A stretch of 64,000 nt of DNA. It comes from an uncultured Bacilli bacterium. GTDB taxonomy: Bacteria > Bacillota_I > Bacilli_A > RF39 > UBA660. Below the pieces are notes generated by a model. That model searched no databases and was not told the origin of the DNA. It worked only from the letters and a program-made list of their open reading frames with translations. The stretch spans positions 43,770 to 107,769 of the forward strand of contig CAKOTD010000002.1 of the NCBI GenBank assembly GCA_934120015.1, read 5' to 3'. A program made the translations under genes and the position numbers. Shown here one piece after another: positions 1 through 64,000 of the stretch (position 1 is its first letter; every line of letters begins with the position of its first letter).

Positions 1-32
1 TAAAAGAAATATTAAATAGGACTAAATAAAAT

Positions 33-66
33 ATCATGTGTAAAAACACATGATATTTTATTTAAT
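33..66. terminator. Probable bidirectional rho-independent terminator (hairpin ATCATGTGT-aaaaa-ACACATGAT followed by T-rich tract)
   Basis: Perfect 9-bp inverted repeat with a 5-nt loop and ATTTTATTT on the + strand; it lies just downstream of the minus-strand spoIIR stop. Confidence 0.5.
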
Positions 67-77
67 TCCTATTAAAC

Positions 78-611
78 CTACATATATCTATCAATTAATT
101 CTTTTACAAGAGATGTATATTCTACCTCTGTACTCTCTTCAGCTTCTATAAGACAAAGTGGAGGAAATAAGACACACCACCAATTATCACCTTCACCTTT
201 ACCAATTGTTACTACTAATGATTCATAATAACCCTCATCATATTTTATTCCTTTATATTCTTTTTCAGGAAAGTAATTTAATCCAAAATTAATAGTATAT
301 GATTCATGGTACATATTTTTTTCAAATAAATTACTTATTTTTGTATCTATATTAGAAATGTTATTATTAATTATTTTCTTAGCATTATCTATTCCATTTA
401 CATCTTTAAGTAAATTATACATATCTTTTTGTAAGATATCTTTTACTTGAGATTTCATAGTTTGATCTATATCAGAATTACTATTTGGAATTACTCTAAT
501 TCTAATTGCATCTGCTGGTATTAAATTTTTACTAACAACTACATTACTAAATAATATATAAAATAATATTATCGATATAAATAATAATACTGACTTATTC
601 AAAAAAATCAT
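78..611 (-). CDS. spoIIR: Stage II sporulation protein R (SpoIIR)
   Basis: 177 aa with an N-terminal signal/TM segment, an 'IRIRVIPNSNSD' segment matching the conserved RLHVIANSDS motif, and a C-terminal 'GDNWWCVLFPPLC' motif characteristic of SpoIIR. Confidence 0.75.
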   Translation of the reverse strand: MIFLNKSVLLFISIILFYILFSNVVVSKNLIPADAIRIRVIPNSNSDIDQTMKSQVKDILQKDMYNLLKDVNGIDNAKKIINNNISNIDTKISNLFEKNMYHESYTINFGLNYFPEKEYKGIKYDEGYYESLVVTIGKGEGDNWWCVLFPPLCLIEAEESTEVEYTSLVKELIDRYM

Positions 612-651
612 CTCCTAATTAATAGTGGATGATTTTTCCATGATTTATTCA

Positions 652-1107
652 TCATTTATGATAAGTTTCATTATTTTTTATTTTATATGCTCTATATATT
701 TGTTCAAGTAACATAACTCTAAATAGCTGATGAGGAAATGTCAATTTAGAAAAAGAAATAAGTTCATTTGACATTTCTTTTATTATTGGGTGAAGACCAT
801 AAGATCCACCTATGATAAAAGTTATATTTGGATAATTGATAAAAATCTTATCAATATGATTGGCCAATTCTATTGAGTCATACATTTTTCCATTTAAATC
901 AAGAGAAATTATATAATCACTTTTATTAATATACTTAATAATCTGTTCTTTTTCTTTTTCAAGTATAATTTTGTTATTATCTAAACTTATATCATTTAGT
1001 TCAACTATTTCAAATTTTGTATACTTTGATAACCGCTTTATATATTCTGATATTGCATCCTTTAAATAATTCTCTTTAATCTTGCCAACAGTTATTATTT
1101 TAATCAT
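652..1107 (-). CDS. rlmH: 23S rRNA (pseudouridine1915-N3)-methyltransferase RlmH (SPOUT family)
   Basis: 151 aa with N-terminal 'MIKIITVGKIKENYLKDAISEYIKRLSKY', typical of RlmH/YbeA; the size fits the family. Confidence 0.85.
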   Translation of the reverse strand: MIKIITVGKIKENYLKDAISEYIKRLSKYTKFEIVELNDISLDNNKIILEKEKEQIIKYINKSDYIISLDLNGKMYDSIELANHIDKIFINYPNITFIIGGSYGLHPIIKEMSNELISFSKLTFPHQLFRVMLLEQIYRAYKIKNNETYHK

Positions 1108-1868
1108 ATAGTCATTAACTCCGTTCTTTCATTTGGATGTGCAACTATGGGTTCTATACTATATTGTGTCTGTTTTATCATTTCATTAAAACTTTCTATT
1201 GCTTTTTCTTCTGTATTATTTTCTTTACTTAAATGGGCAAGTATAACTTTTTTTGTACTACTTCCTATTATTTTAGATAGATAATAGGCACTATCCTTAT
1301 TTGAAAGATGGCCTCTATCACTTAGTATTCTTTGTTTTAAATGATATTGATATTTTCCATCCATTAACATTTTAATATCGTGATTACTTTCAAATATATA
1401 AGCATTTTTATTTTTTAATAATTCAAAATGACGATTATTTAGATACCCAGTATCTGTTACATAAACTATAGAAGATTCGTTTGATTCTACTAAGTATCCA
1501 TTAGTATCTGGGGCATCATGTGATACCGAAAACTTTGTAATAGTCATATCCCCCAAATAAATTTTATCGTCAATAAATTCAAATTCATTATCATACAGAA
1601 ATTCTTTTAAATCTGGATACATTTTTCTTGTAATAAAGACAATTGGATGATATTTTTTGATAAATACTCTTAATCCTGAAACATGGTCTATATGTGTATG
1701 GGTAATTATTATAGCATTTATAGTACTAGGGTCAACATCTATACTTTTAAGTTTCTTTTCTATATATAAGCTACTCATTCCAATATCTATTAATATCTTT
1801 GTTGTTGCTGTTTCAATAAAAGTTGAATTTCCTGTACTACCACTTGCAAGTACACTAAACTTCATCAA
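1104..1868 (-). CDS. MBL-fold metallo-hydrolase (YycJ/WalJ-like)
   Basis: Contains the 'HTHIDHVSG' metallo-beta-lactamase motif and is 254 aa; it lies next to rlmH as yycJ does in Bacillus. Confidence 0.8.
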   Translation of the reverse strand: MMKFSVLASGSTGNSTFIETATTKILIDIGMSSLYIEKKLKSIDVDPSTINAIIITHTHIDHVSGLRVFIKKYHPIVFITRKMYPDLKEFLYDNEFEFIDDKIYLGDMTITKFSVSHDAPDTNGYLVESNESSIVYVTDTGYLNNRHFELLKNKNAYIFESNHDIKMLMDGKYQYHLKQRILSDRGHLSNKDSAYYLSKIIGSSTKKVILAHLSKENNTEEKAIESFNEMIKQTQYSIEPIVAHPNERTELMTI

Positions 1869-3310
1869 TATACACTAAGAGAATCAATTCTACACCATCT
1901 ACATCCATACCACATTTCATAATGTAAGTGAACACCTGTTGAATAACCTGTGCTACCCATATATCCTATTATATCTCCACGGGCTACTACTGAACCAACT
2001 TTTTGTGGACCAAAATCAGCTAAATGTGCATATAATGTCCAATATCCATTATTATGATTTATTAATACATATTTACCATAGTCATTAACTATTTTCTTGG
2101 CTTCGATTGTTCCATTATTTGAGGCATAAATAGGTGAATAATAACCAGTTCCAGCTATATCAGTTCCCGAATGAATTTCACGCATACCAGTTACTGGATT
2201 AATTCTCCAAGCATGTCTATCAGTAATAATCCAACCCGGATTAGTAGGCCATCCCCAGCTTGTAAGTGATCCAATATGAGGTATTACTTTTCCACCTTTT
2301 TCGATTATTTGGTCAACAGTTGGTTTTAAAACTTCTCTTCGATCTGTCTCTGAATAAATAACAACACCATTTATCTTTTTCGTATTTCTTGTTACTCTTG
2401 ATAATCCCTCTTCACCAACTTGAGTAATAGTATCATCACCAACTAATTTTTCCTGATTTATTACTTCTATAGTTTCAAATCTATCTGCTTCATCTTCAAC
2501 AGTTGTTTCTTCAATTACAACACTTAATTGTGGAGCAGTTTCACTAATAACAACTTCCTGTCCAGGAAACAATAAATTATTTTCACTCGTAAAACTTGGG
2601 TTAGAAAGTAAGAATTCTGATATACTAATCTTATTATTAAAGGCTACTTTTGTTATTGTGTCACCAGGTTGTACAACATAATTTCTTTCTACTCTATTTT
2701 CACCAAACAATAAATATTGTGCAAGTTCATCTGATGTCGTAAATATTTTTTCATTAATAGGAATATTAGTTTCTTTAATAGTAATATTTTCATCTATATA
2801 AATATTATTTGTATAAGAACCTGTTGTTTCTATTTCTTTCTGTAAATCATTTTTAAAATTATTATATTTTTCTTCACCAACATAAGTTTCTATTAGAGTT
2901 GTTACAGCTTCTTCAAATATATTTTTATCTAAAACATATACTTTTTTTACTACGTCACCATCTGTTATTGTAAATTGGTAACCTTCTATTGTAAAATCTT
3001 TTTTATCAAGTATTTTATTATATATTTGTTCAGATGTAAGAACTTCTTCTGCATAAGTAGATGTTTTTTTGATTTCTAACCCATTTGGTTTATATATTTT
3101 TTTAACATTATATTTATTCTTTATATATTCTCCACGCTTATCAATATATTTTTCTAAATCTTTAGCAGATATAACTGTCCCTAAAAATTCATCATCTAGG
3201 TATACTTCATAGTAGTGATTTGGTTCTATCCCATGTCTATAATTATATGACAGATAGAATGTAGAACACGCTACTAAAGTAACAAAAATTGCTACTAATA
3301 TTTTTTTCAT
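1865..3310 (-). CDS. LysM-domain M23 family metallopeptidase (cell-wall endopeptidase)
   Basis: Has an N-terminal signal/TM segment and a LysM-like segment ('YVVQPGDTITKVAFNNKISISEFLLSNP'). The C-terminal M23 motifs 'HSGTDIA' (HxxxD) and 'GVHLHYEM' (HxH) are intact. Confidence 0.8.
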   Translation of the reverse strand: MKKILVAIFVTLVACSTFYLSYNYRHGIEPNHYYEVYLDDEFLGTVISAKDLEKYIDKRGEYIKNKYNVKKIYKPNGLEIKKTSTYAEEVLTSEQIYNKILDKKDFTIEGYQFTITDGDVVKKVYVLDKNIFEEAVTTLIETYVGEEKYNNFKNDLQKEIETTGSYTNNIYIDENITIKETNIPINEKIFTTSDELAQYLLFGENRVERNYVVQPGDTITKVAFNNKISISEFLLSNPSFTSENNLLFPGQEVVISETAPQLSVVIEETTVEDEADRFETIEVINQEKLVGDDTITQVGEEGLSRVTRNTKKINGVVIYSETDRREVLKPTVDQIIEKGGKVIPHIGSLTSWGWPTNPGWIITDRHAWRINPVTGMREIHSGTDIAGTGYYSPIYASNNGTIEAKKIVNDYGKYVLINHNNGYWTLYAHLADFGPQKVGSVVARGDIIGYMGSTGYSTGVHLHYEMWYGCRWCRIDSLSVY

Positions 3311-3318
3311 AACTACCC

Positions 3319-4662
3319 CTAACTTTCTTCTTTATTTATAAAGTTAACAAATGTACTAGTATTTCGTTTAAATATCAAATCAATGGTTGTTGTTGGTCCA
3401 CTACGATGCTTTCCTATTATAAATTCACTTCTACTAGTTTGTTCATCAATGGCACTTTCTTTATTGTAATAATCATCTCTATATAGAAAGGCAACTATAT
3501 CTGCATCCTGTTCTATTGATCCAGATTCTCTTAGATCACTAAGTATTGGCCTTTTATCATCTCTGCCTTCAACACTTCTTGATAATTGGGCAAGGGCAAT
3601 AACCGGTATACCAAGCTCCATAGCCATTGTTTTAAGTGATCTTGATATTTCAGATACCTCTTGTTGACGATTACCGGCATATTTATCAGAACCACTGATT
3701 AATTGTAGGTAATCTATAATAACTATTCCAAGACCATCTTCTGTGGAAGCCAATCTACGACATTTTGATCTAATTTCACCTATTGTCATACCTGGTGTAT
3801 CATCAATATATAATTTTGTATCTGCCAGTTTACTAATTGCTTCATTTATTCTTTTCCAATCAGAGTGCTCTAAACGACCATTTTTTAATTTATATCCTTC
3901 TACTTGACCAACAGATGAAAGCATACGAACCGCAAGCTGTTCTGCACTCATTTCCATATTAAATAAAGCTACTCCTTTATCACTATTCATAGCAATATTA
4001 GTTGCTAAATTAAGAGCAAAGGCGGTTTTACCCATTGCGGGACGAGCTGCAATTATAATTAATTCATTAGGATGCAAGCCTGTTGTTACCTTATCAAGAT
4101 CATAAAACCCTGTTGAAAGGCCAGTAACTTCTCCCTTATTTTGGGCAAGTGTCTCTAAATCGGATTGTGTTTTGAATAAAACGTCTTGAATGCTTCTAAA
4201 TTCTGTACCTTTTCTAGTTTTTACAACACTAAATATTTTCTTCTCAGCTGTATCTAGTATATCTCCTATAGAATCTGATGATGTATACCCTACGGTTGCA
4301 ATATCAGTCGCTTCAGAAATAAGCTTACGACGAATTGCTTTTTCTTCAACTATTTTAATATACTCATCAATATTAGCAGCTGTTGGGACTATATTAATTA
4401 TTTCCGTTAAATATTCAACATCTCCCACTTGTTTTAATATATTTCTATTTACTAACTCTGATGTAACTGTTGTTAAATCAATGGGTGTTCCTTTATCACA
4501 AAAATCTGCTAGTACTTTAAATATTTTTCCATTTGCATCTGCATAAAATTGTTCACTAGAAAGAGTTTCTACCGCTCTTTGAAGTGCATATTTTGATAAG
4601 AACATAGCACCCAAAACTGATTTTTCAGCAATTAAGTCATGAGGTAATTCTTTACCATTCAT
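3319..4662 (-). CDS. dnaB: Replicative DNA helicase DnaB (DnaC in Bacillus nomenclature)
   Basis: 447 aa with the N-terminal 'LPHDLIAEKSVLGAMFL' signature, the Walker A motif 'ARPAMGKTAFALN', and a RecA-like C-terminal domain. Confidence 0.92.
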   Translation of the reverse strand: MNGKELPHDLIAEKSVLGAMFLSKYALQRAVETLSSEQFYADANGKIFKVLADFCDKGTPIDLTTVTSELVNRNILKQVGDVEYLTEIINIVPTAANIDEYIKIVEEKAIRRKLISEATDIATVGYTSSDSIGDILDTAEKKIFSVVKTRKGTEFRSIQDVLFKTQSDLETLAQNKGEVTGLSTGFYDLDKVTTGLHPNELIIIAARPAMGKTAFALNLATNIAMNSDKGVALFNMEMSAEQLAVRMLSSVGQVEGYKLKNGRLEHSDWKRINEAISKLADTKLYIDDTPGMTIGEIRSKCRRLASTEDGLGIVIIDYLQLISGSDKYAGNRQQEVSEISRSLKTMAMELGIPVIALAQLSRSVEGRDDKRPILSDLRESGSIEQDADIVAFLYRDDYYNKESAIDEQTSRSEFIIGKHRSGPTTTIDLIFKRNTSTFVNFINKEES

Positions 4663-4663
4663 A

Positions 4664-5122
4664 CTAATCTTCCTTCTCTAATTTTACCTTAATAATTGCT
4701 TCCACCTTTTTATGTAAATTAATTTTTACATCATAATACCCAAGTGATGATAAAGTAATATCAAGATTTATTTTCTTCTTATCTATATCAAATCCTTTGG
4801 TTTTTAGTGCATCTGATATTTGTTTTGTACTAATACTACCAAAGACTCTACCATCTTTACTAGTTTTTACTTTAAATTTAAGCTCTATCTTAGCCAATTT
4901 ATCTTTTATTTTTTCACATTCTTTAATTAAAGAAGCTTCTTCTAATTTACGATTTTCTATCTCATTTTCTAAACGTTTTACACCAGTTTTTGTAGCCATT
5001 ACTGCATAACCATTCTTTATGAGATAATTCATTCCATATCCATCTTTTACAGTTATAATTTCATCTTTTTTACCTTGACCCTTTACATCCTTTAATAAAA
5101 TTACTTGCATATTAACCTCCAT
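4664..5122 (-). CDS. rplI: 50S ribosomal protein L9
   Basis: 'MQVILLKDVKGQGKKDEIITVKDGYGMNYLIKNGYA' is the canonical L9 N-terminus. The true start is probably the internal Met at 5110; the 5 extra N-terminal residues are likely an ORF-track artefact. Confidence 0.9.
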   Translation of the reverse strand: MEVNMQVILLKDVKGQGKKDEIITVKDGYGMNYLIKNGYAVMATKTGVKRLENEIENRKLEEASLIKECEKIKDKLAKIELKFKVKTSKDGRVFGSISTKQISDALKTKGFDIDKKKINLDITLSSLGYYDVKINLHKKVEAIIKVKLEKED

Positions 5123-6080
5123 TTATTATCTCTATCAATTTATTCTTTACTTCTTCTATTGTAGTATTTTCTACTCTTGTAGCAGCTTCAGTAACATGTC
5201 CGCCACCACCTAATTTACACATTATTGCTTCTACATCTATATTTCCAAGTGATCTTGCACTTATTCCATAAGTATTTTCTTTTAATTTTCCTATACAAAA
5301 TGAGGCTTCCATATTTTGAAATTGAAGCAGGCTATCAGCTATTACAGCTAAATCCTTTGCTGTAACTATTCTATCATCTATTTCACATAAAATCATTGTA
5401 CTATTAATTTGATAACTTCTTTCAATATAAGTTTGATGCTCTAAATATGACTCTCTACTTTCCCTTAATATTTCTTGTTTAACAATTGTATCTGCACCTA
5501 TTTTAGTCAAATAAGCTGCTGTTTCATATGTATATTCAGTAGTTTTAAACTTAAACCCATTAGTATCTACCTCTATAGCTGCCAATAATAATGTTGCAAG
5601 AATCGTATCTGGAATATAATTCATATATCGACTATAACTTGTAATTATTTGGGCAACACTTGACACATTTGTATTAATATACATTAACTTTGTATTTTTA
5701 ATATATTCAGGGCTTTTAATATGATGGTCAATTACAATTATATCAAAACATTTATCTATTATTTCTTCTATTTCAAATAGGGAAGGTCTATGACAATCTA
5801 ATACTATTGTTAGGCAGCCATCAAAATCAAATTTACTAAATTCATCTTGGTATAAAATATTAAAACTGTTACTATTTAATTTTTCGAATGATCTTATAAT
5901 AGTATCATTTGTTTGTACTTCATTCAATACAATATAACATTCTTTTCCCATTTTTGTATAAATATTATATAAACATAATGCGGATGAAAAACCATCTAAA
6001 TCCATATTTTTATGAGTTGAGATTATAATTTTTGAGTACCCTTTAACAAGTTTTGTTAATGAATTAAAAAATTCTTGCAT
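5112..6080 (-). CDS. DHH/DHHA1 family phosphoesterase (NrnA/GdpP catalytic-domain-like)
   Basis: Contains the 'IVIDHH' DHH motif and the 'GGGH' DHHA1 motif. It occupies the gdpP (yybT) slot next to rplI but is only 322 aa, so it lacks the TM, PAS and GGDEF region of GdpP. Confidence 0.75.
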   Translation of the reverse strand: MQEFFNSLTKLVKGYSKIIISTHKNMDLDGFSSALCLYNIYTKMGKECYIVLNEVQTNDTIIRSFEKLNSNSFNILYQDEFSKFDFDGCLTIVLDCHRPSLFEIEEIIDKCFDIIVIDHHIKSPEYIKNTKLMYINTNVSSVAQIITSYSRYMNYIPDTILATLLLAAIEVDTNGFKFKTTEYTYETAAYLTKIGADTIVKQEILRESRESYLEHQTYIERSYQINSTMILCEIDDRIVTAKDLAVIADSLLQFQNMEASFCIGKLKENTYGISARSLGNIDVEAIMCKLGGGGHVTEAATRVENTTIEEVKNKLIEIINGG

Positions 6081-6216
6081 ATCATCACCTCACGTATATA
6101 TATTATACTATAAAATAATTACTATGTCTAACATGAATGAAGGTAAACTATATTTTTATCTAATAAAACAAAAAATCAATATATAGTCAATGCTACATAT
6201 TGATTTTTAAAATTGG

Positions 6217-6618
6217 TTAGTACGGTATTTCTAAAATTGCATCAAGTTTATTCGAAATATCAAAACTTAATATTTCTCCACCTGTTACATTCCCTTTTTC
6301 AGTGCTGCTCACTTCTAAGCTTACCTTTGGTGGAGATTCATTTATGTCATATATATTGATGATATATGTCCTTGATAATGTTGCTGATTCTGAAAATCTT
6401 CTTACAAAATTTTCAACAAATTTTTCCCTATCAATCATTAATATTCCACGGGAATATGCAGAAGTATCTACAGCATCTAACATTGCTGCCTCTGTAACAT
6501 CTTTAAGTAAGTTATAATTATGCTCATCTGTATTTGTAATATTTTGAAAGAAATAAACAAAGAATATAGCTATTATACCTATTGTTACTATTGCTATTCC
6601 CCAAAAAGATTCTTTCAT
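6217..6618 (-). CDS. Hypothetical membrane-anchored protein
   Basis: 133 aa with one N-terminal TM helix (IAIVTIGIIAIFFVYFF); it is the last gene of a tight three-gene minus-strand cluster. Confidence 0.5.
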   Translation of the reverse strand: MKESFWGIAIVTIGIIAIFFVYFFQNITNTDEHNYNLLKDVTEAAMLDAVDTSAYSRGILMIDREKFVENFVRRFSESATLSRTYIINIYDINESPPKVSLEVSSTEKGNVTGGEILSFDISNKLDAILEIPY

Positions 6619-6631
6619 TTAATTTACACCT

Positions 6632-9148
6632 CTATTCCATCGGTAATAGGTTATTCCTAGCATCACCAAGCAATGTACTATCACAAGCATACCAGTCATT
6701 TCCCATTGCACATGAATTATCAATATTTACTATATGACTAAAATTACTATTCCTTAAAAAATTACTACGACAATATAAACCATTTTCACATTCCAAATTA
6801 AAATCACTATAACTATTTTTCTTATTATATTCTCTTATACTTTTGATGTCTGATGGTGTAAGTGTAATACTATACATTGGAGTTAAATTATAAACTTCAT
6901 AGTCATTAACCTCACGATTTTTTGTGATAAATAGTTCCGCGGATTTTTTATTCCATAACCCTAATGTTTCCCGATAGTTGTTACTATTTTTATCTGGAAA
7001 CGGATTTGTTAAAGATATTGGTCTATAAATAATATTACTTGCTATTTGGCTATCATCATCAGGAATACATGAATCATCATCACATGTAATTGTATTATTA
7101 ACCTTAAATGGGCACTCTACCTCAAGATTTTGGGCATATTTACTATAACCGGTTGCTACTGCCATACCCGTTGTCTTATTTGGTATATAATTTGGTATGA
7201 CAAAATTATAGGGATTTATTATTGAGTTAGGCACTAATGATTCAAGTAAATTACCTGAATTTTTTTCTATAGCTTTAATTGAATTAGCCATTTGTGTATA
7301 ATCTCCAATAATGATTTTAGAACTTGTAGTACTTGCAATATTATTTTCTACTTTTGTAGTCCTTTTATAATTATTTGCCTGCAACAAACACTGATTTAAA
7401 ACTTGTATATTATCCTGAGCTGCATTTATTTGTACTTCATATTGTTCATTTACTTTATCTATTGCTTTTTTGGGTGCAGTAGTAATTTCCTCATATGCTT
7501 CAGAACAAACTGTTTCAGGTGATCCTGAAGAGCAAGCTTGTTCATTTCCATGTGAATTTTTCATACATTCATTATATCCTATTGCTGCCTCTGCCGAACA
7601 CTCTGCTGCTGCCTTCTTAGCTTCCACTCTGGCCAAACAAGCTTGATATTTTGCTTCAGCGTTCCTTTTTGCTACTAATTCATTCTTAGCATCTATTTTG
7701 ATTTGTAACTCGGCGGTTATATTTTGCTTACTACCTGCGTATGTAGTAACAGTTGCATAACCTGTAAACTGATCATACCAGTTAAATCCTTTACCAGCAA
7801 ATATTGTCTTTCTTGTCAATTCTTGAGGAAATGATATTTCAGTATGGGTATGTTCTATAATATTTACTAATCCATCACACAGGCTTTCCTTTACTTTATA
7901 TGTATCTGAAGAATAATTTTCTCCACAACTTCCAGGAATGATAACATCGTCAGGTAAAGTTTGAGGATTCTTTACACACAAACTTGGATTAACTTCACAA
8001 TTTGGAACAAATGTATATTCATAAACACATACATCTGGTTCTGAATTTGGATCCGGATCGGGATCTGGACTTCCACCATTTGAAGTTACTGGTGGACAAG
8101 TTGGATCTGTACCAGCTCGTTCACTTATACAACTTGTGAAACAACTTCCCTCCATCGTATTACATTTTTGAGCACATATTGATACACAATTTGGACAAGT
8201 TTCATCAACCCCGGCATTTTTAGTAATACAGCTTTTAAAGCATGTTATTATTTCATCTTTCTCATCGTATCTTCTAGCACAAGTTGTTTTACAATCATCA
8301 CGACAATTTCCTGCGTCTGGATCTACTGTACTATCCCAAATGCATATTCCTTCACTCCAAGCTGGAATTTTTTCATAACCACTCATAGAACTACCATAAT
8401 AAGCCGGTTTCTTATTTACACAAGCACCGCATAAAGTTCTTATTACTCCATTGACACCATAATAACTTAGTGTTCCGTTTTTTACACCTGTACACAAAGT
8501 ACGATCAGCAGTATTAAAAAAGACATATTCGTTTGTTAATACATTGCGTGCTCTTAAGACTTGATATATATTAGCATCTACTAAGTCGATATTTTCATCA
8601 TACTCAGCGCCATCCGCTTTCTTTAATAAATTATCAAGTACAATTTTAGCAGCTTTTTTAGAGCATTCAGCAGGTATTGACTTATTTTCATAAAAATCCC
8701 CACAAATCTGCTCGGCAAGTACATGAGCAAACAAACTATCACTATTTAATTCATTATCTATTATCGTTTGTTTTAGTAAACTTTCCATCTTTGGTTGATA
8801 TGCAGCATTTTCTTCTCCTTTACCATTTTTATAAAGTATAGGCCTTATAAATTCTTCATCAACATAATCACACCCAAAACCATTTTTAGCTTCCAAATCG
8901 GCATTTGTTTCAGGATCACACATGGTAAATGATATCGTACTATAGCTTCCATCTTCGGTCTTATAAACATTTTCAAAATAACTGTATGATGTAAAACTAG
9001 TTAAATAATCCCAATCACCTGAAATTACCGCTGTACTTCTATTATAACTAGTATTCATAGAATCATTTCTATAATTCCAATTTTTTGCTCCTGCAATTAT
9101 GGGTAAAAATAATAGTAATGACACAATTATTATTTGTCTTCTTTTCAT
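6632..9148 (-). CDS. Large secreted Cys-rich protein of unknown function
   Basis: 838 aa with a clear signal peptide (MKRRQIIIVSLLLFLPIIAGA), a PDPDPDPNSEPD linker, and several Cys-rich modules (CKTTCARRY…CFKSCITKNAGVDETCPNCVSICAQKCNTMEGSCFTSCISERAGTDPTCPP). I could not recognise any catalytic motif. Confidence 0.6.
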   Translation of the reverse strand: MKRRQIIIVSLLLFLPIIAGAKNWNYRNDSMNTSYNRSTAVISGDWDYLTSFTSYSYFENVYKTEDGSYSTISFTMCDPETNADLEAKNGFGCDYVDEEFIRPILYKNGKGEENAAYQPKMESLLKQTIIDNELNSDSLFAHVLAEQICGDFYENKSIPAECSKKAAKIVLDNLLKKADGAEYDENIDLVDANIYQVLRARNVLTNEYVFFNTADRTLCTGVKNGTLSYYGVNGVIRTLCGACVNKKPAYYGSSMSGYEKIPAWSEGICIWDSTVDPDAGNCRDDCKTTCARRYDEKDEIITCFKSCITKNAGVDETCPNCVSICAQKCNTMEGSCFTSCISERAGTDPTCPPVTSNGGSPDPDPDPNSEPDVCVYEYTFVPNCEVNPSLCVKNPQTLPDDVIIPGSCGENYSSDTYKVKESLCDGLVNIIEHTHTEISFPQELTRKTIFAGKGFNWYDQFTGYATVTTYAGSKQNITAELQIKIDAKNELVAKRNAEAKYQACLARVEAKKAAAECSAEAAIGYNECMKNSHGNEQACSSGSPETVCSEAYEEITTAPKKAIDKVNEQYEVQINAAQDNIQVLNQCLLQANNYKRTTKVENNIASTTSSKIIIGDYTQMANSIKAIEKNSGNLLESLVPNSIINPYNFVIPNYIPNKTTGMAVATGYSKYAQNLEVECPFKVNNTITCDDDSCIPDDDSQIASNIIYRPISLTNPFPDKNSNNYRETLGLWNKKSAELFITKNREVNDYEVYNLTPMYSITLTPSDIKSIREYNKKNSYSDFNLECENGLYCRSNFLRNSNFSHIVNIDNSCAMGNDWYACDSTLLGDARNNLLPME

Positions 9149-9156
9149 TAATACAT

Positions 9157-9846
9157 CTACAACCTTTCTTTTTTATTTTTTCTGAACCACTTAAATACCA
9201 GTAATATAAATAAATTTATTGTTACAATTAAAGTAAAAAAATAATACTTTTGATACAGCTTTAAGAATTTTAAATAGTTTTCTTCATCTACATTATTAAT
9301 AATTGAATTATCATTACTTTTTTCTTTATTTTTAATATAGTTAGTAACTTTCTTTTCAAATTCATTATAATCAATATTTACACTTGTATACTTTTGACAC
9401 AAATAATATTCCATAGCATCTTTACATACTTTACTTCCATAGAAATCATTAATTTTTGGAATATTTACAATGATATTTCTTAAAGTAATTGTATTGCATC
9501 TCAAAGTGCCAGATATATCAAACATGTATTTATTGTTATCATTAATATTATTAATTAATACTTCTCCAATACCATTATTTTCCATATCAAGATAAAAATA
9601 ATATTTATATGTTTCAGCATTAAAGATGGCTATTTCTTTAGAAACTCCAGCAAATATTATCTGAAATTTAGTATTTCCTTTATTATCAATATAGCTATCT
9701 ACTGTATATGTAATATTATCTGCTAATTTTTGTAGTCTTTCTCTATCGGCACTAGAGCATTCATAACCAATAATAGTACTAGGAAATAATAATAAAATTG
9801 TAATTACTAAAATTATTTTTTTCATCCAATCTTCCTTTACAAGCAT
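9157..9846 (-). CDS. Hypothetical exported protein with C-terminal TM anchor
   Basis: Has an N-terminal signal peptide (start likely at the internal MKKIILVITILLLF) and a C-terminal hydrophobic anchor followed by a basic tail (FFTLIVTINLFILLVFKWFRKNKKERL). There is an 8-bp gap to the downstream gene. Confidence 0.55.
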   Translation of the reverse strand: MLVKEDWMKKIILVITILLLFPSTIIGYECSSADRERLQKLADNITYTVDSYIDNKGNTKFQIIFAGVSKEIAIFNAETYKYYFYLDMENNGIGEVLINNINDNNKYMFDISGTLRCNTITLRNIIVNIPKINDFYGSKVCKDAMEYYLCQKYTSVNIDYNEFEKKVTNYIKNKEKSNDNSIINNVDEENYLKFLKLYQKYYFFTLIVTINLFILLVFKWFRKNKKERL

Positions 9847-10002
9847 TAATAATTAAGATTATTTTATGAATATTTACAAGGTAATTTTATCATTAATGTC
9901 GAATGTAGTCAATATTTGTATTACAATTATTAAATACATTTTATAAATATATAAATAATTTTTAAAAAATATTACAATTATATATAAGAAAGGTGTGAAT
10001 AT

Positions 10003-10212
10003 ATGGACGCATTCAAACCTAGTAAAAAGGCAATTAACAATGACAAAATTGTTATATCAATTCGTATGGATATAAACAAAATCAATGAAATAGATAAAAT
10101 TGCTAGTAAAGTTGATATTAGTAGAAATGAATTCATAAAACAGTGTATAAACTATGCACTTGCTAATCTTGAATTTGATGATAAAAATTTTGTAAAAGAA
10201 AAAGAATTATAG
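10003..10212 (+). CDS. Small ribbon-helix-helix (CopG-like) DNA-binding protein
   Basis: 69 aa; 'KIVISIRMDINKINEIDKIASKVDISRNEFIKQCINYAL' matches the beta-strand plus two-helix RHH pattern. Confidence 0.5.
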   Translation: MDAFKPSKKAINNDKIVISIRMDINKINEIDKIASKVDISRNEFIKQCINYALANLEFDDKNFVKEKEL

Positions 10213-10235
10213 TGAATTGATCCGCTATAATTCTT

Positions 10236-11141
10236 TTAATTTTTCAAACGATTTGCTATTTCTTTTATTTTCTTAAAGCGATGATTTAACCCAGATTTCG
10301 TAATATGATTATCAAGTTCATGACTCATTATATCACTAAGTTCTTGTAAAGAAACTTCTGGATATTTACATCTATAATCTACTAAGACTTTTAACTTTTC
10401 ATCAAGCATGTCATAAAAATCATTTTCTTTTATTATTTCTATATCTTTTATTTGACTACTTGCAGCCATGATTGTTTTATCTACATTTGCCTGTTCACAA
10501 TTATTTAATCGATTAGTCATATTTTTATTTTCACGATATATACGAATATCTTCATAATATAGCAAAGCATTTGATGCACTTATTATTCTTAAAAAGTCAC
10601 CTATTTTTTCTGCTTCTTTTATATATACCATAAATTTATTATCTCTTTTTATAATTTTACTATTGAGATTAAATTCATTCAGTAAATTCTTAATATTTTC
10701 TGCATAGTTCTCATCATTTATCAAAAATTCTAAATGATACCTAGACTTTTTAGGATCATTTATACTTCCAACTGCAAGAAATAATCCCGAAAGATATGCT
10801 CTTTTTAAACTATTATCTGCTAACAAATAATCAGGTATAAATGAATAATCTAAACCCAAATCTTTAATTATATTTGATATCTGATTTTTAATTTCCAATA
10901 TGTATAAATAATTTTTATTAAAATTATATCCTCGACGAACTACTATTCTTGCCGATTCATGGTAATTATCTTTAATATTTTTAAATATCATTCTTGCTAA
11001 ACTAGCATTTTCAGTTGTTATTTTTATTGTTTCATTAATTATTCCTATATTTTTTACTACAGCAGAAAGCATGGAAATGGTTTCTACTTTATTTAAATTT
11101 AACTTGCTTACTTCGTTTTTTATATTACTTGTAAATGACAT
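10236..11141 (-). CDS. whiA: DNA-binding sporulation/cell-division regulator WhiA
   Basis: 301 aa immediately downstream of yvcK, with a LAGLIDADG-like N-terminal domain and a C-terminal HTH, in the conserved yvcK–whiA arrangement. Confidence 0.8.
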   Translation of the reverse strand: MSFTSNIKNEVSKLNLNKVETISMLSAVVKNIGIINETIKITTENASLARMIFKNIKDNYHESARIVVRRGYNFNKNYLYILEIKNQISNIIKDLGLDYSFIPDYLLADNSLKRAYLSGLFLAVGSINDPKKSRYHLEFLINDENYAENIKNLLNEFNLNSKIIKRDNKFMVYIKEAEKIGDFLRIISASNALLYYEDIRIYRENKNMTNRLNNCEQANVDKTIMAASSQIKDIEIIKENDFYDMLDEKLKVLVDYRCKYPEVSLQELSDIMSHELDNHITKSGLNHRFKKIKEIANRLKN

Positions 11142-12100
11142 TATAATAAACTTGAAAAAATATAGGTTGATAATTTAATAACATCATGTCTTATTGTACC
11201 TTCTTCAAGACTAACAAAATTTGAACATATCAAATTTATGTCTTCTGGTATGTTTTCCTTATCCAAAATAACGGGATCTTTTTGTTCCAAAGAGGCATAT
11301 TTCTCTACTATATTTTTATCAATATAACCATTATTAGCTACAACAATATTTACCTTTTTCTTACCTAAATAACTATTCAATAATTTAACATGATCACTTA
11401 CTTTAAAATCAGCTGTTTCACCAGGCTGAGTCATCATATTACATACATACATTATTTTAGCACTGCAATTATCAATTGCATCTATCATTTCTTTACATAT
11501 TAAATTTGGAATAATGCTTGTAAATAAACTGCCCATACTAAGTATGATTAAATCGGCATTTTTAATTGCCTCTAGAGCTTTAGGATTTACTTCTGGGTTT
11601 TCTTTATAATAAACTTCTTTTATTACTTTTCCTGCTTTAGTTATATAATGTTCTCCTTCTATAATTGTCTCATCTTGCATTCTACCAACTAATGTTACAT
11701 TATCTTCTGTTAAAGGTAAAACATTACCTCTAAGATTAAGCACTTTTGCTAATGATTCTATTCCATCTGACATATTTCCTGTTATATTAGCAAGTGCAGT
11801 TAAAAGTAAATTTCCTATAGTATGATTATTTAAGTCACTTGATGTAGAAAAACGATAATTTAAAAGTTTTTCTATCAATGGCTCCGTTTCGGATAAAGCT
11901 ACTATAACTTTTCTAATATCTCCTACTGCAGGTATATTAAATTCTTTTCTAAGTACACCTGTACTTTGTCCATCATCACACACTGATACTATTGCAGTTA
12001 TATCAAGAGGGAATTGTTTTAATCCTCTAAGTAAGGCAGAAAGACCCGTACCTCCACCTAAAACTACGACTTTTTTGTTCATATTACCACCTTTATACAT
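11141..12100 (-). CDS. yvcK: Gluconeogenesis factor YvcK (UPF0052/CofD-like)
   Basis: Begins 'KKVVVLGGGTGLSALLRGLK', the YvcK signature; the true start is probably the internal MNKK. Confidence 0.85.
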   Translation of the reverse strand: MYKGGNMNKKVVVLGGGTGLSALLRGLKQFPLDITAIVSVCDDGQSTGVLRKEFNIPAVGDIRKVIVALSETEPLIEKLLNYRFSTSSDLNNHTIGNLLLTALANITGNMSDGIESLAKVLNLRGNVLPLTEDNVTLVGRMQDETIIEGEHYITKAGKVIKEVYYKENPEVNPKALEAIKNADLIILSMGSLFTSIIPNLICKEMIDAIDNCSAKIMYVCNMMTQPGETADFKVSDHVKLLNSYLGKKKVNIVVANNGYIDKNIVEKYASLEQKDPVILDKENIPEDINLICSNFVSLEEGTIRHDVIKLSTYIFSSLL

Positions 12101-12129
12101 TATACTATATTTCGAAAAAAAATAATACC

Positions 12130-13032
12130 TTATCTGGTATTACTTTTTAAGATTATTGAACTTGCAGCAGTACTTCCCTCTCCTACAGCTGTTGTTAGTT
12201 GATAAAGATTTTTAGATACTATATCACCACAGGCATAAATACCTTCAATATTTGTTTCCATATTTTTATCAACAACAATATAATTATTTTCCAAATTTAT
12301 ATTCAAATTTTTAACTAAATCTATATTTGGTACACTTCCTATATAAATAAATAAACCAGATACTTCTACTTTTCTTTTATTTAAGGCAAGTCCTTTTAGA
12401 TAATCATTTTCAACAATTAATTTTTTTATTTCTTCATTAGTAATTAATTCTATATTGCTTTTACTAAAAACTTTTTCCTGCAACAACTTACTTGCCCTAA
12501 AAGTATCTCTTCTATGAATCAAATATACTTTTTTACAAATATTTGATAGAAAAAGTGCTTCTTCAAACGCACTATTACCACCACCTACAACACTTACTAT
12601 TTTATCTTTATATAAGTAACCATCACAATAAGCACACCAACTTATACCATGTCCAACTAAATTTCTTTCATTTTCAAGCCCCAGTTCTTTAGGACTTCTA
12701 CCGGTTGCTAATACAATATTTTCACATTCATACTCTGCACTTTCTAATTTTACATATTTTTTGTTGCCATTTATATATATTTCATTTACATATCCAAATG
12801 TTATTTCAACTCCTAATTTTGTTAATTGTTCATAAGTATTTAGTGCCAGTGTTGGGCCATCGACTGATTCAAAACCAGGATAGTTTTCGACATTTGATGA
12901 TCTATTTATTTGTCCACCTGGAGCGCTACTTTCAATAATAACAAAATCAATATTTGCTCTCTTTAAGTAAATAGCAGCAGTCATTCCTGCCATTCCAGCT
13001 CCTATTATTACAGTATTAGTAGAATATTTCAT
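12130..13032 (-). CDS. trxB: Thioredoxin-disulfide reductase
   Basis: Has the FAD motif 'VIIGAGMAGMTAA', the redox CxxC 'CAYCDG', and a second dinucleotide fold 'VVGGGNSAFEEA'. trxB lies next to the yvc cluster as in B. subtilis. Confidence 0.9.
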   Translation of the reverse strand: MKYSTNTVIIGAGMAGMTAAIYLKRANIDFVIIESSAPGGQINRSSNVENYPGFESVDGPTLALNTYEQLTKLGVEITFGYVNEIYINGNKKYVKLESAEYECENIVLATGRSPKELGLENERNLVGHGISWCAYCDGYLYKDKIVSVVGGGNSAFEEALFLSNICKKVYLIHRRDTFRASKLLQEKVFSKSNIELITNEEIKKLIVENDYLKGLALNKRKVEVSGLFIYIGSVPNIDLVKNLNINLENNYIVVDKNMETNIEGIYACGDIVSKNLYQLTTAVGEGSTAASSIILKSNTR

Positions 13033-13825
13033 TTTCTCTCCTTCTATAGTTTAATTTATATTTTTTTATTACAGATGATATTACTAAAATTATTATACCT
13101 AATACAATAGCAATTAAAGATACTAATTGTGCTACTTTAATATTTCCAACCATTAGACTATCTGTTCTAAGTGATTCTATATAAAATCTTCCTATTCCAT
13201 ACCAAATTAAGTAAAATGAAGTCAAATTACTAATATGGATACTTTTAATATTTCTAAAAATAATCATAAATAGAAACCCGGCTAAACACCAAATAGATTC
13301 ATAAAAAAATGTTGGTTGATAATATACACCATTAATTAGCATCCCATCTATAACAAATTTAGGAATATGTAAACTCTGTAAATATTCGAGTGTAGTTGCA
13401 GGTCCGTAGGCTTCACCATTTAAAAAATTACCCCAACGACCTATTGCCTGGCCAAGAATTAAACTAACTACCATTATGTCTGTCAATTTGAAAAAATTTA
13501 CTTTATACTTTTTTGTATAAAATATTGTCCACAATATTCCTGCTATTACACCACCATGAATAGCAAGTCCACCTTTCCATATTTTAATAATATCGATTAT
13601 ACTATCTTTATACTGAGAAAAATTAAATATTACGTAATATAATCTTGCACCTATTATTGAAATTGGAACTAAATAAAAGAAATAATTATACATATAATCT
13701 TTAGGTATATTCCACTTTTTTGCTTCTTTTAGAGCTAAAAAAGCTCCTATACCAAAGCCCAAACAAATTAAAACAGAATACCAATATATCTGTACTGAAC
13801 CTATTTTAAAAAACACACTATTCAT
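13016..13825 (-). CDS. lgt: Prolipoprotein diacylglyceryl transferase
   Basis: 269 aa multi-TM protein with the Lgt signature 'GRWGNFLNGE'. Confidence 0.85.
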   Translation of the reverse strand: MNSVFFKIGSVQIYWYSVLICLGFGIGAFLALKEAKKWNIPKDYMYNYFFYLVPISIIGARLYYVIFNFSQYKDSIIDIIKIWKGGLAIHGGVIAGILWTIFYTKKYKVNFFKLTDIMVVSLILGQAIGRWGNFLNGEAYGPATTLEYLQSLHIPKFVIDGMLINGVYYQPTFFYESIWCLAGFLFMIIFRNIKSIHISNLTSFYLIWYGIGRFYIESLRTDSLMVGNIKVAQLVSLIAIVLGIIILVISSVIKKYKLNYRRRENEIFY

Positions 13826-13826
13826 A

Positions 13827-14228
13827 CTATTTTCCTTTCAATATTCTATTTATTATATGTTCCATAATTATATGCATTAATGAAATTAAGATTGCTAATA
13901 TAAATGGCATAATATAACCATTTATTGAAAAGTGATATCCTAAGATTATATCTGTAATTTTTAGTATTAAAACATTTATCACTGGATAAAATAAACCAAG
14001 TGTCAAAGCCGTTATTGGAAGTGTCAACCAAATTAATAATGGCTTTATTGTTCTGTTTAATATAAATATTATTATTGATGCTAAAACGCTATAAAGACCA
14101 AAATAACTATTATCAATTTGAATAGTATTTTGAAATAATAATGATAAACCAATTAGTATAATAGAATAACTAAGTATTGATATGGCAAAATCAATAAATT
14201 TTATTAAAATGTCTTTTGTTTTTGTCAA
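13827..14228 (-). CDS. DUF360/YvlD-type small membrane protein (phage holin family 4-like)
   Basis: 133 aa with 4 TM helices; 'LTLPITALTLGLFYPVINVLIL…GYHFSINGY' matches the conserved DUF360 pattern. Confidence 0.6.
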   Translation of the reverse strand: MTKTKDILIKFIDFAISILSYSIILIGLSLLFQNTIQIDNSYFGLYSVLASIIIFILNRTIKPLLIWLTLPITALTLGLFYPVINVLILKITDIILGYHFSINGYIMPFILAILISLMHIIMEHIINRILKGK

Positions 14229-14279
14229 AATTCACCATCTCCTATGATTAGTATAACATATATAAATATCTTTTAACAA

Positions 14280-16247
14280 CTAATTAGATTTTAATTCAAA
14301 CAAAATATCTCTTAATTCTGTTGCTCTTTCAAAATCAAGATTTTTAGCGGCTTCTTTCATTTCTTTTTCTATTTTTTGAAGAAGATTACTCTTTTCCTGT
14401 TTTGTCATTTTTATTTCACTTTTTTCTTCTGTTTCTTTGTTATTAGTAATTACTTCTCTAATTTCTTTTATAATTGTTTTCGGAATTATACCATGAACCT
14501 GATTATACTTTTCTTGAATATCTCTTCTTCTATTTGTTTCACTTATTGCTTCTTCCATAGAATCACTTATAGTATCTGCATACATAATTACTCTTCCGTT
14601 TGCATTTCTTGCTGCTCGACCAATTGTCTGAATTAAACTTCTAGTGCTTCTTAAAAATCCTTGTTTATCCGCATCCAATATTGCTATAAGACTAACTTCT
14701 GGTATATCAAGACCTTCACGAAGTAAATTAATTCCCACTATAACATCATACTTTCCAATTCTTAAGTCTCTAATTATTTTTAATCTTTCAAGTGTCTTTA
14801 CTTCACTATGTAAGTAGGCAACTTTAATATCTAGTTTCTTCAAATAATCTGTCAATTCTTCTGACATTCTTATTGTAAGTGTTGTTATTAAAACTCTTTC
14901 ATTGTGCTCTTTTCGTGTATATATTTCAGCAACTAAATTATCTATTTGATTTTCTGATTTTCTTACTTCTATTATTGGATCAAGAAGTCCTGTTGGTCTA
15001 ATAATCTGTTCAACTACATTTTTGCTTTTTGATAATTCATAATCACCTGGAGTTGCTGATACATATATTACATTATCCAATTTTTGCTCGAATTCTTCAA
15101 ATTTTAAAGGTCTATTATCCATTGCACTGGGTAATCTAAATCCGTAATCTACTAACACTTTTTTACGAGCTTGATCACCATTATACATTGCCTTTACTTG
15201 GGGTATTGTTACGTGTGATTCATCAATTACAAGTAAAAAATCTTTTTTAAAAAAGTCTAATAGAGTTGTTGGTGTTTCACCTGGACCTTTTAAGGCAAGA
15301 TGTCTTGAATAATTTTCTACACCATGACAAAATCCTGTTTCTGACAACATTTCTATATCATAATTAGTTCTTTCCATAAGGCGTTGATATTCTAATAACT
15401 TGTTTTCAGATTTAAATTTTTCTAATTGCTCACTTAATTCAAGTTTAATATTTTCTATGGCTTTTTTTAATTTTTCTTCACTTGTTACAAAGTGACTTGC
15501 AGGGTATATTGTAATGCTTTTTTTACTTTGTGTAACTATGCCCGTAAGGGTGTCAAACTCACTAATTTTCTCCACTTCATCACCAAAAAGTTCTATTCTT
15601 ATACCTTTTCCATGTTCACTTATGGGAATAACTTCTATAATATCTCCCATTACACGAAAAGTACCACGCTTAAAATCAATGTTATTTCTTTCATAAAACA
15701 TATCAATAAGACGTTCTAATATTTCATCCCTATCAATTTTGTCTCCTTCATTTATAATTAACAGCTTTTTACGATATTCATCTATTTCACCTATACCATA
15801 AATACAGGATACAGAGGCTACAACTATTACATCATTATGATCTAATAATGCTGCTGTTGCTGCATGTCTCAATTCATCTATTTCATCATTAATTGAAGAA
15901 TCTTTTTCTATATATGTATCTGTCTTAGCAACGTATGCCTCTGGTTGATAATAATCATAATAAGAAACAAAGTAACATACGTGATTGTCGGGGAAGATCT
16001 CCTTGAGTTCCGCGTATAATTGCCCTGCAAGTGTCTTATTATGAGCTAAAACTAAAGTCGGTTTATTCACTTTTTCAATTACGTTTGCAATCGTAAAAGT
16101 TTTTCCAGTTCCCGTTGCACCAAGTAAAACTTGGTATTTCTCACCATTTTCAATTCCTTTAACTAATGAATTTATTGCCTCTGGTTGATCTCCACTAGGT
16201 GTATATTTTGAGTGAATTTTGAACATTTTTGTATCTTTTTGTTCCAT
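14280..16247 (-). CDS. uvrB: Excinuclease ABC subunit B
   Basis: 655 aa with the helicase motifs '[12 protein letters not shown]' and DESH, and a C-terminal UvrB/UvrC interaction motif. No uvrA is adjacent. Confidence 0.93.
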
Positions 16248-16426
16248 ATTGTCCTCCTTACTACGATTATTACCAGCCTAAAATTCGTATCCAATTATCA
16301 AAAATTCGTATCCTAATTCAGTTTTATAACCCCAAAAATGTGTCTTTTTTGCTTGGATACGAATTTCAGCCACAAATTGACTAAATAAGACTAAATAAAA
16401 CCAAGTAAAACTAAATGTTTTCCAGT

Positions 16427-16491
16427 AACTTATTTTAACACTAATTTAACAATAAAACAAGGAAAGCTACAACAGTCTTTCCTTATTATTA
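16427..16491. repeat. Left 65-bp direct repeat (att-like) of integrative element; contains terminator hairpin AAGGAAAG-N10-CTTTCCTT
   Basis: AACTTATTTTAACA…TTTAACAATAAAACAAGGAAAGCTACAACAGTCTTTCCTTATTATTA is repeated at 22135–22199 with 3 mismatches. Confidence 0.8.
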
Positions 16492-16500
16492 TGTATATAT

Positions 16501-17799
16501 TTAATATAAATATTTTGCCAAAATATTATTTGTATCTATGTCTATTATTGTATCTGATGAATACAAGTTTTCATCTGGTTTAACTAATTCAATAAATGAA
16601 TTTAATTCTTTATTACAATCAACAATTATTTTATTCTTATCAAAATATGTGCTTGATGTAATTATTGTTGATGAGTGTCCCAGTAGTTCTGATACAGCCT
16701 TTAAATCGTGATTATTCATTAATAATAATGTGGTATATGTATGTCTTAAATCGTGAAATCTAATTTTTGGTAAATTATTTTCTTCTAATAGTTTATCATA
16801 ATATCTTTTATGAAACCCTTTACTTCTTGGATGCCCATAGGTAGAACAACAAATAAATCCTAAATCAGTAAAGGGAGTTGTTTTATCATTTATTCTCCTT
16901 CTTCTATTTGCTTCATAAATTTTTCTTTGTTCTTGTATTGCCTCAAAAACCATATCAGGTATATCAAGTACCCTTTCACTTGAAAAGGTTTTTAATTTTA
17001 TTTCCTGTTTCGTGTATGTTTTTTTCTTACAATCTTCTTTTGATTTATTTGGATCAATTCCTAGTTGTCTTTTTAAATATAATTTTCTATTAACATAATC
17101 AATATCTGAATATTTTACTCCATTAATTTCTTGCTTTCTTAATCCCATCAACAACGCAAATAATATATGTAAATATATTGGTGTTTCTTTACTTTTCTCA
17201 ATTATTAATTTTATCTGTTCAATATTAAATGTCTTTTCTATATCAATTACTTGAACCTTATTATATGATGTATCAATTCCTTTCGGAAGTCTAACATTTA
17301 ATGTTGGATTAGTATTAATTAAATTATTCTTTTTAGCATATTCAAATGCTGAATTTAATACTACTTTTGATAACTTTGCTATCGATTTATATTTAATTGA
17401 AACTTCATTATAAAATTTTTGAATATGTCCCATATTTATTTGATTAATGTAGTAATTTTTGAAATATGGGATAGCATAATTATTAACTACATTTCTATAT
17501 GACATATAACTATTATATGTTAAATTAGGTTTCATCACTATTTCTAACCAATATTCAAAATACTCACTACTTTTTATTTTTGGATAAACAACATAGGAGT
17601 GGTTGACTAATTGTGCTACAACTTTGTCTCTTTCTAGGTTTGCCTCTTTTTTTGTTTTAAAACCACCTATTTGCCTTATTTCTTGCTGTCCATCTATAAA
17701 TGTCAGCTTAACCTTAAATCCGTATTTATCTTTTAATTTTAATACAGAATATACTGTATAATCATTATAAACTTTCAGCATTTGTTCTTTTGTTAGCAT
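16501..17799 (-). CDS. int: Tyrosine-type site-specific integrase (phage/Tn916-like, arm-binding N-terminal domain)
   Basis: The C-terminus carries 'HDLRHTYTTLLL…LGHSSTIITSSTYF' (HxxR, LGH, catalytic Y); the N-terminus has an AP2-like 'GFKTKKEA' arm domain. Confidence 0.88.
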   Translation of the reverse strand: MLTKEQMLKVYNDYTVYSVLKLKDKYGFKVKLTFIDGQQEIRQIGGFKTKKEANLERDKVVAQLVNHSYVVYPKIKSSEYFEYWLEIVMKPNLTYNSYMSYRNVVNNYAIPYFKNYYINQINMGHIQKFYNEVSIKYKSIAKLSKVVLNSAFEYAKKNNLINTNPTLNVRLPKGIDTSYNKVQVIDIEKTFNIEQIKLIIEKSKETPIYLHILFALLMGLRKQEINGVKYSDIDYVNRKLYLKRQLGIDPNKSKEDCKKKTYTKQEIKLKTFSSERVLDIPDMVFEAIQEQRKIYEANRRRRINDKTTPFTDLGFICCSTYGHPRSKGFHKRYYDKLLEENNLPKIRFHDLRHTYTTLLLMNNHDLKAVSELLGHSSTIITSSTYFDKNKIIVDCNKELNSFIELVKPDENLYSSDTIIDIDTNNILAKYLY

Positions 17800-18992
17800 T
17801 TCGTATCACCATCCTCAATAGCAAAAATATTATTCATAAATGCCAATATTTTATCTTTTTCATCCATTACCTCACAATAATATTCAAATGTTGTATGGAT
17901 TGATCTATGCCCTAGAAATGCTTGTATTTTAGCAAGTGAAGCTCCACTTTCTAATAGAATTGTTGCACACATATGTCTTAAACCGTGTACGGTCAAATCC
18001 GGTAAACTTAGTTGTCTGCATATTTTTATTATTCTAGCATTTAAAGCTGATTGAGAATGCACTACCCCTATTTCTGTGCAAGATATATAATTATTATCTA
18101 TATATTTATTTTTATAAATTGCTTTATCTAAATTTACTTTTTCATTTCTTTTCTCTAATTCTTCTATAATTATATCGGGAACTTTAAGTGTTCTTATACT
18201 TTCAGGAGTCTTTGGATTTCTTTCTACTAATGAACATTTTGTAATTTTACTAGTATTTTTTTCTAATTCATATTCTTTTGCTATTTGTCTTTCCACTTTC
18301 ACAGTTCTATTTTCCATATCAAAATCAGAAAATTTAAGTCCCATTATTTCACCCTTACGAAGTCCACAAAATAATCCTAATAATATTTCAAGATACCAGT
18401 TTGATGATTGGGATGCTGTTAAAAATCTCTTTAGTTGCCTTTTAGTATATACTCTAATTTTAGGTTTTTTTCTTCTGTATTGTTTAGTATCTAAAGATGG
18501 ATTGTGTGAAATATATCCACCGATCAACGCATCTTTCATTGCCATAATTATAATCATCCTTGCAGAATACCCGCCACTTTCTGTTAAATTAGAAGCTCTT
18601 TTTATTATATCGTCTAAATAATCAGTTGTTACTAAATTTATTTTTAAATTATATTCAATACTAGGCACGATTAAATTATATATAATATATGAACTAACCA
18701 TTTTTGTTGTTGTTTCTATTCGTTCAGAATATATATTTTCAAACCAATAAATCAAGTAATCAACAAACATTATATCTTTGTTAATGCTTACTTCATATTC
18801 TCTACTTTTTTCTTTAAATTTTTCTTCATATATATTATAATCTTTTACAGCATCTTGTTCCGTTACATATCCCTTAACTTTTCCATATTTAGTTGATCCA
18901 TCTTCTAACCTTTCTTTATATCTAAATCCCCACGATGAACCTTCAAAGAAAGCTATCCCACTTTTTCCCAAAGTTAGTTTTGTTTTTCTCAT
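17793..18992 (-). CDS. Second tyrosine-type site-specific integrase (overlaps downstream integrase by 7 bp)
   Basis: Carries 'VHGLRHMCATILLESGASLAKIQAFLGHRSIHTTFEYY' and an N-terminal 'GSSWGFRYKERLEDGSTKYGKVKGYVTEQDA' AP2-like arm domain. Confidence 0.88.
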   Translation of the reverse strand: MRKTKLTLGKSGIAFFEGSSWGFRYKERLEDGSTKYGKVKGYVTEQDAVKDYNIYEEKFKEKSREYEVSINKDIMFVDYLIYWFENIYSERIETTTKMVSSYIIYNLIVPSIEYNLKINLVTTDYLDDIIKRASNLTESGGYSARMIIIMAMKDALIGGYISHNPSLDTKQYRRKKPKIRVYTKRQLKRFLTASQSSNWYLEILLGLFCGLRKGEIMGLKFSDFDMENRTVKVERQIAKEYELEKNTSKITKCSLVERNPKTPESIRTLKVPDIIIEELEKRNEKVNLDKAIYKNKYIDNNYISCTEIGVVHSQSALNARIIKICRQLSLPDLTVHGLRHMCATILLESGASLAKIQAFLGHRSIHTTFEYYCEVMDEKDKILAFMNNIFAIEDGDTKC

Positions 18993-19153
18993 AAAATATC
19001 TCTCCTATGACACTTGATATGACTCTTGATAACCATTTATCCAATTATCGAAGGCTTGTTTTGGAACTTTGTATATTTTTCTGTTGCATTGTAAACTTTT
19101 TTTCTATGGGAAGCTTTACAATTTTATATTGAAAATTATAAATTTACATTATA

Positions 19154-20314
19154 TTATTCAACTATATTTTTTAAATTTTCTTTTTTAATATTGAAATTGA
19201 TTCCAATAGTTGAAATCATAGATAATATAAATATTATATAAAATACCTTATCTTCAATAAAAATGCTTACTATTGCAAGAAGGAAAAATACAACTACTTC
19301 TGTAAAACATAAACTCATTTGACCTACTGCTGATAAAAGGTCACTATCTTCTTTTGAATTTCTGATAATATTTTGAATTGATGTCTGAATAGATGTTTCA
19401 TATACCTTTGTAAAATTATTGCTTAATGTATTATTTATAGATATTATTACTTTATTTTTAGAAAATAAATATATCCCTGTTATTGTAGTCTTAATAACTG
19501 ATACTAAATTATTTGATTTTGATAAATTTTTATCAGAATATTTTCCAACCAATGTTATAGTAACTATTTGCAATAATAGTGATACTATAACTATTGAAGA
19601 AAACACTGAAAAGTTTTTTAAACCTATATATAAGTAAAGTGGTGCAAATTGTTTTTCTATTATTTGATTTGTAGTTAAAGCATAAATTCTTTTATATCTG
19701 CTTTTAGTTGTAAAAATATATTTCATAGTGCCTTTAAATGCGCTTGTTTTATTCTCTATTTTATAATCTATTTTTTTAATAAATATATATTGTAATACAA
19801 AAAATATAGTAATTATTGTAAATAATATTATATTATTTGCTGTTATTACACTCCATGCAACTAAACAACTTGCTAATGCAGTTCCTATTATATTACTTAT
19901 GTTTATAAAACCATTATATCTTCCCATATGCTCTGTATCTACATACTTACTAGATAATGAATCTTTAGATGGATTAGAAAATCCCATAAATCCCATTGCC
20001 AATATAAATATAATTATATTTTTGTATAAATTTGTTCCATCTAACATCATATATGCACAAATAATATTAAACATATTAGATATTAGGATACATTTTGCTA
20101 TTCCTAATTTTGAAGATATTGTTACAAATAGTGGTGTAGTAAATGCTGTTAGTCCAAATCTTAACCCATATATTAATAGTATAAGCCATATTGGTATTCC
20201 ATTTTTATATAACATAACTGTTCCAAATGTTCCTATCAAAGTATTTGCAAAACTATATGATATAGTACTCAAATACATATATTTATATTCTTTTTTTTTA
20301 AAATATTCCTTCAT
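19154..20314 (-). CDS. Polytopic membrane transporter, probably MFS-type (cargo gene)
   Basis: 386 aa with about 10–12 predicted TM helices and short connecting loops. Its function cannot be assigned from the sequence. Confidence 0.5.
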   Translation of the reverse strand: MKEYFKKKEYKYMYLSTISYSFANTLIGTFGTVMLYKNGIPIWLILLIYGLRFGLTAFTTPLFVTISSKLGIAKCILISNMFNIICAYMMLDGTNLYKNIIIFILAMGFMGFSNPSKDSLSSKYVDTEHMGRYNGFINISNIIGTALASCLVAWSVITANNIILFTIITIFFVLQYIFIKKIDYKIENKTSAFKGTMKYIFTTKSRYKRIYALTTNQIIEKQFAPLYLYIGLKNFSVFSSIVIVSLLLQIVTITLVGKYSDKNLSKSNNLVSVIKTTITGIYLFSKNKVIISINNTLSNNFTKVYETSIQTSIQNIIRNSKEDSDLLSAVGQMSLCFTEVVVFFLLAIVSIFIEDKVFYIIFILSMISTIGINFNIKKENLKNIVE

Positions 20315-20626
20315 ATTGAACCTCCTATAAATTTGTAAATTATATAATACATTTATTCAAAGAACATGGACACGAATAATTACAAACTATAACAACAAAT
20401 TTACTAAATAAAAATAAGAGTTTCCGTAGCTGAATCATAAAATATTATAACTCAAACCTTTTTTTATGCTTTTCTGTCAACTAAATTTAAACATCATGAA
20501 AAGTTTTATAGATATTTTACACTAATTATTCTTGTTTTACTTAATATCATCAAATATTTATCTAAATCAAATAAAATGTAAGAGCATTAGAAAAACTTTT
20601 TTTCTGTTTAAAGTAATTTAATATTT

Positions 20627-22075
20627 CTATTGAAAATATGGATTTAAATCTATAAAAATAGGTTGTACCCATGCTGTTTTACCATTTTTATCTATTACTT
20701 TTGCCCATACATAATATTCTTCTCCTTGTAGAATATAAGATCCATTTATTATTTCACTACCATCTTTAGAATAAATATTCTTACAATGTCTCATATTTGA
20801 ATAAAATATTATTCTTTCAACAGGTGTAGTTTTAATACTTATTTCTCGGCCACATATTCTATAATCTAGTATTGTTGGACCTGTTGAAGCATAAAATTTA
20901 CCATTTTTAATAGCACTAATTATACTTTCATAATTTTTGGCTGCTTCAACCATTATATATCCACCAAAGCATTTATCATTAATAGTTTGGCTGTAAGGTC
21001 CATGAAAATCATCACCTGCTGTTATACAAAATTCTTTATGATTATTTAATAAAGTTCTTATCAAATGCTCTGAACTATACTCACCAAATTCTTCCAAATA
21101 GTCTTTATGATTATATACTTCAATCATATTATATCCTGAAATCATTAACCATTCTGTATCTGTTAATCTTGAAAATAATGGATGATTTAATTGTATCAAT
21201 GAATATTTTTCTTTTAATTTGATGAGATTTTGTTGAAGTTCAGCAATATTGTTATAATATAATATTTCATCTACAGATTTATTATTTTTTGAAAAACAAT
21301 TAAAATGGACATATGGTCCCTTTTCTTTACTCATACTATTATAAATACAAGATGATTCAATTCCTGGTAATAAAACTAGATTTTCGTGTTGCTGATTATT
21401 ATTAAAGAATTTATCATGATCTGTTATACCAATAAAATCATATTTTTTGCTATCATAAATTTCGGCTAATTCTTTTATACTATACATTCCATCTGATTCA
21501 ATGGAGTGAGTGTGAATATTACCTTTAAGATATTTTTTATCCTCATTGATAAAGACCGTATTTTGAAAACTTATTTCTTTTTTATTTTTCTTATATATAT
21601 CATAAAAATATTTTAGATGTGGAACGATTAAATTAGAATTACAAATATTTATATATTCTTCTTCATTAACAATTTTTACATTAATACATTCTTCGTTTTG
21701 AAGAATAATATCAGCCAAATTAACATTCTTCTTGCATAAATAAACATCTGTAAATTTTGGATATTCTAATTCTTTATCTATTTTCAATTTATATATTTCA
21801 TTTGGAAAAATATCAATTCCAATTTCTTCCTTTACCTCTCTAATTGCAGCATCTAAACTACTTTCATTATAATCAACTACACCTTCTGTACATTCCCACA
21901 TATAAGGATATGTCATTTTATCTGCTCTTTGAGTAAGTAAAATTTCTTCATTACTATTAATAATCCATATTTGAACGCTCAAATCAAATTCATCATTTTG
22001 CTTTTTATATTCAAATCTATCTACAACTTTATTTGTTTTATTTCTATTTTTATCATATATGTTAATTCTTTCCAT
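20627..22075 (-). CDS. Nudix hydrolase – PHP (polymerase/histidinol-phosphatase) domain fusion protein (cargo gene)
   Basis: The N-terminal Nudix box is 'ECTEGVVDYNESSLDAAIREVKEEIGIDI' (GX5EX7REVXEEXGI). The C-terminal half has PHP motifs 'GNIHTHSIESDGMYS' and 'GITDHD'. Confidence 0.7.
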   Translation of the reverse strand: MERINIYDKNRNKTNKVVDRFEYKKQNDEFDLSVQIWIINSNEEILLTQRADKMTYPYMWECTEGVVDYNESSLDAAIREVKEEIGIDIFPNEIYKLKIDKELEYPKFTDVYLCKKNVNLADIILQNEECINVKIVNEEEYINICNSNLIVPHLKYFYDIYKKNKKEISFQNTVFINEDKKYLKGNIHTHSIESDGMYSIKELAEIYDSKKYDFIGITDHDKFFNNNQQHENLVLLPGIESSCIYNSMSKEKGPYVHFNCFSKNNKSVDEILYYNNIAELQQNLIKLKEKYSLIQLNHPLFSRLTDTEWLMISGYNMIEVYNHKDYLEEFGEYSSEHLIRTLLNNHKEFCITAGDDFHGPYSQTINDKCFGGYIMVEAAKNYESIISAIKNGKFYASTGPTILDYRICGREISIKTTPVERIIFYSNMRHCKNIYSKDGSEIINGSYILQGEEYYVWAKVIDKNGKTAWVQPIFIDLNPYFQ

Positions 22076-22134
22076 TATACAGCAACTCCTTTAAATGAGT
22101 ACAAATTAAATTGAATTTGGATACTTTTTCTATC

Positions 22135-22199
22135 AACTTATTTTAACATTTATTTAACAATAAAACAAGGAAAGCTACAATAGTCTTTCCTTATTATTA
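22135..22199. repeat. Right 65-bp direct repeat (att-like) with terminator hairpin
   Basis: Matches 16427–16491 at 62 of 65 positions. It also serves as the terminator of the upstream minus-strand gene 22281–23066. Confidence 0.8.
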
Positions 22200-22280
22200 C
22201 ATATACTTAATACAAATATCTTATATAAAATCTTATTCATATTTATATCAATAAATTTTTCCTTAAGCATTTTCAGAATT

Positions 22281-23066
22281 TTATCTATGTTTTATTATAT
22301 ATTTTGCTTTTTCTTCAGCATAATCACTTATCTTTTCACGATAATTAATACCAATTTCTTGTTCTAACTCTCTTTTGAATGTATAAGAATTAGACATCTT
22401 CTTTACCCAGTCATTTAAAATTTTACATTCTTCTTTTGTTAAATCCTTACATTTTTTCATTTCTAAATATAAGAATCTAGCAATTACATAATTAAGTTTA
22501 GCTCTATTAATATCTTGTGGTCTACTAGACAATAAATATCTATCCATATCACATATATGCATAAAATCACAGGAGAAAAGATAACTACCATCATTTATAT
22601 CCTTTGCTTGAACATGTTGTTCATTTAATCTAGCAAAATCTACCTCTAAATCATTAAATGAATCAACTAATTCACCACATGTAAAACCTCCAATTTTTTT
22701 GTAAATAGGTATTTCTTTATTTTTATCTAAAGTTATATCTTCAATATAATCCATGACATATCCAACATAATTACCATCTATATTATATATAATATCCCTA
22801 GGCTGAACAATTCTATTTAAATCTAAATTATTAATGAATTTAATAAGTTTTTCATAAGTCATTTTATTATTCTTTTTCTGTAATTCTGTACTATCCTTTA
22901 ATATCTTTATAACTCTTTTTTCATCGAGTCTTAAAACAATACCATCAATACCACAACCAACTAATTCAAACTCTCTTACATTCATAATAGTTTTTGATTC
23001 CTTACCAATGACTACTTCTTTAGGTACAAAATAATAAATATATTTATTATTACCCAAAAAAATCAC
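22281..23066 (-). CDS. Hypothetical protein
   Basis: 261 aa with an intact ORF but no confidently recognisable motif; it sits next to the collagen-like protein gene. Confidence 0.4.
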   Translation of the reverse strand: MIFLGNNKYIYYFVPKEVVIGKESKTIMNVREFELVGCGIDGIVLRLDEKRVIKILKDSTELQKKNNKMTYEKLIKFINNLDLNRIVQPRDIIYNIDGNYVGYVMDYIEDITLDKNKEIPIYKKIGGFTCGELVDSFNDLEVDFARLNEQHVQAKDINDGSYLFSCDFMHICDMDRYLLSSRPQDINRAKLNYVIARFLYLEMKKCKDLTKEECKILNDWVKKMSNSYTFKRELEQEIGINYREKISDYAEEKAKYIIKHR

Positions 23067-23280
23067 CCCTCTTTTTTGGGCATACTATACCATAAAGTTA
23101 CACTTTAGTCAATTAGTTTGTTTAATGTTATCGTTTAATGGTAAGAAAAAGATTAATATGTTAGATAATCTTTAAATTTATGAGTTTATTATTAATATAA
23201 TATTTGATTAAATTTTAGATTACTAATTCAATAACTTAATTATATAAATTTACATAATATATTAAAGGAAGGAGAATAAT

Positions 23281-24366
23281 ATGGATAACTGCAATTGCAA
23301 TTCTAATTATGATAGGATTAGAAAAAAAATAGAAGAATGTAATAAAAATATTAAATATCTCTACATCCAAGGACCAACTGGTCCTATGGGACCACAAGGA
23401 AAAGAAGGCATTCAAGGACTTGATGGCAAACAAGGTCCTACTGGACCTACTGGGCCAAAAGGTGAACAGGGTCCTACTACTATTGATATTGGTAAAACTG
23501 AAACAGGAAATCCAAATACTGAAGCAATTGTTCAAAATGTTGGTACAAATAAAAATGTAATACTAGAATTTACAATTCCAAAAGGTCAAGATGGTATTGA
23601 TGGTGATAAAATAGTTATAGGTAAAACTGAAACATTAGATGCTAATGCAAAGGCAAAAGTTGTAGATAACCAAGTTGGAAATATTCATACACTAGATTTT
23701 TATATACCTCAAGGGTTTGATGGTATTGATGGTGATGTAGGGCCGAAAGGTGATACTGGTGAAAGAGGTGAACAGGGGCCGAAAGGTGATACTGGTAAAA
23801 GTGAAGGCATTGAAGTAATTAATACCAAGACTATTGAGCCCGGTGAGTTAGCTGAAGTAAACGATAATTTTGATGGTAATACTCATCATTTGACTTTTTC
23901 TATTCCAAGGGGTGATAAAGGTGACCCAGGTTCACTAGAGCCTGCTTTATATAATGCTTTGATCTTTGTTATTGCACCAGAAACTACTGTAGCTGGTATT
24001 GCCAATTTAGCAACACCAAAAAAAATACCAAATACAAATGAATATTTTACAATTAATAATAGTCGTAATATTAATATAATAAAAGATGGTACTTATGAAA
24101 TAAACTTCTGTGGAAAAATATCAGGTGTTACTTCTACTATCGGTGCTTCATTTTATCTATATGACGTAACAAATGATAAAAAATTAGATAATTTTATATT
24201 TGAACTAAAAAAAGGTAACACACCTGAAATGAATTTTTCAAGAGTAAATATATTAGAAATTACAAATCAAGTAGAATTACAATTAAAAACAGAAATTGAA
24301 AATAATGCAGCTGCTGATATTACTTTTTCAGATATAAGTATATTAATTAAAAAATACAATATCTAA
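23281..24366 (+). CDS. Collagen-like (GXY-repeat) surface protein, BclA/exosporium- or tail-fibre-like
   Basis: Has 'GPTGPMGPQGKEGIQGLDGKQGPTGPTGPKGEQGP' followed by three ~45-aa repeats (…IGKTET…L.F.IP.G.DG.DGD), each ending in a short GXY run, then a non-collagenous C-terminal domain. A strong SD (AAGGAAGGAG) precedes the start. Confidence 0.75.
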   Translation: MDNCNCNSNYDRIRKKIEECNKNIKYLYIQGPTGPMGPQGKEGIQGLDGKQGPTGPTGPKGEQGPTTIDIGKTETGNPNTEAIVQNVGTNKNVILEFTIPKGQDGIDGDKIVIGKTETLDANAKAKVVDNQVGNIHTLDFYIPQGFDGIDGDVGPKGDTGERGEQGPKGDTGKSEGIEVINTKTIEPGELAEVNDNFDGNTHHLTFSIPRGDKGDPGSLEPALYNALIFVIAPETTVAGIANLATPKKIPNTNEYFTINNSRNINIIKDGTYEINFCGKISGVTSTIGASFYLYDVTNDKKLDNFIFELKKGNTPEMNFSRVNILEITNQVELQLKTEIENNAAADITFSDISILIKKYNI

Positions 24367-24448
24367 AATATTCAAGATTATAATTAAAAATATATTAAAT
24401 AAGGAAGCTAAGCTTCCTTTTGTTTTATTATGTTATTTTTACAATTAT

Positions 24449-26173
24449 TTATAATGATTTATGTTCTTTATTTGCATAACTTTTCATATTTTCAAGTATT
24501 ACATTTCTTTTTTCTTGTATTTCTCTTAACTTTATAGTAAGTTCTGTTTCTTTTCCTTCTTTTAATTCATTGAGGCATACAAAGAAATTCATTCCTCCAA
24601 GATATTTATTGAATTCGAAAAATAAATTATTTAAATCGTCAAAATTAGCTTGTCCTACCATATTATATATTGCTTCCATATTATTATTACTTCTACTTTC
24701 AATAATTTGATTTTTATATAAATTTATAAAATCACTAACAAGCATTTTTGTCGTTTGATAACCAGTAGATCCAAATCGTGCCACATTTATATCTGATATG
24801 ATATTTACACCATTATTATGCATACCTCTTGCTATTTCTTGGGCAATCATATCATTTACTATTTCCGCTAATAATTCATACTTTCTCTTACCATCAATTA
24901 AGTTAGCTTGTTCTTTGTACATTCCTGTAATTGGATCATAAATAACATTCCAACCATCCCAACCTCCTCCTACTATTATTTCATTTTTATTTTCACTTGG
25001 AATGGATGTAAATTCATATAAGTGATTAAATTCATGTATTATAAATGCATCTAAATCCTCATAATCATTAGACATATTAATAAGCATTGTTGATTTTTGA
25101 ATAACTTTACCTTCTTTATCTATTATATTTGGAAGAATACATGATGTACCAGATTTATAAAAAGAATATAAATTACCTCCTTCATCAAGAAGACTATTTT
25201 TATTGAACTTATTATCATTATAAACATAATCATAATATTGCTCATAGATTTTCAAATCAACTAATCTCTTAGCTTTTTCTTTATATTCTTTTACTTTGTC
25301 TATTAAATCTTTACTTGGTACTATTGTTTTACATTTTTCATCAGTTAAATAATTATTATAATCATTTCCTAAATCAATGCCTTTTGATTTAAAATACATA
25401 ATTCTATTATTAATTATAGTTTCTTTTTCATATTGATAACCTGTTTCTAATTTTTTATCATTGTTATCACTAAATGCCTCTATTAGAGAAGATGAATGTA
25501 AATTAAAACCATACATTAATTCAAATGTTTTTGATAAATTTTTTAAAACATTACCTGTTTTATTATAATAACCTATTATTGCTTCATATTCTTCTTTTGG
25601 AATATAATTACTAAATTCCTTTAAAAATTTAATTTCTACTTCTTTTTCTAATATTTGTGTTAATTCATCTTGCTTTTTTAATGAATCAGTTTGCTTTTTT
25701 ATTGTTAATAAGAAGGAATTATATTCTTCATTATATCTTTCTATAATAGGTCTAATTTTATCTAATAAAGTTATTTTATCATCAGAAATTTTCAATGAAT
25801 AAGGTATATTTACATCTATTCCATTTTTAAGGTCATCCATCATTTTATAATATGTATGTACAAGTGAAGAATCATAGTTGTTAGTATCAAACAATATATT
25901 TAAATCATCCATACTTATACTTTCTGAAATCTCATTTTTAATTTTATTAACGATTTCTTCTGTTTTAATTCTTTTCATAAACCTTATTATAGTTCCTAAA
26001 TTTTCTATTGGTAAATATGTAATATAAGTAGTATTTTTAAATTTTTGAGTAATATATTCCCTTTTATCCTCACCATAATAGTTTACGAATGCCTCTATTA
26101 TTTTTGGCAATTTTTCTTCAATTAAATTTTTATGATTAAGTATTTTATAATATCTATCTAGCATTAATTTCAC
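24449..26173 (-). CDS. Large K/N-rich cytoplasmic protein with HExxH motif (putative zincin-like)
   Basis: 574 aa with no signal peptide and the motif 'IIHEFNHLYEF'. It overlaps the upstream 98-aa ORF by 20 bp. Confidence 0.5.
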   Translation of the reverse strand: MKLMLDRYYKILNHKNLIEEKLPKIIEAFVNYYGEDKREYITQKFKNTTYITYLPIENLGTIIRFMKRIKTEEIVNKIKNEISESISMDDLNILFDTNNYDSSLVHTYYKMMDDLKNGIDVNIPYSLKISDDKITLLDKIRPIIERYNEEYNSFLLTIKKQTDSLKKQDELTQILEKEVEIKFLKEFSNYIPKEEYEAIIGYYNKTGNVLKNLSKTFELMYGFNLHSSSLIEAFSDNNDKKLETGYQYEKETIINNRIMYFKSKGIDLGNDYNNYLTDEKCKTIVPSKDLIDKVKEYKEKAKRLVDLKIYEQYYDYVYNDNKFNKNSLLDEGGNLYSFYKSGTSCILPNIIDKEGKVIQKSTMLINMSNDYEDLDAFIIHEFNHLYEFTSIPSENKNEIIVGGGWDGWNVIYDPITGMYKEQANLIDGKRKYELLAEIVNDMIAQEIARGMHNNGVNIISDINVARFGSTGYQTTKMLVSDFINLYKNQIIESRSNNNMEAIYNMVGQANFDDLNNLFFEFNKYLGGMNFFVCLNELKEGKETELTIKLREIQEKRNVILENMKSYANKEHKSL

Positions 26174-26450
26174 CTAACCAATCTATAATTTTATTTAAAT
26201 TATCAACATTATTACCAACATATTTACTTTTATTACCATCTATTAATACATCTATTTCATATTCATTACTATCTAATATATTTTTATCATAGCTTTTATC
26301 ATCAAATGATACTAATATATTTAATAGATTTGATATTTGTTCTTTAGTAATATTTATAATTTTATTTTCATAATATACTTTTGATTCATCTATTTTTATA
26401 ATAAATATTTTTAAACTTAGTTTACCATATACAATAACTATTTCATTCAT
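26154..26450 (-). CDS. Small hypothetical protein co-transcribed with the 574-aa HExxH protein
   Basis: 98 aa, first gene of a two-gene minus-strand unit (20-bp overlap suggests translational coupling). Confidence 0.4.
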   Translation of the reverse strand: MNEIVIVYGKLSLKIFIIKIDESKVYYENKIINITKEQISNLLNILVSFDDKSYDKNILDSNEYEIDVLIDGNKSKYVGNNVDNLNKIIDWLGEINAR

Positions 26451-26584
26451 TACTATTCACCATTATTAGTATAACATTTTTTTCTTTTATACAAAGTTTG
26501 TTTAAATTAATTTTACATTAGTTTACAAATTTAAAAATCTAAAATGCTATTTTTATGATATACTATAGTTAATAAGGTAAGGAG

Positions 26585-27976
26585 ATGTTTATGAAGGAAC
26601 ATGAAAGAGAACAATTTTTAATTAGTATTGAAGAAAATATAGATAGAAGTAATACTTTTTTAGATTCTCCCATTATCATTACTAAAAAGAAAGAAACTAT
26701 TAAAATTAACACTAAAGAAATAATTCTTACGCCAAATCCTTTAAATTCTATTAACTTAAAAAATTCATTAGATAATGCTCAAAAGAATTATGTTGGTATT
26801 ATTAAGTATAAAGATAGTGATATTCCAAAAGATTATTATGAAAAATGTATTAAAAACTTTACAAAATATATTAAAGATATTATTAATATGTGTTTTTATG
26901 ATTTAAAATTCGATGAAAATAATATGAACTTAATATATGTTTTAGCTTTAAAAAATATGGAATATTTAAATAATTCTATTGCTGATACAAATAACTCTTA
27001 TAATGAAAAATTAGATAAAATTGAAACAAAATATAATGAACTGATTAAAAATAGACAAAATCAAGCAATTATAGATTCCTTAAATGCACCTAAAACAGTA
27101 ACCTCATATTCATATGATGGACTTTTTGGAGATAAAATTGTTAATAGTTATATAGGAACTTCTAAAAAAATAGATGGTAGTGGATTTAATTCTTTTGATT
27201 TATTAGATAAAAATTATGATAATAATAAGGCTGCTGAAGATACTATTAATAATATATACAATAGATGTATAACAATTGTTAAAAATTTTAATGAGCAATT
27301 ATTTAATTTAATTGTTGTTAAAAAATCTGATGTTTTTAAAGAGGAGAAAGATAATTACTTTGACTATAATTTCTGGATTGAACTTATTAAAATAGCAAGG
27401 AAAGATGAATATAAAAATATTAATAAATGTTTAGAATTCTATAATATTGATATTGCTAAATATATTAAAAAACTTGTTATTGAGAATGCTACTAATGAAA
27501 AAACTTTAGATGAAAATTTAATTAATTTTTATGAAGATAGTTTTTGTAAAATAGATGTTAGTAAAGAGCTTATATCAACACTTACAGAAAATATTATTAG
27601 TGAGATTAATAAAGAAAAAGATATTAAATCTAAAGAGAAGATAGCTAATAAGTCTTTTGAAACATTAACTAATATTCCATATTTAAATAATGATAGTGCT
27701 AATACTATTATTAAAAATGTTAATAATGTGTTAAATGACTATAAAGAAAGCATTAGTGATAAAAAGAAGCTTAAAAATAAAAAAAGAATAAAAAAATCTA
27801 TTCTTATTATTAGTATTATATTAATTATTTTAATATTAATATATTTTGCTTATAAATATATTAATGAAATTGTAAATTTTCTCCCACTATTATTTACAAT
27901 TTTGATTTTATTCTTTATTATTTCCTGTAAATTTAAAATTCTTAAAAAAATTATAAGCTTTTTTCGTGGATATTAA
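26585..27976 (+). CDS. Hypothetical K/N-rich protein with C-terminal double TM anchor
   Basis: 463 aa transcribed divergently from 26450; C-terminus 'SILIISIILIILILIYFAYKYI…LPLLFTILILFFIISCKF'. Confidence 0.45.
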   Translation: MFMKEHEREQFLISIEENIDRSNTFLDSPIIITKKKETIKINTKEIILTPNPLNSINLKNSLDNAQKNYVGIIKYKDSDIPKDYYEKCIKNFTKYIKDIINMCFYDLKFDENNMNLIYVLALKNMEYLNNSIADTNNSYNEKLDKIETKYNELIKNRQNQAIIDSLNAPKTVTSYSYDGLFGDKIVNSYIGTSKKIDGSGFNSFDLLDKNYDNNKAAEDTINNIYNRCITIVKNFNEQLFNLIVVKKSDVFKEEKDNYFDYNFWIELIKIARKDEYKNINKCLEFYNIDIAKYIKKLVIENATNEKTLDENLINFYEDSFCKIDVSKELISTLTENIISEINKEKDIKSKEKIANKSFETLTNIPYLNNDSANTIIKNVNNVLNDYKESISDKKKLKNKKRIKKSILIISIILIILILIYFAYKYINEIVNFLPLLFTILILFFIISCKFKILKKIISFFRGY

Positions 27977-28101
27977 ATGGTAACTAAGTTATCATTTTTT
28001 TATTCATGTAGTGCATTATTATATATTCTATCCATATTACCATCATTATACTAATTATTTATATTATGTGTAATATTACTAAAATTTTTTAATTTTTTTA
28101 G

Positions 28102-29397
28102 TTATTTTATTCTTTCTATTATTTTTTTACATTTATCACAAATTATTTTTTCTTTATCATCTAACAATAAATAATTTTCCATTAATATTTTTCCATTTAT
28201 TATAGTTGTCATTACATTATTTGACTTTACATTATAAACAATTTCTGAAAATATATTATTTAATGGTTTTAATTTTATATCGTTCATATCTATTATAATT
28301 ATATCTGCACATTTTCCTATATCAATACTTCCTACTATATCATCTAAACCTAGTGCCTTTGCACCGTTTATAGTTGCCATTTTAATTATTTCGTAGGCAC
28401 TCATAATTGTAGGATCTTCATTTACACCTTTTTGAAGTAAGGCTGTATATTTCATAGTTTCAAACAAATCTAAATTACTACCACTTCCTTGTCCATCAGT
28501 TCCAAGTGATATATTAATTTTCTTTTCTTTCATATATTTTATATTAGCAATACCACATCCAAGTTTCAAATTACTAACTGGGCAATGGGAAATGCTTATA
28601 TTTAATTTTGATAATTCATCAATTTCTTCTTGTGTTAATTTTACACAATGTGCAAGAATTAACTTATTTGCACTAAAATTATCTTTTAAAACATCTATTG
28701 GATTTCTTTTATATATTTTTATTATATCTTCTACTTCTTTAGTATTTTCACAAAAATGAATATGTACTGGTAAATTATACTTATTTGCTAGTGAAATACA
28801 TTTTTTTATATAATTTTCTTCAGTAGTATATAATCCATGAATTCCTATATTAAATGTTATTCTGTCATTATTATCATACTTTTTTATTAACTCTTCTAAT
28901 TCTTTTATTCTGCTGTTATCAAACTCATTAGAGCTATTTCCCATAAGAGTTCTTGTTGTTTGTAGTCTAATACCACTATCTAATGCAGACTTTATAATAC
29001 TATCTGTCATAAAATACATATCATTAATTGTTGTCGTGCCACTCTTAATCATTTCTATATTTGATAGATAGGATGCATAATATATATCTTCAATAGTTAG
29101 TTTATCTTCCATAGGCCATATTTTCTTTGTAAGCCAGTCTTGAAGATTATATCCATCTATTGTTTCTCTAAATATACTCATTGGTAAATGGGCATGTGTA
29201 TTTATTAAACCGGGCATTACTATTTTATTTGTTGCATCTATTATTTTTACATCTGAATTAACATCAATATTTTTAGCAATCTTAACTATTTTATTTTCAT
29301 CTATTAATATATCTATATTATTTTCTATTTTTTCGTAATTTTCAGACATTGAAATTAATGCTGCATTTTTAATACATATTTTCATACATTCCTCCAT
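28102..29397 (-). CDS. mtaD: Amidohydrolase-family deaminase (MtaD/5-methylthioadenosine–S-adenosylhomocysteine deaminase-like)
   Basis: 431 aa with the metal-binding 'GLINTHAHLPMS' motif and the 'HCVKL', 'HCP' and 'GTDG' motifs typical of MtaD/chlorohydrolases. Confidence 0.8.
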   Translation of the reverse strand: MEECMKICIKNAALISMSENYEKIENNIDILIDENKIVKIAKNIDVNSDVKIIDATNKIVMPGLINTHAHLPMSIFRETIDGYNLQDWLTKKIWPMEDKLTIEDIYYASYLSNIEMIKSGTTTINDMYFMTDSIIKSALDSGIRLQTTRTLMGNSSNEFDNSRIKELEELIKKYDNNDRITFNIGIHGLYTTEENYIKKCISLANKYNLPVHIHFCENTKEVEDIIKIYKRNPIDVLKDNFSANKLILAHCVKLTQEEIDELSKLNISISHCPVSNLKLGCGIANIKYMKEKKINISLGTDGQGSGSNLDLFETMKYTALLQKGVNEDPTIMSAYEIIKMATINGAKALGLDDIVGSIDIGKCADIIIIDMNDIKLKPLNNIFSEIVYNVKSNNVMTTIINGKILMENYLLLDDKEKIICDKCKKIIERIK

Positions 29398-30821
29398 TAT
29401 CTAAATTTTTTAAATTTCTTTTTATTATTATTGTCTATTATTATACTTAATTGATTTTCAAAACATTTAATATCAGGGGCATCTATTAAATTTTTTAATT
29501 CATCAGTACTTGCTATTTTTTGTAATTCTTTAATTAATTCTATTTCATTATTAGTTATAAATATTTTTAATAACTTATCTTTCCCTATTAAATCCTCAAG
29601 ATAATTCCATGGTTCAAAATTTATAATTCTATTATTCATCCTATACTCTATCATCCATCTATAAACTTTAAAATATTCAAAAATTTTATTATTACTAATA
29701 TCTATTTTTAAATCCTCATTTGGATAATATTTCTTCTTTAATAAAATCAAAAAATTTATATTATTAATTTTTTGATATATTATATCAAAATCTTCTTGCC
29801 ATTTACTAATATAATTTTCACCATATAATTTTTTATACTCATTTATATTTAAATTATCATATAATTCATATAAATATATATATTTAATTACATTCTCTAA
29901 GGTAAAATATTTCTTTAGTTCATCTATCATACTATCAATTCCATTACATAAACAAATCTTTTTTAATGTTTCATATCCAAATATTTTTTCTATTTCACTT
30001 TGAAACGAATGATTATTATTTTCTTCATATTTAGATTTTAGTGTTTCTAAACATACTCTAAATAAACTTTTTCCAATATTATTTTCACTTTTTTTAGATA
30101 CTCTTTTATAATATGTAATATCATCCTTAAATTCATTATTTTTTTTTAGTTCTAAACTTAATAAAGCTATCTCTATATCTAACAATGTATCTTCAATTTC
30201 CAATCTTACATCTGGATTTGTATTACTTTCTTCTAAATATAGTATTTTATCTAAGTCCATTAAAATTTTTACTACTTCATGGACATCTAAATATTTTTTC
30301 ATTTCGTTAATTAAGCCTTTTAAATCGGCTTTTAAATAAAATTCTTCTAATTTACTCTTTCCAATTAACTTTTCTATTTTTTTACATATTTTAATTTCAT
30401 TTATATAGCTTGATTCTGATATATTTGTTCCGAAATATCTATTACACATTATTTCTGTATATCCCTCATTAATTGCTCTCCCTAATTCTACTTTTCCACT
30501 ATAAAAATAAAAACCACAATTATACATATTTAAATGTTTAAATCTAGTTGCCATATGAAATAGTTCATGATAAATATTATTATAATCAAAATTTTCCTCT
30601 GATAATGTAATTTTATTTTCTTTTATATTATATTTTCCAAAACAATCGTTCAATGTTATCTTCTCTATTTTAATATTATTTAAATTACTATACATATTTT
30701 CTAATAAATCTTTTAAAAATTTTTGCTGCATTATTTTAATAAATTGATCTGATGACAACTTAAAATTTTTTGTTAATATATCATTTTTATGGTTAAATAA
30801 TTCTTTTTTTAACTGTTTCAT
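29397..30821 (-). CDS. K/N-rich hypothetical protein with HExxH motif (putative zincin-like)
   Basis: 474 aa with 'IYHELFHMATRF…GRAINEGYTEIM' (HExxH plus a downstream E). No signal peptide. Confidence 0.45.
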   Translation of the reverse strand: MKQLKKELFNHKNDILTKNFKLSSDQFIKIMQQKFLKDLLENMYSNLNNIKIEKITLNDCFGKYNIKENKITLSEENFDYNNIYHELFHMATRFKHLNMYNCGFYFYSGKVELGRAINEGYTEIMCNRYFGTNISESSYINEIKICKKIEKLIGKSKLEEFYLKADLKGLINEMKKYLDVHEVVKILMDLDKILYLEESNTNPDVRLEIEDTLLDIEIALLSLELKKNNEFKDDITYYKRVSKKSENNIGKSLFRVCLETLKSKYEENNNHSFQSEIEKIFGYETLKKICLCNGIDSMIDELKKYFTLENVIKYIYLYELYDNLNINEYKKLYGENYISKWQEDFDIIYQKINNINFLILLKKKYYPNEDLKIDISNNKIFEYFKVYRWMIEYRMNNRIINFEPWNYLEDLIGKDKLLKIFITNNEIELIKELQKIASTDELKNLIDAPDIKCFENQLSIIIDNNNKKKFKKFR

Positions 30822-30940
30822 ACTATCACCAATTACAAGATTATCTTTCTGTATATAATTATATCAAACAATTTTATTTTTTTAAAGTTAGCAAAATCAA
30901 AAATCTACATGGATTCATGTAGATTTTCTTTATCAATGTA

Positions 30941-32590
30941 TTATTTTTTTATTTTAAAAATCACTTGGTACATATCATCAAAATCAAATTCTTCACTATC
31001 TATTTCAAAATTCATTTTTTCTATTTCATCTGCACATTTTCTAATTTTATTTATAACATCCCTTAATGTAGGTATTTGTGTATCTTCTTCTTCTATCGAA
31101 GGAACTTCTGATTGCTCATCATCAATATCTAATGTTTCTGTTTCAAGTGGTGTTATAACTTGAGCTACTGGAGGCTCTACCTCTTCTGTTTGATTTACAC
31201 TATCTTCGTTTTGATTATTATTTAATGTAGGCTGCTCTATATTCATATCATTAAATTGATTTAAATTAAATTGTGGAAAACTATTCATATCATTTTGAGA
31301 GTTATTACTTTCATAATTACTTTCTTGACTATCAGATACAACATTAAAATTTTGACCAAATATATTTTCTACTGAAGAAGAGGAATCTATTAAATTATTA
31401 TTAATATTATTTTCTGGATTATCAATGTTTTCTTCTATATCATTTTCAGTTTGAAACATATTAAAGAATTTATTTTGTCTTGGATGTTCATTTACTTCAG
31501 TTTCACTTACCTGATTTATATTTGTGTCCATATTTGTATTTTCTGGATTAAAATTTTGTACACTATCATTTATTTGTTCATTATTAAATGAAACATCGTC
31601 TATAATTGGCCCTGGAATAGGATTTTGATAACTCTGTTCTAATGGTTCTACATCATTTACTATTGGAGCTACTGGTATATCAGTTTCATTCATTTCAGAT
31701 TGTTGTATATTATTTTCGGTTGGTAACATATCATCTGTTATTACTGATGCTTGGTCATTTGTATTTTCTGGATTAATATCTTCAAAACCAAAATCTAACA
31801 CTTCTACATCGGCAGATGCATTTGAAGTAGAAACACTATTGTTATTTTGAATAACATTTTCATTGATTTTTGTACTATCATTTGGAATTACAAATGGATT
31901 TGCTGTGTTTGTTAATGATATATTATTTTCTTGAAAATTTTCTTCTATTGGATTTTTATTAAAACTATCAAATACATTTTGTTCTTTTGAATTCAACATA
32001 TTATTTATCTCCTCATCTGTTTTTCTTACTGTAAGTCTTTCGTCAATTATTTTTTTTAACATCTTTTTTTGATCTGATGATTTAAGTCTTAATAATGCTC
32101 TTGCATGACGTTCTGAAATTTTACTTTCCAATAGTGCATCTTGTACTTCATCATCTAAATTTAACAATCTTAATTTATTTGCAATTGTTGATTGTGAAAC
32201 ACCTAGTTTTTTGGCAAGTTCTTCTTGTGTCATATATCCCATATCAAAAATTTTACGATATGATATAGCTTCCTCTATGGGAGTTAAATCCTGTCTTTGA
32301 ACGTTTTCTATAAGAGCTATTTCTGAACTATCTTTATCATTTAAATCAACTATAATTGCTGGTATATTAGTTTTTCCTGACATGACACTAGCTTTATATC
32401 TTCTTTCACCGGCTATAATTTCATATTTATCACCCATCTTGCGAACAATTATGGGCTGAATTACACCATGTTCTCTAATTGATTCTGACAATTCTACTAT
32501 TGCTTTTTCATCAAATTTAATTCTTGGTTGAAAACGATTTGGCAATATGTCCTCTAAATTTAAAAGAACAACCTGACGATCTTCTTTCAT
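30941..32590 (-). CDS. parB: ParB/Spo0J-family chromosome partitioning protein with long disordered C-terminal extension
   Basis: The N-terminal ~200 aa carry the ParB box 'IIAGERRYKAS' and an HTH ('QEELAKKLGVSQSTIANKL'). Residues ~220–500 are a low-complexity N/Q/E/D-rich region, followed by a short ordered tail. No parA is adjacent. Confidence 0.85.
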   Translation of the reverse strand: MKEDRQVVLLNLEDILPNRFQPRIKFDEKAIVELSESIREHGVIQPIIVRKMGDKYEIIAGERRYKASVMSGKTNIPAIIVDLNDKDSSEIALIENVQRQDLTPIEEAISYRKIFDMGYMTQEELAKKLGVSQSTIANKLRLLNLDDEVQDALLESKISERHARALLRLKSSDQKKMLKKIIDERLTVRKTDEEINNMLNSKEQNVFDSFNKNPIEENFQENNISLTNTANPFVIPNDSTKINENVIQNNNSVSTSNASADVEVLDFGFEDINPENTNDQASVITDDMLPTENNIQQSEMNETDIPVAPIVNDVEPLEQSYQNPIPGPIIDDVSFNNEQINDSVQNFNPENTNMDTNINQVSETEVNEHPRQNKFFNMFQTENDIEENIDNPENNINNNLIDSSSSVENIFGQNFNVVSDSQESNYESNNSQNDMNSFPQFNLNQFNDMNIEQPTLNNNQNEDSVNQTEEVEPPVAQVITPLETETLDIDDEQSEVPSIEEEDTQIPTLRDVINKIRKCADEIEKMNFEIDSEEFDFDDMYQVIFKIKK

Positions 32591-32688
32591 ATTTACTCCT
32601 CCTATTTTATTCTTTTACCCTACATATATAATACTATATTTTGGGAAATAATTCAAGAAAAATATTTCCCAAAATAAAAAAGCCATAT

Positions 32689-33393
32689 TTATAAAGGCTT
32701 CTTTTTAATTTCACTACTTGATCTGGGATATTTTTTTTCTGTTGCTTTTTTCTTTTTAAATAGTAACAAATTTCGTTTGCTTTCTTCTTTTGGCAAAATA
32801 AATTCTTTCCTGTCAACTAATTCTAAAGATAATTTTTGCATAGCATTTTTACAATTTTCTAACTCTTCATCAATATTAGCTTTCATTGCTACAAAATTTT
32901 TATTTATTTTGATTATTGGAGCTGAATACTCTAATAATATATTTAAAGATGCTACTGCACGGGCTACTACTAAATCATATTTTTCTCTATTTTCTTTTGC
33001 ATAGTCTTCTATTCTACTATGAACTGCTTCTATATTTTTTAAATCTAACTCTTTTATTACCTCATTTAAAAAGTTAATTCGTTTATTTAAAGAGTCAACA
33101 AGTGTAATATGAATTTTGGGAAATAATATCTTTATAACTATTCCTGGAAAACCTGCTCCTGTACCAAAGTCACAAATATTTTCAATATTATTTAGTTCAA
33201 TTATATAATTTAATGTTGCACTATCATAAAAATGTTTTAGATAAACATCTTCTTTTTTTACTATTCTTGTTAAATTAATCTTTTCATTCCATATACATAA
33301 TAATTCATAATATTTATTTAGTTGTTCTAATTGTTTTTCATTTATCTCTATATTAATTCTTTTTAATTCTTCTATAAATTCCTTAATGTTCAT
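32689..33393 (-). CDS. rsmG: 16S rRNA (guanine527-N7)-methyltransferase RsmG (GidB)
   Basis: 234 aa with the SAM-binding 'ICDFGTGAGFPGI' motif, in the conserved mnmE–mnmG–rsmG context. Confidence 0.9.
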   Translation of the reverse strand: MNIKEFIEELKRINIEINEKQLEQLNKYYELLCIWNEKINLTRIVKKEDVYLKHFYDSATLNYIIELNNIENICDFGTGAGFPGIVIKILFPKIHITLVDSLNKRINFLNEVIKELDLKNIEAVHSRIEDYAKENREKYDLVVARAVASLNILLEYSAPIIKINKNFVAMKANIDEELENCKNAMQKLSLELVDRKEFILPKEESKRNLLLFKKKKATEKKYPRSSSEIKKKPL

Positions 33394-35263
33394 GAGAAAA
33401 TTCCTTCTTTATATATATACTTAATATAGAAATATCAGCAGGATTTACTCCACTAATACGAAGTGCTTGACCAATTGATGTAGGCTTTACTTCAGTTAAT
33501 TTTTGTTTTGCTTCACTTGCTAAATTATGAATTTTATAATAATCAATTTTATCTGGTATTATTTTATTTTCAAGTAATAACATTTTTTCTGCTTCTTTGA
33601 TTTCTTTTTGAATATAACCCTCATATTTAATATTAATACAAACTTGTTCTAATATTTCATCATCATAAGATAAATCTATAAATTTTTTAATATGATTCAT
33701 TGTAACTTCTGGTCTTTTTAATAATTCATATAATTTAATACCATCTTTTATTGGACTTGTTGGGATTTCTAATAATTTTCTATTTATATTTTCTGTAGGG
33801 GTTATTTTATTAGTCTTTAATATATTCATCAGTTCTTCTATTTTTTGCTTTTTAGTTATTAATTTATTATATCTTTCTTGCTGTAATAATCCTATTTCAT
33901 GTCCTATTTCACCAAGCCTTAAATCAGCATTATCATGTCTTAATAATAATCTATATTCTGCTCTTGATGTAAGCAATCTATATGGATCCCTTATTCCCTT
34001 AGTAACTAAATCATCTATTAATACTCCAATATAAGCCTCATTTCTTTTTAATATTAATGGTGATTTTCCTTCTAATTTTAAAGATGCATTTATTCCAGCT
34101 ATTAATCCTTGACAAGCAGCTTCTTCATAACCACTTGTTCCATTTATTTGACCTGCTGTATATAGATTTTCTATTATTTTGGTTTCAAGAGTCTGCTTTA
34201 ATTGTGTAGGATAAATTGCATCATATTCAATTGCATAAGCATATTTTAATATTTTGGCCTTTTCAAGCCCCGGTAAACTATGAACCATTTTTTCTTGTAT
34301 ATCATGTGGCATGCTTGTAGAAAAACCTTGAATATATATATCATCATAATATAAACTTTCTGGTTCTAAAAATATTTGGTGTCTTTCTTTATCTCTAAAT
34401 CTTACAACTTTATCTTCTATTGATGGACAATATCTTGGCCCTATTCCTTTAATATCACTAAGTCCACCATACATGCTAGATTTATTTAAATTTTCAAGAA
34501 TTATTTTATGTGTTTCTTCTGTTGTATATGTTAAATAGCAAGGAATTTGCTTATCTTTATCATAATAAATATTATTATCAAAACTAAATGTTAAATAATT
34601 ATTATCACCTGGCTCTAATTTTAAATTTTCATAATTTATAGAGTCTTTTGCTATTCTTTGCGGAGTTCCAGTCTTAAGTCTTTTAATTTGAAATCCTAAA
34701 TTTTCTAAGTTTTCACTTAAATAGTTACTTGGTTTTTCTCCATGTGGACCCTCTCTTCTTCTAGTATCACCTACTAATATATCTGCTTTCATATAAGTTC
34801 CTGTAGTAAGTATTACACAAGAAGAATTAATGGTTTGTCCATCCTCTAATTTTACACCAATTACTTTTTTGTCTTCAACTATTAGTTCTTTAACTAATGC
34901 TTCTAATATTTCTAAATTTTCTGTATTTTTTAATGTATTTAACATTTCTTTTGGATATGTAATTTTATCAGCTTGAGCACGTAAGGCTTGGACAGCTGGA
35001 CCTTTTTTATTATTTAACATCTTAATTTGTAATAATGATTTATCAGCATTCCTACCCATTTCTCCGCCTAAAGCATCTATTTCACGAACGACAATTCCTT
35101 TTGCTGATCCTCCTATAGATGGATTACAAGGCATATCCGCTATATTTTTTATATTTCCAGTAATTAATAAAGTTTTATGACCCTTTCTAGCTGCTGCTAG
35201 TGATGCTTCACAACCAGCATGTCCACCACCTACAACTATTATTTCATAATTCATAAAAAACAC
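33383..35263 (-). CDS. mnmG: tRNA uridine 5-carboxymethylaminomethyl modification enzyme MnmG (GidA)
   Basis: 626 aa with the FAD motif 'IIVVGGGHAGCEAS' and a conserved C-terminal domain. Confidence 0.95.
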   Translation of the reverse strand: MFFMNYEIIVVGGGHAGCEASLAAARKGHKTLLITGNIKNIADMPCNPSIGGSAKGIVVREIDALGGEMGRNADKSLLQIKMLNNKKGPAVQALRAQADKITYPKEMLNTLKNTENLEILEALVKELIVEDKKVIGVKLEDGQTINSSCVILTTGTYMKADILVGDTRRREGPHGEKPSNYLSENLENLGFQIKRLKTGTPQRIAKDSINYENLKLEPGDNNYLTFSFDNNIYYDKDKQIPCYLTYTTEETHKIILENLNKSSMYGGLSDIKGIGPRYCPSIEDKVVRFRDKERHQIFLEPESLYYDDIYIQGFSTSMPHDIQEKMVHSLPGLEKAKILKYAYAIEYDAIYPTQLKQTLETKIIENLYTAGQINGTSGYEEAACQGLIAGINASLKLEGKSPLILKRNEAYIGVLIDDLVTKGIRDPYRLLTSRAEYRLLLRHDNADLRLGEIGHEIGLLQQERYNKLITKKQKIEELMNILKTNKITPTENINRKLLEIPTSPIKDGIKLYELLKRPEVTMNHIKKFIDLSYDDEILEQVCINIKYEGYIQKEIKEAEKMLLLENKIIPDKIDYYKIHNLASEAKQKLTEVKPTSIGQALRISGVNPADISILSIYIKKEFSHEH

Positions 35264-35343
35264 CTTCTTTTTGACTTAATTATTATACTATTAAAAAACA
35301 AAATATACAATAAAAAAAGTAATCAATAATAATTTGTTAGTGA

Positions 35344-35778
35344 TTACTTCAATTCTAATATTTTAATTTTTCTTGTTTCTTTATCAAATAATTTTATTTC
35401 TTTATCAGATGAAGATATCTGATAAAAACTATTTACATTTTTATTATCATCTAAATCAAATATTTCACCAGTTTCAACATTAATTATAACTGATGAATTA
35501 TAAATAGGAATAATATCAGAATTTTCTTGTTTTATTTTATTTATTTGATGTTTAACAGATCCCATTTTTGTTAATAAACATACTTCATTACAATGATTAA
35601 TTTTATTATCACATAACTCTATTCCACAAACAATAAGTGAACCTGCTAATAATGCTGTTCCAGTAAATAGTGTTAGTTCGGTAATTATTTTTTTTCTAGC
35701 AGATTTTTCTTCAGGTAAATATTTATTTAAACTTTTTTTATTATTCATATAAATCTTGTCACCTTCTTTTTTTGACAA
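35344..35778 (-). CDS. Hypothetical membrane-anchored protein inserted between mnmE and mnmG
   Basis: 144 aa with a basic N-terminus, one TM helix (LTLFTGTALLAGSLIVCGI) and an extracytoplasmic Cys-containing domain. Confidence 0.45.
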   Translation of the reverse strand: MSKKEGDKIYMNNKKSLNKYLPEEKSARKKIITELTLFTGTALLAGSLIVCGIELCDNKINHCNEVCLLTKMGSVKHQINKIKQENSDIIPIYNSSVIINVETGEIFDLDDNKNVNSFYQISSSDKEIKLFDKETRKIKILELK

Positions 35779-35809
35779 CTATATTATCACATAAGATTTT
35801 AATTGTAAA

Positions 35810-37159
35810 TTATTTTCCTAAACAAAATTTACTAAATAATTTATCTATTAATTCATCTTGATAAGAGTCTCCTGTTATTGTACCAAGTAAATTCCATAAT
35901 GATTTTATGTCTATTTCAACAATATCAATAGGCATATTATTTAATATACCACTTTTTATATCTTTAATTTTATTTAAACATTCTTTTAAAGTTGCAACAT
36001 CTTTAGCATTTGAAATATATGTAAAATCTCCTGTCTCTATTTTTTCTAATTCATACATTTTTTTTATTAAATCTTTTAATTCTTGAATTCCTATATTAGA
36101 TTTTAAACTCATTTTTATTATATTGTTTGTTGGAAATTTATATTTTAAATTTTTTTCTAAATCAATTTTATTAATAACTATTATATAATTTTTATATCTT
36201 ATTTTTTCAAATATACTTATATCCTCAGCTGTTATTTTTTCGTTACTATTAAGTATATAAATTATTAAATCAGCTTTTTCAATATATTCAAGACTTTTCT
36301 GTACTCCAATACTTTCTACATAATCATTAGTTTCCCTTATACCTGCTGTATCTATTATATTAAGAGGAATTCCATCAATATTAATAATTCCTTCTACTAT
36401 ATCTCTAGTAGTTCCTGGAATATCAGTAACAATTGCTTTATTTTCATTTAATAATTTATTTAATAAACTACTTTTTCCAACATTTGGCTTACCAACTATG
36501 ACAGTCTTTATACCTTCTTTAATAATTTGACCATTCTTACTTTCTTTAATAAGATAATTAATTTCTTTTTCGACTTCATCTATTTTAGGTAATATAATTT
36601 CATTTGTTATTTCTTCTATATCATCATATTCAGGATAATCTATATTAACATTTATATTTGCTTCTATATCAAGTAATTTGTCTCTTATTTTTTTTATTTT
36701 TTTAGATAAATTTCCATTTAAAGTATTCATTGCAAGTTTTCTAGCATTCTCACTTTTGGCATTTATCATATCCATAATACCTTCTGCTTCTACTAAATCT
36801 ATTCTTCCATTTAAATAAGCTCTTTTAGTAAATTCACCTGGCTCTGCTAAACGACATCCGTTTTCAAGCAATAATTCTAATATTCTATTAGTTACAGCTA
36901 TTCCTCCATGACAATTAATTTCAACTATATCTTCAGTTGTAAATGTTTTTGGACTTTTCATTACAGAAATTAATACTTCATCTATTAATTCATTATTATA
37001 AATAATGTGGGCATAATTTATTGTATGACTATTTTTACTTTTTAAGTCTATATCACATAAATTATTAACTATATCAAAGGAATTTTCTCCACTTACCCTT
37101 ATTATAGAAATTGCACCAACACTTGAAGATGTAGATATTGCTGCTATTGTATCTTTCAT
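35810..37159 (-). CDS. mnmE: tRNA modification GTPase MnmE (TrmE)
   Basis: 449 aa with the N-terminal 'DTIAAISTSSSVGAISIIRVSG', the G-domain 'GKPNVGKSSLLN' and 'DTAG', and the C-terminal 'CLGK' motif. Confidence 0.95.
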   Translation of the reverse strand: MKDTIAAISTSSSVGAISIIRVSGENSFDIVNNLCDIDLKSKNSHTINYAHIIYNNELIDEVLISVMKSPKTFTTEDIVEINCHGGIAVTNRILELLLENGCRLAEPGEFTKRAYLNGRIDLVEAEGIMDMINAKSENARKLAMNTLNGNLSKKIKKIRDKLLDIEANINVNIDYPEYDDIEEITNEIILPKIDEVEKEINYLIKESKNGQIIKEGIKTVIVGKPNVGKSSLLNKLLNENKAIVTDIPGTTRDIVEGIINIDGIPLNIIDTAGIRETNDYVESIGVQKSLEYIEKADLIIYILNSNEKITAEDISIFEKIRYKNYIIVINKIDLEKNLKYKFPTNNIIKMSLKSNIGIQELKDLIKKMYELEKIETGDFTYISNAKDVATLKECLNKIKDIKSGILNNMPIDIVEIDIKSLWNLLGTITGDSYQDELIDKLFSKFCLGK

Positions 37160-37710
37160 TTTATTACCACCTTAAACATTTTCTTTAACAAATATGGAAA
37201 AACTTCACATGAAACATATTTGTCTACTATTGTTATTAACCATCCCTCTATATACCTTGGAGGAATTATATTTAGCGGAAACATATGTCTTAAAATAGAA
37301 TTTTCTACTCTCTTATTCATATATTGTGGAAAATATTTTTTTGAATTTTCCATTGCTTCTCTTGCATGAACAAATCCATGTTGCTCAAAAAATTTTTTCT
37401 TTTCATGAGGTTCTGTATATGGTTTATAATAAAAATCATGTAATAGACCACTTATTGCTACATCATATTCATTAAATATAATTTTCCCAAATAAAATATT
37501 AACCTTCTTGGCAATATTATACGAAAGAATTGAAACACTAAGTGAATGTTCATAAACACTAATATCACCATGATGACGATATTTTTTTCTTTTTTCAAAT
37601 TCCTTATTTTTTAAAATTTTGCCAACTATATTATAATAATCATCATATTCAGCATTATATTTTGACATAGTTCCTCCTATAATAAAAGGTAAGTAAAACT
37701 TACCTTCCAA
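37156..37710 (-). CDS. HD-domain phosphohydrolase family protein
   Basis: 184 aa with 'HHGDISVYEHSLSVS' and 'LLHDFY' HD-domain motifs; it sits between jag and mnmE. Confidence 0.6.
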   Translation of the reverse strand: MEGKFYLPFIIGGTMSKYNAEYDDYYNIVGKILKNKEFEKRKKYRHHGDISVYEHSLSVSILSYNIAKKVNILFGKIIFNEYDVAISGLLHDFYYKPYTEPHEKKKFFEQHGFVHAREAMENSKKYFPQYMNKRVENSILRHMFPLNIIPPRYIEGWLITIVDKYVSCEVFPYLLKKMFKVVIK

Positions 37711-38314
37711 TATATTTAATTACAACATAACGATTAGGGCTCTCACCTTTACTTTCTGTTGTTAAATTATCATATTTACTTACTAAATTATGTACTATTC
37801 TTCTTTCATATGAATTCATTGGATCAAGTTTAACATCAACTTTAGTAGAAATAACTTCTTTTATAATTTTTTCCACATCTTTTTCCATTTGTTCTATTTT
37901 TCTTTTTTTATAATTTTCAACATCTATTAAAACTCTTATATTTAATCCCGTTTGCACATCAATAAATTTTTTTAATATAATTTGCAAAGAATTAAGCATT
38001 TTTCCATTTCTTCCAATTAAAGCTGAACTATTATCAGAAGTCATTTCAATTTTAATATCATCTTTAATATCGATTATTGAATTAATATTGATATTAATTC
38101 CACTACCAATTTGCCTGATAAAACTATCTAAGGCTTTTTTTATTTCATCTTTTAAAAATATTTTTACTATTACTTTATTAGATTTTAATATACCAACTTT
38201 TTCTATATTATAACAATATAATATATCATTTTCTTCTTTTTTTGTCTCTTTATAAAATTTATCTAATGCCTTTTCTAATGTCTTATCTTCATATACATAA
38301 CTATTTAATAACAT
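37700..38314 (-). CDS. khpB: RNA-binding protein KhpB/Jag (KH + R3H domains)
   Basis: 204 aa with the C-terminal R3H motif 'DPMNSYERRIVHNLVSKYDNLTTESKGE', immediately downstream of yidC. Confidence 0.85.
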   Translation of the reverse strand: MLLNSYVYEDKTLEKALDKFYKETKKEENDILYCYNIEKVGILKSNKVIVKIFLKDEIKKALDSFIRQIGSGINININSIIDIKDDIKIEMTSDNSSALIGRNGKMLNSLQIILKKFIDVQTGLNIRVLIDVENYKKRKIEQMEKDVEKIIKEVISTKVDVKLDPMNSYERRIVHNLVSKYDNLTTESKGESPNRYVVIKYIGR

Positions 38315-39239
38315 AATTCTTTTTCTTCTTTCCCTTTACCAATAAATTTTGAACAATTGTAAATGTACTATTAAATATCCAATATAATTCAATTCCTGTA
38401 GACATAGTAATAGATGCTACACTAATCATAACAACTGATACAATTGACATTGTTTTCATTTGTTTCTCTTGTTCTGCACTCATAGTAGCATTACTATTTA
38501 ATTTAAATGAAAAATAAGTAGTAACTGATACTAATATTACAAAAATTATATAATAATATTTTCCATTAGTGATTGCTGTTATCGGACTTGTTCCTAATTG
38601 AAAACCTAAAAAACTTTCTTCAAATATTACTGGTAAACGATTCATAGCCTCATAGAATGCAAAGAACAAAGGTATTTGTATTAACGCAAATATACAGCCA
38701 GATAGTGGGTTAATATTATATTTCTTATATATAACCATCATTTCTTGACTTTTTTGCATCATACTTTCTTGATCTTGTTTTCCTTGATATTTCTTTTCGA
38801 TTTTTGACAAATCTTTTTGAGCTAATTTTAAATTTTCTGATTGCATTGCTGCTTTTCTTGTCATTGGATATAATATTAATCTTATTAATAGCGTTATTAT
38901 AATTATTGATAAACCATAATTTTTAACAAGTAATCCTAATTTTATAATAACCCATGCCAATGGTCGAACAAATATCGTAGCCCATATTCCATCATAACCA
39001 CCACTTGTAATTTTAAAATTTTCACATTTTGGAAAATTTTCCATTTTTACATTATTTTTTTCATATATTTCTTTTGTTAATTTATCTTCTGGTCTACACA
39101 ATATATTTGATGGCAATACTTGCCCAGTTTGTTCATTTCTAACAACCTTTTTATTTTCGTCTTTTAATTGTTTAGTACAACCAGTAAGTGATAATACCAA
39201 CATCATTAAAATAAATATTTTACCTATTCTTTTCTTCAT
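38301..39239 (-). CDS. yidC: Membrane protein insertase YidC/OxaA (SpoIIIJ-type lipoprotein)
   Basis: 312 aa with a lipobox 'LSLTGC' and a 5-TM core containing the conserved YidC segments; it is downstream of rnpA. Confidence 0.9.
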   Translation of the reverse strand: MKKRIGKIFILMMLVLSLTGCTKQLKDENKKVVRNEQTGQVLPSNILCRPEDKLTKEIYEKNNVKMENFPKCENFKITSGGYDGIWATIFVRPLAWVIIKLGLLVKNYGLSIIIITLLIRLILYPMTRKAAMQSENLKLAQKDLSKIEKKYQGKQDQESMMQKSQEMMVIYKKYNINPLSGCIFALIQIPLFFAFYEAMNRLPVIFEESFLGFQLGTSPITAITNGKYYYIIFVILVSVTTYFSFKLNSNATMSAEQEKQMKTMSIVSVVMISVASITMSTGIELYWIFNSTFTIVQNLLVKGKKKKNYVIK

Positions 39240-39576
39240 TATTTTTCTCCTTTATTATATTTATCTTTTTTAAAACTATATCTAAATCTTTTTCCATTTC
39301 TATAAATGATTTAGATAAGATTCCCTTCCTTACCATTATAATACAATTGAAACCATTTTTAAAGGTATATTTGTCTAAAATTGCTTTTGTTTGTCTTTTA
39401 ATTTTATTTCTGGTAACTGCATGCCCTATTTTTTTCCCTACTGAAAATCCAAAATGATAACTTACATCATTATTTTTTTCATAATAAACAACATAATCGT
39501 TATATTTATATGAATGACACGTTTTAATTATTCTGTTATATTCATCATTACTTTTAATTATATTGATTTTTTTCAT
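39220..39576 (-). CDS. rnpA: Ribonuclease P protein component
   Basis: 118 aa with the RnpA motif 'AVTRNKIKRQTKAIL', downstream of rpmH. Confidence 0.9.
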   Translation of the reverse strand: MKKINIIKSNDEYNRIIKTCHSYKYNDYVVYYEKNNDVSYHFGFSVGKKIGHAVTRNKIKRQTKAILDKYTFKNGFNCIIMVRKGILSKSFIEMEKDLDIVLKKINIIKEKNNEEKNR

Positions 39577-39634
39577 TTTTACCTCCTTTAAAGAATTAAA
39601 ACGCCACTTTTTTAAGTGACGCTTTATAATATTA

Positions 39635-39757
39635 TTAATGAGATAAAACTTTACGCCCTTTACGACGACGATTATTAATTATTTTTGTTTCCATTCTTGC
39701 AAAAAAACCCATTTTTTTTGATTTTTTTCTATTATTTGGTTGATATGTTCTTTTCAT
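39635..39757 (-). CDS. rpmH: 50S ribosomal protein L34
   Basis: Not in the ORF track. The minus-strand translation is [40 protein letters not shown] (40 aa), and an SD 'GGAGG' lies 9–13 nt upstream. Confidence 0.85.
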
Positions 39758-39854
39758 TATAATCCACCTCCTGTATCTTATAAAAATTGCCCATTGGTTT
39801 AATTATATATATATTTATGTTAATTGTCAAATACTTTTTCTATTTTTTTATTAT

Positions 39855-40065
39855 TTTTTTCCACAATAAAATTTTATTATTTTGAAGGATTTATGAATTT
39901 TAAACATAGATTGTGGAAAACTTTTATTTTTTAAAACACATGTTAATTATAATTTACACATTATATGTGGAAAACTTATTTTTCTATTATAATTTAATGT
40001 TTTTTTATTGTGGAAAGTGTGTTAATTATCTTTTTTTTCTACAATTAAAATTATTTTTCCACAAT
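39855..40065. promoter_or_regulatory. oriC part 1: cluster of at least 6 DnaA boxes (TTTTCCACA / TGTGGAAAA) upstream of dnaA
   Basis: Boxes at about 39857, 39912, 39966, 40008, 40035 (1 mismatch) and 40055, on both strands and embedded in AT-rich DNA. Confidence 0.85.
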
Positions 40066-40151
40066 TTTTGTGTGAATTTTATATTTTTTGTTTGTTTTTT
40101 GTAGAAAAATAAGATAAAATATAGTTATAGTGTTTATCAGGTGGTGGTTTT

Positions 40152-41504
40152 ATGAATTTAGAAAGTATATGGAATTCTTTTTTAGAAAAAATAAAACAAG
40201 AAATTGCACCAATGCTTTTTGAAACTTGGTTTGAAGAAACAAAACTAATATATCTAAACGAAGGAATTGCTAAAGTTATAGTACCAATGCATATTCATAA
40301 AAAACACCTAAAAGAAAATTATAATGATTTAATAACAGAAATTTTTTCCACAGTTAGCGGTTCAAATTTTCAATTTGAATTTTATACTGATGATGAAATT
40401 GAATCAAATATTGAATTTGATACAGATAGTGTAGGGGTACCATCAAATTCATTTCTGGAAAATAATCTAAAACCACAATATACATTTGAAAATTTTATAA
40501 TAGGGGAAAGTAATAAATTTGCTCATGCTGTAGCACTTGCAGTAGCTGAAAAACCTGGTATTATGTATAATCCTTTATTTATATATGGAAAAAGTGGATT
40601 AGGAAAAACTCATTTGATGCACGCAATAGGAAATTATATAGTTAAAAATTCAAAGAAAAATGTATTATATGTTACCAGTGAACAATTTGTAAATGATTTT
40701 ATTGATTTATATAGAAAAAACAAAGAAAATGATAATATAAATGATGTAAAATTTTTTAAATCGAAATACCGTGATATTGATGTGTTAATGATTGATGACA
40801 TTCAGTATCTACAGATTGCTAATAAAGCACAACAAGAATTTTTTAATACTTTCAATGAATTATATGGTAATAATAAACAAATTATAATTACTTCTGATAG
40901 ATCACCAGATGATTTGAAAGCATTAGAGGAAAGATTACAAACAAGATTTAGTTGGGGAATAACAACTAATATATTTCCACCTGATTTTGAATTAAGAATG
41001 AATATTATTGATAAAAAAATAGAAGGAAATGATATGGTTAAAGAATTTCCGCAAGATGTAAAAGAATATATTGCAAGTAATTGTAATACAGATATTAGAA
41101 AATTAGAGGGAGCTATTACTAGAGTAGTTGCTTTTTCAACAATGATGAATGGTTCAACTATTACTATCGATTTAGCAATTGAAGCACTTAAAGATTATTT
41201 TGTAAAGACAATTATATCAAAAAACAAAATAGATATGGTACAGCAAATTGTTGCAGATACATATAACATTACAATAGATGATTTAAAAAGTAAAAAAAGA
41301 AATGCTAATATTGCTGTACCACGACAAATAGCAATGTATATTTGTAGAGTAATATGTGAAGAGTCTTTCCCAAAAATAGGAATGGAATTTGGTGGAAAAG
41401 ATCACACTACAGTTATGCATTCTGTTGATAAAATAAAAAAAGCTATTAAAAAAGATAATAATCTTGATATGGTAATAAAAAAGATAATAACACAAATAAA
41501 ATAA
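40152..41504 (+). CDS. dnaA: Chromosomal replication initiator protein DnaA
   Basis: 450 aa with the AAA+ 'GKSGLGKTHL' motif and a C-terminal DnaA-box-binding domain 'RQIAMYICR'. Confidence 0.97.
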   Translation: MNLESIWNSFLEKIKQEIAPMLFETWFEETKLIYLNEGIAKVIVPMHIHKKHLKENYNDLITEIFSTVSGSNFQFEFYTDDEIESNIEFDTDSVGVPSNSFLENNLKPQYTFENFIIGESNKFAHAVALAVAEKPGIMYNPLFIYGKSGLGKTHLMHAIGNYIVKNSKKNVLYVTSEQFVNDFIDLYRKNKENDNINDVKFFKSKYRDIDVLMIDDIQYLQIANKAQQEFFNTFNELYGNNKQIIITSDRSPDDLKALEERLQTRFSWGITTNIFPPDFELRMNIIDKKIEGNDMVKEFPQDVKEYIASNCNTDIRKLEGAITRVVAFSTMMNGSTITIDLAIEALKDYFVKTIISKNKIDMVQQIVADTYNITIDDLKSKKRNANIAVPRQIAMYICRVICEESFPKIGMEFGGKDHTTVMHSVDKIKKAIKKDNNLDMVIKKIITQIK

Positions 41505-41640
41505 TTGTGGAAAAAATATTTTTATTAACATTTGATGTTTATAAAAATATACAATTTTTACTTATAAAATAAGACTTTATAGATTTTTTCCACTTTTTCC
41601 ACACTAATAATAATAATATTTATATAAAAGGAGAATTAAT
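41505..41640. promoter_or_regulatory. oriC part 2: DnaA boxes (41516 TGTGGAAAA; 41586 TTTTCCACT; 41596 TTTTCCACA) flanking an AT-rich DNA-unwinding element
   Basis: Sequence 41525–41585 is more than 85% A+T and lies between the boxes, giving a bipartite oriC as in B. subtilis. Confidence 0.8.
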
Positions 41641-42762
41641 ATGAAATTAAAAATTAAACAAAATAAATTAATGGAACATTTAAATTATGTAATAAAAGGG
41701 GTATCTAGTAAAAATTTGATTCCTATATTAAATTGTATAAAATTAGATTTAACAGAGGATGGATTATATTTATTAAGTACCGATAATGAAATAGCTATAA
41801 AATCATTTATACCTAAAAAAGATATAGAAGAAATAAATGAAGTAGGGCAAATAGTAATATCAGGAAAATACATATATGAGATTATCAGAAAGATGCCTAA
41901 TGATTTTATTAATATAGAAGAAGTTATGGATTCTAAAATATATATATATAATAATAATTCATCATTTAATTTAAATTGCAACAATGTAAATGATTTTCCA
42001 GATTTAAATTTAGAAATTAGTAAAAATCCTATTTGTTTGGATAAAAAAATATTTAAAAATATTATTTCTCAAACAGCATTTGCGTCTTCTACACAAGAAT
42101 CAAGACCTGTATTAACTGGGATTAATTTTAAAATTCAAGATAGTGAACTTGAATGTGTAGCAACAGATTCATATCGTTTATCTAAAAAAATAGTAAATTT
42201 AAATTGTGCTGTTGAAAATGAAATAAATATAATTATACCAACTAAAAATCTAAATGAATTAGTAAAACTTATTAATGATGATGAAGAACAAATTGAAATG
42301 CATATATTCAATAATAAAGTTATTTTTAAATTTGATAGTATTTTAATGATGACTACTTTAATAAGTGGTTCTTACCCAGATACATCAAAATTAATTCCAA
42401 ATGAATTTTTAATTGATTTTAAAATAAATTTAAATGAATTATATAATGCCCTTGATAGAGCTTCATTGCTTACTAATCAGGATGATAAAAATACTATTAA
42501 TTTGGAAACATTTGATAATAAAATTAAAATTTCATCTAATATTCCAGAGATAGGAAATGTTGAAGAAACTATTTCTATTAATAAAAATACTGATCAAAAT
42601 ATTAAAATAGCATTCAGTTCTAAATATATGATGGATGCTTTGAAGGCATTTAATTCAAATGAAATTACATTACATTTTAATGGTGAAGTAAAACCTATAA
42701 TTATGAATAGTGAAGATAATCAAGATTTAACAGAGCTTATATTACCAATTAGAACATATTAA
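41641..42762 (+). CDS. dnaN: DNA polymerase III beta sliding clamp
   Basis: 373 aa with three-domain clamp architecture and an SD GGAG; it is the conserved neighbour of dnaA. Confidence 0.95.
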   Translation: MKLKIKQNKLMEHLNYVIKGVSSKNLIPILNCIKLDLTEDGLYLLSTDNEIAIKSFIPKKDIEEINEVGQIVISGKYIYEIIRKMPNDFINIEEVMDSKIYIYNNNSSFNLNCNNVNDFPDLNLEISKNPICLDKKIFKNIISQTAFASSTQESRPVLTGINFKIQDSELECVATDSYRLSKKIVNLNCAVENEINIIIPTKNLNELVKLINDDEEQIEMHIFNNKVIFKFDSILMMTTLISGSYPDTSKLIPNEFLIDFKINLNELYNALDRASLLTNQDDKNTINLETFDNKIKISSNIPEIGNVEETISINKNTDQNIKIAFSSKYMMDALKAFNSNEITLHFNGEVKPIIMNSEDNQDLTELILPIRTY

Positions 42763-42883
42763 GCTCTTTTTTTTGCAAAATTTTACTTTTTACGACAAAA
42801 TTTGATAAATTTTGACAATTTTGTTTGTTATAAGAAGGATAATATATATTTTTGTTGAAATATATATAAGAGGGGGAAATATA

Positions 42884-43336
42884 TTGAAAAATGAATATGA
42901 AATTAATTCAGAAACATTTGCTGTACTGGCTATAAATAATAATTTGTCAAAAGTAATAGAAAACAATGATGAATTTTTAGTAAATAAAGCAGCAAAAAAA
43001 ATTATTGATAATAGTTGTAAATTTTTTGGAAGTTCTTATGATGGAAGATTTGAAGGTACTAAAAATTTAATAGGTGTTAGTTATAAATCACCTATTATAA
43101 TTGAAGAAAGTAAAAATATTATATTTTTTCCAACATCATCACCAAGAGTTAGTGATTGTTCTTGGATATCTTTAAACAACATTATTAATTATAAAAATAG
43201 TTCTGGCAAAACTAATTTAGTATTTAATAATGGTTATAATCTATATTTGGATATATCCTATTCGATTATTGAAAATCAAATTTTAAGGGCAACTAGATTA
43301 GAAGCAGTTTTGAGAAAAAGAAAAATAGGCAATTAG
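42884..43336 (+). CDS. comK: Competence transcription factor ComK homologue (TTG start)
   Basis: Several blocks align to B. subtilis ComK. 'EYEINSETFAVLA' matches SYEVNGATIAVLP, 'IIDNSCKFFGSSYDGRFEGT' matches IVDRSCRFFGSSYAGRKAGT, 'IFFPTSSPRVSDCSWIS' matches IFLFPTLSSTRPQCGWIS, and 'ISYSIIENQILRATRL' matches ISYNSFENQVYRTAWL. An SD AGGGGGAAA lies 4 nt before the TTG at 42884; the ORF-track N-terminus (from 42812) is probably not translated. Confidence 0.75.
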   Translation: MKNEYEINSETFAVLAINNNLSKVIENNDEFLVNKAAKKIIDNSCKFFGSSYDGRFEGTKNLIGVSYKSPIIIEESKNIIFFPTSSPRVSDCSWISLNNIINYKNSSGKTNLVFNNGYNLYLDISYSIIENQILRATRLEAVLRKRKIGN

Positions 43337-43442
43337 CCTTTTTTTTGTTAAAAATGCCTCATTTTATGTTATAATATATATGTATGTAGGAGGATACTTA
43401 TGATGATAAAATTTAAAATAATGAGTTTAAAATGGAAATTTT

Positions 43443-44561
43443 ATGATAATTAAAAATTTGACTTTACAAAATTTTCGTAATTATGATAGTCTTGATATTT
43501 CGTTTTGTCCACAAATTAACATAATATATGGAAATAATGCTCAGGGTAAGACAAATATATTAGAGGGAATATATGTTTTGTGTCTAACTAAATCTCATAG
43601 GCCTTATGTTGATAATAGATTACTTAAAATAAATACAAATTATCTAAAAATAAAAGGCTCTTTTGATGAAAAAATATTAGATAAAAAAATGGTAATTACT
43701 ATTGATGAAAAAGGAAAAAGGTTAGAAGTTAATAATCAAAAAGTAAATAAAATAAATAAATATATAGAAAATTCTAGTGTAATTATTTTTTATCCTGAAG
43801 ATTTAAATCTCATAAAAGGTTCTCCACAAGAAAGAAGAAGATATCTAAATATAGAAATGAGTCAATTATATAAAGATTATTTAATTAATTTAAATGATTA
43901 TAATAAATTATTAAAAATGCGTAATGATTGTTTAAAAAAATTAAAACTTAATTTATCTGTAGATTTAAGTTATTTTAATATTATTACAAATTATTTAGCA
44001 GATAGAGCAGATATTATATATAATTTACGCACTAAATATTTTGATGCTTTGAATGAATATTGTACAAAAATATATAAGAAAATTAGTAAATATGATAATT
44101 TTAAAGTAGTTTATAAACCTAATGTTTGTGAAAAAAATATTAGTTACAAGGAAACATTATTAAATTTATTTAAAGAAAATTATAAAGAGGAAATAAGAGT
44201 GGGAAATACTCTTTATGGACCACATAAAGATGATTATTATTTTTATATTGGAGAAAAAAATTTGAAAGATTATGGTTCACAAGGACAGCAACGAATAGCA
44301 ATTTTAACTCATAAATTATCAGAAATAGAACTTTTTAAAAAATTAAAGAATGAAAAGCCTATATTATTACTTGATGATGTTTTTAGTGAATTAGATGAAA
44401 TAAAGAAAAATTTACTACTTGAATATATAAATAATAATATGCAAGTAATTATTACAACAACAGATTTAAATAATATTAGTAAAGATATATTAGATAAATC
44501 AAATATATATCAAATTGATAATGGTAAATTGATTAGTATGGAGGAAAATTATGGAAAATAA
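43443..44561 (+). CDS. recF: DNA replication and repair protein RecF
   Basis: 372 aa with the Walker A '[14 protein letters not shown]' and the ABC signature/Walker B '[12 protein letters not shown]'. Confidence 0.95.
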
Positions 44562-46479
44562 AGAACAACATTATGATGCTTCGGATATACAAGTTTTAGA
44601 AGGATTAGAAGCAGTTAGAAAAAGACCAGGAATGTATATAGGGACAACAGATGTAAAGGGATTACATCATTTAGTTTGGGAAATAGTAGATAATGCTATT
44701 GATGAAGCTTTAGCTGGATATTGTAAGAATATTTTAGTTATAATTAATAAAGGAAATTCCATTACTGTTTCCGATGATGGTAGAGGAATTCCTACAGATG
44801 TTCATCCGAAAACTAAAATTTCAACTGTTGAAACAGTTTACACTGTATTACATGCAGGTGGAAAATTTGGTGGAGGCGGATATAAAGTATCCGGTGGTTT
44901 ACATGGAGTAGGGGCTTCTGTAGTGAATGCTCTTAGTAAATGGGTAGAGGTAAAAGTATATAAAAATGGAGAAGTAAATTTTATTCGTTTTGAAAATGGT
45001 GGACATACTGTAGAACCTCTTCATGTTATTGATAAATGTGATATTAATAGAACAGGTACAGTTGTTACTTTTAAACCTGATCCTGAAATTTTTGATACAG
45101 ATATTTATGATTATGATACTTTAATGGTAAGAATTCGTGAACTTGCATTTTTAAATAAAGGTTTGTCTATAACATTAAGAGATGACAGGGATTCAGAGGA
45201 TACTACTGGTACAACCTTTCTTTATGAAGGTGGTATAAGTGAATATGTAAGATTTATAAATAATGGTAAAACACCTATACATAATGAAGTAATACATTTA
45301 ACTGGTGAAGAAGATAATGTTATGTTTGAGGTTGCTATGCAATACAACACTAGTTATAACAGTAATATATATTCATTCGTTAATAATATAAATACACATG
45401 ATGGTGGAACACATGAAGAGGGAGTTAGAAGAGCACTTACTAGGGTAATAAATAGTTATGCTAGGAAAAGCGGAATGTTAAAAGAAAAAGATGAAGCTTT
45501 AACCGGTGATGATGTAAAAGAAGGTTTAACTATGATTATTTCTTGTAAACATCCAAATCCACAATTTGAAGGTCAAACAAAAGGCAGACTTGGTAATTCA
45601 GAAGTTAGAAAGCTTGCAGATAATGTATTTTCTGAAGGATTTGAAAGATTTTTAATGGAAAATCCCGATAGTGCTAAACAGATAGTTGGAAAAGCTATGC
45701 TTGCATGTAGAGCAAGAAATGCAGCTAAAAAGGCAAGAGAGATTACACGTAAGAGTGATTTAGCAGTTTCTACTTTTTTTGGAAAATTATCAGATTGTAA
45801 AAGTAAAGATCCAAATGTTTCTGAAATATTTATAGTCGAAGGAGATTCTGCCGGTGGGTCAGCTAAAAAGGGTAGGGATTCAATGACACAAGCAATATTG
45901 CCTCTTAGAGGAAAAATTCTTAATGTCGAAAAAGCAAGACTTGATAAGGCTCTTGGAAATGAAGAAATTAAATCAATAATTACTGCATTTGGCACTGGTA
46001 TAGGTCAAGAATTTAATATAGAAAAATTAAGATATAATAAAATTATTATTATGACCGATGCTGATGTAGATGGATCACATATTAGAGTTTTATTGTTAAC
46101 ACTATTTTACAGATTTTTTAAACCTATTATTGAAACTGGACATGTATTTGCTGCTCAGCCACCATTATTTAGGATAACTCATGGTAAGACAAGAAAATAT
46201 GTTTTAAATGAGCAAGAAAAAGAAGATTATTTAAAATCTTTATCTGAAAATGTTCGTCAAAGAGCAGAAATAGCTCGTATGAAAGGACTTGGTGAAATGG
46301 ATCCAGAGGAATTAAATGAAACAACAATGGATATAAATCAACGAGTTTTAAGAAAAATTACAGTGGAAGATTGTGTTGTTGCAGATGCAATGTTTAATAA
46401 ATTAATGGGTGAAGAAGTAGAACCAAGAAGAAATTTTATTGAGGAAAATGCTCAATATGTTAAAAATTTGGATATATAG
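44551..46479 (+). CDS. gyrB: DNA gyrase subunit B
   Basis: 642 aa with a GHKL ATPase N-terminus, the TOPRIM 'EGDSAGG' motif and the conserved C-terminal '[12 protein letters not shown]' segment. Confidence 0.97.
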
Positions 46480-46482
46480 GAG

Positions 46483-48987
46483 GTGAATATTATGAATAAT
46501 AATAATGAAGAAATTAATAAAAATGAATATAATGGTGTTTTTCATGAGAGAGATTCTCATGAAACAAATGATATAGTAAAAGAAATTAGTGATTCTTTTC
46601 TTGATTATTCAATGAGTGTTATAACATCTCGTGCTATTCCAGATTTAAGAGATGGTTTAAAACCTGTACATAGAAGAATTTTATGGTCAATGTTTGAAGA
46701 AGGAAATACTCCAGATAAACCTCATAAGAAGAGTGCTACTACAGTTGGATATGTTATGGGACATTATCATCCACATGGTGATAGTTCAATTTATGAAGCT
46801 ATGGTACGACTTGCTCAAGACTTTAATCAAAGATATATGTTAGTTGATGGTCATGGTAATTTTGGTAATATTGAAGGAGATTCTGCAGCTGCATATCGTT
46901 ACACAGAGGCAAGACTTTCTAAAATATCTCTTGAAATGTTAAGAGATATTCGTAAAGATACAGTAAATAAGATTCCAAATTATGATGAAACAAGTCCTGA
47001 ACCAGTAGTATTACCTTCAAGATTTCCAAATATTTTGGTTAATGGTTCAATGGGAATTGCCGTAGGTATGGCAACAAATATTCCACCACATAATTTAGGT
47101 GAAGTAATTGATGGATGTGTTGCATATATTGATAATCCGGATATTGATACGTTAGGATTAATGGAATATATAAAAGGACCTGATTTTCCTACCGGCGGTA
47201 TAATTCTTGGAAATTCTGGGATAAAAAGAGCATATGAAACTGGTAGAGGATCGATTACGATTAGGAGTAAAGCAACAATAGAAGAAAATAATAATCATAA
47301 CCAAATTGTTATTACAGAAGTTCCATATGGAGTAAATACAATGGAATTAAAAAATAAAGTTGCTGAATTAGTTCATAATAAAACTATAGAAGGAATTACT
47401 GATTATCATACTGATTTAAAAGATGGTGTAAAAATTACAATAACTTTAAAAAAGGATGCAAATGCACAGGTTGTTTTAAATAATTTATACAAACATACTA
47501 ATTTTCAATTAAATTATGGAATAATTTTCTTAGTTATTGATATGGGTACTCCAAAAACATTAGGTATCAAAGATATAATAGCTAAGTATATAGAACATCA
47601 AAAGGAAATAATAATAAGAAGAACTAAATATGATCTTGGTAAGGCAGAAGAAAGAGTTCATATATTAGAAGGTTATAAAATAGCTCAAGATAATATTGAT
47701 GAAGTTGTTAGAATTATTCGTAATGCTGATAGTGATACAGATGCTAAGGAAAAGTTAATTAGTAAGTTTGGTCTTGATGATATACAAGCCGAAGCTATTC
47801 TTGAATTAAAATTAAGAAAACTAACTGGATTAGAAAGAGATAAAATAATTGCAGAATTAGAAGAACTTATGATAGAAATAGCTAAATATCGTGAAATATT
47901 ATCTGATATTAATAAAGTACTTGCAATTATAAAGGAAGAATTATTGGAAATTAAAGAAAAATATGCTGATGAAAGAAGAACAAAAATAGATATGACTGCA
48001 ATTGATTATATTGAAGATGAGTCTTTAATTCCAAATGAAGATGTTATTATTACTCTTACAAATAAAGGTTATATAAAGAGAGTAAATTCAGAAAATTATA
48101 AAGTTCAAAATCGTGGTGGTGTTGGAATTAAAGCAATGACAACAAATGAAGATGATTTTGCACAATATTTGGTAAACATGCATTCACATGATTATTTACT
48201 ATTTTTTACAAATAAAGGAAAGGTATATCGTGTTAAAGGATATGAAATTCCTGAATATAGTAGACAATCAAAAGGATTGCCAATAATTAATTTATTGGCT
48301 TTAGAAAAAAATGAGGTTGTTAAAGGAATGCTTCAAGTTAATTCTGAAGAAAATTGTAAATATATTGTATTTTGTACACAAAATGGATTAATTAAGAAAA
48401 CAAATATAGGAGAATTTGATAGTATTAGAAAAAATGGTAAGATTGCTATCACTTTAAAAGACGATGATGAATTAATTTCAGTATGTAAGACAAATGGTGA
48501 AAATGAGATTTTAATAGCTTCATCGAATGGTAGAATGATTAGATTTAATGAAAATGAAATCAGAATTATGGGTAGAACAGCATCAGGTGTAAAAGGAATT
48601 GATACCTGTGGTGGTATTTGTGTTGGATGTGAAATAGCATCATCATCTCAAAATGTATTAGTAGTAACTGAAAATGGTTATGGTAAAAAAACTGAAATTG
48701 ATGAATATCGTATGACACATCGTGGAAGTAAAGGTGTAAAAGCATTAAATATTACTGAAAAAAATGGAAATATTGTTTCATTTAAAATAATTAATGGTGA
48801 TGAAGATTTAATGATTATCACTGATAGTGGTATAATGATTAAGTTATCGTTAAATCAAGTTTCTCAAACAGGACGTGTTGCTCAAGGAGTAAAACTAATT
48901 AATTTAAAAGATGGACAGAAAGTAAGTACAATTGCTGTTGTTGATAAAGTTGAAGAAATCAGTAATGAAAATTCAACAGAAGAATAA
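46483..48987 (+). CDS. gyrA: DNA gyrase subunit A
   Basis: 834 aa with the 'AAAYRYTEARL' active-site tyrosine region and C-terminal beta-pinwheel repeats. Confidence 0.97.
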   Translation: MNIMNNNNEEINKNEYNGVFHERDSHETNDIVKEISDSFLDYSMSVITSRAIPDLRDGLKPVHRRILWSMFEEGNTPDKPHKKSATTVGYVMGHYHPHGDSSIYEAMVRLAQDFNQRYMLVDGHGNFGNIEGDSAAAYRYTEARLSKISLEMLRDIRKDTVNKIPNYDETSPEPVVLPSRFPNILVNGSMGIAVGMATNIPPHNLGEVIDGCVAYIDNPDIDTLGLMEYIKGPDFPTGGIILGNSGIKRAYETGRGSITIRSKATIEENNNHNQIVITEVPYGVNTMELKNKVAELVHNKTIEGITDYHTDLKDGVKITITLKKDANAQVVLNNLYKHTNFQLNYGIIFLVIDMGTPKTLGIKDIIAKYIEHQKEIIIRRTKYDLGKAEERVHILEGYKIAQDNIDEVVRIIRNADSDTDAKEKLISKFGLDDIQAEAILELKLRKLTGLERDKIIAELEELMIEIAKYREILSDINKVLAIIKEELLEIKEKYADERRTKIDMTAIDYIEDESLIPNEDVIITLTNKGYIKRVNSENYKVQNRGGVGIKAMTTNEDDFAQYLVNMHSHDYLLFFTNKGKVYRVKGYEIPEYSRQSKGLPIINLLALEKNEVVKGMLQVNSEENCKYIVFCTQNGLIKKTNIGEFDSIRKNGKIAITLKDDDELISVCKTNGENEILIASSNGRMIRFNENEIRIMGRTASGVKGIDTCGGICVGCEIASSSQNVLVVTENGYGKKTEIDEYRMTHRGSKGVKALNITEKNGNIVSFKIINGDEDLMIITDSGIMIKLSLNQVSQTGRVAQGVKLINLKDGQKVSTIAVVDKVEEISNENSTEE

Positions 48988-49003
48988 ATGTTTCACGTGA
49001 AAC
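48988..49003. promoter_or_regulatory. parS site 1 (perfect TGTTTCACGTGAAACA)
   Basis: Exact match to the universal ParB-binding consensus tGTTtCACGTGAAACa; it abuts the gyrA stop codon. Confidence 0.8.
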
Positions 49004-49032
49004 ATAATTAAAAAGAATTAATTTAAAACAAT

Positions 49033-49048
49033 GTTTCACGTGAAACAT
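49033..49048. promoter_or_regulatory. parS site 2 (perfect, within 26-bp palindrome AACAATGTTTCACGTGAAACATTGTT; probably doubles as terminator)
   Basis: Exact 16-bp parS inside an extended palindrome, followed by TTTATTATT. Confidence 0.8.
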
Positions 49049-49168
49049 TGTTTTATTATTATGAAAAATAATATTTTAAAGAAACTATTATAATAGATAA
49101 TAACAATAAAAATAAATTTTAGCTATTGTTACCTAAAAAGGTATATTTTGTATAAATATTTATTCTAA

Positions 49169-49184
49169 TGTTTCACGTGAAACA
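49169..49184. promoter_or_regulatory. parS site 3 (perfect)
   Basis: TAATGTTTCACGTGAAACATTA; exact 16-bp core. Confidence 0.8.
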
Positions 49185-49271
49185 TTACTTTAATTTAATA
49201 ATAAAAAGAATACTTGCTGACATATAATATTTAATGTTGTAGTATATTCAAATAAGAAAGGAATTTTAGCT

Positions 49272-49496
49272 ATGGAAAATGAAATATTATTTATAAAAAA
49301 TTATCCAAATGCAAAAGATTCATATTTGGAAAGTACAATTTTGTCAATGAAAGAACTTGAACTTTTATTTCATAAAGTGTTAAAGAAGAATAAAATTATA
49401 TGCTCCACAAATGAATTTGCCAATGTTATGAATTTAACAATTAATAATGAAAAAAGTAACGAATATATTTTCGAGCTATTTGAAAAAAATTATTAA
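49272..49496 (+). CDS. Hypothetical small protein embedded in parS cluster
   Basis: 74 aa ORF with a plausible SD (AGAAAGGAA) about 11 nt upstream. It has no recognisable motif and its coding status is uncertain. Confidence 0.3.
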   Translation: MENEILFIKNYPNAKDSYLESTILSMKELELLFHKVLKKNKIICSTNEFANVMNLTINNEKSNEYIFELFEKNY

Positions 49497-49499
49497 ATA

Positions 49500-49790
49500 A
49501 TGCAATTAAAAAAAACCGTTTTTAAGAAAAAAATAATAACAGAAATAGAAAAAAATTTTAAAATAAGATTAAAAAAAGGTCGATTAAAAAATTTTGAAAA
49601 GTGTCATTCGGATGCAATGAATTATAATGGATATGATATATTAATAAATTATTTAAGAATATATAAAATGTGTACAATTACAAAAATTGTAATAGATAAT
49701 CATATGTTTATAAATTGTAATGAAGAACCTTATGATATAGATGATGTAAATACTCCTATTTCTTATACTGATATGCAAGCGTTTATGTAA
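49500..49790 (+). CDS. Hypothetical small basic protein embedded in parS cluster
   Basis: 96 aa ORF, K-rich at the N-terminus and containing several Cys/His. There is no clear SD, so its coding status is uncertain. Confidence 0.25.
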   Translation: MQLKKTVFKKKIITEIEKNFKIRLKKGRLKNFEKCHSDAMNYNGYDILINYLRIYKMCTITKIVIDNHMFINCNEEPYDIDDVNTPISYTDMQAFM

Positions 49791-49812
49791 GAAAAATAAT
49801 AATATAAATCAA

Positions 49813-49828
49813 TGTTTCACGTGAAACA
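49813..49828. promoter_or_regulatory. parS site 4 (perfect)
   Basis: TCAATGTTTCACGTGAAACATTGA; exact 16-bp core. Confidence 0.8.
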
Positions 49829-49925
49829 TTGATTTTTTAATAAAAGATTACAATTATTATTATAATAATTAATATATGATAAAAATATTAGATATTATTA
49901 TATAGTTTTTTTAACTTGTAATTAA

Positions 49926-49941
49926 TGTTTCACGTGAAACA
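49926..49941. promoter_or_regulatory. parS site 5 (perfect)
   Basis: AATTAATGTTTCACGTGAAACATTAATT; exact 16-bp core inside a 28-bp palindrome. Confidence 0.8.
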
Positions 49942-49997
49942 TTAATTATTATATTTAATATAGTTGCCAAAAATTATAAAAAATGCAATAATATAAA

Positions 49998-50076
49998 TGC
50001 ACAACATTAATGTTTGAAACAGGTCAGAATCGGAAGGTAGCAGCCTTAAAAACCTCTTAATGTGTGTGCTTTTTTT
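49998..50076 (+). ncRNA. ffs: Small (4.5S-type) signal recognition particle RNA
   Basis: 'TGTTTGAAACAGGTCAGAATCGGAAGGTAGCAGCC' matches the universally conserved SRP RNA domain IV (E. coli UGUUUACCAGGUCAGGUCCGGAAGGAAGCAGCC). The 5' GCACAACATTAA pairs with the 3' TTAATGTGTGTGC, followed by a U-run. A putative promoter is TTGCCA-17-AATAAT. The gene sits next to tadA and dnaX, as scr does in B. subtilis. Confidence 0.65.
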
Positions 50077-50098
50077 TATAAAAATACTGAGGTGATTT

Positions 50099-50536
50099 AT
50101 GATAGATTATATGCAAATAGCTATAAAAGAAGCAAAAAAGTCTTTAAAATTTGATGATGTACCTGTTGGATGTGTAATAGTACAAAAAAATAAAATAGTA
50201 GCAAAGGCTTATAATAAAAAAGAAAAAAATAAGTGTATTACAAGACATGCAGAAGTTATTGCTATAGAAAAGGCATGTAAAAAGCTTGGTACATGGCATT
50301 TAGATGATTGTACAATATATACTACTTTAGAACCATGTTTAATGTGTACTACTATTATTTCTCAGAGCAGAATAAAAAATGTTATATATGCTTTGAAAAA
50401 TGATTTCCATGAAGATTTGTTTGATTTTATTGGAAGAGTAGAACCATTAGCTAAAAAAGTTAATAAGAATAAAGGAAGTTTTGAAAAAGAATCATTAGAA
50501 ATGATTCAAAATTTTTTTCAAAAAAAAAGAAAATAA
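50099..50536 (+). CDS. tadA: tRNA-specific adenosine deaminase
   Basis: 145 aa with the 'HAEVIAIEKA' and 'PCLMC' zinc-binding CDA motifs. Confidence 0.9.
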   Translation: MIDYMQIAIKEAKKSLKFDDVPVGCVIVQKNKIVAKAYNKKEKNKCITRHAEVIAIEKACKKLGTWHLDDCTIYTTLEPCLMCTTIISQSRIKNVIYALKNDFHEDLFDFIGRVEPLAKKVNKNKGSFEKESLEMIQNFFQKKRK

Positions 50537-50551
50537 TGATATAATTCTATA

Positions 50552-52183
50552 ATGGGAAGTGGTTATATGTATCAAGCTTTATATAGAAAATATAGACCTA
50601 AAACTTTAAGTGAGATAGCAGGACAAGATGTAATTGTTCGTATATTAACAAATGCTATTAATAATAATCAAATTAGTCATGCTTATTTATTTTGTGGACC
50701 AAGAGGAACAGGAAAGACAAGTATTGCTAAAATTATAGCAAAAATAATTAATTGTTCTGATTTAAAAGATATGAAACCATGTGATAAATGTCAAAGTTGT
50801 ATAGAATTTAATCAAAAAAGTAATACTGATATAATTGAAATAGATGCAGCATCAAATAATGGTGTTGATGAAATAAGAGAATTAAAAAATAAGATTAATT
50901 TAGTCCCAAATTTAGGAAAATATAAAATATATATAATTGATGAAGTGCATATGCTTACAATTGGAGCATTTAATGCTTTATTAAAAACATTAGAAGAACC
51001 ACCTGCACATGCAATATTTATATTAGCAACTACTGAACCACATAAAATTCCTATTACTATTCTTTCAAGATGTCAAAGACTAGATTTTAAGAAAATATCA
51101 CAAAATGCAATATATGAAAGATTAAGATATATATGTGATGAAGAAAAAATAAATGCTACGAATGAATCTTTAATAAAAATAGCTTCATTATGTGATGGTG
51201 GAATGAGGGATTCAATAAGCATGTTAGATAAGTTACTAGCGTATACTAATAATAATATTGATGCTTCTGATGTCATTGAAATCAATGGATTAGTTTCAAA
51301 TGAAGAACTTGAAGAATTATTAAATCTAATTGATAATAAAAATTACAAAATGATTTTTGAGGTGTTAGAAAAATATAATAGTAATGGAAAAAATTTTAGT
51401 AAGTTATGTGAAGAACTAATTTTATGTTTAAGAAATAAAATGGTATCAGAAATAGAAAGTAATAATAATATTAATAATGTAGATAGATATGTTAAGTATA
51501 TTAATGTATTTAATGACATAATTACACAAATTAAAAATTGTAGTAATCAAAAGGTTATAATGGAAACAAATTTGATAAAATTAATGGCAGTTAATGATGA
51601 AAATAAAAAAGAAAAAAAGCCAGAAGATGAAACATTTAAACAAGAAACTAAGAAAATTGTAAAAATAGAAACTTATGAAAATAAGAAAGAAGAAAAAAAA
51701 GAACTAAATGAAGATTATTTAAAAAATTTAGAAAAATTGAAAATAGTTCGTATAAATAATACTTTGAGTAAGTTTGATAAAAAGAAAATTATTGAGTATA
51801 AAAAGCAGTTAGAAAAGATAGATAATTTTATAATAGATCCAGATTATAGTGATTTAGCAGGAATAATATTAGATGGTAATTTAAAGGCTGCAAGTGAAGA
51901 AAATGCTATATTTATTTATGAAAGTTCAAATGTAGCTATAGATTTTAATTGTAAAATTTTACAAATAGAAAATTTATTAGATAAAATTAATTTAAAAATT
52001 AAAGTAATTGCTACAGATATTGATGAATGGGAAGAAATTAAAAAAGAATATAATTCGAAAACAAAGAAATATAATTATAATGATGATCAAAATTTAATAA
52101 AAATGTTATTTAATAGTACTGAAAGTAATCAAAAAAATAGTATTGAGACTATGTTTGATGATATAATAAAATATGATAAATAG
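50552..52183 (+). CDS. dnaX: DNA polymerase III subunit gamma/tau
   Basis: Contains 'YRKYRPKTLSEIAGQD', the Walker A 'GPRGTGKTSIAKIIA', a zinc module 'CDKCQSC', and the 'DEVHML' and SRC motifs. The probable start is the MYQALY Met, 5 codons downstream. Confidence 0.93.
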   Translation: MGSGYMYQALYRKYRPKTLSEIAGQDVIVRILTNAINNNQISHAYLFCGPRGTGKTSIAKIIAKIINCSDLKDMKPCDKCQSCIEFNQKSNTDIIEIDAASNNGVDEIRELKNKINLVPNLGKYKIYIIDEVHMLTIGAFNALLKTLEEPPAHAIFILATTEPHKIPITILSRCQRLDFKKISQNAIYERLRYICDEEKINATNESLIKIASLCDGGMRDSISMLDKLLAYTNNNIDASDVIEINGLVSNEELEELLNLIDNKNYKMIFEVLEKYNSNGKNFSKLCEELILCLRNKMVSEIESNNNINNVDRYVKYINVFNDIITQIKNCSNQKVIMETNLIKLMAVNDENKKEKKPEDETFKQETKKIVKIETYENKKEEKKELNEDYLKNLEKLKIVRINNTLSKFDKKKIIEYKKQLEKIDNFIIDPDYSDLAGIILDGNLKAASEENAIFIYESSNVAIDFNCKILQIENLLDKINLKIKVIATDIDEWEEIKKEYNSKTKKYNYNDDQNLIKMLFNSTESNQKNSIETMFDDIIKYDK

Positions 52184-52198
52184 AAAAGAGGTCTTATA

Positions 52199-52495
52199 AT
52201 GAATATACAAGCAATGATGAGGCAAGCCCAAAAAATGCAAAAAGATATGATGGAAGCAAAAGATAAAATTGATAAAATGATTTTTGAATCAACAAAATCA
52301 TTTGTTACTGTAAGAGTAAATGGGAAAAAAGAGGTAACTGAAGTAATTATTTCCCAAGAAAATTTGGATAAAGAAGATATAGAAATTTTACAGGATTTAA
52401 TAATAGTTGCTATAAACGAAGCAAATAGTCAAGTTGACAAAGAAACTGAAAAACAAATGGGTAAATATACACAGGGAATGCCAGGGTTATTTTAA
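52199..52495 (+). CDS. ybaB: Nucleoid-associated protein YbaB/EbfC
   Basis: 98 aa beginning 'MNIQAMMRQAQKMQKDMMEAK…' with the C-terminal 'GMPGLF' motif; it lies between dnaX and recR as is conserved. Confidence 0.9.
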   Translation: MNIQAMMRQAQKMQKDMMEAKDKIDKMIFESTKSFVTVRVNGKKEVTEVIISQENLDKEDIEILQDLIIVAINEANSQVDKETEKQMGKYTQGMPGLF

Positions 52496-53100
52496 TGAAT
52501 TATCCTACTACAATAAATAATTTAATTGAATGTTTTAAACATTTACCTGGAATTGGTGAAAGAACTGCTGAAAGATTAGTTTTATCACTATTAGATGCGG
52601 ATGATAGTTTAATTGATTTATTTTCACAATCATTATCAAGTTTAAAACAAAATGTAAAGCGTTGTGAATGTTGTTATAGTTATACAGAAAATAGTTTGTG
52701 TAATATTTGTTCTGATAAAAATAGAAACACTGAAATTATATGTGTAGTTGAAAATCCTAAAGATGTTATTGCAATAGAAAAAATAGGAACTTTTCATGGA
52801 AGATATCATGTTTTGGATGGCTTAATTTCTCCTATTAATGGTAAAAATCCAGAAGATTTGAATATAAAAAATTTAATTCAAAAGGTAAACAATGAAAATG
52901 TGAAGGAAATTATTTTTGCTTTAACGCCAAACATAGAAGGAGAAACAACAGCTCTTTACATAACGAAAAAGTTATCAAATTCAAATTTAAAAATTTCAAA
53001 AATTGCTCATGGTGTTCCACTTGGAGCAAATATGGATTATATAGATTCTTTGACTTTAGAAATGGCGTTAGAAAATAGAACTATTATATCTAATTCATAA
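52495..53100 (+). CDS. recR: Recombination protein RecR
   Basis: 201 aa with the HhH 'LPGIGERTAERL' motif, a C4 zinc finger 'CECC…CNIC' and a Toprim domain. Confidence 0.93.
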   Translation: MNYPTTINNLIECFKHLPGIGERTAERLVLSLLDADDSLIDLFSQSLSSLKQNVKRCECCYSYTENSLCNICSDKNRNTEIICVVENPKDVIAIEKIGTFHGRYHVLDGLISPINGKNPEDLNIKNLIQKVNNENVKEIIFALTPNIEGETTALYITKKLSNSNLKISKIAHGVPLGANMDYIDSLTLEMALENRTIISNS

Positions 53101-53109
53101 AAAAAGAAC

Positions 53110-53328
53110 TTGTACATACCATGTATTGAGGTGTTTAAATTGTTTAAAAAAATATTTTCTGTAGTAAAAAAAATAGTATTTTACTCTTTTTTGTTATATG
53201 GCTATAATTTATTAGCTCAACCTTTAAAAATAATAGTTCCTATAAATTTAATAACAGTAGGATCGTTAACTATTTTTGGCGTACCAGCTTTATTTTCTTT
53301 AATAGCAATTTATGTCATAATGTATTGA
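53110..53328 (+). CDS. bofA: Pro-sigma-K processing inhibitor BofA
   Basis: 72 aa two-TM protein; 'VPINLITVGSLTIFGVPAL' matches B. subtilis BofA 'IPINIFTVFVSGFLGIPGV'. It occupies the conserved recR–(yaaL)–bofA position. Confidence 0.7.
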   Translation: MYIPCIEVFKLFKKIFSVVKKIVFYSFLLYGYNLLAQPLKIIVPINLITVGSLTIFGVPALFSLIAIYVIMY

Positions 53329-54290
53329 GGTGTTATATGTTGGAAAAGTATCAAAAACAACAACCATTTGCTACTAAAATTTTTATGCATGAGATTAATT
53401 CTAATCATCATTCACATGCATACTTAATTGAAACAAATGGGTATACAGATGGTTTTGGTTTTGCTATAGCAATGGCTAAAACTCTTTTTTGCGTTAAGAC
53501 AGACGATTGTAAAAAATTATACAATTTAATAGATGAAAATAATTTTCCAGAATTAAAAATTATAGATCCGGAAGGATTAGTAATTAAAAAAGAAGAAATA
53601 GATGAATTGCAAATTGAATTTGCTAGAAAACCTTTATATAGTGATAAAAAAGTGTATATTATTAATGCTGCTGAAAGAATGAATCAATCGGCATCAAATT
53701 CTTTGTTAAAATTTTTAGAAGAACCGAATCAAGATATAGTAGCAATTTTAATTACAAATAATATTAATGAAATGTTAGAAACTATTGTTTCAAGATGTCA
53801 AATTCTTTCTTTAATCAAAGAAAATATTAATATTACTGATTTAAATTTAGTTGAAAGAATATGTTTTTCTATTAATGTAAAAAAAGAAAAATTAATTAGT
53901 ATATTTGGTGAAGATGAAAATTTGACTAATCTTTTAAAATGTATAGATTTTGTAAATTATTATGAAAAAAATCACCTTGATTCCTTCTTTTATCTAAATA
54001 AACATTGGTTTGATTTCTATAAAGATAAAGATCAATTTGATGTTGCATATTCCATTATTTTATTATACTATATTGATATTCTGAAATTAATTAGTGATTA
54101 TAAAGTTGAAGTATTTAAGGAATATGAAACAGAAATAAAAGAAATAGCAAATAATAATTCAATACAATCTATCTGTAATAAAATATCGTGGATTATAGAA
54201 TTAAGAAATAGGGTAAAACAGAATAACAATCTTAACTTGCTTATGGACAAGCTTTTAATAGAATTTGGAAGGTGTGATCACTTTGTGTAA
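53325..54290 (+). CDS. holB: DNA polymerase III delta' subunit
   Basis: 321 aa AAA+ clamp-loader fold with a degenerate P-loop ('HAYLIETNGYTDGFG'), 'KVYIINAAERMN' and 'ETIVSRCQ' (SRC motif). Confidence 0.75.
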   Translation: MRCYMLEKYQKQQPFATKIFMHEINSNHHSHAYLIETNGYTDGFGFAIAMAKTLFCVKTDDCKKLYNLIDENNFPELKIIDPEGLVIKKEEIDELQIEFARKPLYSDKKVYIINAAERMNQSASNSLLKFLEEPNQDIVAILITNNINEMLETIVSRCQILSLIKENINITDLNLVERICFSINVKKEKLISIFGEDENLTNLLKCIDFVNYYEKNHLDSFFYLNKHWFDFYKDKDQFDVAYSIILLYYIDILKLISDYKVEVFKEYETEIKEIANNNSIQSICNKISWIIELRNRVKQNNNLNLLMDKLLIEFGRCDHFV

Positions 54291-55071
54291 TATTGTCAAA
54301 ATAGAATTTTTTAATAGAAAAACATGTTATTGTGCTGTTGAAAGTTATAATTTAAAGCTTAATTTAACAGTAATCGTTAAAACTGATAAGGGTTTAGAAT
54401 TTGGAACAGTCGTAGAATTTATGAAACCAGAATTTGAAATAGTTAACTGTGAAAACAATAAAATTATTCGAATAGCAACTAAACAAGATTATCAAAAGCA
54501 CTTACAAAATATTAAAGAACAAGAAAAGGCCTTAATTAAATGCAAAGATTTAAGTATTAAACATGATTTAAATATTCAGATTTTAGATGCATATTTTACA
54601 TTTGATAGAAATCAGCTTTTATTTAGATTTATTTCTGATAGTAGGATAGATTTTCGTAATTTGGCAAAAGATTTAGCCTCATATTATAAAACTAGAATAG
54701 AATTAAGACAAATTGGTATTCGTGATAAAGCAAAGGAAGTTGGTGGAATAGGTGTTTGTGGTAGAGAATTATGTTGTAAAAAATTTCTAAAAGATATTAA
54801 TTCAGTATCAATTAGTATGGCAAAAAACCAATCTATTTCATTAAATCCAAATAAAATTAATGGTTGTTGTGGTAGACTATTATGTTGCTTAAATTATGAA
54901 GATAATGTTTATAAGGAATGTCGTATGCAGTTGCCAAAAGTAGGAGATAAAGTAAAGCTTAATAATGAAGTTGGTACTGTTGTATCCGTTGATGTTTTAA
55001 ATATGTCATATGATGTTGAACTGTCAAAAAATAATATTGTAAAGGAATATGTAAATGGAAGTACTAAATGA
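54265..55071 (+). CDS. ricT: RicT/YaaT (PSP1 domain) stage 0 sporulation / RNA-maturation complex protein
   Basis: 268 aa PSP1 domain with the Cys cluster 'GVCGRELCCKKFL…GCCGRLLCCLNYE'; it follows holB as in B. subtilis. Confidence 0.8.
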   Translation: MEGVITLCNIVKIEFFNRKTCYCAVESYNLKLNLTVIVKTDKGLEFGTVVEFMKPEFEIVNCENNKIIRIATKQDYQKHLQNIKEQEKALIKCKDLSIKHDLNIQILDAYFTFDRNQLLFRFISDSRIDFRNLAKDLASYYKTRIELRQIGIRDKAKEVGGIGVCGRELCCKKFLKDINSVSISMAKNQSISLNPNKINGCCGRLLCCLNYEDNVYKECRMQLPKVGDKVKLNNEVGTVVSVDVLNMSYDVELSKNNIVKEYVNGSTK

Positions 55072-55774
55072 TTTATTAGACTACAAAGGTCTTAAAATAT
55101 ATCAAAATACAGAAATGTTTAGTTTTTCACTTGATTCTGTTTTGCTAGCAAATTTTGTGAAAATAAAAAAAGACACTAAAAAAATCTTAGATATTGGGAC
55201 TGGGAATGCTCCTATACCTTTAATTCTTTCAACAAAAACAAAATCAGAAATATATGGTGTAGAAATTCAAGAGCAAGTATGTGATTTAGCATATAGAAGT
55301 GTAAAATACAATGAATTAGATAAGCAAATTAAAATAATTAATAATGATATAATGAGCCAAGTAGATATCTGGCAAAATGAAATGTTTGATATAATTACTT
55401 GTAACCCACCTTTTTTTCCGGTAACCGAAAATGTAAAGTTATGTGATAGCAAGTGGAAACAGATTGCAAGACATGAACTTTATTTAGATGTTGATAAAAT
55501 AATTAGGGTGAGCCGAAAATTATTAAAAAACAATGGCTCATTATATATTGTTCATAGACCTGAAAGATTAAGTTATATTTTAGATATTATGAGAAAAGGA
55601 AACATTGAACCAAAGAGAATTCAGTTTGTTCATCCTAAGAAAAATATATCTGCTAATATAGTATTAATAGAAGGAATTAAGATGGGAAAATTGGGTATAG
55701 AAGTTGAATATCCAATTGTTTCACATAATAATGATGGTACTTATACCGAAGAAATTAAGAAAATGTTTAGATAG
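55055..55774 (+). CDS. yabB: tRNA (adenine37-N6)-methyltransferase-like SAM-dependent methyltransferase (YabB/TrmN6 family)
   Basis: 239 aa with 'ILDIGTGNAPI' SAM motif I and the 'ITCNPPFF' N6-MTase motif. Confidence 0.8.
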   Translation: MEVLNDLLDYKGLKIYQNTEMFSFSLDSVLLANFVKIKKDTKKILDIGTGNAPIPLILSTKTKSEIYGVEIQEQVCDLAYRSVKYNELDKQIKIINNDIMSQVDIWQNEMFDIITCNPPFFPVTENVKLCDSKWKQIARHELYLDVDKIIRVSRKLLKNNGSLYIVHRPERLSYILDIMRKGNIEPKRIQFVHPKKNISANIVLIEGIKMGKLGIEVEYPIVSHNNDGTYTEEIKKMFR

Positions 55775-55785
55775 AAGGTGTAATA

Positions 55786-56637
55786 ATGTCACAAAAAAGT
55801 TATATTAATAATGTGCCAACTTTATATTTGATACCAACACCAATTGGCAATTTAGATGATATTACATATAGAGCAGTTAAAACATTACAAAGTGTGGAAG
55901 TTATATTTTCTGAAGATACAAGAGAAACGTTGCAGCTATTAAATTATTTAAATATAAAGAAAAAATTAATATCTAGTCATAGTTATAATGAACAAATGAA
56001 CACTGATAAGTTATTGTCTTATCTTAATTTAGGGAAAGATGTAGGATTGGTTACAGATAGAGGAACTCCTGTAATTAGTGATCCTGGTTACCAGCTTGTA
56101 AAAGTAGCAATTGAAAATAATTTTAATGTTGTTGCATTGCCAGGAACAACCGCTTTTGTACCTGCTTTAATAGTGTCCGGGTTAAATCCTCAGCCATTCC
56201 TATTTTATGGATTTTTAACAACAAAATCTTCAAAGAGAAAAAAAGAATTAGAAACAATAAAAAATTATCCATATACATTAATTTTTTATGAAGCACCTCA
56301 TCGATTAAATGATACTTTGATGGATATAAAAGAGGTATTTGGGAATAGAAAGATTAGTATTTCCCGGGAAATAAGTAAAAAATTTGAAGAAATATATAGA
56401 GGAACAATTGATGAGATTATTTCCCAAGTAAAAGAAGCAAAAGGTGAATTTGTAATAGTAGTTGATGGTAATTATGAAACATTAAATTATAATAATATTT
56501 CACTAGCTGAACATATTGAGTTATTTGTAAAAGAGGGAAATGATTTAAAAAATGCAATTAAATTAGTTGCTAAGGCTCGTAACTTACCAAAATCAGTTGT
56601 GTATAATGAGTATCACAAGTTAGGATGTGAAAAATGA
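55786..56637 (+). CDS. rsmI: 16S rRNA (cytidine1402-2'-O)-methyltransferase RsmI
   Basis: 283 aa tetrapyrrole-methylase fold with 'LYLIPTPIGNLDDITYRA…EDTRETLQLL'. Confidence 0.88.
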   Translation: MSQKSYINNVPTLYLIPTPIGNLDDITYRAVKTLQSVEVIFSEDTRETLQLLNYLNIKKKLISSHSYNEQMNTDKLLSYLNLGKDVGLVTDRGTPVISDPGYQLVKVAIENNFNVVALPGTTAFVPALIVSGLNPQPFLFYGFLTTKSSKRKKELETIKNYPYTLIFYEAPHRLNDTLMDIKEVFGNRKISISREISKKFEEIYRGTIDEIISQVKEAKGEFVIVVDGNYETLNYNNISLAEHIELFVKEGNDLKNAIKLVAKARNLPKSVVYNEYHKLGCEK

Positions 56638-57194
56638 TAAAGTTAATAATAGGCCTTGGTAATCCTGGTAAAGAGTATGTAAATACAAAACATAATATTG
56701 GATTTATGGCTTTAGATTTCTATGCAGAGAAAAAAGGATTATCTTTTGATAGAAAAAAATATAATGGATTATTTTTGGAATTTAACATTAATAATAATAA
56801 AATTATTCTTTTAAAACCACTGAGTTATATGAATTTATCGGGAGAAGTAATAATAGAATTTATTAAATTTTATAAAATTAATTTAACAGATATATTAATA
56901 ATCTGTGATGATTTAAACTTACCATTTGCTAAATTGAGAGTTCGTCAAAAAGGTAGTTCAGGTGGACATAATGGTTTAAAAAATATAGAAAATCATTTAC
57001 ATAGTCAAGATTATAAGAGAATTAAAATAGGAATAGGGCATGATTTTGATTATGATATGAAAAATTTTGTATTATCAAAATTTAATAATAACGAATTAAA
57101 TGAATTAAATACTTCTTTTGAAAAAGTAACTGAAATTATAGACGATTTTAGCAAAAATGTAGATTTTGAAAAAATAATGTGTAAATACAATTAA
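56634..57194 (+). CDS. pth: Peptidyl-tRNA hydrolase
   Basis: 186 aa beginning 'MIKLIIGLGNPGKEYVNTKHNIGFMALD'. Confidence 0.93.
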   Translation: MIKLIIGLGNPGKEYVNTKHNIGFMALDFYAEKKGLSFDRKKYNGLFLEFNINNNKIILLKPLSYMNLSGEVIIEFIKFYKINLTDILIICDDLNLPFAKLRVRQKGSSGGHNGLKNIENHLHSQDYKRIKIGIGHDFDYDMKNFVLSKFNNNELNELNTSFEKVTEIIDDFSKNVDFEKIMCKYN

Positions 57195-57204
57195 AGGTGA
57201 AAAT

Positions 57205-60200
57205 ATGGAAATGTTATACAATAAATTTGATTATGATGTGCAAAATCAAATTGGGTTGCCGGATGAATTGAAAGCAATATTTATATATAATAGATTTATT
57301 CATAAAGATGAATCTATTCTTTTTGTGTGTAATACATTATATGAAGCAAATAAAATGCATCAAACTTTACTAAATTATACTGAAAAAGTCTTGCTATTTC
57401 CAATGGATGATTTTTTAACTAGTGAAGCTTTAGCAGTATCACCAGAATTGAAAATAAATCGTATAGAAACTTTAAATAATTTGATTAATAATGAAAAATT
57501 TATAGTTATAACAAATTTAATGGGTTTTTTAAGATATTTACCTGAAAAAATTATCTTTAAAAATAGTATTATTAACATAGCAATTGGTGATGAAATTGAT
57601 ATAAAAGAATTTGTAAATACTTTGTCCAATTTGGGATATTCACGAGAAACAATAGTAAACAAAACGGGAGAATTTGCCCCACGAGGATATGTTTTAGATA
57701 TATTTTTAATTTCTTCTAAAAATCCAGTTAGAATTGAATTTTGGGGAAATGAAGTTACAGAAATAAAAGAATTTAATGTTAATAATCAAATGACAATTAA
57801 AAATTTGACTGCAATTAGTATATTTCCTAATACCGAATTTTTATGTGATAACTATAATTTTTCTGACGATAATATGCAAAAACAATATAATTTACCAAAA
57901 TACACAAATGTTATTAATATATTAAATTATATGAGTAATCCAATTGTGTGTTATAATGATTTGAATGCAATCATGAATAGTTATGAAATTTTATTAAGTG
58001 AAATTTCTGAATATAAGTCGAATCTTCCTATAAATGAAAAAATTAAATTTATGTTTGAATTTGATGATATAAAGGTTAATGATTTTTATAATTTTGCTGA
58101 TATTTTAGATTCTGGAGCAAGGTATAATTGTGCCAATATTCAAATATATTCTTCAAAACCTTTAGATATTGGCAATAATTTAAAAAAATATATCAATGGA
58201 AAAAACAAGGTGTTAATTTGTTTAAGTAATCATTTTTTACAAAATAAAATAATAGATAGTATTAATAATTGTGATTTTATAATAACTAATATAGACGAAT
58301 TATTTACAGATAAAGTTAATTTGATTATAAAAAAAATTAATAATAGTTTTAAATTGGATGAATATGTTTTTATATCTGAAAATGATATATTTAATAGTAA
58401 ACCTAATTATAATTATAAGACTAATTTTAAAATAGGTACTAAAATTAGAGACATATCAAAATTACAGATTGGTGACTACATAGTACATATAACATATGGT
58501 ATTGGAAAATATTGTGGAATAAAATCTTTAGAGACAAATGGTCTAAAAAAAGATTATTTAACACTTGAATATAGTGGTGGAGATAAATTATATGTTCCAG
58601 CTTCAAAGATAGATATAATTAGTAAATATTCAAATAGTGAATCTTATACTCCAAAGTTAAATAAACTTGGAACTAATGATTGGAATAAAACCAAATTAAA
58701 AGTTAAAGCTAAGGTAGAAGAAATGGCACATGAATTATTGGAATTATATGCTTTAAGAGAGGCAAGTAAAGGGTTTAAATTTGCAAAAGATGATGAAAAC
58801 CAGGCAATGTTTGAAAGTGAATTTCCATTTGAAGAAACTAATGATCAAATTAAAGCAATAAGAGAAATAAAAATTGATATGGAAAAAGATATACCAATGG
58901 ATAGGTTATTATGTGGTGATGTCGGCTTTGGAAAAACAGAGGTTGCTTTTAGAGCAATATTTAAAGCTATACTTTCAAATAAGCAAACGGCTATTCTTTG
59001 TCCAACAACAATTCTTTCTAATCAGCATTACAAAAATGCTCTTGAAAGATTTAAATCATTTCCAGTTAATATTGCTTTATTGAATAGATTTGTAAGTTCT
59101 AAAAAAACAAAAGAAATAATTGATGATTTAAAACTTGGAAAAATTGATTTGTTAATAGGAACCCATAAAATTCTTGGAAAAAATATAGAGTTTAAAGATT
59201 TAGGGTTATTAGTAATAGATGAGGAACAGAGATTTGGTGTAAAGCATAAAGAAAAAATTAAAGAGTATAAAAAAAATATTGATGTTTTAACTTTATCAGC
59301 AACTCCAATACCTAGAACATTGCAAATGTCTTTATCGGGAATTAGAGGTTTATCACTCATTGAAACCCCACCAGTTAATAGATTTCCTATTCAAACTTAT
59401 GTATTAAACGAAAATACACAAATTATTAAAGATGCAGTATACAAGGAATTATCAAGAAATGGACAGGTATTTATACTATATAATAACGTAAGTGGAATGC
59501 AACAAAAACAGAATGAATTACAAAAACTTATACCAGAAGCTAGAATAGTATATATTCATGGGCAAATGGAAAAAGATGTTATTGAAGATGTAATGATTAG
59601 ATTTATTAATAAAGAATATGATATTTTACTTTGTACAACTATTATTGAAACAGGTATTGATATTCCTTCTGTAAATACTTTAATAATTTATGATGCGGAT
59701 AAGTATGGTCTTTCTCAATTATATCAAATAAGAGGAAGAGTAGGACGAAGTGATAAAATTGCTTATTGTTATCTAATGTATAACAAAGCAAAAGTATTAA
59801 GTGATGTTGCAACTAAAAGATTAAGTGCAATAAAAGACTTTACAGAACTTGGCAGTGGACTTTCAATTGCCATGAGAGATTTGTCAATTAGAGGTGCTGG
59901 TGACATTTTAGGTTCACAGCAAGCAGGTTTTGTTGCTTCAGTTGGTGTAGAAATGTTTATGGATATGCTTCAAGAAGAAATAGAAAAATTAAAAGGAAAT
60001 AATACAAAAAAGGAAATAAATGAACAAGATCAACCATTAATAGATGTAGATACATCAATTTCTGATGATTATATATCAGATTCCGAAATAAAGATAGAGA
60101 TGCATAAAAAAATTAACCAAATTGATTCTTTAGATAAGTTAAATGAAGTTAAAAATGAATTTGAAGATAGATTTGGCAAAATACCTGATACTATAATTAT

Positions 60201-60480
60201 TTATATGTATAGTAGATGGTTTGAGCATTTGGCAACTTCATTAGAAATAAGTAATATAAAACAGAATAGACAAATAATCCAAATAGTTTTACCCGAAGAT
60301 ATTAGTATGCTTTTGAATTATAGTAGTTTATTTTTGGAAAGTCAAAAAATATCAAAAAACATAAGATTTAAAGTTATCAAAAATAATTTAATTGTAATTT
60401 TGGATTTAAACAATCTAGATAAACATTTTATTTATTATCTAATTGATATTTTAATTTTAATTAAAAATAATATAAAATAA
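57205..60480 (+). CDS. mfd: Transcription-repair coupling factor Mfd
   Basis: 1091 aa with a UvrB-homology N-terminus, the RNAP-interaction region 'KLNKLGTNDWNKTK', and SF2 helicase motifs 'GDVGFGKTEVA' and 'DEEQRFG'. Confidence 0.95.
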   Translation: MEMLYNKFDYDVQNQIGLPDELKAIFIYNRFIHKDESILFVCNTLYEANKMHQTLLNYTEKVLLFPMDDFLTSEALAVSPELKINRIETLNNLINNEKFIVITNLMGFLRYLPEKIIFKNSIINIAIGDEIDIKEFVNTLSNLGYSRETIVNKTGEFAPRGYVLDIFLISSKNPVRIEFWGNEVTEIKEFNVNNQMTIKNLTAISIFPNTEFLCDNYNFSDDNMQKQYNLPKYTNVINILNYMSNPIVCYNDLNAIMNSYEILLSEISEYKSNLPINEKIKFMFEFDDIKVNDFYNFADILDSGARYNCANIQIYSSKPLDIGNNLKKYINGKNKVLICLSNHFLQNKIIDSINNCDFIITNIDELFTDKVNLIIKKINNSFKLDEYVFISENDIFNSKPNYNYKTNFKIGTKIRDISKLQIGDYIVHITYGIGKYCGIKSLETNGLKKDYLTLEYSGGDKLYVPASKIDIISKYSNSESYTPKLNKLGTNDWNKTKLKVKAKVEEMAHELLELYALREASKGFKFAKDDENQAMFESEFPFEETNDQIKAIREIKIDMEKDIPMDRLLCGDVGFGKTEVAFRAIFKAILSNKQTAILCPTTILSNQHYKNALERFKSFPVNIALLNRFVSSKKTKEIIDDLKLGKIDLLIGTHKILGKNIEFKDLGLLVIDEEQRFGVKHKEKIKEYKKNIDVLTLSATPIPRTLQMSLSGIRGLSLIETPPVNRFPIQTYVLNENTQIIKDAVYKELSRNGQVFILYNNVSGMQQKQNELQKLIPEARIVYIHGQMEKDVIEDVMIRFINKEYDILLCTTIIETGIDIPSVNTLIIYDADKYGLSQLYQIRGRVGRSDKIAYCYLMYNKAKVLSDVATKRLSAIKDFTELGSGLSIAMRDLSIRGAGDILGSQQAGFVASVGVEMFMDMLQEEIEKLKGNNTKKEINEQDQPLIDVDTSISDDYISDSEIKIEMHKKINQIDSLDKLNEVKNEFEDRFGKIPDTIIIYMYSRWFEHLATSLEISNIKQNRQIIQIVLPEDISMLLNYSSLFLESQKISKNIRFKVIKNNLIVILDLNNLDKHFIYYLIDILILIKNNIK

Positions 60481-60506
60481 AACTGAGAATCTCAGTTTTA
60501 TTTTTC
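60481..60506. terminator. Bidirectional rho-independent terminator (AACTGAGA-atc-TCAGTT + T-run) shared by convergent mfd and the pyrophosphatase gene
   Basis: 7–8 bp perfect stem directly after the mfd stop, followed by TTTATTTTTC. Confidence 0.7.
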
Positions 60507-62117
60507 TAATTCATTAAGTAGGTTAGGTAGCATTTGTTTTTTTCTTGAAACAAATCCCGGTAAATATGTCATTTGAGTAGCGTCTTTTAAATTATATGCT
60601 TTTTCTACTAATTCCTTACTATTTGTATTATGAATTAAATATGATCCATTATTTATAATATCAGTTATAAATAATGCAATTGCTGTATAATCTTCATTTT
60701 CACATACTTCATCAAGCATCTTTACAAATTCATCAATATCTTTTTTGATATCATCAACATCCATTGTAAAGATTTGTCCAATACCAAGTTTTTTATTGTT
60801 GATAGTAAATTTTTTAAAGTCATTGTATAAAATATCAGTTTTACTCATTCCTTCAAGTGAAGATCCTGCTTTAAACATTTGCATTCCATAAGAACTATAA
60901 TCAACATTTGCAATTTGTGCTAATTCTTTTACTGCATTTCTATCCATGTCTGTTGTTGTAGGGGACATAAGAATTAATGTATCAGAAATAATTCCAGATA
61001 GCATTAATCCAGCAATTTCCTTAGGTATTTCCACTTTGCGTTCTTTGTACATATTATAAATAATAGTACATGAGCTACCTACAGGCATATTTCTGAAATT
61101 GATAGGATTGGAAGTTCCTATAGAACCAATGTTGTGATGATCGATAATTTCAATAATTTCAGCTTCATTTAGTCCATCAACACTTTGTTCAACTGAATTA
61201 TGATCAACAAGAATAACTTTCTTTTTATTTTGATCGGCAATATCAGCTAATCTAAGTAATCCAAGGCATTCATTGTTTTTATTGATTACTGGATAATTTG
61301 AATATTTTGTTTTATTTGCTAAATCAATAAAATTATTTACTGTGTCATTTTCATCAAAGCTAAGTACATTTTTTGTTAAGGTTATTGTCTTAACATAGTT
61401 GCATGCATTAATTAGTTTAACAACTTTAAATGTATCAAAACTTGTTTGAATAATGTTAATTTTCTTCTTTTTAGCAGTTTCTAAATGTGAAGGTTTAATT
61501 TCTCCATCTTTTGAGATGATAATTAATTTTACTCCGCATTCAATTGCATACTCAATAATGCTATGTCTATCTCCAACTATCAAGATATCATTACTTGTTA
61601 GTTTAATATTTTGAATAAATGTAGTACTTTTAAGAAGTGCTACTACGATATTTCCATTAATTTCTTCATCAAATTTAGTGGTACTTTTGCCATTTAATGT
61701 TTGAGCAATGTTGTCATATGATGTACATAATTTTTCATTGCCATCACTTAATTCATTTTTAGCAATATCTTTCATTGAAACAAGCCCTACTAGATTTTTT
61801 TCATCGTTAACAACTGGAATCATTGTAAAATTCATTTTATTCATATAATTAAAAGCTTCGTTAATAGAGTCTTTTTCATTAATGTAAATATCTTTTTTAT
61901 ATCTTATATCCTTAATTTGCAATTTTACATCATTTAAAAATGTAGGAAGTTTTGTATTAAATTGTTCCAATACAAATTTTGTTTCTTTATTTATTTCTCC
62001 TAGAACAGCTGGGATAGTATTATCATTTAATTTATTTTTTAGATATGATAGTGAAATAGCTGCGGTAACACTATCTGTATCTGGATTTTTATGTCCAAAT
62101 ATATAAGTTTTTTCCAT
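60498..62117 (-). CDS. ppaC: Manganese-dependent inorganic pyrophosphatase, family II (DHH) with inserted CBS-domain pair
   Basis: Begins 'MEKTYIFGHKNPDTDSVTAAIS' (DHH N-terminus), has central CBS-like segments and a C-terminal DHHA2 domain. The ORF-track N-terminal 79 aa are read-through; the real start is the ATG at 62117, preceded by an AGGAG SD. Confidence 0.85.
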   Translation of the reverse strand: MEKTYIFGHKNPDTDSVTAAISLSYLKNKLNDNTIPAVLGEINKETKFVLEQFNTKLPTFLNDVKLQIKDIRYKKDIYINEKDSINEAFNYMNKMNFTMIPVVNDEKNLVGLVSMKDIAKNELSDGNEKLCTSYDNIAQTLNGKSTTKFDEEINGNIVVALLKSTTFIQNIKLTSNDILIVGDRHSIIEYAIECGVKLIIISKDGEIKPSHLETAKKKKINIIQTSFDTFKVVKLINACNYVKTITLTKNVLSFDENDTVNNFIDLANKTKYSNYPVINKNNECLGLLRLADIADQNKKKVILVDHNSVEQSVDGLNEAEIIEIIDHHNIGSIGTSNPINFRNMPVGSSCTIIYNMYKERKVEIPKEIAGLMLSGIISDTLILMSPTTTDMDRNAVKELAQIANVDYSSYGMQMFKAGSSLEGMSKTDILYNDFKKFTINNKKLGIGQIFTMDVDDIKKDIDEFVKMLDEVCENEDYTAIALFITDIINNGSYLIHNTNSKELVEKAYNLKDATQMTYLPGFVSRKKQMLPNLLNELEK

Positions 62118-62226
62118 GTATAATCTCCTTTCAAAAAAACACAAGCATATTATAACATATTTTTGGAAAAATTTAGTATAAATTAAACATTTTAAAACAA
62201 AATAAAGATTAGAAAGTGAGGTTACT

Positions 62227-62742
62227 ATGAAGGCAACTGGTGTAGTACGAAGAATAGATGAACTTGGAAGAATTGTTATACCAAAAGAACTAAGAAAAAA
62301 CTTACACATAAAAGAAGGAGAAAATATTGAAATATATACTAATGAAAATGACAATATAATACTTAAAAAATTTTCCTCATTAAAAAAAATAGTTGATTTT
62401 GCAGATATAATTGCCGAATCTATATATAGTGTTACTAAATATAATACATTAATTTTTGATAATGATTCTGTTGTTGCTTATGCAGGAAAAACTAAAAAAG
62501 ATTATCAAAATAAGTATATAGGAGATTTTCTATTAAATAATTTAGAATTTAAACTAACAAAGGAAAAAGAAAAAATAGCAATTGTAAATGATAGGGAGGA
62601 TGAAGTTTATTATAATGCAAAGAAAATAAGTAATGGTAAAGATAAAATAGGAGGTATTATTGTATTTTCTAGTGAAAAAGAGGTAAATATTGGTCAAACT
62701 ATTGACATTATTTGTGCTTTTTTTGAAAATTATCTTGAATAG
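62227..62742 (+). CDS. spoVT: Stage V sporulation protein T (AbrB-type N-domain + GAF-like C-domain)
   Basis: 'MKATGVVRRIDELGRIVIPKELRKNL' is the SpoVT/AbrB swapped-hairpin domain. At 171 aa and located after mfd, it matches B. subtilis spoVT. Confidence 0.85.
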   Translation: MKATGVVRRIDELGRIVIPKELRKNLHIKEGENIEIYTNENDNIILKKFSSLKKIVDFADIIAESIYSVTKYNTLIFDNDSVVAYAGKTKKDYQNKYIGDFLLNNLEFKLTKEKEKIAIVNDREDEVYYNAKKISNGKDKIGGIIVFSSEKEVNIGQTIDIICAFFENYLE

Positions 62743-62799
62743 ATATTACATATATGTTAAAATATATACATTAAATACAGTGAAGAAAAGAATTTTAAG

Positions 62800-62995
62800 C
62801 TTTTATTTAAAGAGAGTTTGTGTTTGGTGGGAGCAAATAATAATACTTAAAATAGATGGTTTTGGATTGTAGTCTAATCGAAATGTAGGTTAGAACGTAG
62901 GGTGAGTGCGTTAAACGAAAGAGATATAGTTTTTACTATAAATTAAGGTGGTACCACGCAAAAAGCGTCCTTATATAGGACGTTTTTTTGTATTT
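62800..62995 (+). promoter_or_regulatory. T-box riboswitch leader with intrinsic terminator, upstream of metG
   Basis: The conserved T-box sequence 'AATTAAGGTGGTACCACG' (62941–62958) is followed by the terminator AGCGTCC-ttatata-GGACGTTTTTTT, and the downstream gene is an aminoacyl-tRNA synthetase. Confidence 0.75.
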
Positions 62996-63042
62996 TATAG
63001 TGACTATACATATAATTAATATAGTTTAAGGAGGAATTTAAA

Positions 63043-64000
63043 TGGAAAAAACTTTTTATATTTCGACATCAATAGCTTATGCATCAGGAAAACCACATAT
63101 AGGAAATACTTATGAAGTTGTACTTGCAGATGCAATTGCTAGATATAAACGTCTAACAGGTTATGATGTATATTTTCAGACTGGAACAGATGAGCATGGA
63201 GAAAAAATTGAGAAGAAAGCTCAGGAAGCAGGAATGAATCCTCAAGAATATGTAGATGAAATTTCTCTAACTGTGAGAAGATTATGGGATGCAATGAATA
63301 TAAGTTATGATAAGTTTGTAAGAACTACAAATGTAAATCATATGGAAACTGTTCAAAAAATATTTACAAAACTTTATAATCAAGGTGATATATATAAAGG
63401 TAAATATGAAGGACTTTATTGTACGCCTTGTGAATCATTTTGGACTGAAACACAATTAATAGATGGAAAATGTCCTGATTGTGGTAGAGAAGTAAATAAG
63501 GCCAGTGAAGATGCTTATTTCTTAAAATTAAGTAACTATACAGATAAATTAATTGAATATATTGAGAGTCATCCTGATTTTATAGAGCCAGAAAGTAGAA
63601 AAAATGAGATGATGAACAATTTTATCAAACCAGGTTTACAGGATTTATGCATATCAAGATCATCTTTCGATTGGGGAATACCTGTTCCTATAGATGAAGG
63701 TCATGTTATTTATGTTTGGCTTGATGCTCTTACAAACTATATTACTTTTTTAGGATATGATCCAGATTTGAAGGAAAGTTTTTCAAAGTATTGGCCAGCT
63801 GATATACATTTAATTGGAAAAGATATCTTACGCTTTCATACAATTTATTGGCCCATTATATTAATGGCACTTGATTTACCCCTACCAAAAAAAATATTTG
63901 GACACCCATGGCTTTTATTTGGAAATGATAAAATGAGTAAATCAAAAGGAAATATTGTATATGCAGATGATTTATCTAATGTTTTTGGCTTAGATGCTGT
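63043..64000 (+). CDS. metG: Methionine--tRNA ligase (5' part; continues beyond window)
   Basis: The N-terminus 'ISTSIAYASGKPHIGNTYEVVLADAIARY' carries the HIGH motif (HIGN), and 'CPDCG' zinc-knuckle remnants are present. Confidence 0.93.

Follow-up and report, generated by a model that had tools for sequence, protein, structure and literature searches.

The window, which is the whole 64-kb stretch of DNA analysed here, carries two tyrosine integrase genes directly upstream of uvrB, with a transporter gene and a Nudix–PHP fusion gene on their other side. All features of the locus lie on the minus strand.

14280–15956, minus strand: host-native chromosomal part of uvrB, codons 98–655; about 70–75% identity to L021 and L026, Pfam UvrB domains intact
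15957–16247, minus strand: 5′ coding part of uvrB borne by the element, codons 1–97; 97–100% identity to L021 and L026 up to the break
16248–16430, minus strand: leader, interpreted as the int1-proximal arm; candidate motif sites in a conserved layout
16431–16460, minus strand: conserved core, read as the uvrB promoter (TTGTTT-N17-TGnTAAAAT; −35 at 16460–16455, −10 at 16437–16432)
16459–16484, minus strand: terminator-like hairpin after int1, within the proximal repeat copy; −14.5 kcal/mol, z −4.0, then a U tract
16501–17799, minus strand: int1, 432-aa tyrosine integrase; weak Arm-DNA-bind_4 match, SAM-like core-binding domain, catalytic domain
17793–18992, minus strand: int2, 399-aa tyrosine integrase paralogous to int1; N-terminal domain with an AP2 fold, 7-nt overlap with int1
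19020–19079, minus strand: remnant of an excisionase-like gene, last 20 codons (aa 47–66 of a 66-aa HTH_17 protein); tblastn E 1e-7
19154–20314, minus strand: MFS transporter gene, cargo of an apparently older layer; 91.6% nucleotide identity to L035
20360–20411, minus strand: degenerate relic of the inner distal end of an element (TTATTTAGTAAATTTGTTGT...ATTCGTGTCC), from alignment to 8 distal ends and a motif census
20627–22075, minus strand: Nudix–PHP fusion gene, outside the degenerate distal end of the MFS layer
22126–22252, minus strand: distal repeat copy with an int1-3′-end-like remnant (22206–22252), a hairpin (22167–22192) and a promoter-like core (22139–22166)

A 65-bp repeat, described in an earlier note on this DNA as bracketing four genes, is indeed present on both sides of the Nudix–PHP, MFS, int2 and int1 genes, with 62 of 65 identities between the copies. 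The similarity extends to 129 nt at 83% identity with gaps (E 2e-31). Within the 64-kb window the repeat occurs only at 16418–16545 and 22126–22252, and the hairpin of the distal copy folds at −13.7 kcal/mol. The earlier note took the repeats for att sites of a compact, self-contained 5.7-kb element, inserted into the terminator beside uvrB, which had regenerated that terminator and could be excised through the repeats. In favour of this reading, the repeats do exist, have no further copy in the window and enclose the four genes.

Both integrases belong to the tyrosine recombinase superfamily, with R...HxxR...H/W...Y present. Their catalytic domains match Pfam PF00589 at 61 and 73.5 bits, against a cut-off of 27.1. 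The RI, HxxR and LGH...Y motifs were located in int1 and int2 of the window and of six other lineages, so the claim of intact catalytic motifs is borne out. The C-termini of two distant int1 homologues were read directly and have the catalytic residues. The AP2-like arm-binding N-termini that had been proposed for both proteins held for int2, whose N-terminus is modelled as an AP2 fold and also matches the arm domains of the Tn916 and HPI integrases. For int1 such a domain is only hinted at, by the weak Arm-DNA-bind_4 match and by PF14657 in its homologues. A three-stranded-sheet-plus-helix arm-binding domain of the lambda/Tn916 kind is thus predicted for int2 and may be present in int1. The best full-length PDB match is Tn1549 Int, and the N-domain of Tn916 Int is among the fold matches. 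No characterised integrase exceeds 29% identity. Matches to NCBIfam Xer models are confined to the C-terminal catalytic segment and score far below the cut-offs.

The element end was located by comparing the window with L021 and L026, which come from species other than that of the window. Identity is 97–100% from about 19080 to about 15960 and then drops to about 70–75%. In these two and in L013 and L015, the highly similar stretch takes in both integrases, the spacer and uvrB codons 1–97. L013 and L015, again from different species, are 100% identical to each other over more than 11.8 kb and about 70% identical from the junction motif onward. Elsewhere, nineteen orphan 5′ fragments of uvrB (8 + 11) all end at the same nucleotide, corresponding to window position 15957, and a conserved distal end comes next; such fragments were found in stacked arrays. 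Since the identity break lies at 15957 and all nineteen fragments end there, the element ends inside uvrB and not at 16427. From the comparative breakpoints, we infer that the crossover itself took place at this junction, at about 15968–15957, in the motif F-V-S-Y-Y | D-Y-Y-Q-P-E. At positions −10 and −7 relative to the junction, the window sequence differs from L021 and L026. Judged by these alignments, the putative promoter, leader and 5′ coding part of uvrB are supplied by the element, and uvrB in the window is a full 655-aa open reading frame with all domains. A substitute 5′ end thus travels with the element, and in other genomes the displaced 5′ fragments are still found upstream.

These breakpoints contradict the 5.7-kb element and its terminator target. 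The interspecies copies continue beyond the repeat for about 470 nt, stopping in uvrB at codon 97, and the orphan fragments mark that other junction. The cargo upstream of int2 is not shared by the 99%-identical copies in L021 and L026, and the excisionase-like gene is truncated. The distal copy contains an int1-tail remnant and so is not virgin target DNA. Besides the repeats, one comparison fits the 5.7-kb element: L010, which is occupied, and L032, which has no integrases, belong to the same species (98.9% identity) and cease to be similar precisely at the hairpin/core. In our interpretation, the element body has been lost from L032 and the arm kept. Strains lacking the element had been proposed as a comparison, and among the 7–10 contigs of the window's own species no empty site was found. 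Taken together, we regard the 5.7-kb element as highly improbable.

The 65-bp repeats are, by sequence comparison, not recombination sites. They are the outermost section of a unit of roughly 510 nt, from the core to uvrB codon 97, that is duplicated in the uvrB-targeting family. The tail of the distal copy matches the int1 3′ end at 34 of 46 positions, a modest similarity (p about 0.005; IDINMNKILYK vs IDIDTNNILAK). Given its truncation and this remnant, the distal copy is probably the leftover of an older element's int1-proximal end, and this origin would account for the existence of the repeat.

The same arrangement was found in other genomes. About nine other genomic backgrounds were sampled (L010, L013, L015, L016, L021, L026, L041, L044 and L046/L047), with int1 identities of 47–72%. 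All of them have an excisionase-like gene, int2 and int1, in this order, directly upstream of uvrB. They differ in chromosomal neighbours and cargo. Conjugation genes occur in some relatives: in L016 a VirB4-like DUF87/AAA_10/TraG P-loop together with CHAP, in L041–43 a TraG P-loop. In the window, no conjugation or mobilisation genes lie between 15957 and 22252. The excisionase-like open reading frame upstream of int2 is 63–66 aa long and matches HTH_17 at 25.8 bits, below the cut-off of 27; PF12728 is assigned to it in precomputed tables, and it also matches PHROG 66, excisionase. The full 66-aa gene is present in L010, L013, L016, L021, L026, L041 and L046. A small excisionase gene next to int is thus a feature of the family and not of the window copy. 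Flanks were examined to 10 kb, within which no complete element had both ends on one contig. The data are mostly metagenome assemblies, in which single contigs could be chimeric, though independent assemblies agree; attP and tandem arrays (e.g. L025) look alike in them. Neither an excised circle nor an attP nor an experimentally verified attB was seen.

Whether the integrases form a conserved pair elsewhere had been raised in the earlier note, and in these backgrounds they do. In nearly all lineages the genes either overlap or directly adjoin each other, and the divergence of int1 follows that of int2 closely (r=0.95 over 21 lineage pairs), while the two remain at 25–32% identity to each other throughout. 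At least 16 top matches of the int1 and int2 families share an equally sized longest contig. No element with only one of the two integrases was seen in the backgrounds examined, nor was a second conserved att-like site.

The integrase pair could also be an ancient, vertically inherited and domesticated neighbour of uvrB, for example a uvrB regulator, with the repeats being duplicated terminators. Every contig of the species has it at this one locus, the integrase region shows no GC contrast, and the arm motifs lie in the uvrB leader, where bound proteins could affect expression. Against such a non-mobile origin, modules of 99–100% identity adjoin uvrB genes that differ by 25–30% at the nucleotide level, the cargo is variable and includes conjugation genes, genomes of the same species occur with and without the integrases, and orphan uvrB fragments are stacked in arrays. 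We find this explanation scarcely credible. The DNA is that of a mobile element, as originally proposed: (near-)identical elements sit beside divergent uvrB genes with a common breakpoint, so both site-specific integration and horizontal transfer, as in ICEs and IMEs, are evident for the family, together with conservation of the pair.

The leader contains clustered repeated motifs. GGATACGAATTT occurs twice in direct orientation (16281–16292 and 16302–16313) and once inverted (16355–16366), and these three are all the copies in the 64-kb window. AATTTGTGGC lies at 16369–16378, and TTAYTTRGT is repeated three times at 10-nt phasing (16380–16408). The layout is conserved between lineages and the motif sequences co-vary, including the copy in the 3′ coding end of int1 and the inverted copy. 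The leader motifs recur in the distal end. Clustering, positional conservation and lineage covariation make the leader and distal-end repeats candidate arm-type sites. L020, the only candidate for a never-occupied site, has no leader; this one genome and the motifs shared with the distal end suggest that the leader is element-derived. The core is kept upstream of uvrB in related MAGs, and in L020 it lies about 36 nt from the RBS. It was missed by the promoter consensus scan because its −35 hexamer matches at only 3 of 6 positions. We regard it as a putative promoter.

The window copy is decayed and layered. Its 99% identity to L021 and L026 starts at about 19081, and int1 is 99.3–99.5% identical to their copies at the amino-acid level. 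Such identity to copies in other species indicates that the integrase layer arrived recently. The four genes had been taken as one unit, whereas the MFS gene is only about 91% identical to its relatives and has a degenerate distal end of its own. In L035 the MFS gene directly follows a junction of an orphan uvrB fragment with the distal end, and no integrases come after it; in L050 the MFS protein is 92% identical to that of the window. The relic distal end in the window lacks its outer roughly 95 nt and the uvrB fragment, and no second uvrB fragment was found in the 64-kb window. The place of the leader, uvrB fragment and outer distal end is filled by the Nudix–PHP gene, about 50 nt downstream of the relic core. 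The MFS and Nudix–PHP genes appear to be older layers. All same-species contigs share the window structure, and L005 is 99.5–100% identical throughout. The element is thus not intact here: only 20 codons are left of the excisionase-like gene, and neither the distal crossover site nor the uvrB fragment is present. With most of this gene and the whole distal junction lost, the window copy is most likely unable to excise.

We are therefore fairly confident that the window holds an immobilised remnant of an integrative element that recombines inside uvrB, together with older decayed layers. Intact members carry a module of PemK toxin, a 72-aa open reading frame, the 66-aa excisionase-like HTH protein, int2 and int1, followed by the terminator hairpin, the putative promoter, a roughly 200-nt leader dense in repeated motifs and a copy of uvrB codons 1–97. 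They would recombine with the chromosome between uvrB codons 97 and 98, in the conserved F-V-S-Y-Y|D-Y-Y-Q-P-E stretch. On integration, the resident uvrB promoter and 5′ end would come to lie on the element's far side, in an orphan fragment linked to a conserved distal end of roughly 135 nt. The host would keep a working uvrB, since the gene is rebuilt from the element's copy. Repeated integrations would shift older elements upstream, where they decay. In the window, the newest layer would be the truncated excisionase-like gene, int2, int1, the arm and the uvrB 5′ part, a recent arrival with later loss, and the promoter-like core of an older element would now stand in front of Nudix–PHP. Recombination would be of the lambda/Tn916 type: the core sites would lie at the junction and the arm sites in the leader and distal end, and an Xis-type factor would set the direction. 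The two co-evolving arm-type paralogues probably act as a heteromer.

The family resembles lambda/Tn916-type systems with candidate arm sites, but has two integrases. With the lambda, Tn916 and Tn1549 types it shares the domain order (N-terminal sheet-plus-helix DNA-binding, SAM-like core-binding, catalytic), an excisionase gene for a small HTH protein ahead of int, and motif repeats in both arms. Those types have one integrase, whereas the uvrB family has an obligatorily retained paralogue pair; compared with the relaxed target choice of Tn916, it uses a single site. Islands associated with dusA are directed by a tyrosine integrase to a conserved stretch close to the dusA 5′ end, which is exchanged for sequence of the island, with imperfect direct repeats left behind (Farrugia et al. 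2015, PMC4482086). These islands have a single integrase of an Rci-related clade, occur in Proteobacteria and use a 21-bp consensus att (PMC4482086). The uvrB family likewise replaces the 5′ end of a housekeeping gene, but with two arm-type integrases, in Firmicutes, at uvrB and with about 510 nt that include the putative promoter and 97 codons.

A Tn554-like arrangement had also been suggested. Tn554, RIT, GInt and SE elements have several tyrosine recombinases per operon and a third or fourth conserved protein (TnpC, RitC, GinC/D or Tfp/Srap); arm-binding domains, an Xis-type HTH and a long target duplication are all absent from them, and SEs appear to copy out (PMC10214605). Tn554 itself is a three-gene module of tnpA, tnpB (about 630 aa) and tnpC (PMC10214605). 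The uvrB family shares with them adjacent, often overlapping recombinase genes and site-specific insertion. It lacks their distinguishing features and has an Xis-type gene, candidate arm-site arrays, arm-binding domains and gene-end replacement. Its recombinases are 399 and 432 aa, with neither a 630-aa TnpB nor a TnpC; no third small gene lies downstream, and the conserved neighbour is the upstream Xis-type HTH gene. Where Tn554 carries over a 6-bp footprint without long duplication, the uvrB family duplicates about 510 nt. The arrangement is not Tn554-like. Of 180 weak tblastn matches, all at 29% identity or less, only 3 were Staphylococcus plasmids.

Other systems also pair recombinases or stack at one gene. 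At orfX, SCCmec uses CcrA and CcrB, paired paralogous serine recombinases encoded side by side and needed together. ICESt1 and ICESt3 form accretion/CIME arrays at fda, with a single integrase and a 3′-end target. The uvrB family appears to resemble both in its use of one conserved housekeeping gene end, in stacking and in integrase-less, att-bounded remnants. Its paired paralogous recombinases also recall SCCmec, but the Ccr proteins are serine recombinases; compared with ICESt1 and ICESt3, it has two integrases and a 5′-end target. At dif, the paralogous tyrosine recombinases XerC and XerD form a heterotetramer in which each binds one half of an asymmetric core and catalyses one pair of strand exchanges. 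By analogy, this division of labour may serve as a working model for int1 and int2, although Xer proteins are host-encoded housekeeping enzymes without an arm-binding domain.

A junction in uvrB would also be compatible with integrases that form no heteromer, one recombining at uvrB and the other having a separate job, such as array or multimer resolution, action at a second site, or a non-catalytic architectural or regulatory role. The two motif families in the arms could belong to separate systems, and in tripartite ICEs several integrases act, each at a site of its own. We consider separate jobs unlikely, given the gene overlap and co-divergence, the full set of catalytic residues and the N-terminal DNA-binding domain kept by both proteins, and the lack of a second att-like site or a single-integrase element in the backgrounds examined. 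As a more specific and tentative proposal, Int1 and Int2 may be an obligate heteromeric lambda-type recombinase, in which each protein reads one core half and its own arm motif (GGAYACGAATTT vs the phased TTAYTTAGT triplet), and the element proteins may also control uvrB expression, since the candidate arm sites lie in the leader of the element-supplied uvrB copy.

The uvrB-targeting family is widespread in gut Firmicutes, with conjugation genes in some members, and is apparently undescribed; a literature search found no earlier description of a uvrB-targeting dual-integrase family. If the proposed control of uvrB is true, recombination proteins would govern a key DNA-repair gene across many gut Firmicutes.

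The locus consists of minus-strand genes in the order ORF261, distal repeat, Nudix-PHP, MFS, int2, int1, proximal repeat and uvrB. The features are as follows:

22126-22252, minus strand: distal repeat
20627-22075, minus strand: Nudix-PHP
19154-20314, minus strand: MFS
17793-18992, minus strand: int2 (399 aa)
16501-17799, minus strand: int1 (432 aa), overlapping int2 by 7 nt
16418-16545, minus strand: proximal repeat
14280-16247, minus strand: uvrB, a complete 655-aa ORF with all domains

The two integrases proved to be full-length, as previously proposed: they are paralogues, 25% identical end to end, with the catalytic residues in both. The 65-bp repeat was also recovered, with 62 of 65 matches between 16427-16491 and 22135-22199. 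Ungapped alignment of the copies covers 80 nt at 90%, and with two indels the match reaches 129 nt at 83% (16418-16545 vs. 22126-22252; blastn E 2e-31). A 44-nt pattern of the repeat core, allowing up to 3 mismatches, was found at two sites only in 64 kb, where none is expected by chance. Both copies carry the hairpin AAGGAAAG-N10-CTTTCCTT, which folds on the gene strand at -14.5 and -13.7 kcal/mol (z about -4) and is followed by a U-rich tract. A consensus promoter/terminator scan missed this hairpin because its loop is 10 nt, and the promoter scan was uninformative in DNA of 24% GC (59 promoter-like sites vs. 59.7 expected). GC composition showed no contrast between element and flanks. Two candidate third att copies were rejected: 20017-20040 lies out of frame within MFS and is probably a chance match, and 20381-20417 belongs to a degenerate distal end. 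A weak third match to the hairpin and core (27771-27828; 74.6% over 63 nt, E 0.003), on the opposite strand in the 3′ part of ORF463, may be chance or a relic.

To locate the element ends, we compared the window with related contigs and MAGs (L-numbers). L021 and L026 belong to other species, with uvrB proteins 75% and 81% identical to that of the window, and their int2 and int1 are 98–99.5% identical to ours in amino acids. A sliding nucleotide comparison gave 97–100% identity from ∼19080 through the integrases, hairpin and spacer into the first ∼290 nt of uvrB, falling to ∼70–75% at 15960-15900. L013 and L015, which have different chromosomal backgrounds, share more than 11.8 kb of element at 100% identity; the value drops to ∼70% exactly at the same uvrB motif. 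A genome scan found eight orphan uvrB 5′ fragments upstream of an intact uvrB, all sharing one end nucleotide. They end ...TTTGTNTCNTAYTAT|, at window position 15957, the end of codon 97 (F-V-S-Y-Y | D-Y-Y-Q-P-E), and each runs into a conserved non-coding sequence of ∼135 nt, the distal end. Scanning metagenomes with this sequence gave 11 more loci, all 11 with a uvrB fragment ending at residue 97/98 directly before it. Chimeric assembly could in principle create identity breakpoints, but it was rejected: one and the same breakpoint nucleotide recurs in two independent pairs, which come from separate studies, and the orphan fragments are consistent with it. Thus three independent lines of sequence comparison agree in placing the element end inside uvrB.

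From these breakpoints and fragments, the family's duplicated unit measures ∼510 nt, with the hairpin/core at one end and codon 97 at the other. The 65-bp repeats, taken in the earlier note for the element ends, are only the outer edge of this unit, and the target is not the intergenic terminator, since breakpoints and fragments place the junction at codon 97. Integration rebuilds uvrB from element DNA and thereby leaves the gene whole. No distal direct repeat was found within 10 kb upstream in the larger relatives, so their elements are longer than these 10-kb flanks. The most distant member of the family carries an element-borne uvrB 5′ part that appears frameshifted, giving 50-aa and 566-aa ORFs, identically in two assemblies (L046:11539-12044 and L047:2183-4143). 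The element-supplied 5′ end may therefore not always restore uvrB.

All lineages share one layout between int1 and the start codon of uvrB. After int1 come the hairpin, the conserved core, three motif B copies phased by 10 nt and AATTTGTGGC, then an inverted motif A, two direct motif A copies usually 21 nt apart, and the RBS. In the window's clade the core is TTGTTT-N17-TGnTAAAAT. Motif A is GGAYACGAATTT in the same clade, GGGGACGAATT in L044 and ATACGAAT in L046; the copies of one lineage all change together, and most lineages have a further copy within the 3′ coding end of int1. The sequence GGATACGAATTT has three exact copies in the 64-kb window, all at 16281-16366. The distal end contains the same motif types. 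In L020 the core lies only ∼36 nt from the uvrB RBS and there is no such leader. This contrast suggests an element origin for the leader, as arm DNA, and a native origin for the core, as a uvrB promoter that the element has captured. We infer the promoter role; the consensus scan, itself uninformative, did not list the core. A 28-nt pattern of the core had further matches in four Spiroplasma genomes, all at a single conserved locus (L029, L030, L031 and L037), and in two unrelated genomes (L034 and L040). No uvrB or integrase match lies near any of these six; we treated them as chance or unrelated promoter-like sequences.

The window copy itself is an ordinary decayed remnant, not an intact element. 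The excisionase gene xis is reduced to its final 20 codons (19079-19020), and the 99% identity to L021 and L026, which carry a full xis, a 72-aa ORF and PemK, begins exactly at this remnant. The window has no second uvrB fragment: a search across it gave only weak Mfd-like matches, and a distal-end profile recovered only the leader's own motif. All that is left of the distal end is a degenerate inner part (∼20360-20411), just upstream of MFS. Lacking xis and a distal crossover site, the window copy most likely cannot excise.

The remaining DNA appears to be a mosaic. L035 has an MFS copy with 91.6% identity to that of the window; there it directly follows a junction of the orphan uvrB fragment with the distal end and no integrases follow; in L050, MFS lies upstream of another such junction. 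From these contexts, MFS appears to belong to the cargo of an earlier layer, deletion-fused to a recently arrived integrase module. Nudix-PHP sits where the leader, orphan uvrB fragment and outer distal end are expected, ∼50 nt after the core of the distal repeat. The distal repeat holds, in register, a 46-nt stretch resembling the int1 3′ end (34/46 matches; IDINMNKILYK vs. IDIDTNNILAK in int1). Shuffles or random genomic 63-mers reach this score in about 0.5% of cases. Given this in-register resemblance, the distal repeat is best read as a leftover of the int1-proximal end of an earlier element, rather than as target DNA.

We surveyed the contigs of int1 homologues at 72, 69, 67, 51 and 48% identity and of an int2 homologue at 60%. 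As the earlier note had suggested checking, the pair is conserved elsewhere, at uvrB in every background surveyed. Each homologue showed a ∼400-aa integrase overlapping or abutting a ∼431–461-aa integrase, with a 63–66-aa HTH_17 protein just upstream and uvrB just downstream. The backgrounds differ (uvrB-lgt-trxB-whiA, uvrB-uvrA, uvrB-yabP-yabQ-divIC and uvrB...hrcA-grpE-dnaK). The cargo is unrelated across elements and includes PemK toxin, ABC transporters, regulators and defence-like genes, with TraG/VirB4-type conjugation genes in L016 and L041-43. The 66-aa protein upstream of int2 matches excisionase-type HTH families. For at least 16 top matches of the int1 and int2 family searches, the longest contig was of the same size. 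Pairwise identities of int1 and int2 correlate across seven lineages (r = 0.95), and the two integrases of one element are always 25–32% identical; the duplication is therefore old and the genes are inherited together. In intact relatives, a PemK-family toxin gene overlaps a 64–72-aa ORF directly upstream of xis (L010:7919-8501, L013, L016, L021:2329-2911, L026 and L041:9169-9688). This pair is probably an addiction module, and it is absent from the window.

Arm-binding N-termini had been proposed for both integrases. This holds for int2, whose N-terminus models confidently, has AP2 domains as best structural matches, and also matches the arm-binding domains of the Tn916 and HPI integrases. 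The case for int1 is weaker: it has a sub-threshold match to PF14657, which int1 family members carry, and a fold search with its N-terminus gave non-specific matches.

An exact-protein look-up of uvrB and int1 found no empty site in the window's species; all 7–10 contigs share the structure. The variant strain L005 is 99.5–100% identical throughout, with no contrast between element and flank. Thus the insertion is fixed in the species. In L005, a 19-nt indel at the equivalent of ∼15400-15600 splits uvrB into 273-aa and 365-aa ORFs, which could be real inactivation or an assembly error, and a ∼350-nt deletion shortens ORF261 to 141 aa. Elsewhere, genomes of one and the same species occur with and without the integrases (L010/L032, 98.9%; L013/L039/L024, ∼96%). 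The core, leader and uvrB 5′ part are kept in both states, as expected if that part became indispensable for uvrB. The related genomes (GTDB representatives) are recorded as MAGs of uncultured Bacilli, with human gut samples as their source (Hadza, Nepal).

The distance from the parB homologue to uvrB is 1.9 kb in L023 vs. 14.7 kb in the window, which suggests that much of 16–31 kb is accumulated insertion DNA. The origin-proximal backbone (30941-35263 and 3319-5122) has mnmG, rsmG and a ParB/Noc-like gene upstream, and dnaB and ribosomal protein L9 downstream. Five consecutive ORFs occupy 22281-27976: ORF261, a collagen-repeat protein (23281-24366, plus strand), ORF574, ORF98 and ORF463. Except for the collagen repeat, they gave no Pfam match above threshold and, where tested, no PHROG match; GC is 18–20% at 25–28 kb. 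Together with the L023 synteny, these unassigned ORFs and the low GC suggest that the zone upstream of uvrB is an accretion of old insertions. Accretion is seen directly in L024 and L035, where orphan fragments are stacked, and in the L025/L021 pair of one MAG. Integrase-less mini-elements of ∼2.5–2.7 kb (L028:1-2900, L054:1358-4291 and L057:706-3640) consist of an orphan uvrB fragment with distal end, cargo, core and intact uvrB. Their cargo, annotated in L057 only, is a 5′-nucleotidase (NT5C) and a GH2 glycosidase. These are decayed remnants or else non-autonomous elements that integrases could move in trans.

The closest characterised integrases are at most 29% identical, and Tn1549 Int is the best full-length solved relative. 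The uvrB family resembles lambda and Tn916-type elements, which combine an integrase and Xis with arm sites; its own arm sites are candidates, and it differs in having two integrases. XerC/XerD is the obvious model for a possible sharing of one asymmetric site by two paralogues. The SCCmec CcrA/CcrB pair offers an analogy for paired recombinases, and the accretion arrays at the ICESt1/3 site, with their integrase-less elements, for stacking. Tn554, RIT, GInt and SE elements do not have arm domains, Xis or a long target duplication (PMC10214605). The uvrB family has all three, and the third and fourth proteins of those systems are absent from it, so it is not Tn554-like. Gene-end replacement as at uvrB has a known precedent in dusA islands, through which dusA receives a new 5′ end (PMC4482086). 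Searches of the literature outside subscription-only papers brought up no uvrB integration site of this kind and no paired arm-type integrases; mentions of uvrB in PMC11773190 and PMC12441131 are unrelated. The family is widespread and apparently undescribed. Overall, the earlier note was right about a mobile element with a real integrase pair, but wrong about its ends, target, integrity and family assignment.

For the window itself the meaning is more modest: the remnant it holds is fixed and decayed, and does not end at the 65-bp repeats. Through this copy a family comes to light whose two-integrase module is unusual and whose insertion into uvrB replaces a gene end. If our reading is right, a mobile-element family common in the Firmicutes of the human gut has so far escaped notice; a single member accounts for 907 indexed blocks of an assembly collection. 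The family would combine three unusual properties: a single, deeply conserved insertion point inside uvrB, element DNA that replaces the promoter and the ATPase-motif-bearing 5′ end of a DNA-repair gene, and two arm-type integrases that are always paired. The int1/int2 pair is a naturally occurring case in which to study how two different subunits could make up a lambda-type intasome, and the orphan uvrB fragment with distal end is a simple metagenome marker for these elements and for graveyards of old insertions. If true, mobile DNA may determine how uvrB is regulated in many gut species.

What the first reader, a model, noticed from the sequence alone, without database searches (positions are those of the whole stretch)
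48988..49941. Centromere-like array of five perfect parS sites immediately downstream of gyrA
The 16-bp palindrome TGTTTCACGTGAAACA is the canonical ParB (Spo0J) binding site. It occurs five times without a single mismatch within 954 bp (48988, 49033, 49169, 49813, 49926). I saw no other copy in the remaining 63 kb. B. subtilis scatters about 10 mostly imperfect parS sites across hundreds of kb, so five perfect sites at this density is unusual for a chromosome. This looks like a dedicated ParB nucleation and SMC loading hub about 8 kb right of oriC. Each site also sits inside a longer, differently extended palindrome (up to 28 bp), so some may double as terminators or cruciform-forming elements.
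Basis: partly seen in the sequence, partly recalled or inferred. Interest (0 to 1): 0.78.

Follow-up and report, generated by a model that had tools for sequence, protein, structure and literature searches.

The report
Origin-proximal parS centromere array after gyrA
Five perfect ParB-binding (parS) sites packed into 1 kb just after gyrA are a real chromosomal centromere conserved at this spot across a whole lineage of uncultured gut Bacilli, but the ParB-like gene in the window that was assumed to bind them is a Noc-type paralog predicted to read a different site.

Summary
Five mismatch-free TGTTTCACGTGAAACA sites lie at 48989, 49032, 49169, 49813 and 49926. There are no others in 64 kb even at 3 mismatches, and shuffles give none.

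The array is conserved. In 81 loci from related uncultured gut Bacilli, 332 parS-like sites fall within 2.5 kb downstream of gyrA (about 150 kb in total) and none in the other 1.25 Mb. The reading as a ParB loading centromere about 9 kb from oriC is well supported. It is a dense example of a known kind.

Two parts of the interpretation fail. First, the 549-aa product of 30941-32590 is Noc-type. It carries Q173/K179/N184/R201 where parS readers have R173 and G201, it matches Noc better than Spo0J, and a perfect Noc-binding site sits at 56359. Relatives carry a canonical Soj-Spo0J (R173/G201) on the same contigs as the gyrA-downstream array. In this species that gene lies outside the window and I did not find it. 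Second, a general terminator role is not supported, because T-tracts show no strand asymmetry.

Side findings: parS and NBS sites are interleaved in more distant relatives, and a large family of Noc-type proteins has long disordered linkers and no membrane helix.

The parts
48989..49004 (.). parS site 1. The perfect 16-mer lies inside the 18-bp palindrome 48988-49005 and starts one base after the gyrA stop codon.
49032..49047 (.). parS site 2. It lies inside the 32-bp perfect palindrome 49024-49055 and is terminator-like on both strands.
   Evidence: I17
49169..49184 (.). parS site 3, inside the 22-bp palindrome 49166-49187.
49813..49828 (.). parS site 4. It lies inside the 30-bp palindrome 49806-49835, just after the stop of the 96-aa ORF. 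It is 84% identical to site 2 over 51 nt, with one compensatory pair of changes in the flanks.
   Evidence: D1, I19
49926..49941 (.). parS site 5. It lies inside the 30-bp palindrome 49919-49948, about 25 bp upstream of the promoter-like site for the SRP RNA gene.
   Evidence: I20
46483..48987 (+). gyrA. Its 3' end is the conserved anchor of the array across the lineage.
49272..49790 (+). Two small ORFs (74 aa at 49272-49496, 96 aa at 49500-49790) between sites 3 and 4. They are specific to this species. They have no homolog in 80 relatives and no family match. They are probably an insertion into the array and not part of the centromere.
49992..50079 (+). ffs (small SRP RNA) at the right edge of the array. 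In relatives it is flanked by parS sites on both sides.
50099..52183 (+). tadA (50099-50536) and dnaX (50552-52183), the conserved genes to the right of the array. In some relatives further parS sites lie between them and inside dnaX.
30941..32590 (-). Noc-type ParB paralog of 549 aa: ParB N-domain with GERRYKA, an HTH with Q173/K179/N184/R201, a disordered linker of about 300 aa and a C-terminal domain of about 45 aa. It has no N-terminal membrane helix.
56359..56372 (.). Perfect Noc-binding site ATTTCCCGGGAAAT inside rsmI (55786-56637). The same position (+6.5 to +7.4 kb from gyrA) carries an NBS in many relatives.
39857..41603 (.). oriC region: DnaA-box clusters upstream of dnaA (39857-40063) and in the dnaA-dnaN spacer (41506-41603), with the GC-skew switch. 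The array starts 7.4 kb to the right of the second cluster.

Best explanation
The five sites form the chromosomal centromere of this organism. They are nucleation sites where dimers of a canonical ParB (Spo0J type, with R173 and G201 in the recognition helices) bind, close as CTP-dependent clamps and slide out. This builds one partition complex about 9 kb to the right of oriC. By analogy with B. subtilis, S. pneumoniae and C. glutamicum, that complex would recruit SMC and, where Soj is present, be moved by ParA. Packing five sites into 953 bp multiplies the loading rate at a single position.

The ParB that reads the sites is not encoded in the window. The only ParB-family gene here (30941-32590) is a Noc-type paralog that reads the separate NBS class of sites.

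Shown here: the sites exist and are non-random. Their position is conserved across the lineage and they are excluded from everywhere else sampled. parS and NBS form two discrete classes. The window protein has Noc-type residues. Canonical Soj-Spo0J and the gyrA-downstream array occur together on single contigs of relatives.

Inferred: this species has its own Spo0J elsewhere in the genome, ParB actually binds the array, and SMC is loaded there.
For: 1. The sequence is the canonical parS consensus. There are five perfect copies and no weaker copies in 64 kb.
2. The location is origin-proximal.
3. Across the window and 80 related loci (GyrA 64-80% identical), the 149,691 bp of gyrA-downstream zones hold 332 sites with up to 2 mismatches, 201 of them perfect. 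The other 1,254,569 bp hold none. The median is 5 sites per genome and the maximum is 12.
4. Most one-mismatch variants are TGTTCCACGTGAAACA, which still fits the TGTTNCACGTGAAACA consensus.
5. Sites fall into two discrete classes with essentially no hybrids: parS (201 perfect) and NBS TATTTCCCGGGAAATA (51). This implies two separate homodimeric readers.
6. Relatives carry a canonical Soj-Spo0J. In L106, Soj (KGGVGKT) is followed by a 296-aa Spo0J reading GKSRSHITNILGLLR...MGHAR, which has R173 and G201.
7. The same organism's 179-kb contig has three tandem parS sites at +45, +80 and +115 after gyrA.
8. A 355-kb contig of another relative carries Soj-Spo0J (RMRG), the Noc-type gene and three parS sites at +3, +40 and +77 after gyrA.
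9. Of 120 Spo0J homologs at 70% identity or more from Bacilli, Mollicutes and Firmicutes MAGs, all 118 readable ones have R173 and 113 have G201.
10. The array is identical in at least four assemblies of this species.
Against: No canonical ParB, ParA or SMC gene lies in the 64-kb window. tblastn at E up to 10 found only the Noc-type gene, and there is no KGGxGK[ST] motif in any frame. The next 6.5 kb to the right has none either.

At the position where close-synteny relatives have soj-spo0J (after uvrB, holin-like, lgt, trxB), the window has other genes. Loss of Spo0J in this particular species is therefore not excluded. I could not retrieve the rest of its genome.

Nothing here shows binding, spreading or SMC loading. 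Whether parS sites occur elsewhere in this genome is untested beyond about 70 kb.
Confidence: 0.8

Rival explanations
1. The ParB-family protein encoded at 30941-32590 is the protein that binds the array, either because it has dual parS/NBS specificity or because its context changes the rules worked out for Caulobacter ParB.
For: It is the only ParB-family gene within about 70 kb of oriC in this species. It has an intact CTP-binding box, GERRYKA, and a ParB-type HTH. Position 184 is N and not the K of Noc. Dual-specificity variants exist in the mutational screen. In more distant relatives NBS and parS sites are interleaved in the same locus.
Against: Residue 173 is Q and residue 201 is R in all 116 readable orthologs and all 134. 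In the systematic screen, parS-specific variants have an invariant R173, while Q173 reads A1 and R201 reads C6 of the NBS when K179 is present (PMC7383237). Perfect NBS sites exist and are positionally conserved, so this protein already has a cognate site. There are no parS/NBS hybrid sites, which a relaxed reader would tolerate. Relatives with the same QKNR protein also carry a canonical Spo0J.
Confidence: 0.07
2. The palindromes work mainly as nucleic-acid hairpins (intrinsic terminators, REP-like elements or cruciforms), and their match to parS is secondary.
For: Sites 2 and 4 score as terminator-like hairpins: 3 found in the region against 0.1 expected. Palindromes extend 4 or more pairs beyond the 16-mer at 43% of intergenic parS sites, against about 1% at control positions, and the flank sequences vary. 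Sites 2 and 4 differ by a compensatory pair of changes. Many tadA-dnaX sites start at the stop codon and are followed by a T-run.
Against: The 16-bp core is invariant while the flanks vary, which is the reverse of what selection on structure alone would give. There is no strand asymmetry: T-runs 3' occur at 21% of sites and A-runs 5' at 25%, p = 0.33, although all the genes here run in one direction. Extension also occurs at parS sites inside coding sequence (24%) and at NBS sites (32%). That pattern fits a general property of long perfect palindromes, for example template-switch correction of quasi-palindromes (my inference). Terminators or REP elements would be dispersed, whereas these sites are confined to one locus.
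Confidence: 0.05
3. The array is an orphan. This species has lost Spo0J (the soj-to-rpsR block is missing from its ancestral place) and the sites persist without a reader, or are read by an unrelated protein.
For: soj-spo0J is absent from the syntenic position after trxB and from all sequence recovered for this species. The closest Noc-type loci (L096-L099, L105, L107, L108) also lack soj within 10 kb.
Against: All five sites are perfect with no decay. The closest relatives (GyrA 78-80% identical, L004-L008) likewise keep 2 to 7 perfect sites, which indicates continuing purifying selection. The block missing after trxB includes the essential genes rpsF, ssb and rpsR, so it has moved and not been lost. 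In the 355-kb relative soj-spo0J moved with that block.
Confidence: 0.08

Closest known systems
Origin-proximal chromosomal parS clusters bound by ParB/Spo0J. Counts are total / origin-proximal: B. subtilis 10/8, S. pneumoniae 4/4, C. glutamicum 10/10, C. crescentus 5/5, S. coelicolor 21/21, and the P. aeruginosa parS1-4 cluster (PMC7022226 Table 1 and text).
   Same: The 16-bp consensus is identical. There are several copies. They lie within the origin domain. The presumed role is ParB nucleation, and in Firmicutes and Actinobacteria also SMC recruitment.
   Different: All copies sit in one stretch of 1 kb or less at a fixed gene boundary (the gyrA 3' end), and none was found elsewhere in the sequence sampled. 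The density is about one site per 190 bp here and as close as every 28 bp in relatives. That is far higher than in those model species, whose sites spread over kilobases to hundreds of kilobases (spreads recalled from my own knowledge). The parB gene is not next to the sites.
Plasmid tandem centromeres such as F sopC, twelve 43-bp repeats each holding a 16-bp inverted repeat for SopB (from my own knowledge; not tested here).
   Same: Several ParB-type binding palindromes are packed at short spacing. Relatives have true tandem units of 28, 35-37, 44, 53 and 79 bp.
   Different: This array is chromosomal and uses the universal chromosomal parS sequence. In the window itself the five sites are individually embedded and are not a regular tandem repeat.
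Noc and its NBS sites in B. subtilis and S. aureus (PMC7383237, PMC8429893).
   Same: The window's ParB-family protein has Noc-type specificity residues and the same gene position after rsmG. Perfect 14-bp NBS sites are present.
   Different: It lacks the 10-residue N-terminal membrane-targeting helix that defines Noc function. It carries a disordered linker of about 300 residues. In more distant relatives its sites are concentrated and interleaved with parS next to gyrA instead of being scattered.

Membership tests
Chromosomal parS (ParB/Spo0J centromere site) | A 16-bp palindrome matching TGTTNCACGTGAAACA. | tested here: met
   Five perfect matches. All 201 perfect sites in the lineage share the 18-bp form ATGTTTCACGTGAAACAT.
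Chromosomal parS (ParB/Spo0J centromere site) | Location in the origin-proximal domain. | tested here: met
   The array lies 7.4-9 kb from the DnaA-box clusters and the GC-skew switch.
Chromosomal parS (ParB/Spo0J centromere site) | A cognate ParB with a parS-type recognition helix (R173, G201) encoded in the same genome. | tested here: inconclusive
   None in the window or 6.5 kb beyond it. It is present on the same contigs as the array in two relatives and in 118 of 118 readable lineage homologs. The rest of this species' genome could not be retrieved.
Chromosomal parS (ParB/Spo0J centromere site) | A few discrete sites, not a dispersed repeat family. | tested here: met
   No sites in 1.25 Mb outside the gyrA-downstream zones of 81 loci, and none elsewhere in the window at up to 3 mismatches. 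Whole genomes were not available.
Chromosomal parS (ParB/Spo0J centromere site) | ParB binding and spreading at the sites in vivo or in vitro. | not testable with these tools
   This needs ChIP-seq, EMSA or bio-layer interferometry.
Canonical ParB/Spo0J (for the product of 30941-32590) | R at position 173 and a small residue (G, S, C or T) at position 201 of the HTH, in Caulobacter numbering. | tested here: not met
   The sequence [15 protein letters not shown]...SERHAR gives Q173 and R201. Orthologs give the same result: 116 of 116 readable and 134 of 134.
Noc (for the product of 30941-32590) | Specificity residues Q173, K179, K184 and R201. | tested here: met
   The residues are QKNR, so three of four match. 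The model requires K at 179 or at 184, and K179 is present.
Noc (for the product of 30941-32590) | N-terminal 10-residue amphipathic membrane-targeting sequence. | tested here: not met
   The protein starts about 21 residues later than Geobacillus Noc: query residue 5 aligns with chain residue 26 of 7NFU. Only about 16 residues precede PNRFQPR across the family. The feature is defined in PMC8429893.
Noc (for the product of 30941-32590) | Reaches the curated score of NCBIfam TIGR04285. | tested here: not met
   It scores 277 bits against a cut-off of 315, and only profile positions 1-201 of 255 align.
Noc (for the product of 30941-32590) | Cognate NBS sites in the genome. | tested here: met
   A perfect ATTTCCCGGGAAAT lies at 56359. 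There are 51 perfect 16-mers in relatives, including one at the same position inside rsmI.
Intrinsic terminators | A GC-containing stem followed by a T-tract on the transcribed strand. | tested here: not met
   Two of the five sites qualify. Across the lineage there is no excess of 3' T-runs over 5' A-runs: 21% against 25%, p = 0.33.
Tandem-repeat centromere (sopC-like) | Regular head-to-tail units each carrying one binding palindrome. | tested here: not met
   The window shows no tandem unit, with spacings of 43, 137, 644 and 113 bp. The feature is met in relatives L059, L049, L076, L067, L127 and L128.

The most novel reading that the evidence does not exclude
In this lineage the origin-proximal centromere may be a composite element read by two CTP-switch paralogs. 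One is canonical Spo0J on parS. The other is a Noc-derived protein that has lost its membrane anchor, gained a disordered linker of 180-780 residues, and has sites co-located and even co-amplified with parS (a 79-bp unit holding one NBS and one parS, repeated four times in L067). On this reading the Noc paralog has been repurposed from nucleoid occlusion to origin organisation. In species such as this one, where soj-spo0J has left its ancestral place, it might partly or wholly take over.
Probability: 0.12. Interest if true: 0.75.

Novelty: new member of a known kind. Interest (0 to 1): 0.42.

Why it matters
The array itself is a textbook element, parS near oriC, in an unstudied and uncultured gut lineage. 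Its value is as a natural extreme. All ParB loading sites are compressed into one locus of 1 kb or less, at a position held fixed over deep divergence (GyrA down to 64% identity), and copy number ranges from 2 to 12. That variation offers a natural series for asking how site number and spacing set ParB loading and the size of the partition complex.

For annotation, it shows that a ParB/Spo0J-labelled gene next to rsmG cannot be assumed to be the parS reader. The four specificity residues separate it cleanly. Public annotation pipelines currently call this large Noc-type family "ParB/RepB/Spo0J family partition protein". The repeats also break metagenome assemblies right after gyrA: 19 of 81 contigs end within 700 bp of it.

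Tried and rejected
1. I looked for a second ParB or ParA in the window with tblastn and a Walker-A motif search. Nothing was found.
2. I looked for QKNR in the mutational-scan supplement of Jalal 2020. It is not in the text that is held.
3. The exhaustive representative search with the N-terminal domain was meant to reach canonical ParBs. All 150 top hits were the same long-linker family, because the variable linker splits it into many clusters.
4. Three neighbourhood look-ups of Noc-type orthologs found no soj-spo0J. The metagenome scan then found it in L106.
5. Extending the window with edge proteins failed for two ORFs, with no exact gene call on record. Mfd worked. It showed IS elements after MetRS and no soj within 6.5 kb, which rejects the idea that this species shares the aaRS-tatD-ksgA-tilS-ftsH-soj layout of L120.
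6. I tried to tie a Spo0J cluster to this species through DnaA contig statistics. The window's DnaA is not among the hits; the best is 75% identical.
7. Megablast between the Spo0J-bearing loci and the gyrA loci found no same-species overlap; the best is 78%.
8. The terminator hypothesis was tested by T/A-tract asymmetry and rejected as a general rule.
9. orf474 (29397-30821) was considered as a divergent ParB and rejected, with no relevant family even at E up to 1.
10. Livny et al. 2007 (PMC2168934) is not held.
Full report
**Observation.** The window holds exactly five perfect copies of TGTTTCACGTGAAACA, at 48989, 49032, 49169, 49813 and 49926. No other copy exists in the 64 kb at up to 2 or up to 3 mismatches. 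Dinucleotide-preserving shuffles give 0 matches at up to 2 mismatches and a mean of 0.29 at up to 3. The first site begins one base after the gyrA stop codon (gyrA 46483-48987). The last ends 50 bp before the SRP RNA gene (49992-50079). The sites sit inside perfect palindromes of 18, 32, 22, 30 and 30 bp. The same array with the same spacing appears in at least four independent metagenome assemblies of the same species.

**Setting.** The window is an origin region of a genome with about 25% GC. GC skew changes sign near 40 kb. The gene order rpmH-rnpA-yidC-jag-mnmE-mnmG-rsmG lies to the left of dnaA. To the right lie dnaA, dnaN, a ComK gene, recF, gyrB and gyrA. DnaA boxes cluster upstream of dnaA and in the dnaA-dnaN spacer. 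After the array come ffs, tadA, dnaX, ybaB, recR, holB, a PSP1 gene, a methyltransferase, rsmI, pth and mfd. GyrA relatives at 64-80% identity are all uncultured gut Bacilli MAGs. They include Clostridium sp. CAG:594, Candidatus Aphodocola, Candidatus Coprosoma and Candidatus Fimihabitans, and some are labelled Mollicutes or Tenericutes.

**Conservation.** I mapped parS-like sites in the 80 related loci, each covering gyrA with up to 10 kb on either side. Every site lies between the gyrA stop codon and about +2.3 kb. Together with the window, the gyrA-downstream zones total 149,691 bp. They hold 332 sites: 201 perfect, 97 with one mismatch and 34 with two. The remaining 1,254,569 bp hold none. 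Most one-mismatch forms are TGTTCCACGTGAAACA, which still fits the TGTTNCACGTGAAACA consensus. Among the 51 loci with a complete zone, the median is 5 sites, the maximum is 12, and three loci have none. The gene order gyrA-array-tadA-dnaX-recR is conserved. Sites occupy each intergenic gap, and in one subgroup they also lie inside the dnaX reading frame, read as VSRET. Several relatives have true tandem units of 28, 35-37, 44 and 53 bp. Nineteen of the 81 contigs end within 700 bp after gyrA, as expected when repeats break assemblies. The motif is confined to one locus and is not a dispersed repeat.

**Which protein reads the sites.** It does have ParB N-terminal and HTH domains. However, its best solved relatives are Noc proteins: 214 bits against 165 for B. 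subtilis Spo0J. NCBIfam scores it 277 bits for the Noc model against 180 for the generic ParB model. It sits directly after rsmG, where noc sits in Bacilli.

Its recognition region, [38 protein letters not shown], places Q, K, N and R at the four positions (173, 179, 184, 201 in Caulobacter numbering) that Jalal et al. showed to set parS against NBS preference. In their screen, parS-specific variants always have R173 and mostly G201. Q173 reads A1 and R201 reads C6 of the NBS, provided K is present at 179 or 184 (PMC7383237). All 116 readable orthologs from the first search and all 134 from the representative search carry Q173 and R201.

A perfect NBS, ATTTCCCGGGAAAT, lies at 56359 inside rsmI. 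Relatives hold 51 perfect NBS 16-mers, one of them at that same position. parS and NBS form two discrete classes with essentially no hybrids, which points to two separate homodimeric readers. The window contains no second ParB-family gene and no ParA-type Walker A motif.

**Finding the canonical ParB.** Neighbourhoods of three Noc-type orthologs showed no soj-spo0J. A metagenome scan then recovered L106, a 179-kb contig at 27.6% GC. There the long QKNR protein is followed, after uvrB, a holin-like gene, lgt and trxB, by Soj (KGGVGKT) and a 296-aa Spo0J reading GKSRSHITNILGLLR...MGHAR, which has R173 and G201.

Using that Spo0J as the query returned 120 homologs at 70% identity or more from Bacilli, Mollicutes and Firmicutes MAGs. 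All 118 readable ones have R173 and 113 have G201. Their conserved neighbourhood is soj-spo0J-mscS-DUF951-transporter-ychF-rpsF-ssb-rpsR, the classic B. subtilis arrangement.

Two look-ups then tied the ParB and the array together on single molecules. The L106 organism's contig has three tandem parS sites at +45, +80 and +115 after gyrA. A 355-kb contig of another relative has three sites at +3, +40 and +77, the QKNR protein next to rsmG, and Soj-Spo0J (RMRG) about 25 kb to the right of the array.

**This species.** The uvrB, holin-like, lgt and trxB block is present at 16247-12130 on the minus strand. The soj-to-rpsR block that follows it in L122 is absent. Since rpsF, ssb and rpsR are essential, that block has moved and not been lost. 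It is not within 6.5 kb of the window's right end, where MetRS is followed by IS transposases. The presence of a Spo0J in this exact species is therefore inferred, not shown.

**Hairpins and terminators.** All 201 perfect sites share an extra A...T pair, giving an 18-bp unit. Extension by 4 or more further pairs occurs at 43% of intergenic parS sites, 24% of parS sites in coding sequence and 32% of intergenic NBS sites, against about 1% at control positions. The flank sequences differ between sites, and sites 2 and 4 differ by a compensatory pair of changes. Sites 2 and 4 score as terminator-like, and many tadA-dnaX sites are followed by T-runs.

Across all sites, however, 3' T-runs (21%) are no commoner than 5' A-runs (25%, p = 0.33), although transcription here runs in one direction. 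A general terminator role is therefore not supported. The symmetric extension also occurs in coding sequence and at NBS sites. I think it is more likely a DNA-level consequence of long perfect palindromes, such as template-switch correction of quasi-palindromes. That is my inference and I did not test it.

**Mechanism.** The best-supported reading is a standard ParB-parS partition complex nucleated at one very dense locus about 9 kb from oriC, read by a canonical Spo0J encoded elsewhere. Soj is present at least in relatives. SMC recruitment is inferred by analogy with other Firmicutes (PMC7022226). The Noc-type protein reads NBS sites.

**Comparison with known systems.** Several origin-proximal parS sites are the rule. 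The review's Table 1 lists B. subtilis 10 (8 near the origin), S. pneumoniae 4, C. glutamicum 10, C. crescentus 5 and S. coelicolor 21. What differs here is quantitative: all sites lie at one gene boundary, at roughly one per 190 bp, and that position is conserved over deep divergence. I found no description of such gyrA-downstream arrays or of parS/NBS co-arrays in the held literature, but that library is incomplete. I file the window's array as a new member of a known kind.

**Side findings.** The Noc-type family fails one defining feature of Noc. It lacks the 10-residue membrane-targeting helix. It also carries a linker rich in N, E, P and S, with total lengths of 383-982 aa. In more distant relatives NBS and parS sites are interleaved next to gyrA, and in L067 they are co-amplified as a 79-bp unit. 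These features are more unusual than the array in the window and would merit their own follow-up.

Noticed in passing
window 30941-32590 (-); P0121-P0268: A large family of Noc-type ParB paralogs: more than 150 clusters at 50% identity, 383-982 aa. They have Q173/R201, an intact GERRYKA box, no N-terminal membrane-targeting helix, a disordered linker rich in N, E, P and S of very variable length, and a conserved C-terminal domain of about 45 aa. Public annotation calls them ParB/RepB/Spo0J partition proteins.
   Followed up: partly
L040, L044, L046, L047, L058, L062, L064, L066-L069, L072, L073, L078 (0 to +2.5 kb after gyrA); L067 12479-12765: In more distant relatives, perfect Noc-binding sites are interleaved with parS sites in the same gyrA-downstream zone. 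L067 has a 79-bp tandem unit holding one NBS and one parS-like site, repeated four times.
   Followed up: partly
window 56359-56372; relatives at +6.5 to +7.4 kb from gyrA: A perfect NBS inside the rsmI coding sequence, conserved at the same position in many relatives.
   Followed up: partly
L011 14271-14286 and 14337-14352: parS sites lie inside the dnaX reading frame, in its variable linker region, and are translated as D-VSRET-S and N-VSRET-L. The same pattern at about +1.8 kb occurs in a whole subgroup of relatives.
   Followed up: partly
L059 12653-12812; L049 12636-12816; L076 10599-10939; L127 18911-18996; L128 18875-18964: Regular tandem parS arrays with units of 28, 44, 53, 35 and 37 bp, resembling plasmid centromeres. 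L076 contains a run of N inside the array.
   Followed up: partly
window 49272-49790: Two small ORFs (74 and 96 aa) with a good ribosome-binding site sit inside the array. They have no homolog in 80 relatives and no Pfam, NCBIfam or PHROG match, but are present in every assembly of this species. They look like a recent insertion.
   Followed up: partly
window 42812-43336; L085, L127, L128: A ComK-family gene sits between dnaN and recF and is conserved across the lineage.
   Followed up: no
window 62227-62742; L124 21852-22058; L085 15842-16357 and 20186-21041: Sporulation-type genes (SpoVT, an SASP, SpoIIR, SpoIID) occur in a lineage whose MAGs are often labelled Mollicutes, Tenericutes or Mycoplasmatota.
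   Followed up: no
L124 17436-19869 (just past the window's right end): Two or three IS transposase genes (rve family) lie directly after MetRS. One assembly's contig ends exactly there, and gene order beyond differs from the relatives.
   Followed up: no
window 12130-16247 versus L122 4937-15916: The soj-spo0J-mscS-DUF951-ychF-rpsF-ssb-rpsR block that follows trxB in some relatives is missing from that position in this species. In the 355-kb relative it sits after tilS-ftsH, about 25 kb to the right of the array.
   Followed up: partly
window 62771-62975: A T-box leader (100.5 bits) lies upstream of the MetRS gene that runs off the window.
   Followed up: no
window 23281-24366; L087 4517-9757: A collagen-repeat protein lies in the window. 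In L087 and L088 the Noc-type gene is flanked by six paralogous Gp10_C-domain genes.
   Followed up: no
L004-L083: Nineteen of 81 contigs end within 700 bp after the gyrA stop codon. The parS repeats appear to fragment metagenome assemblies at this point.
   Followed up: partly
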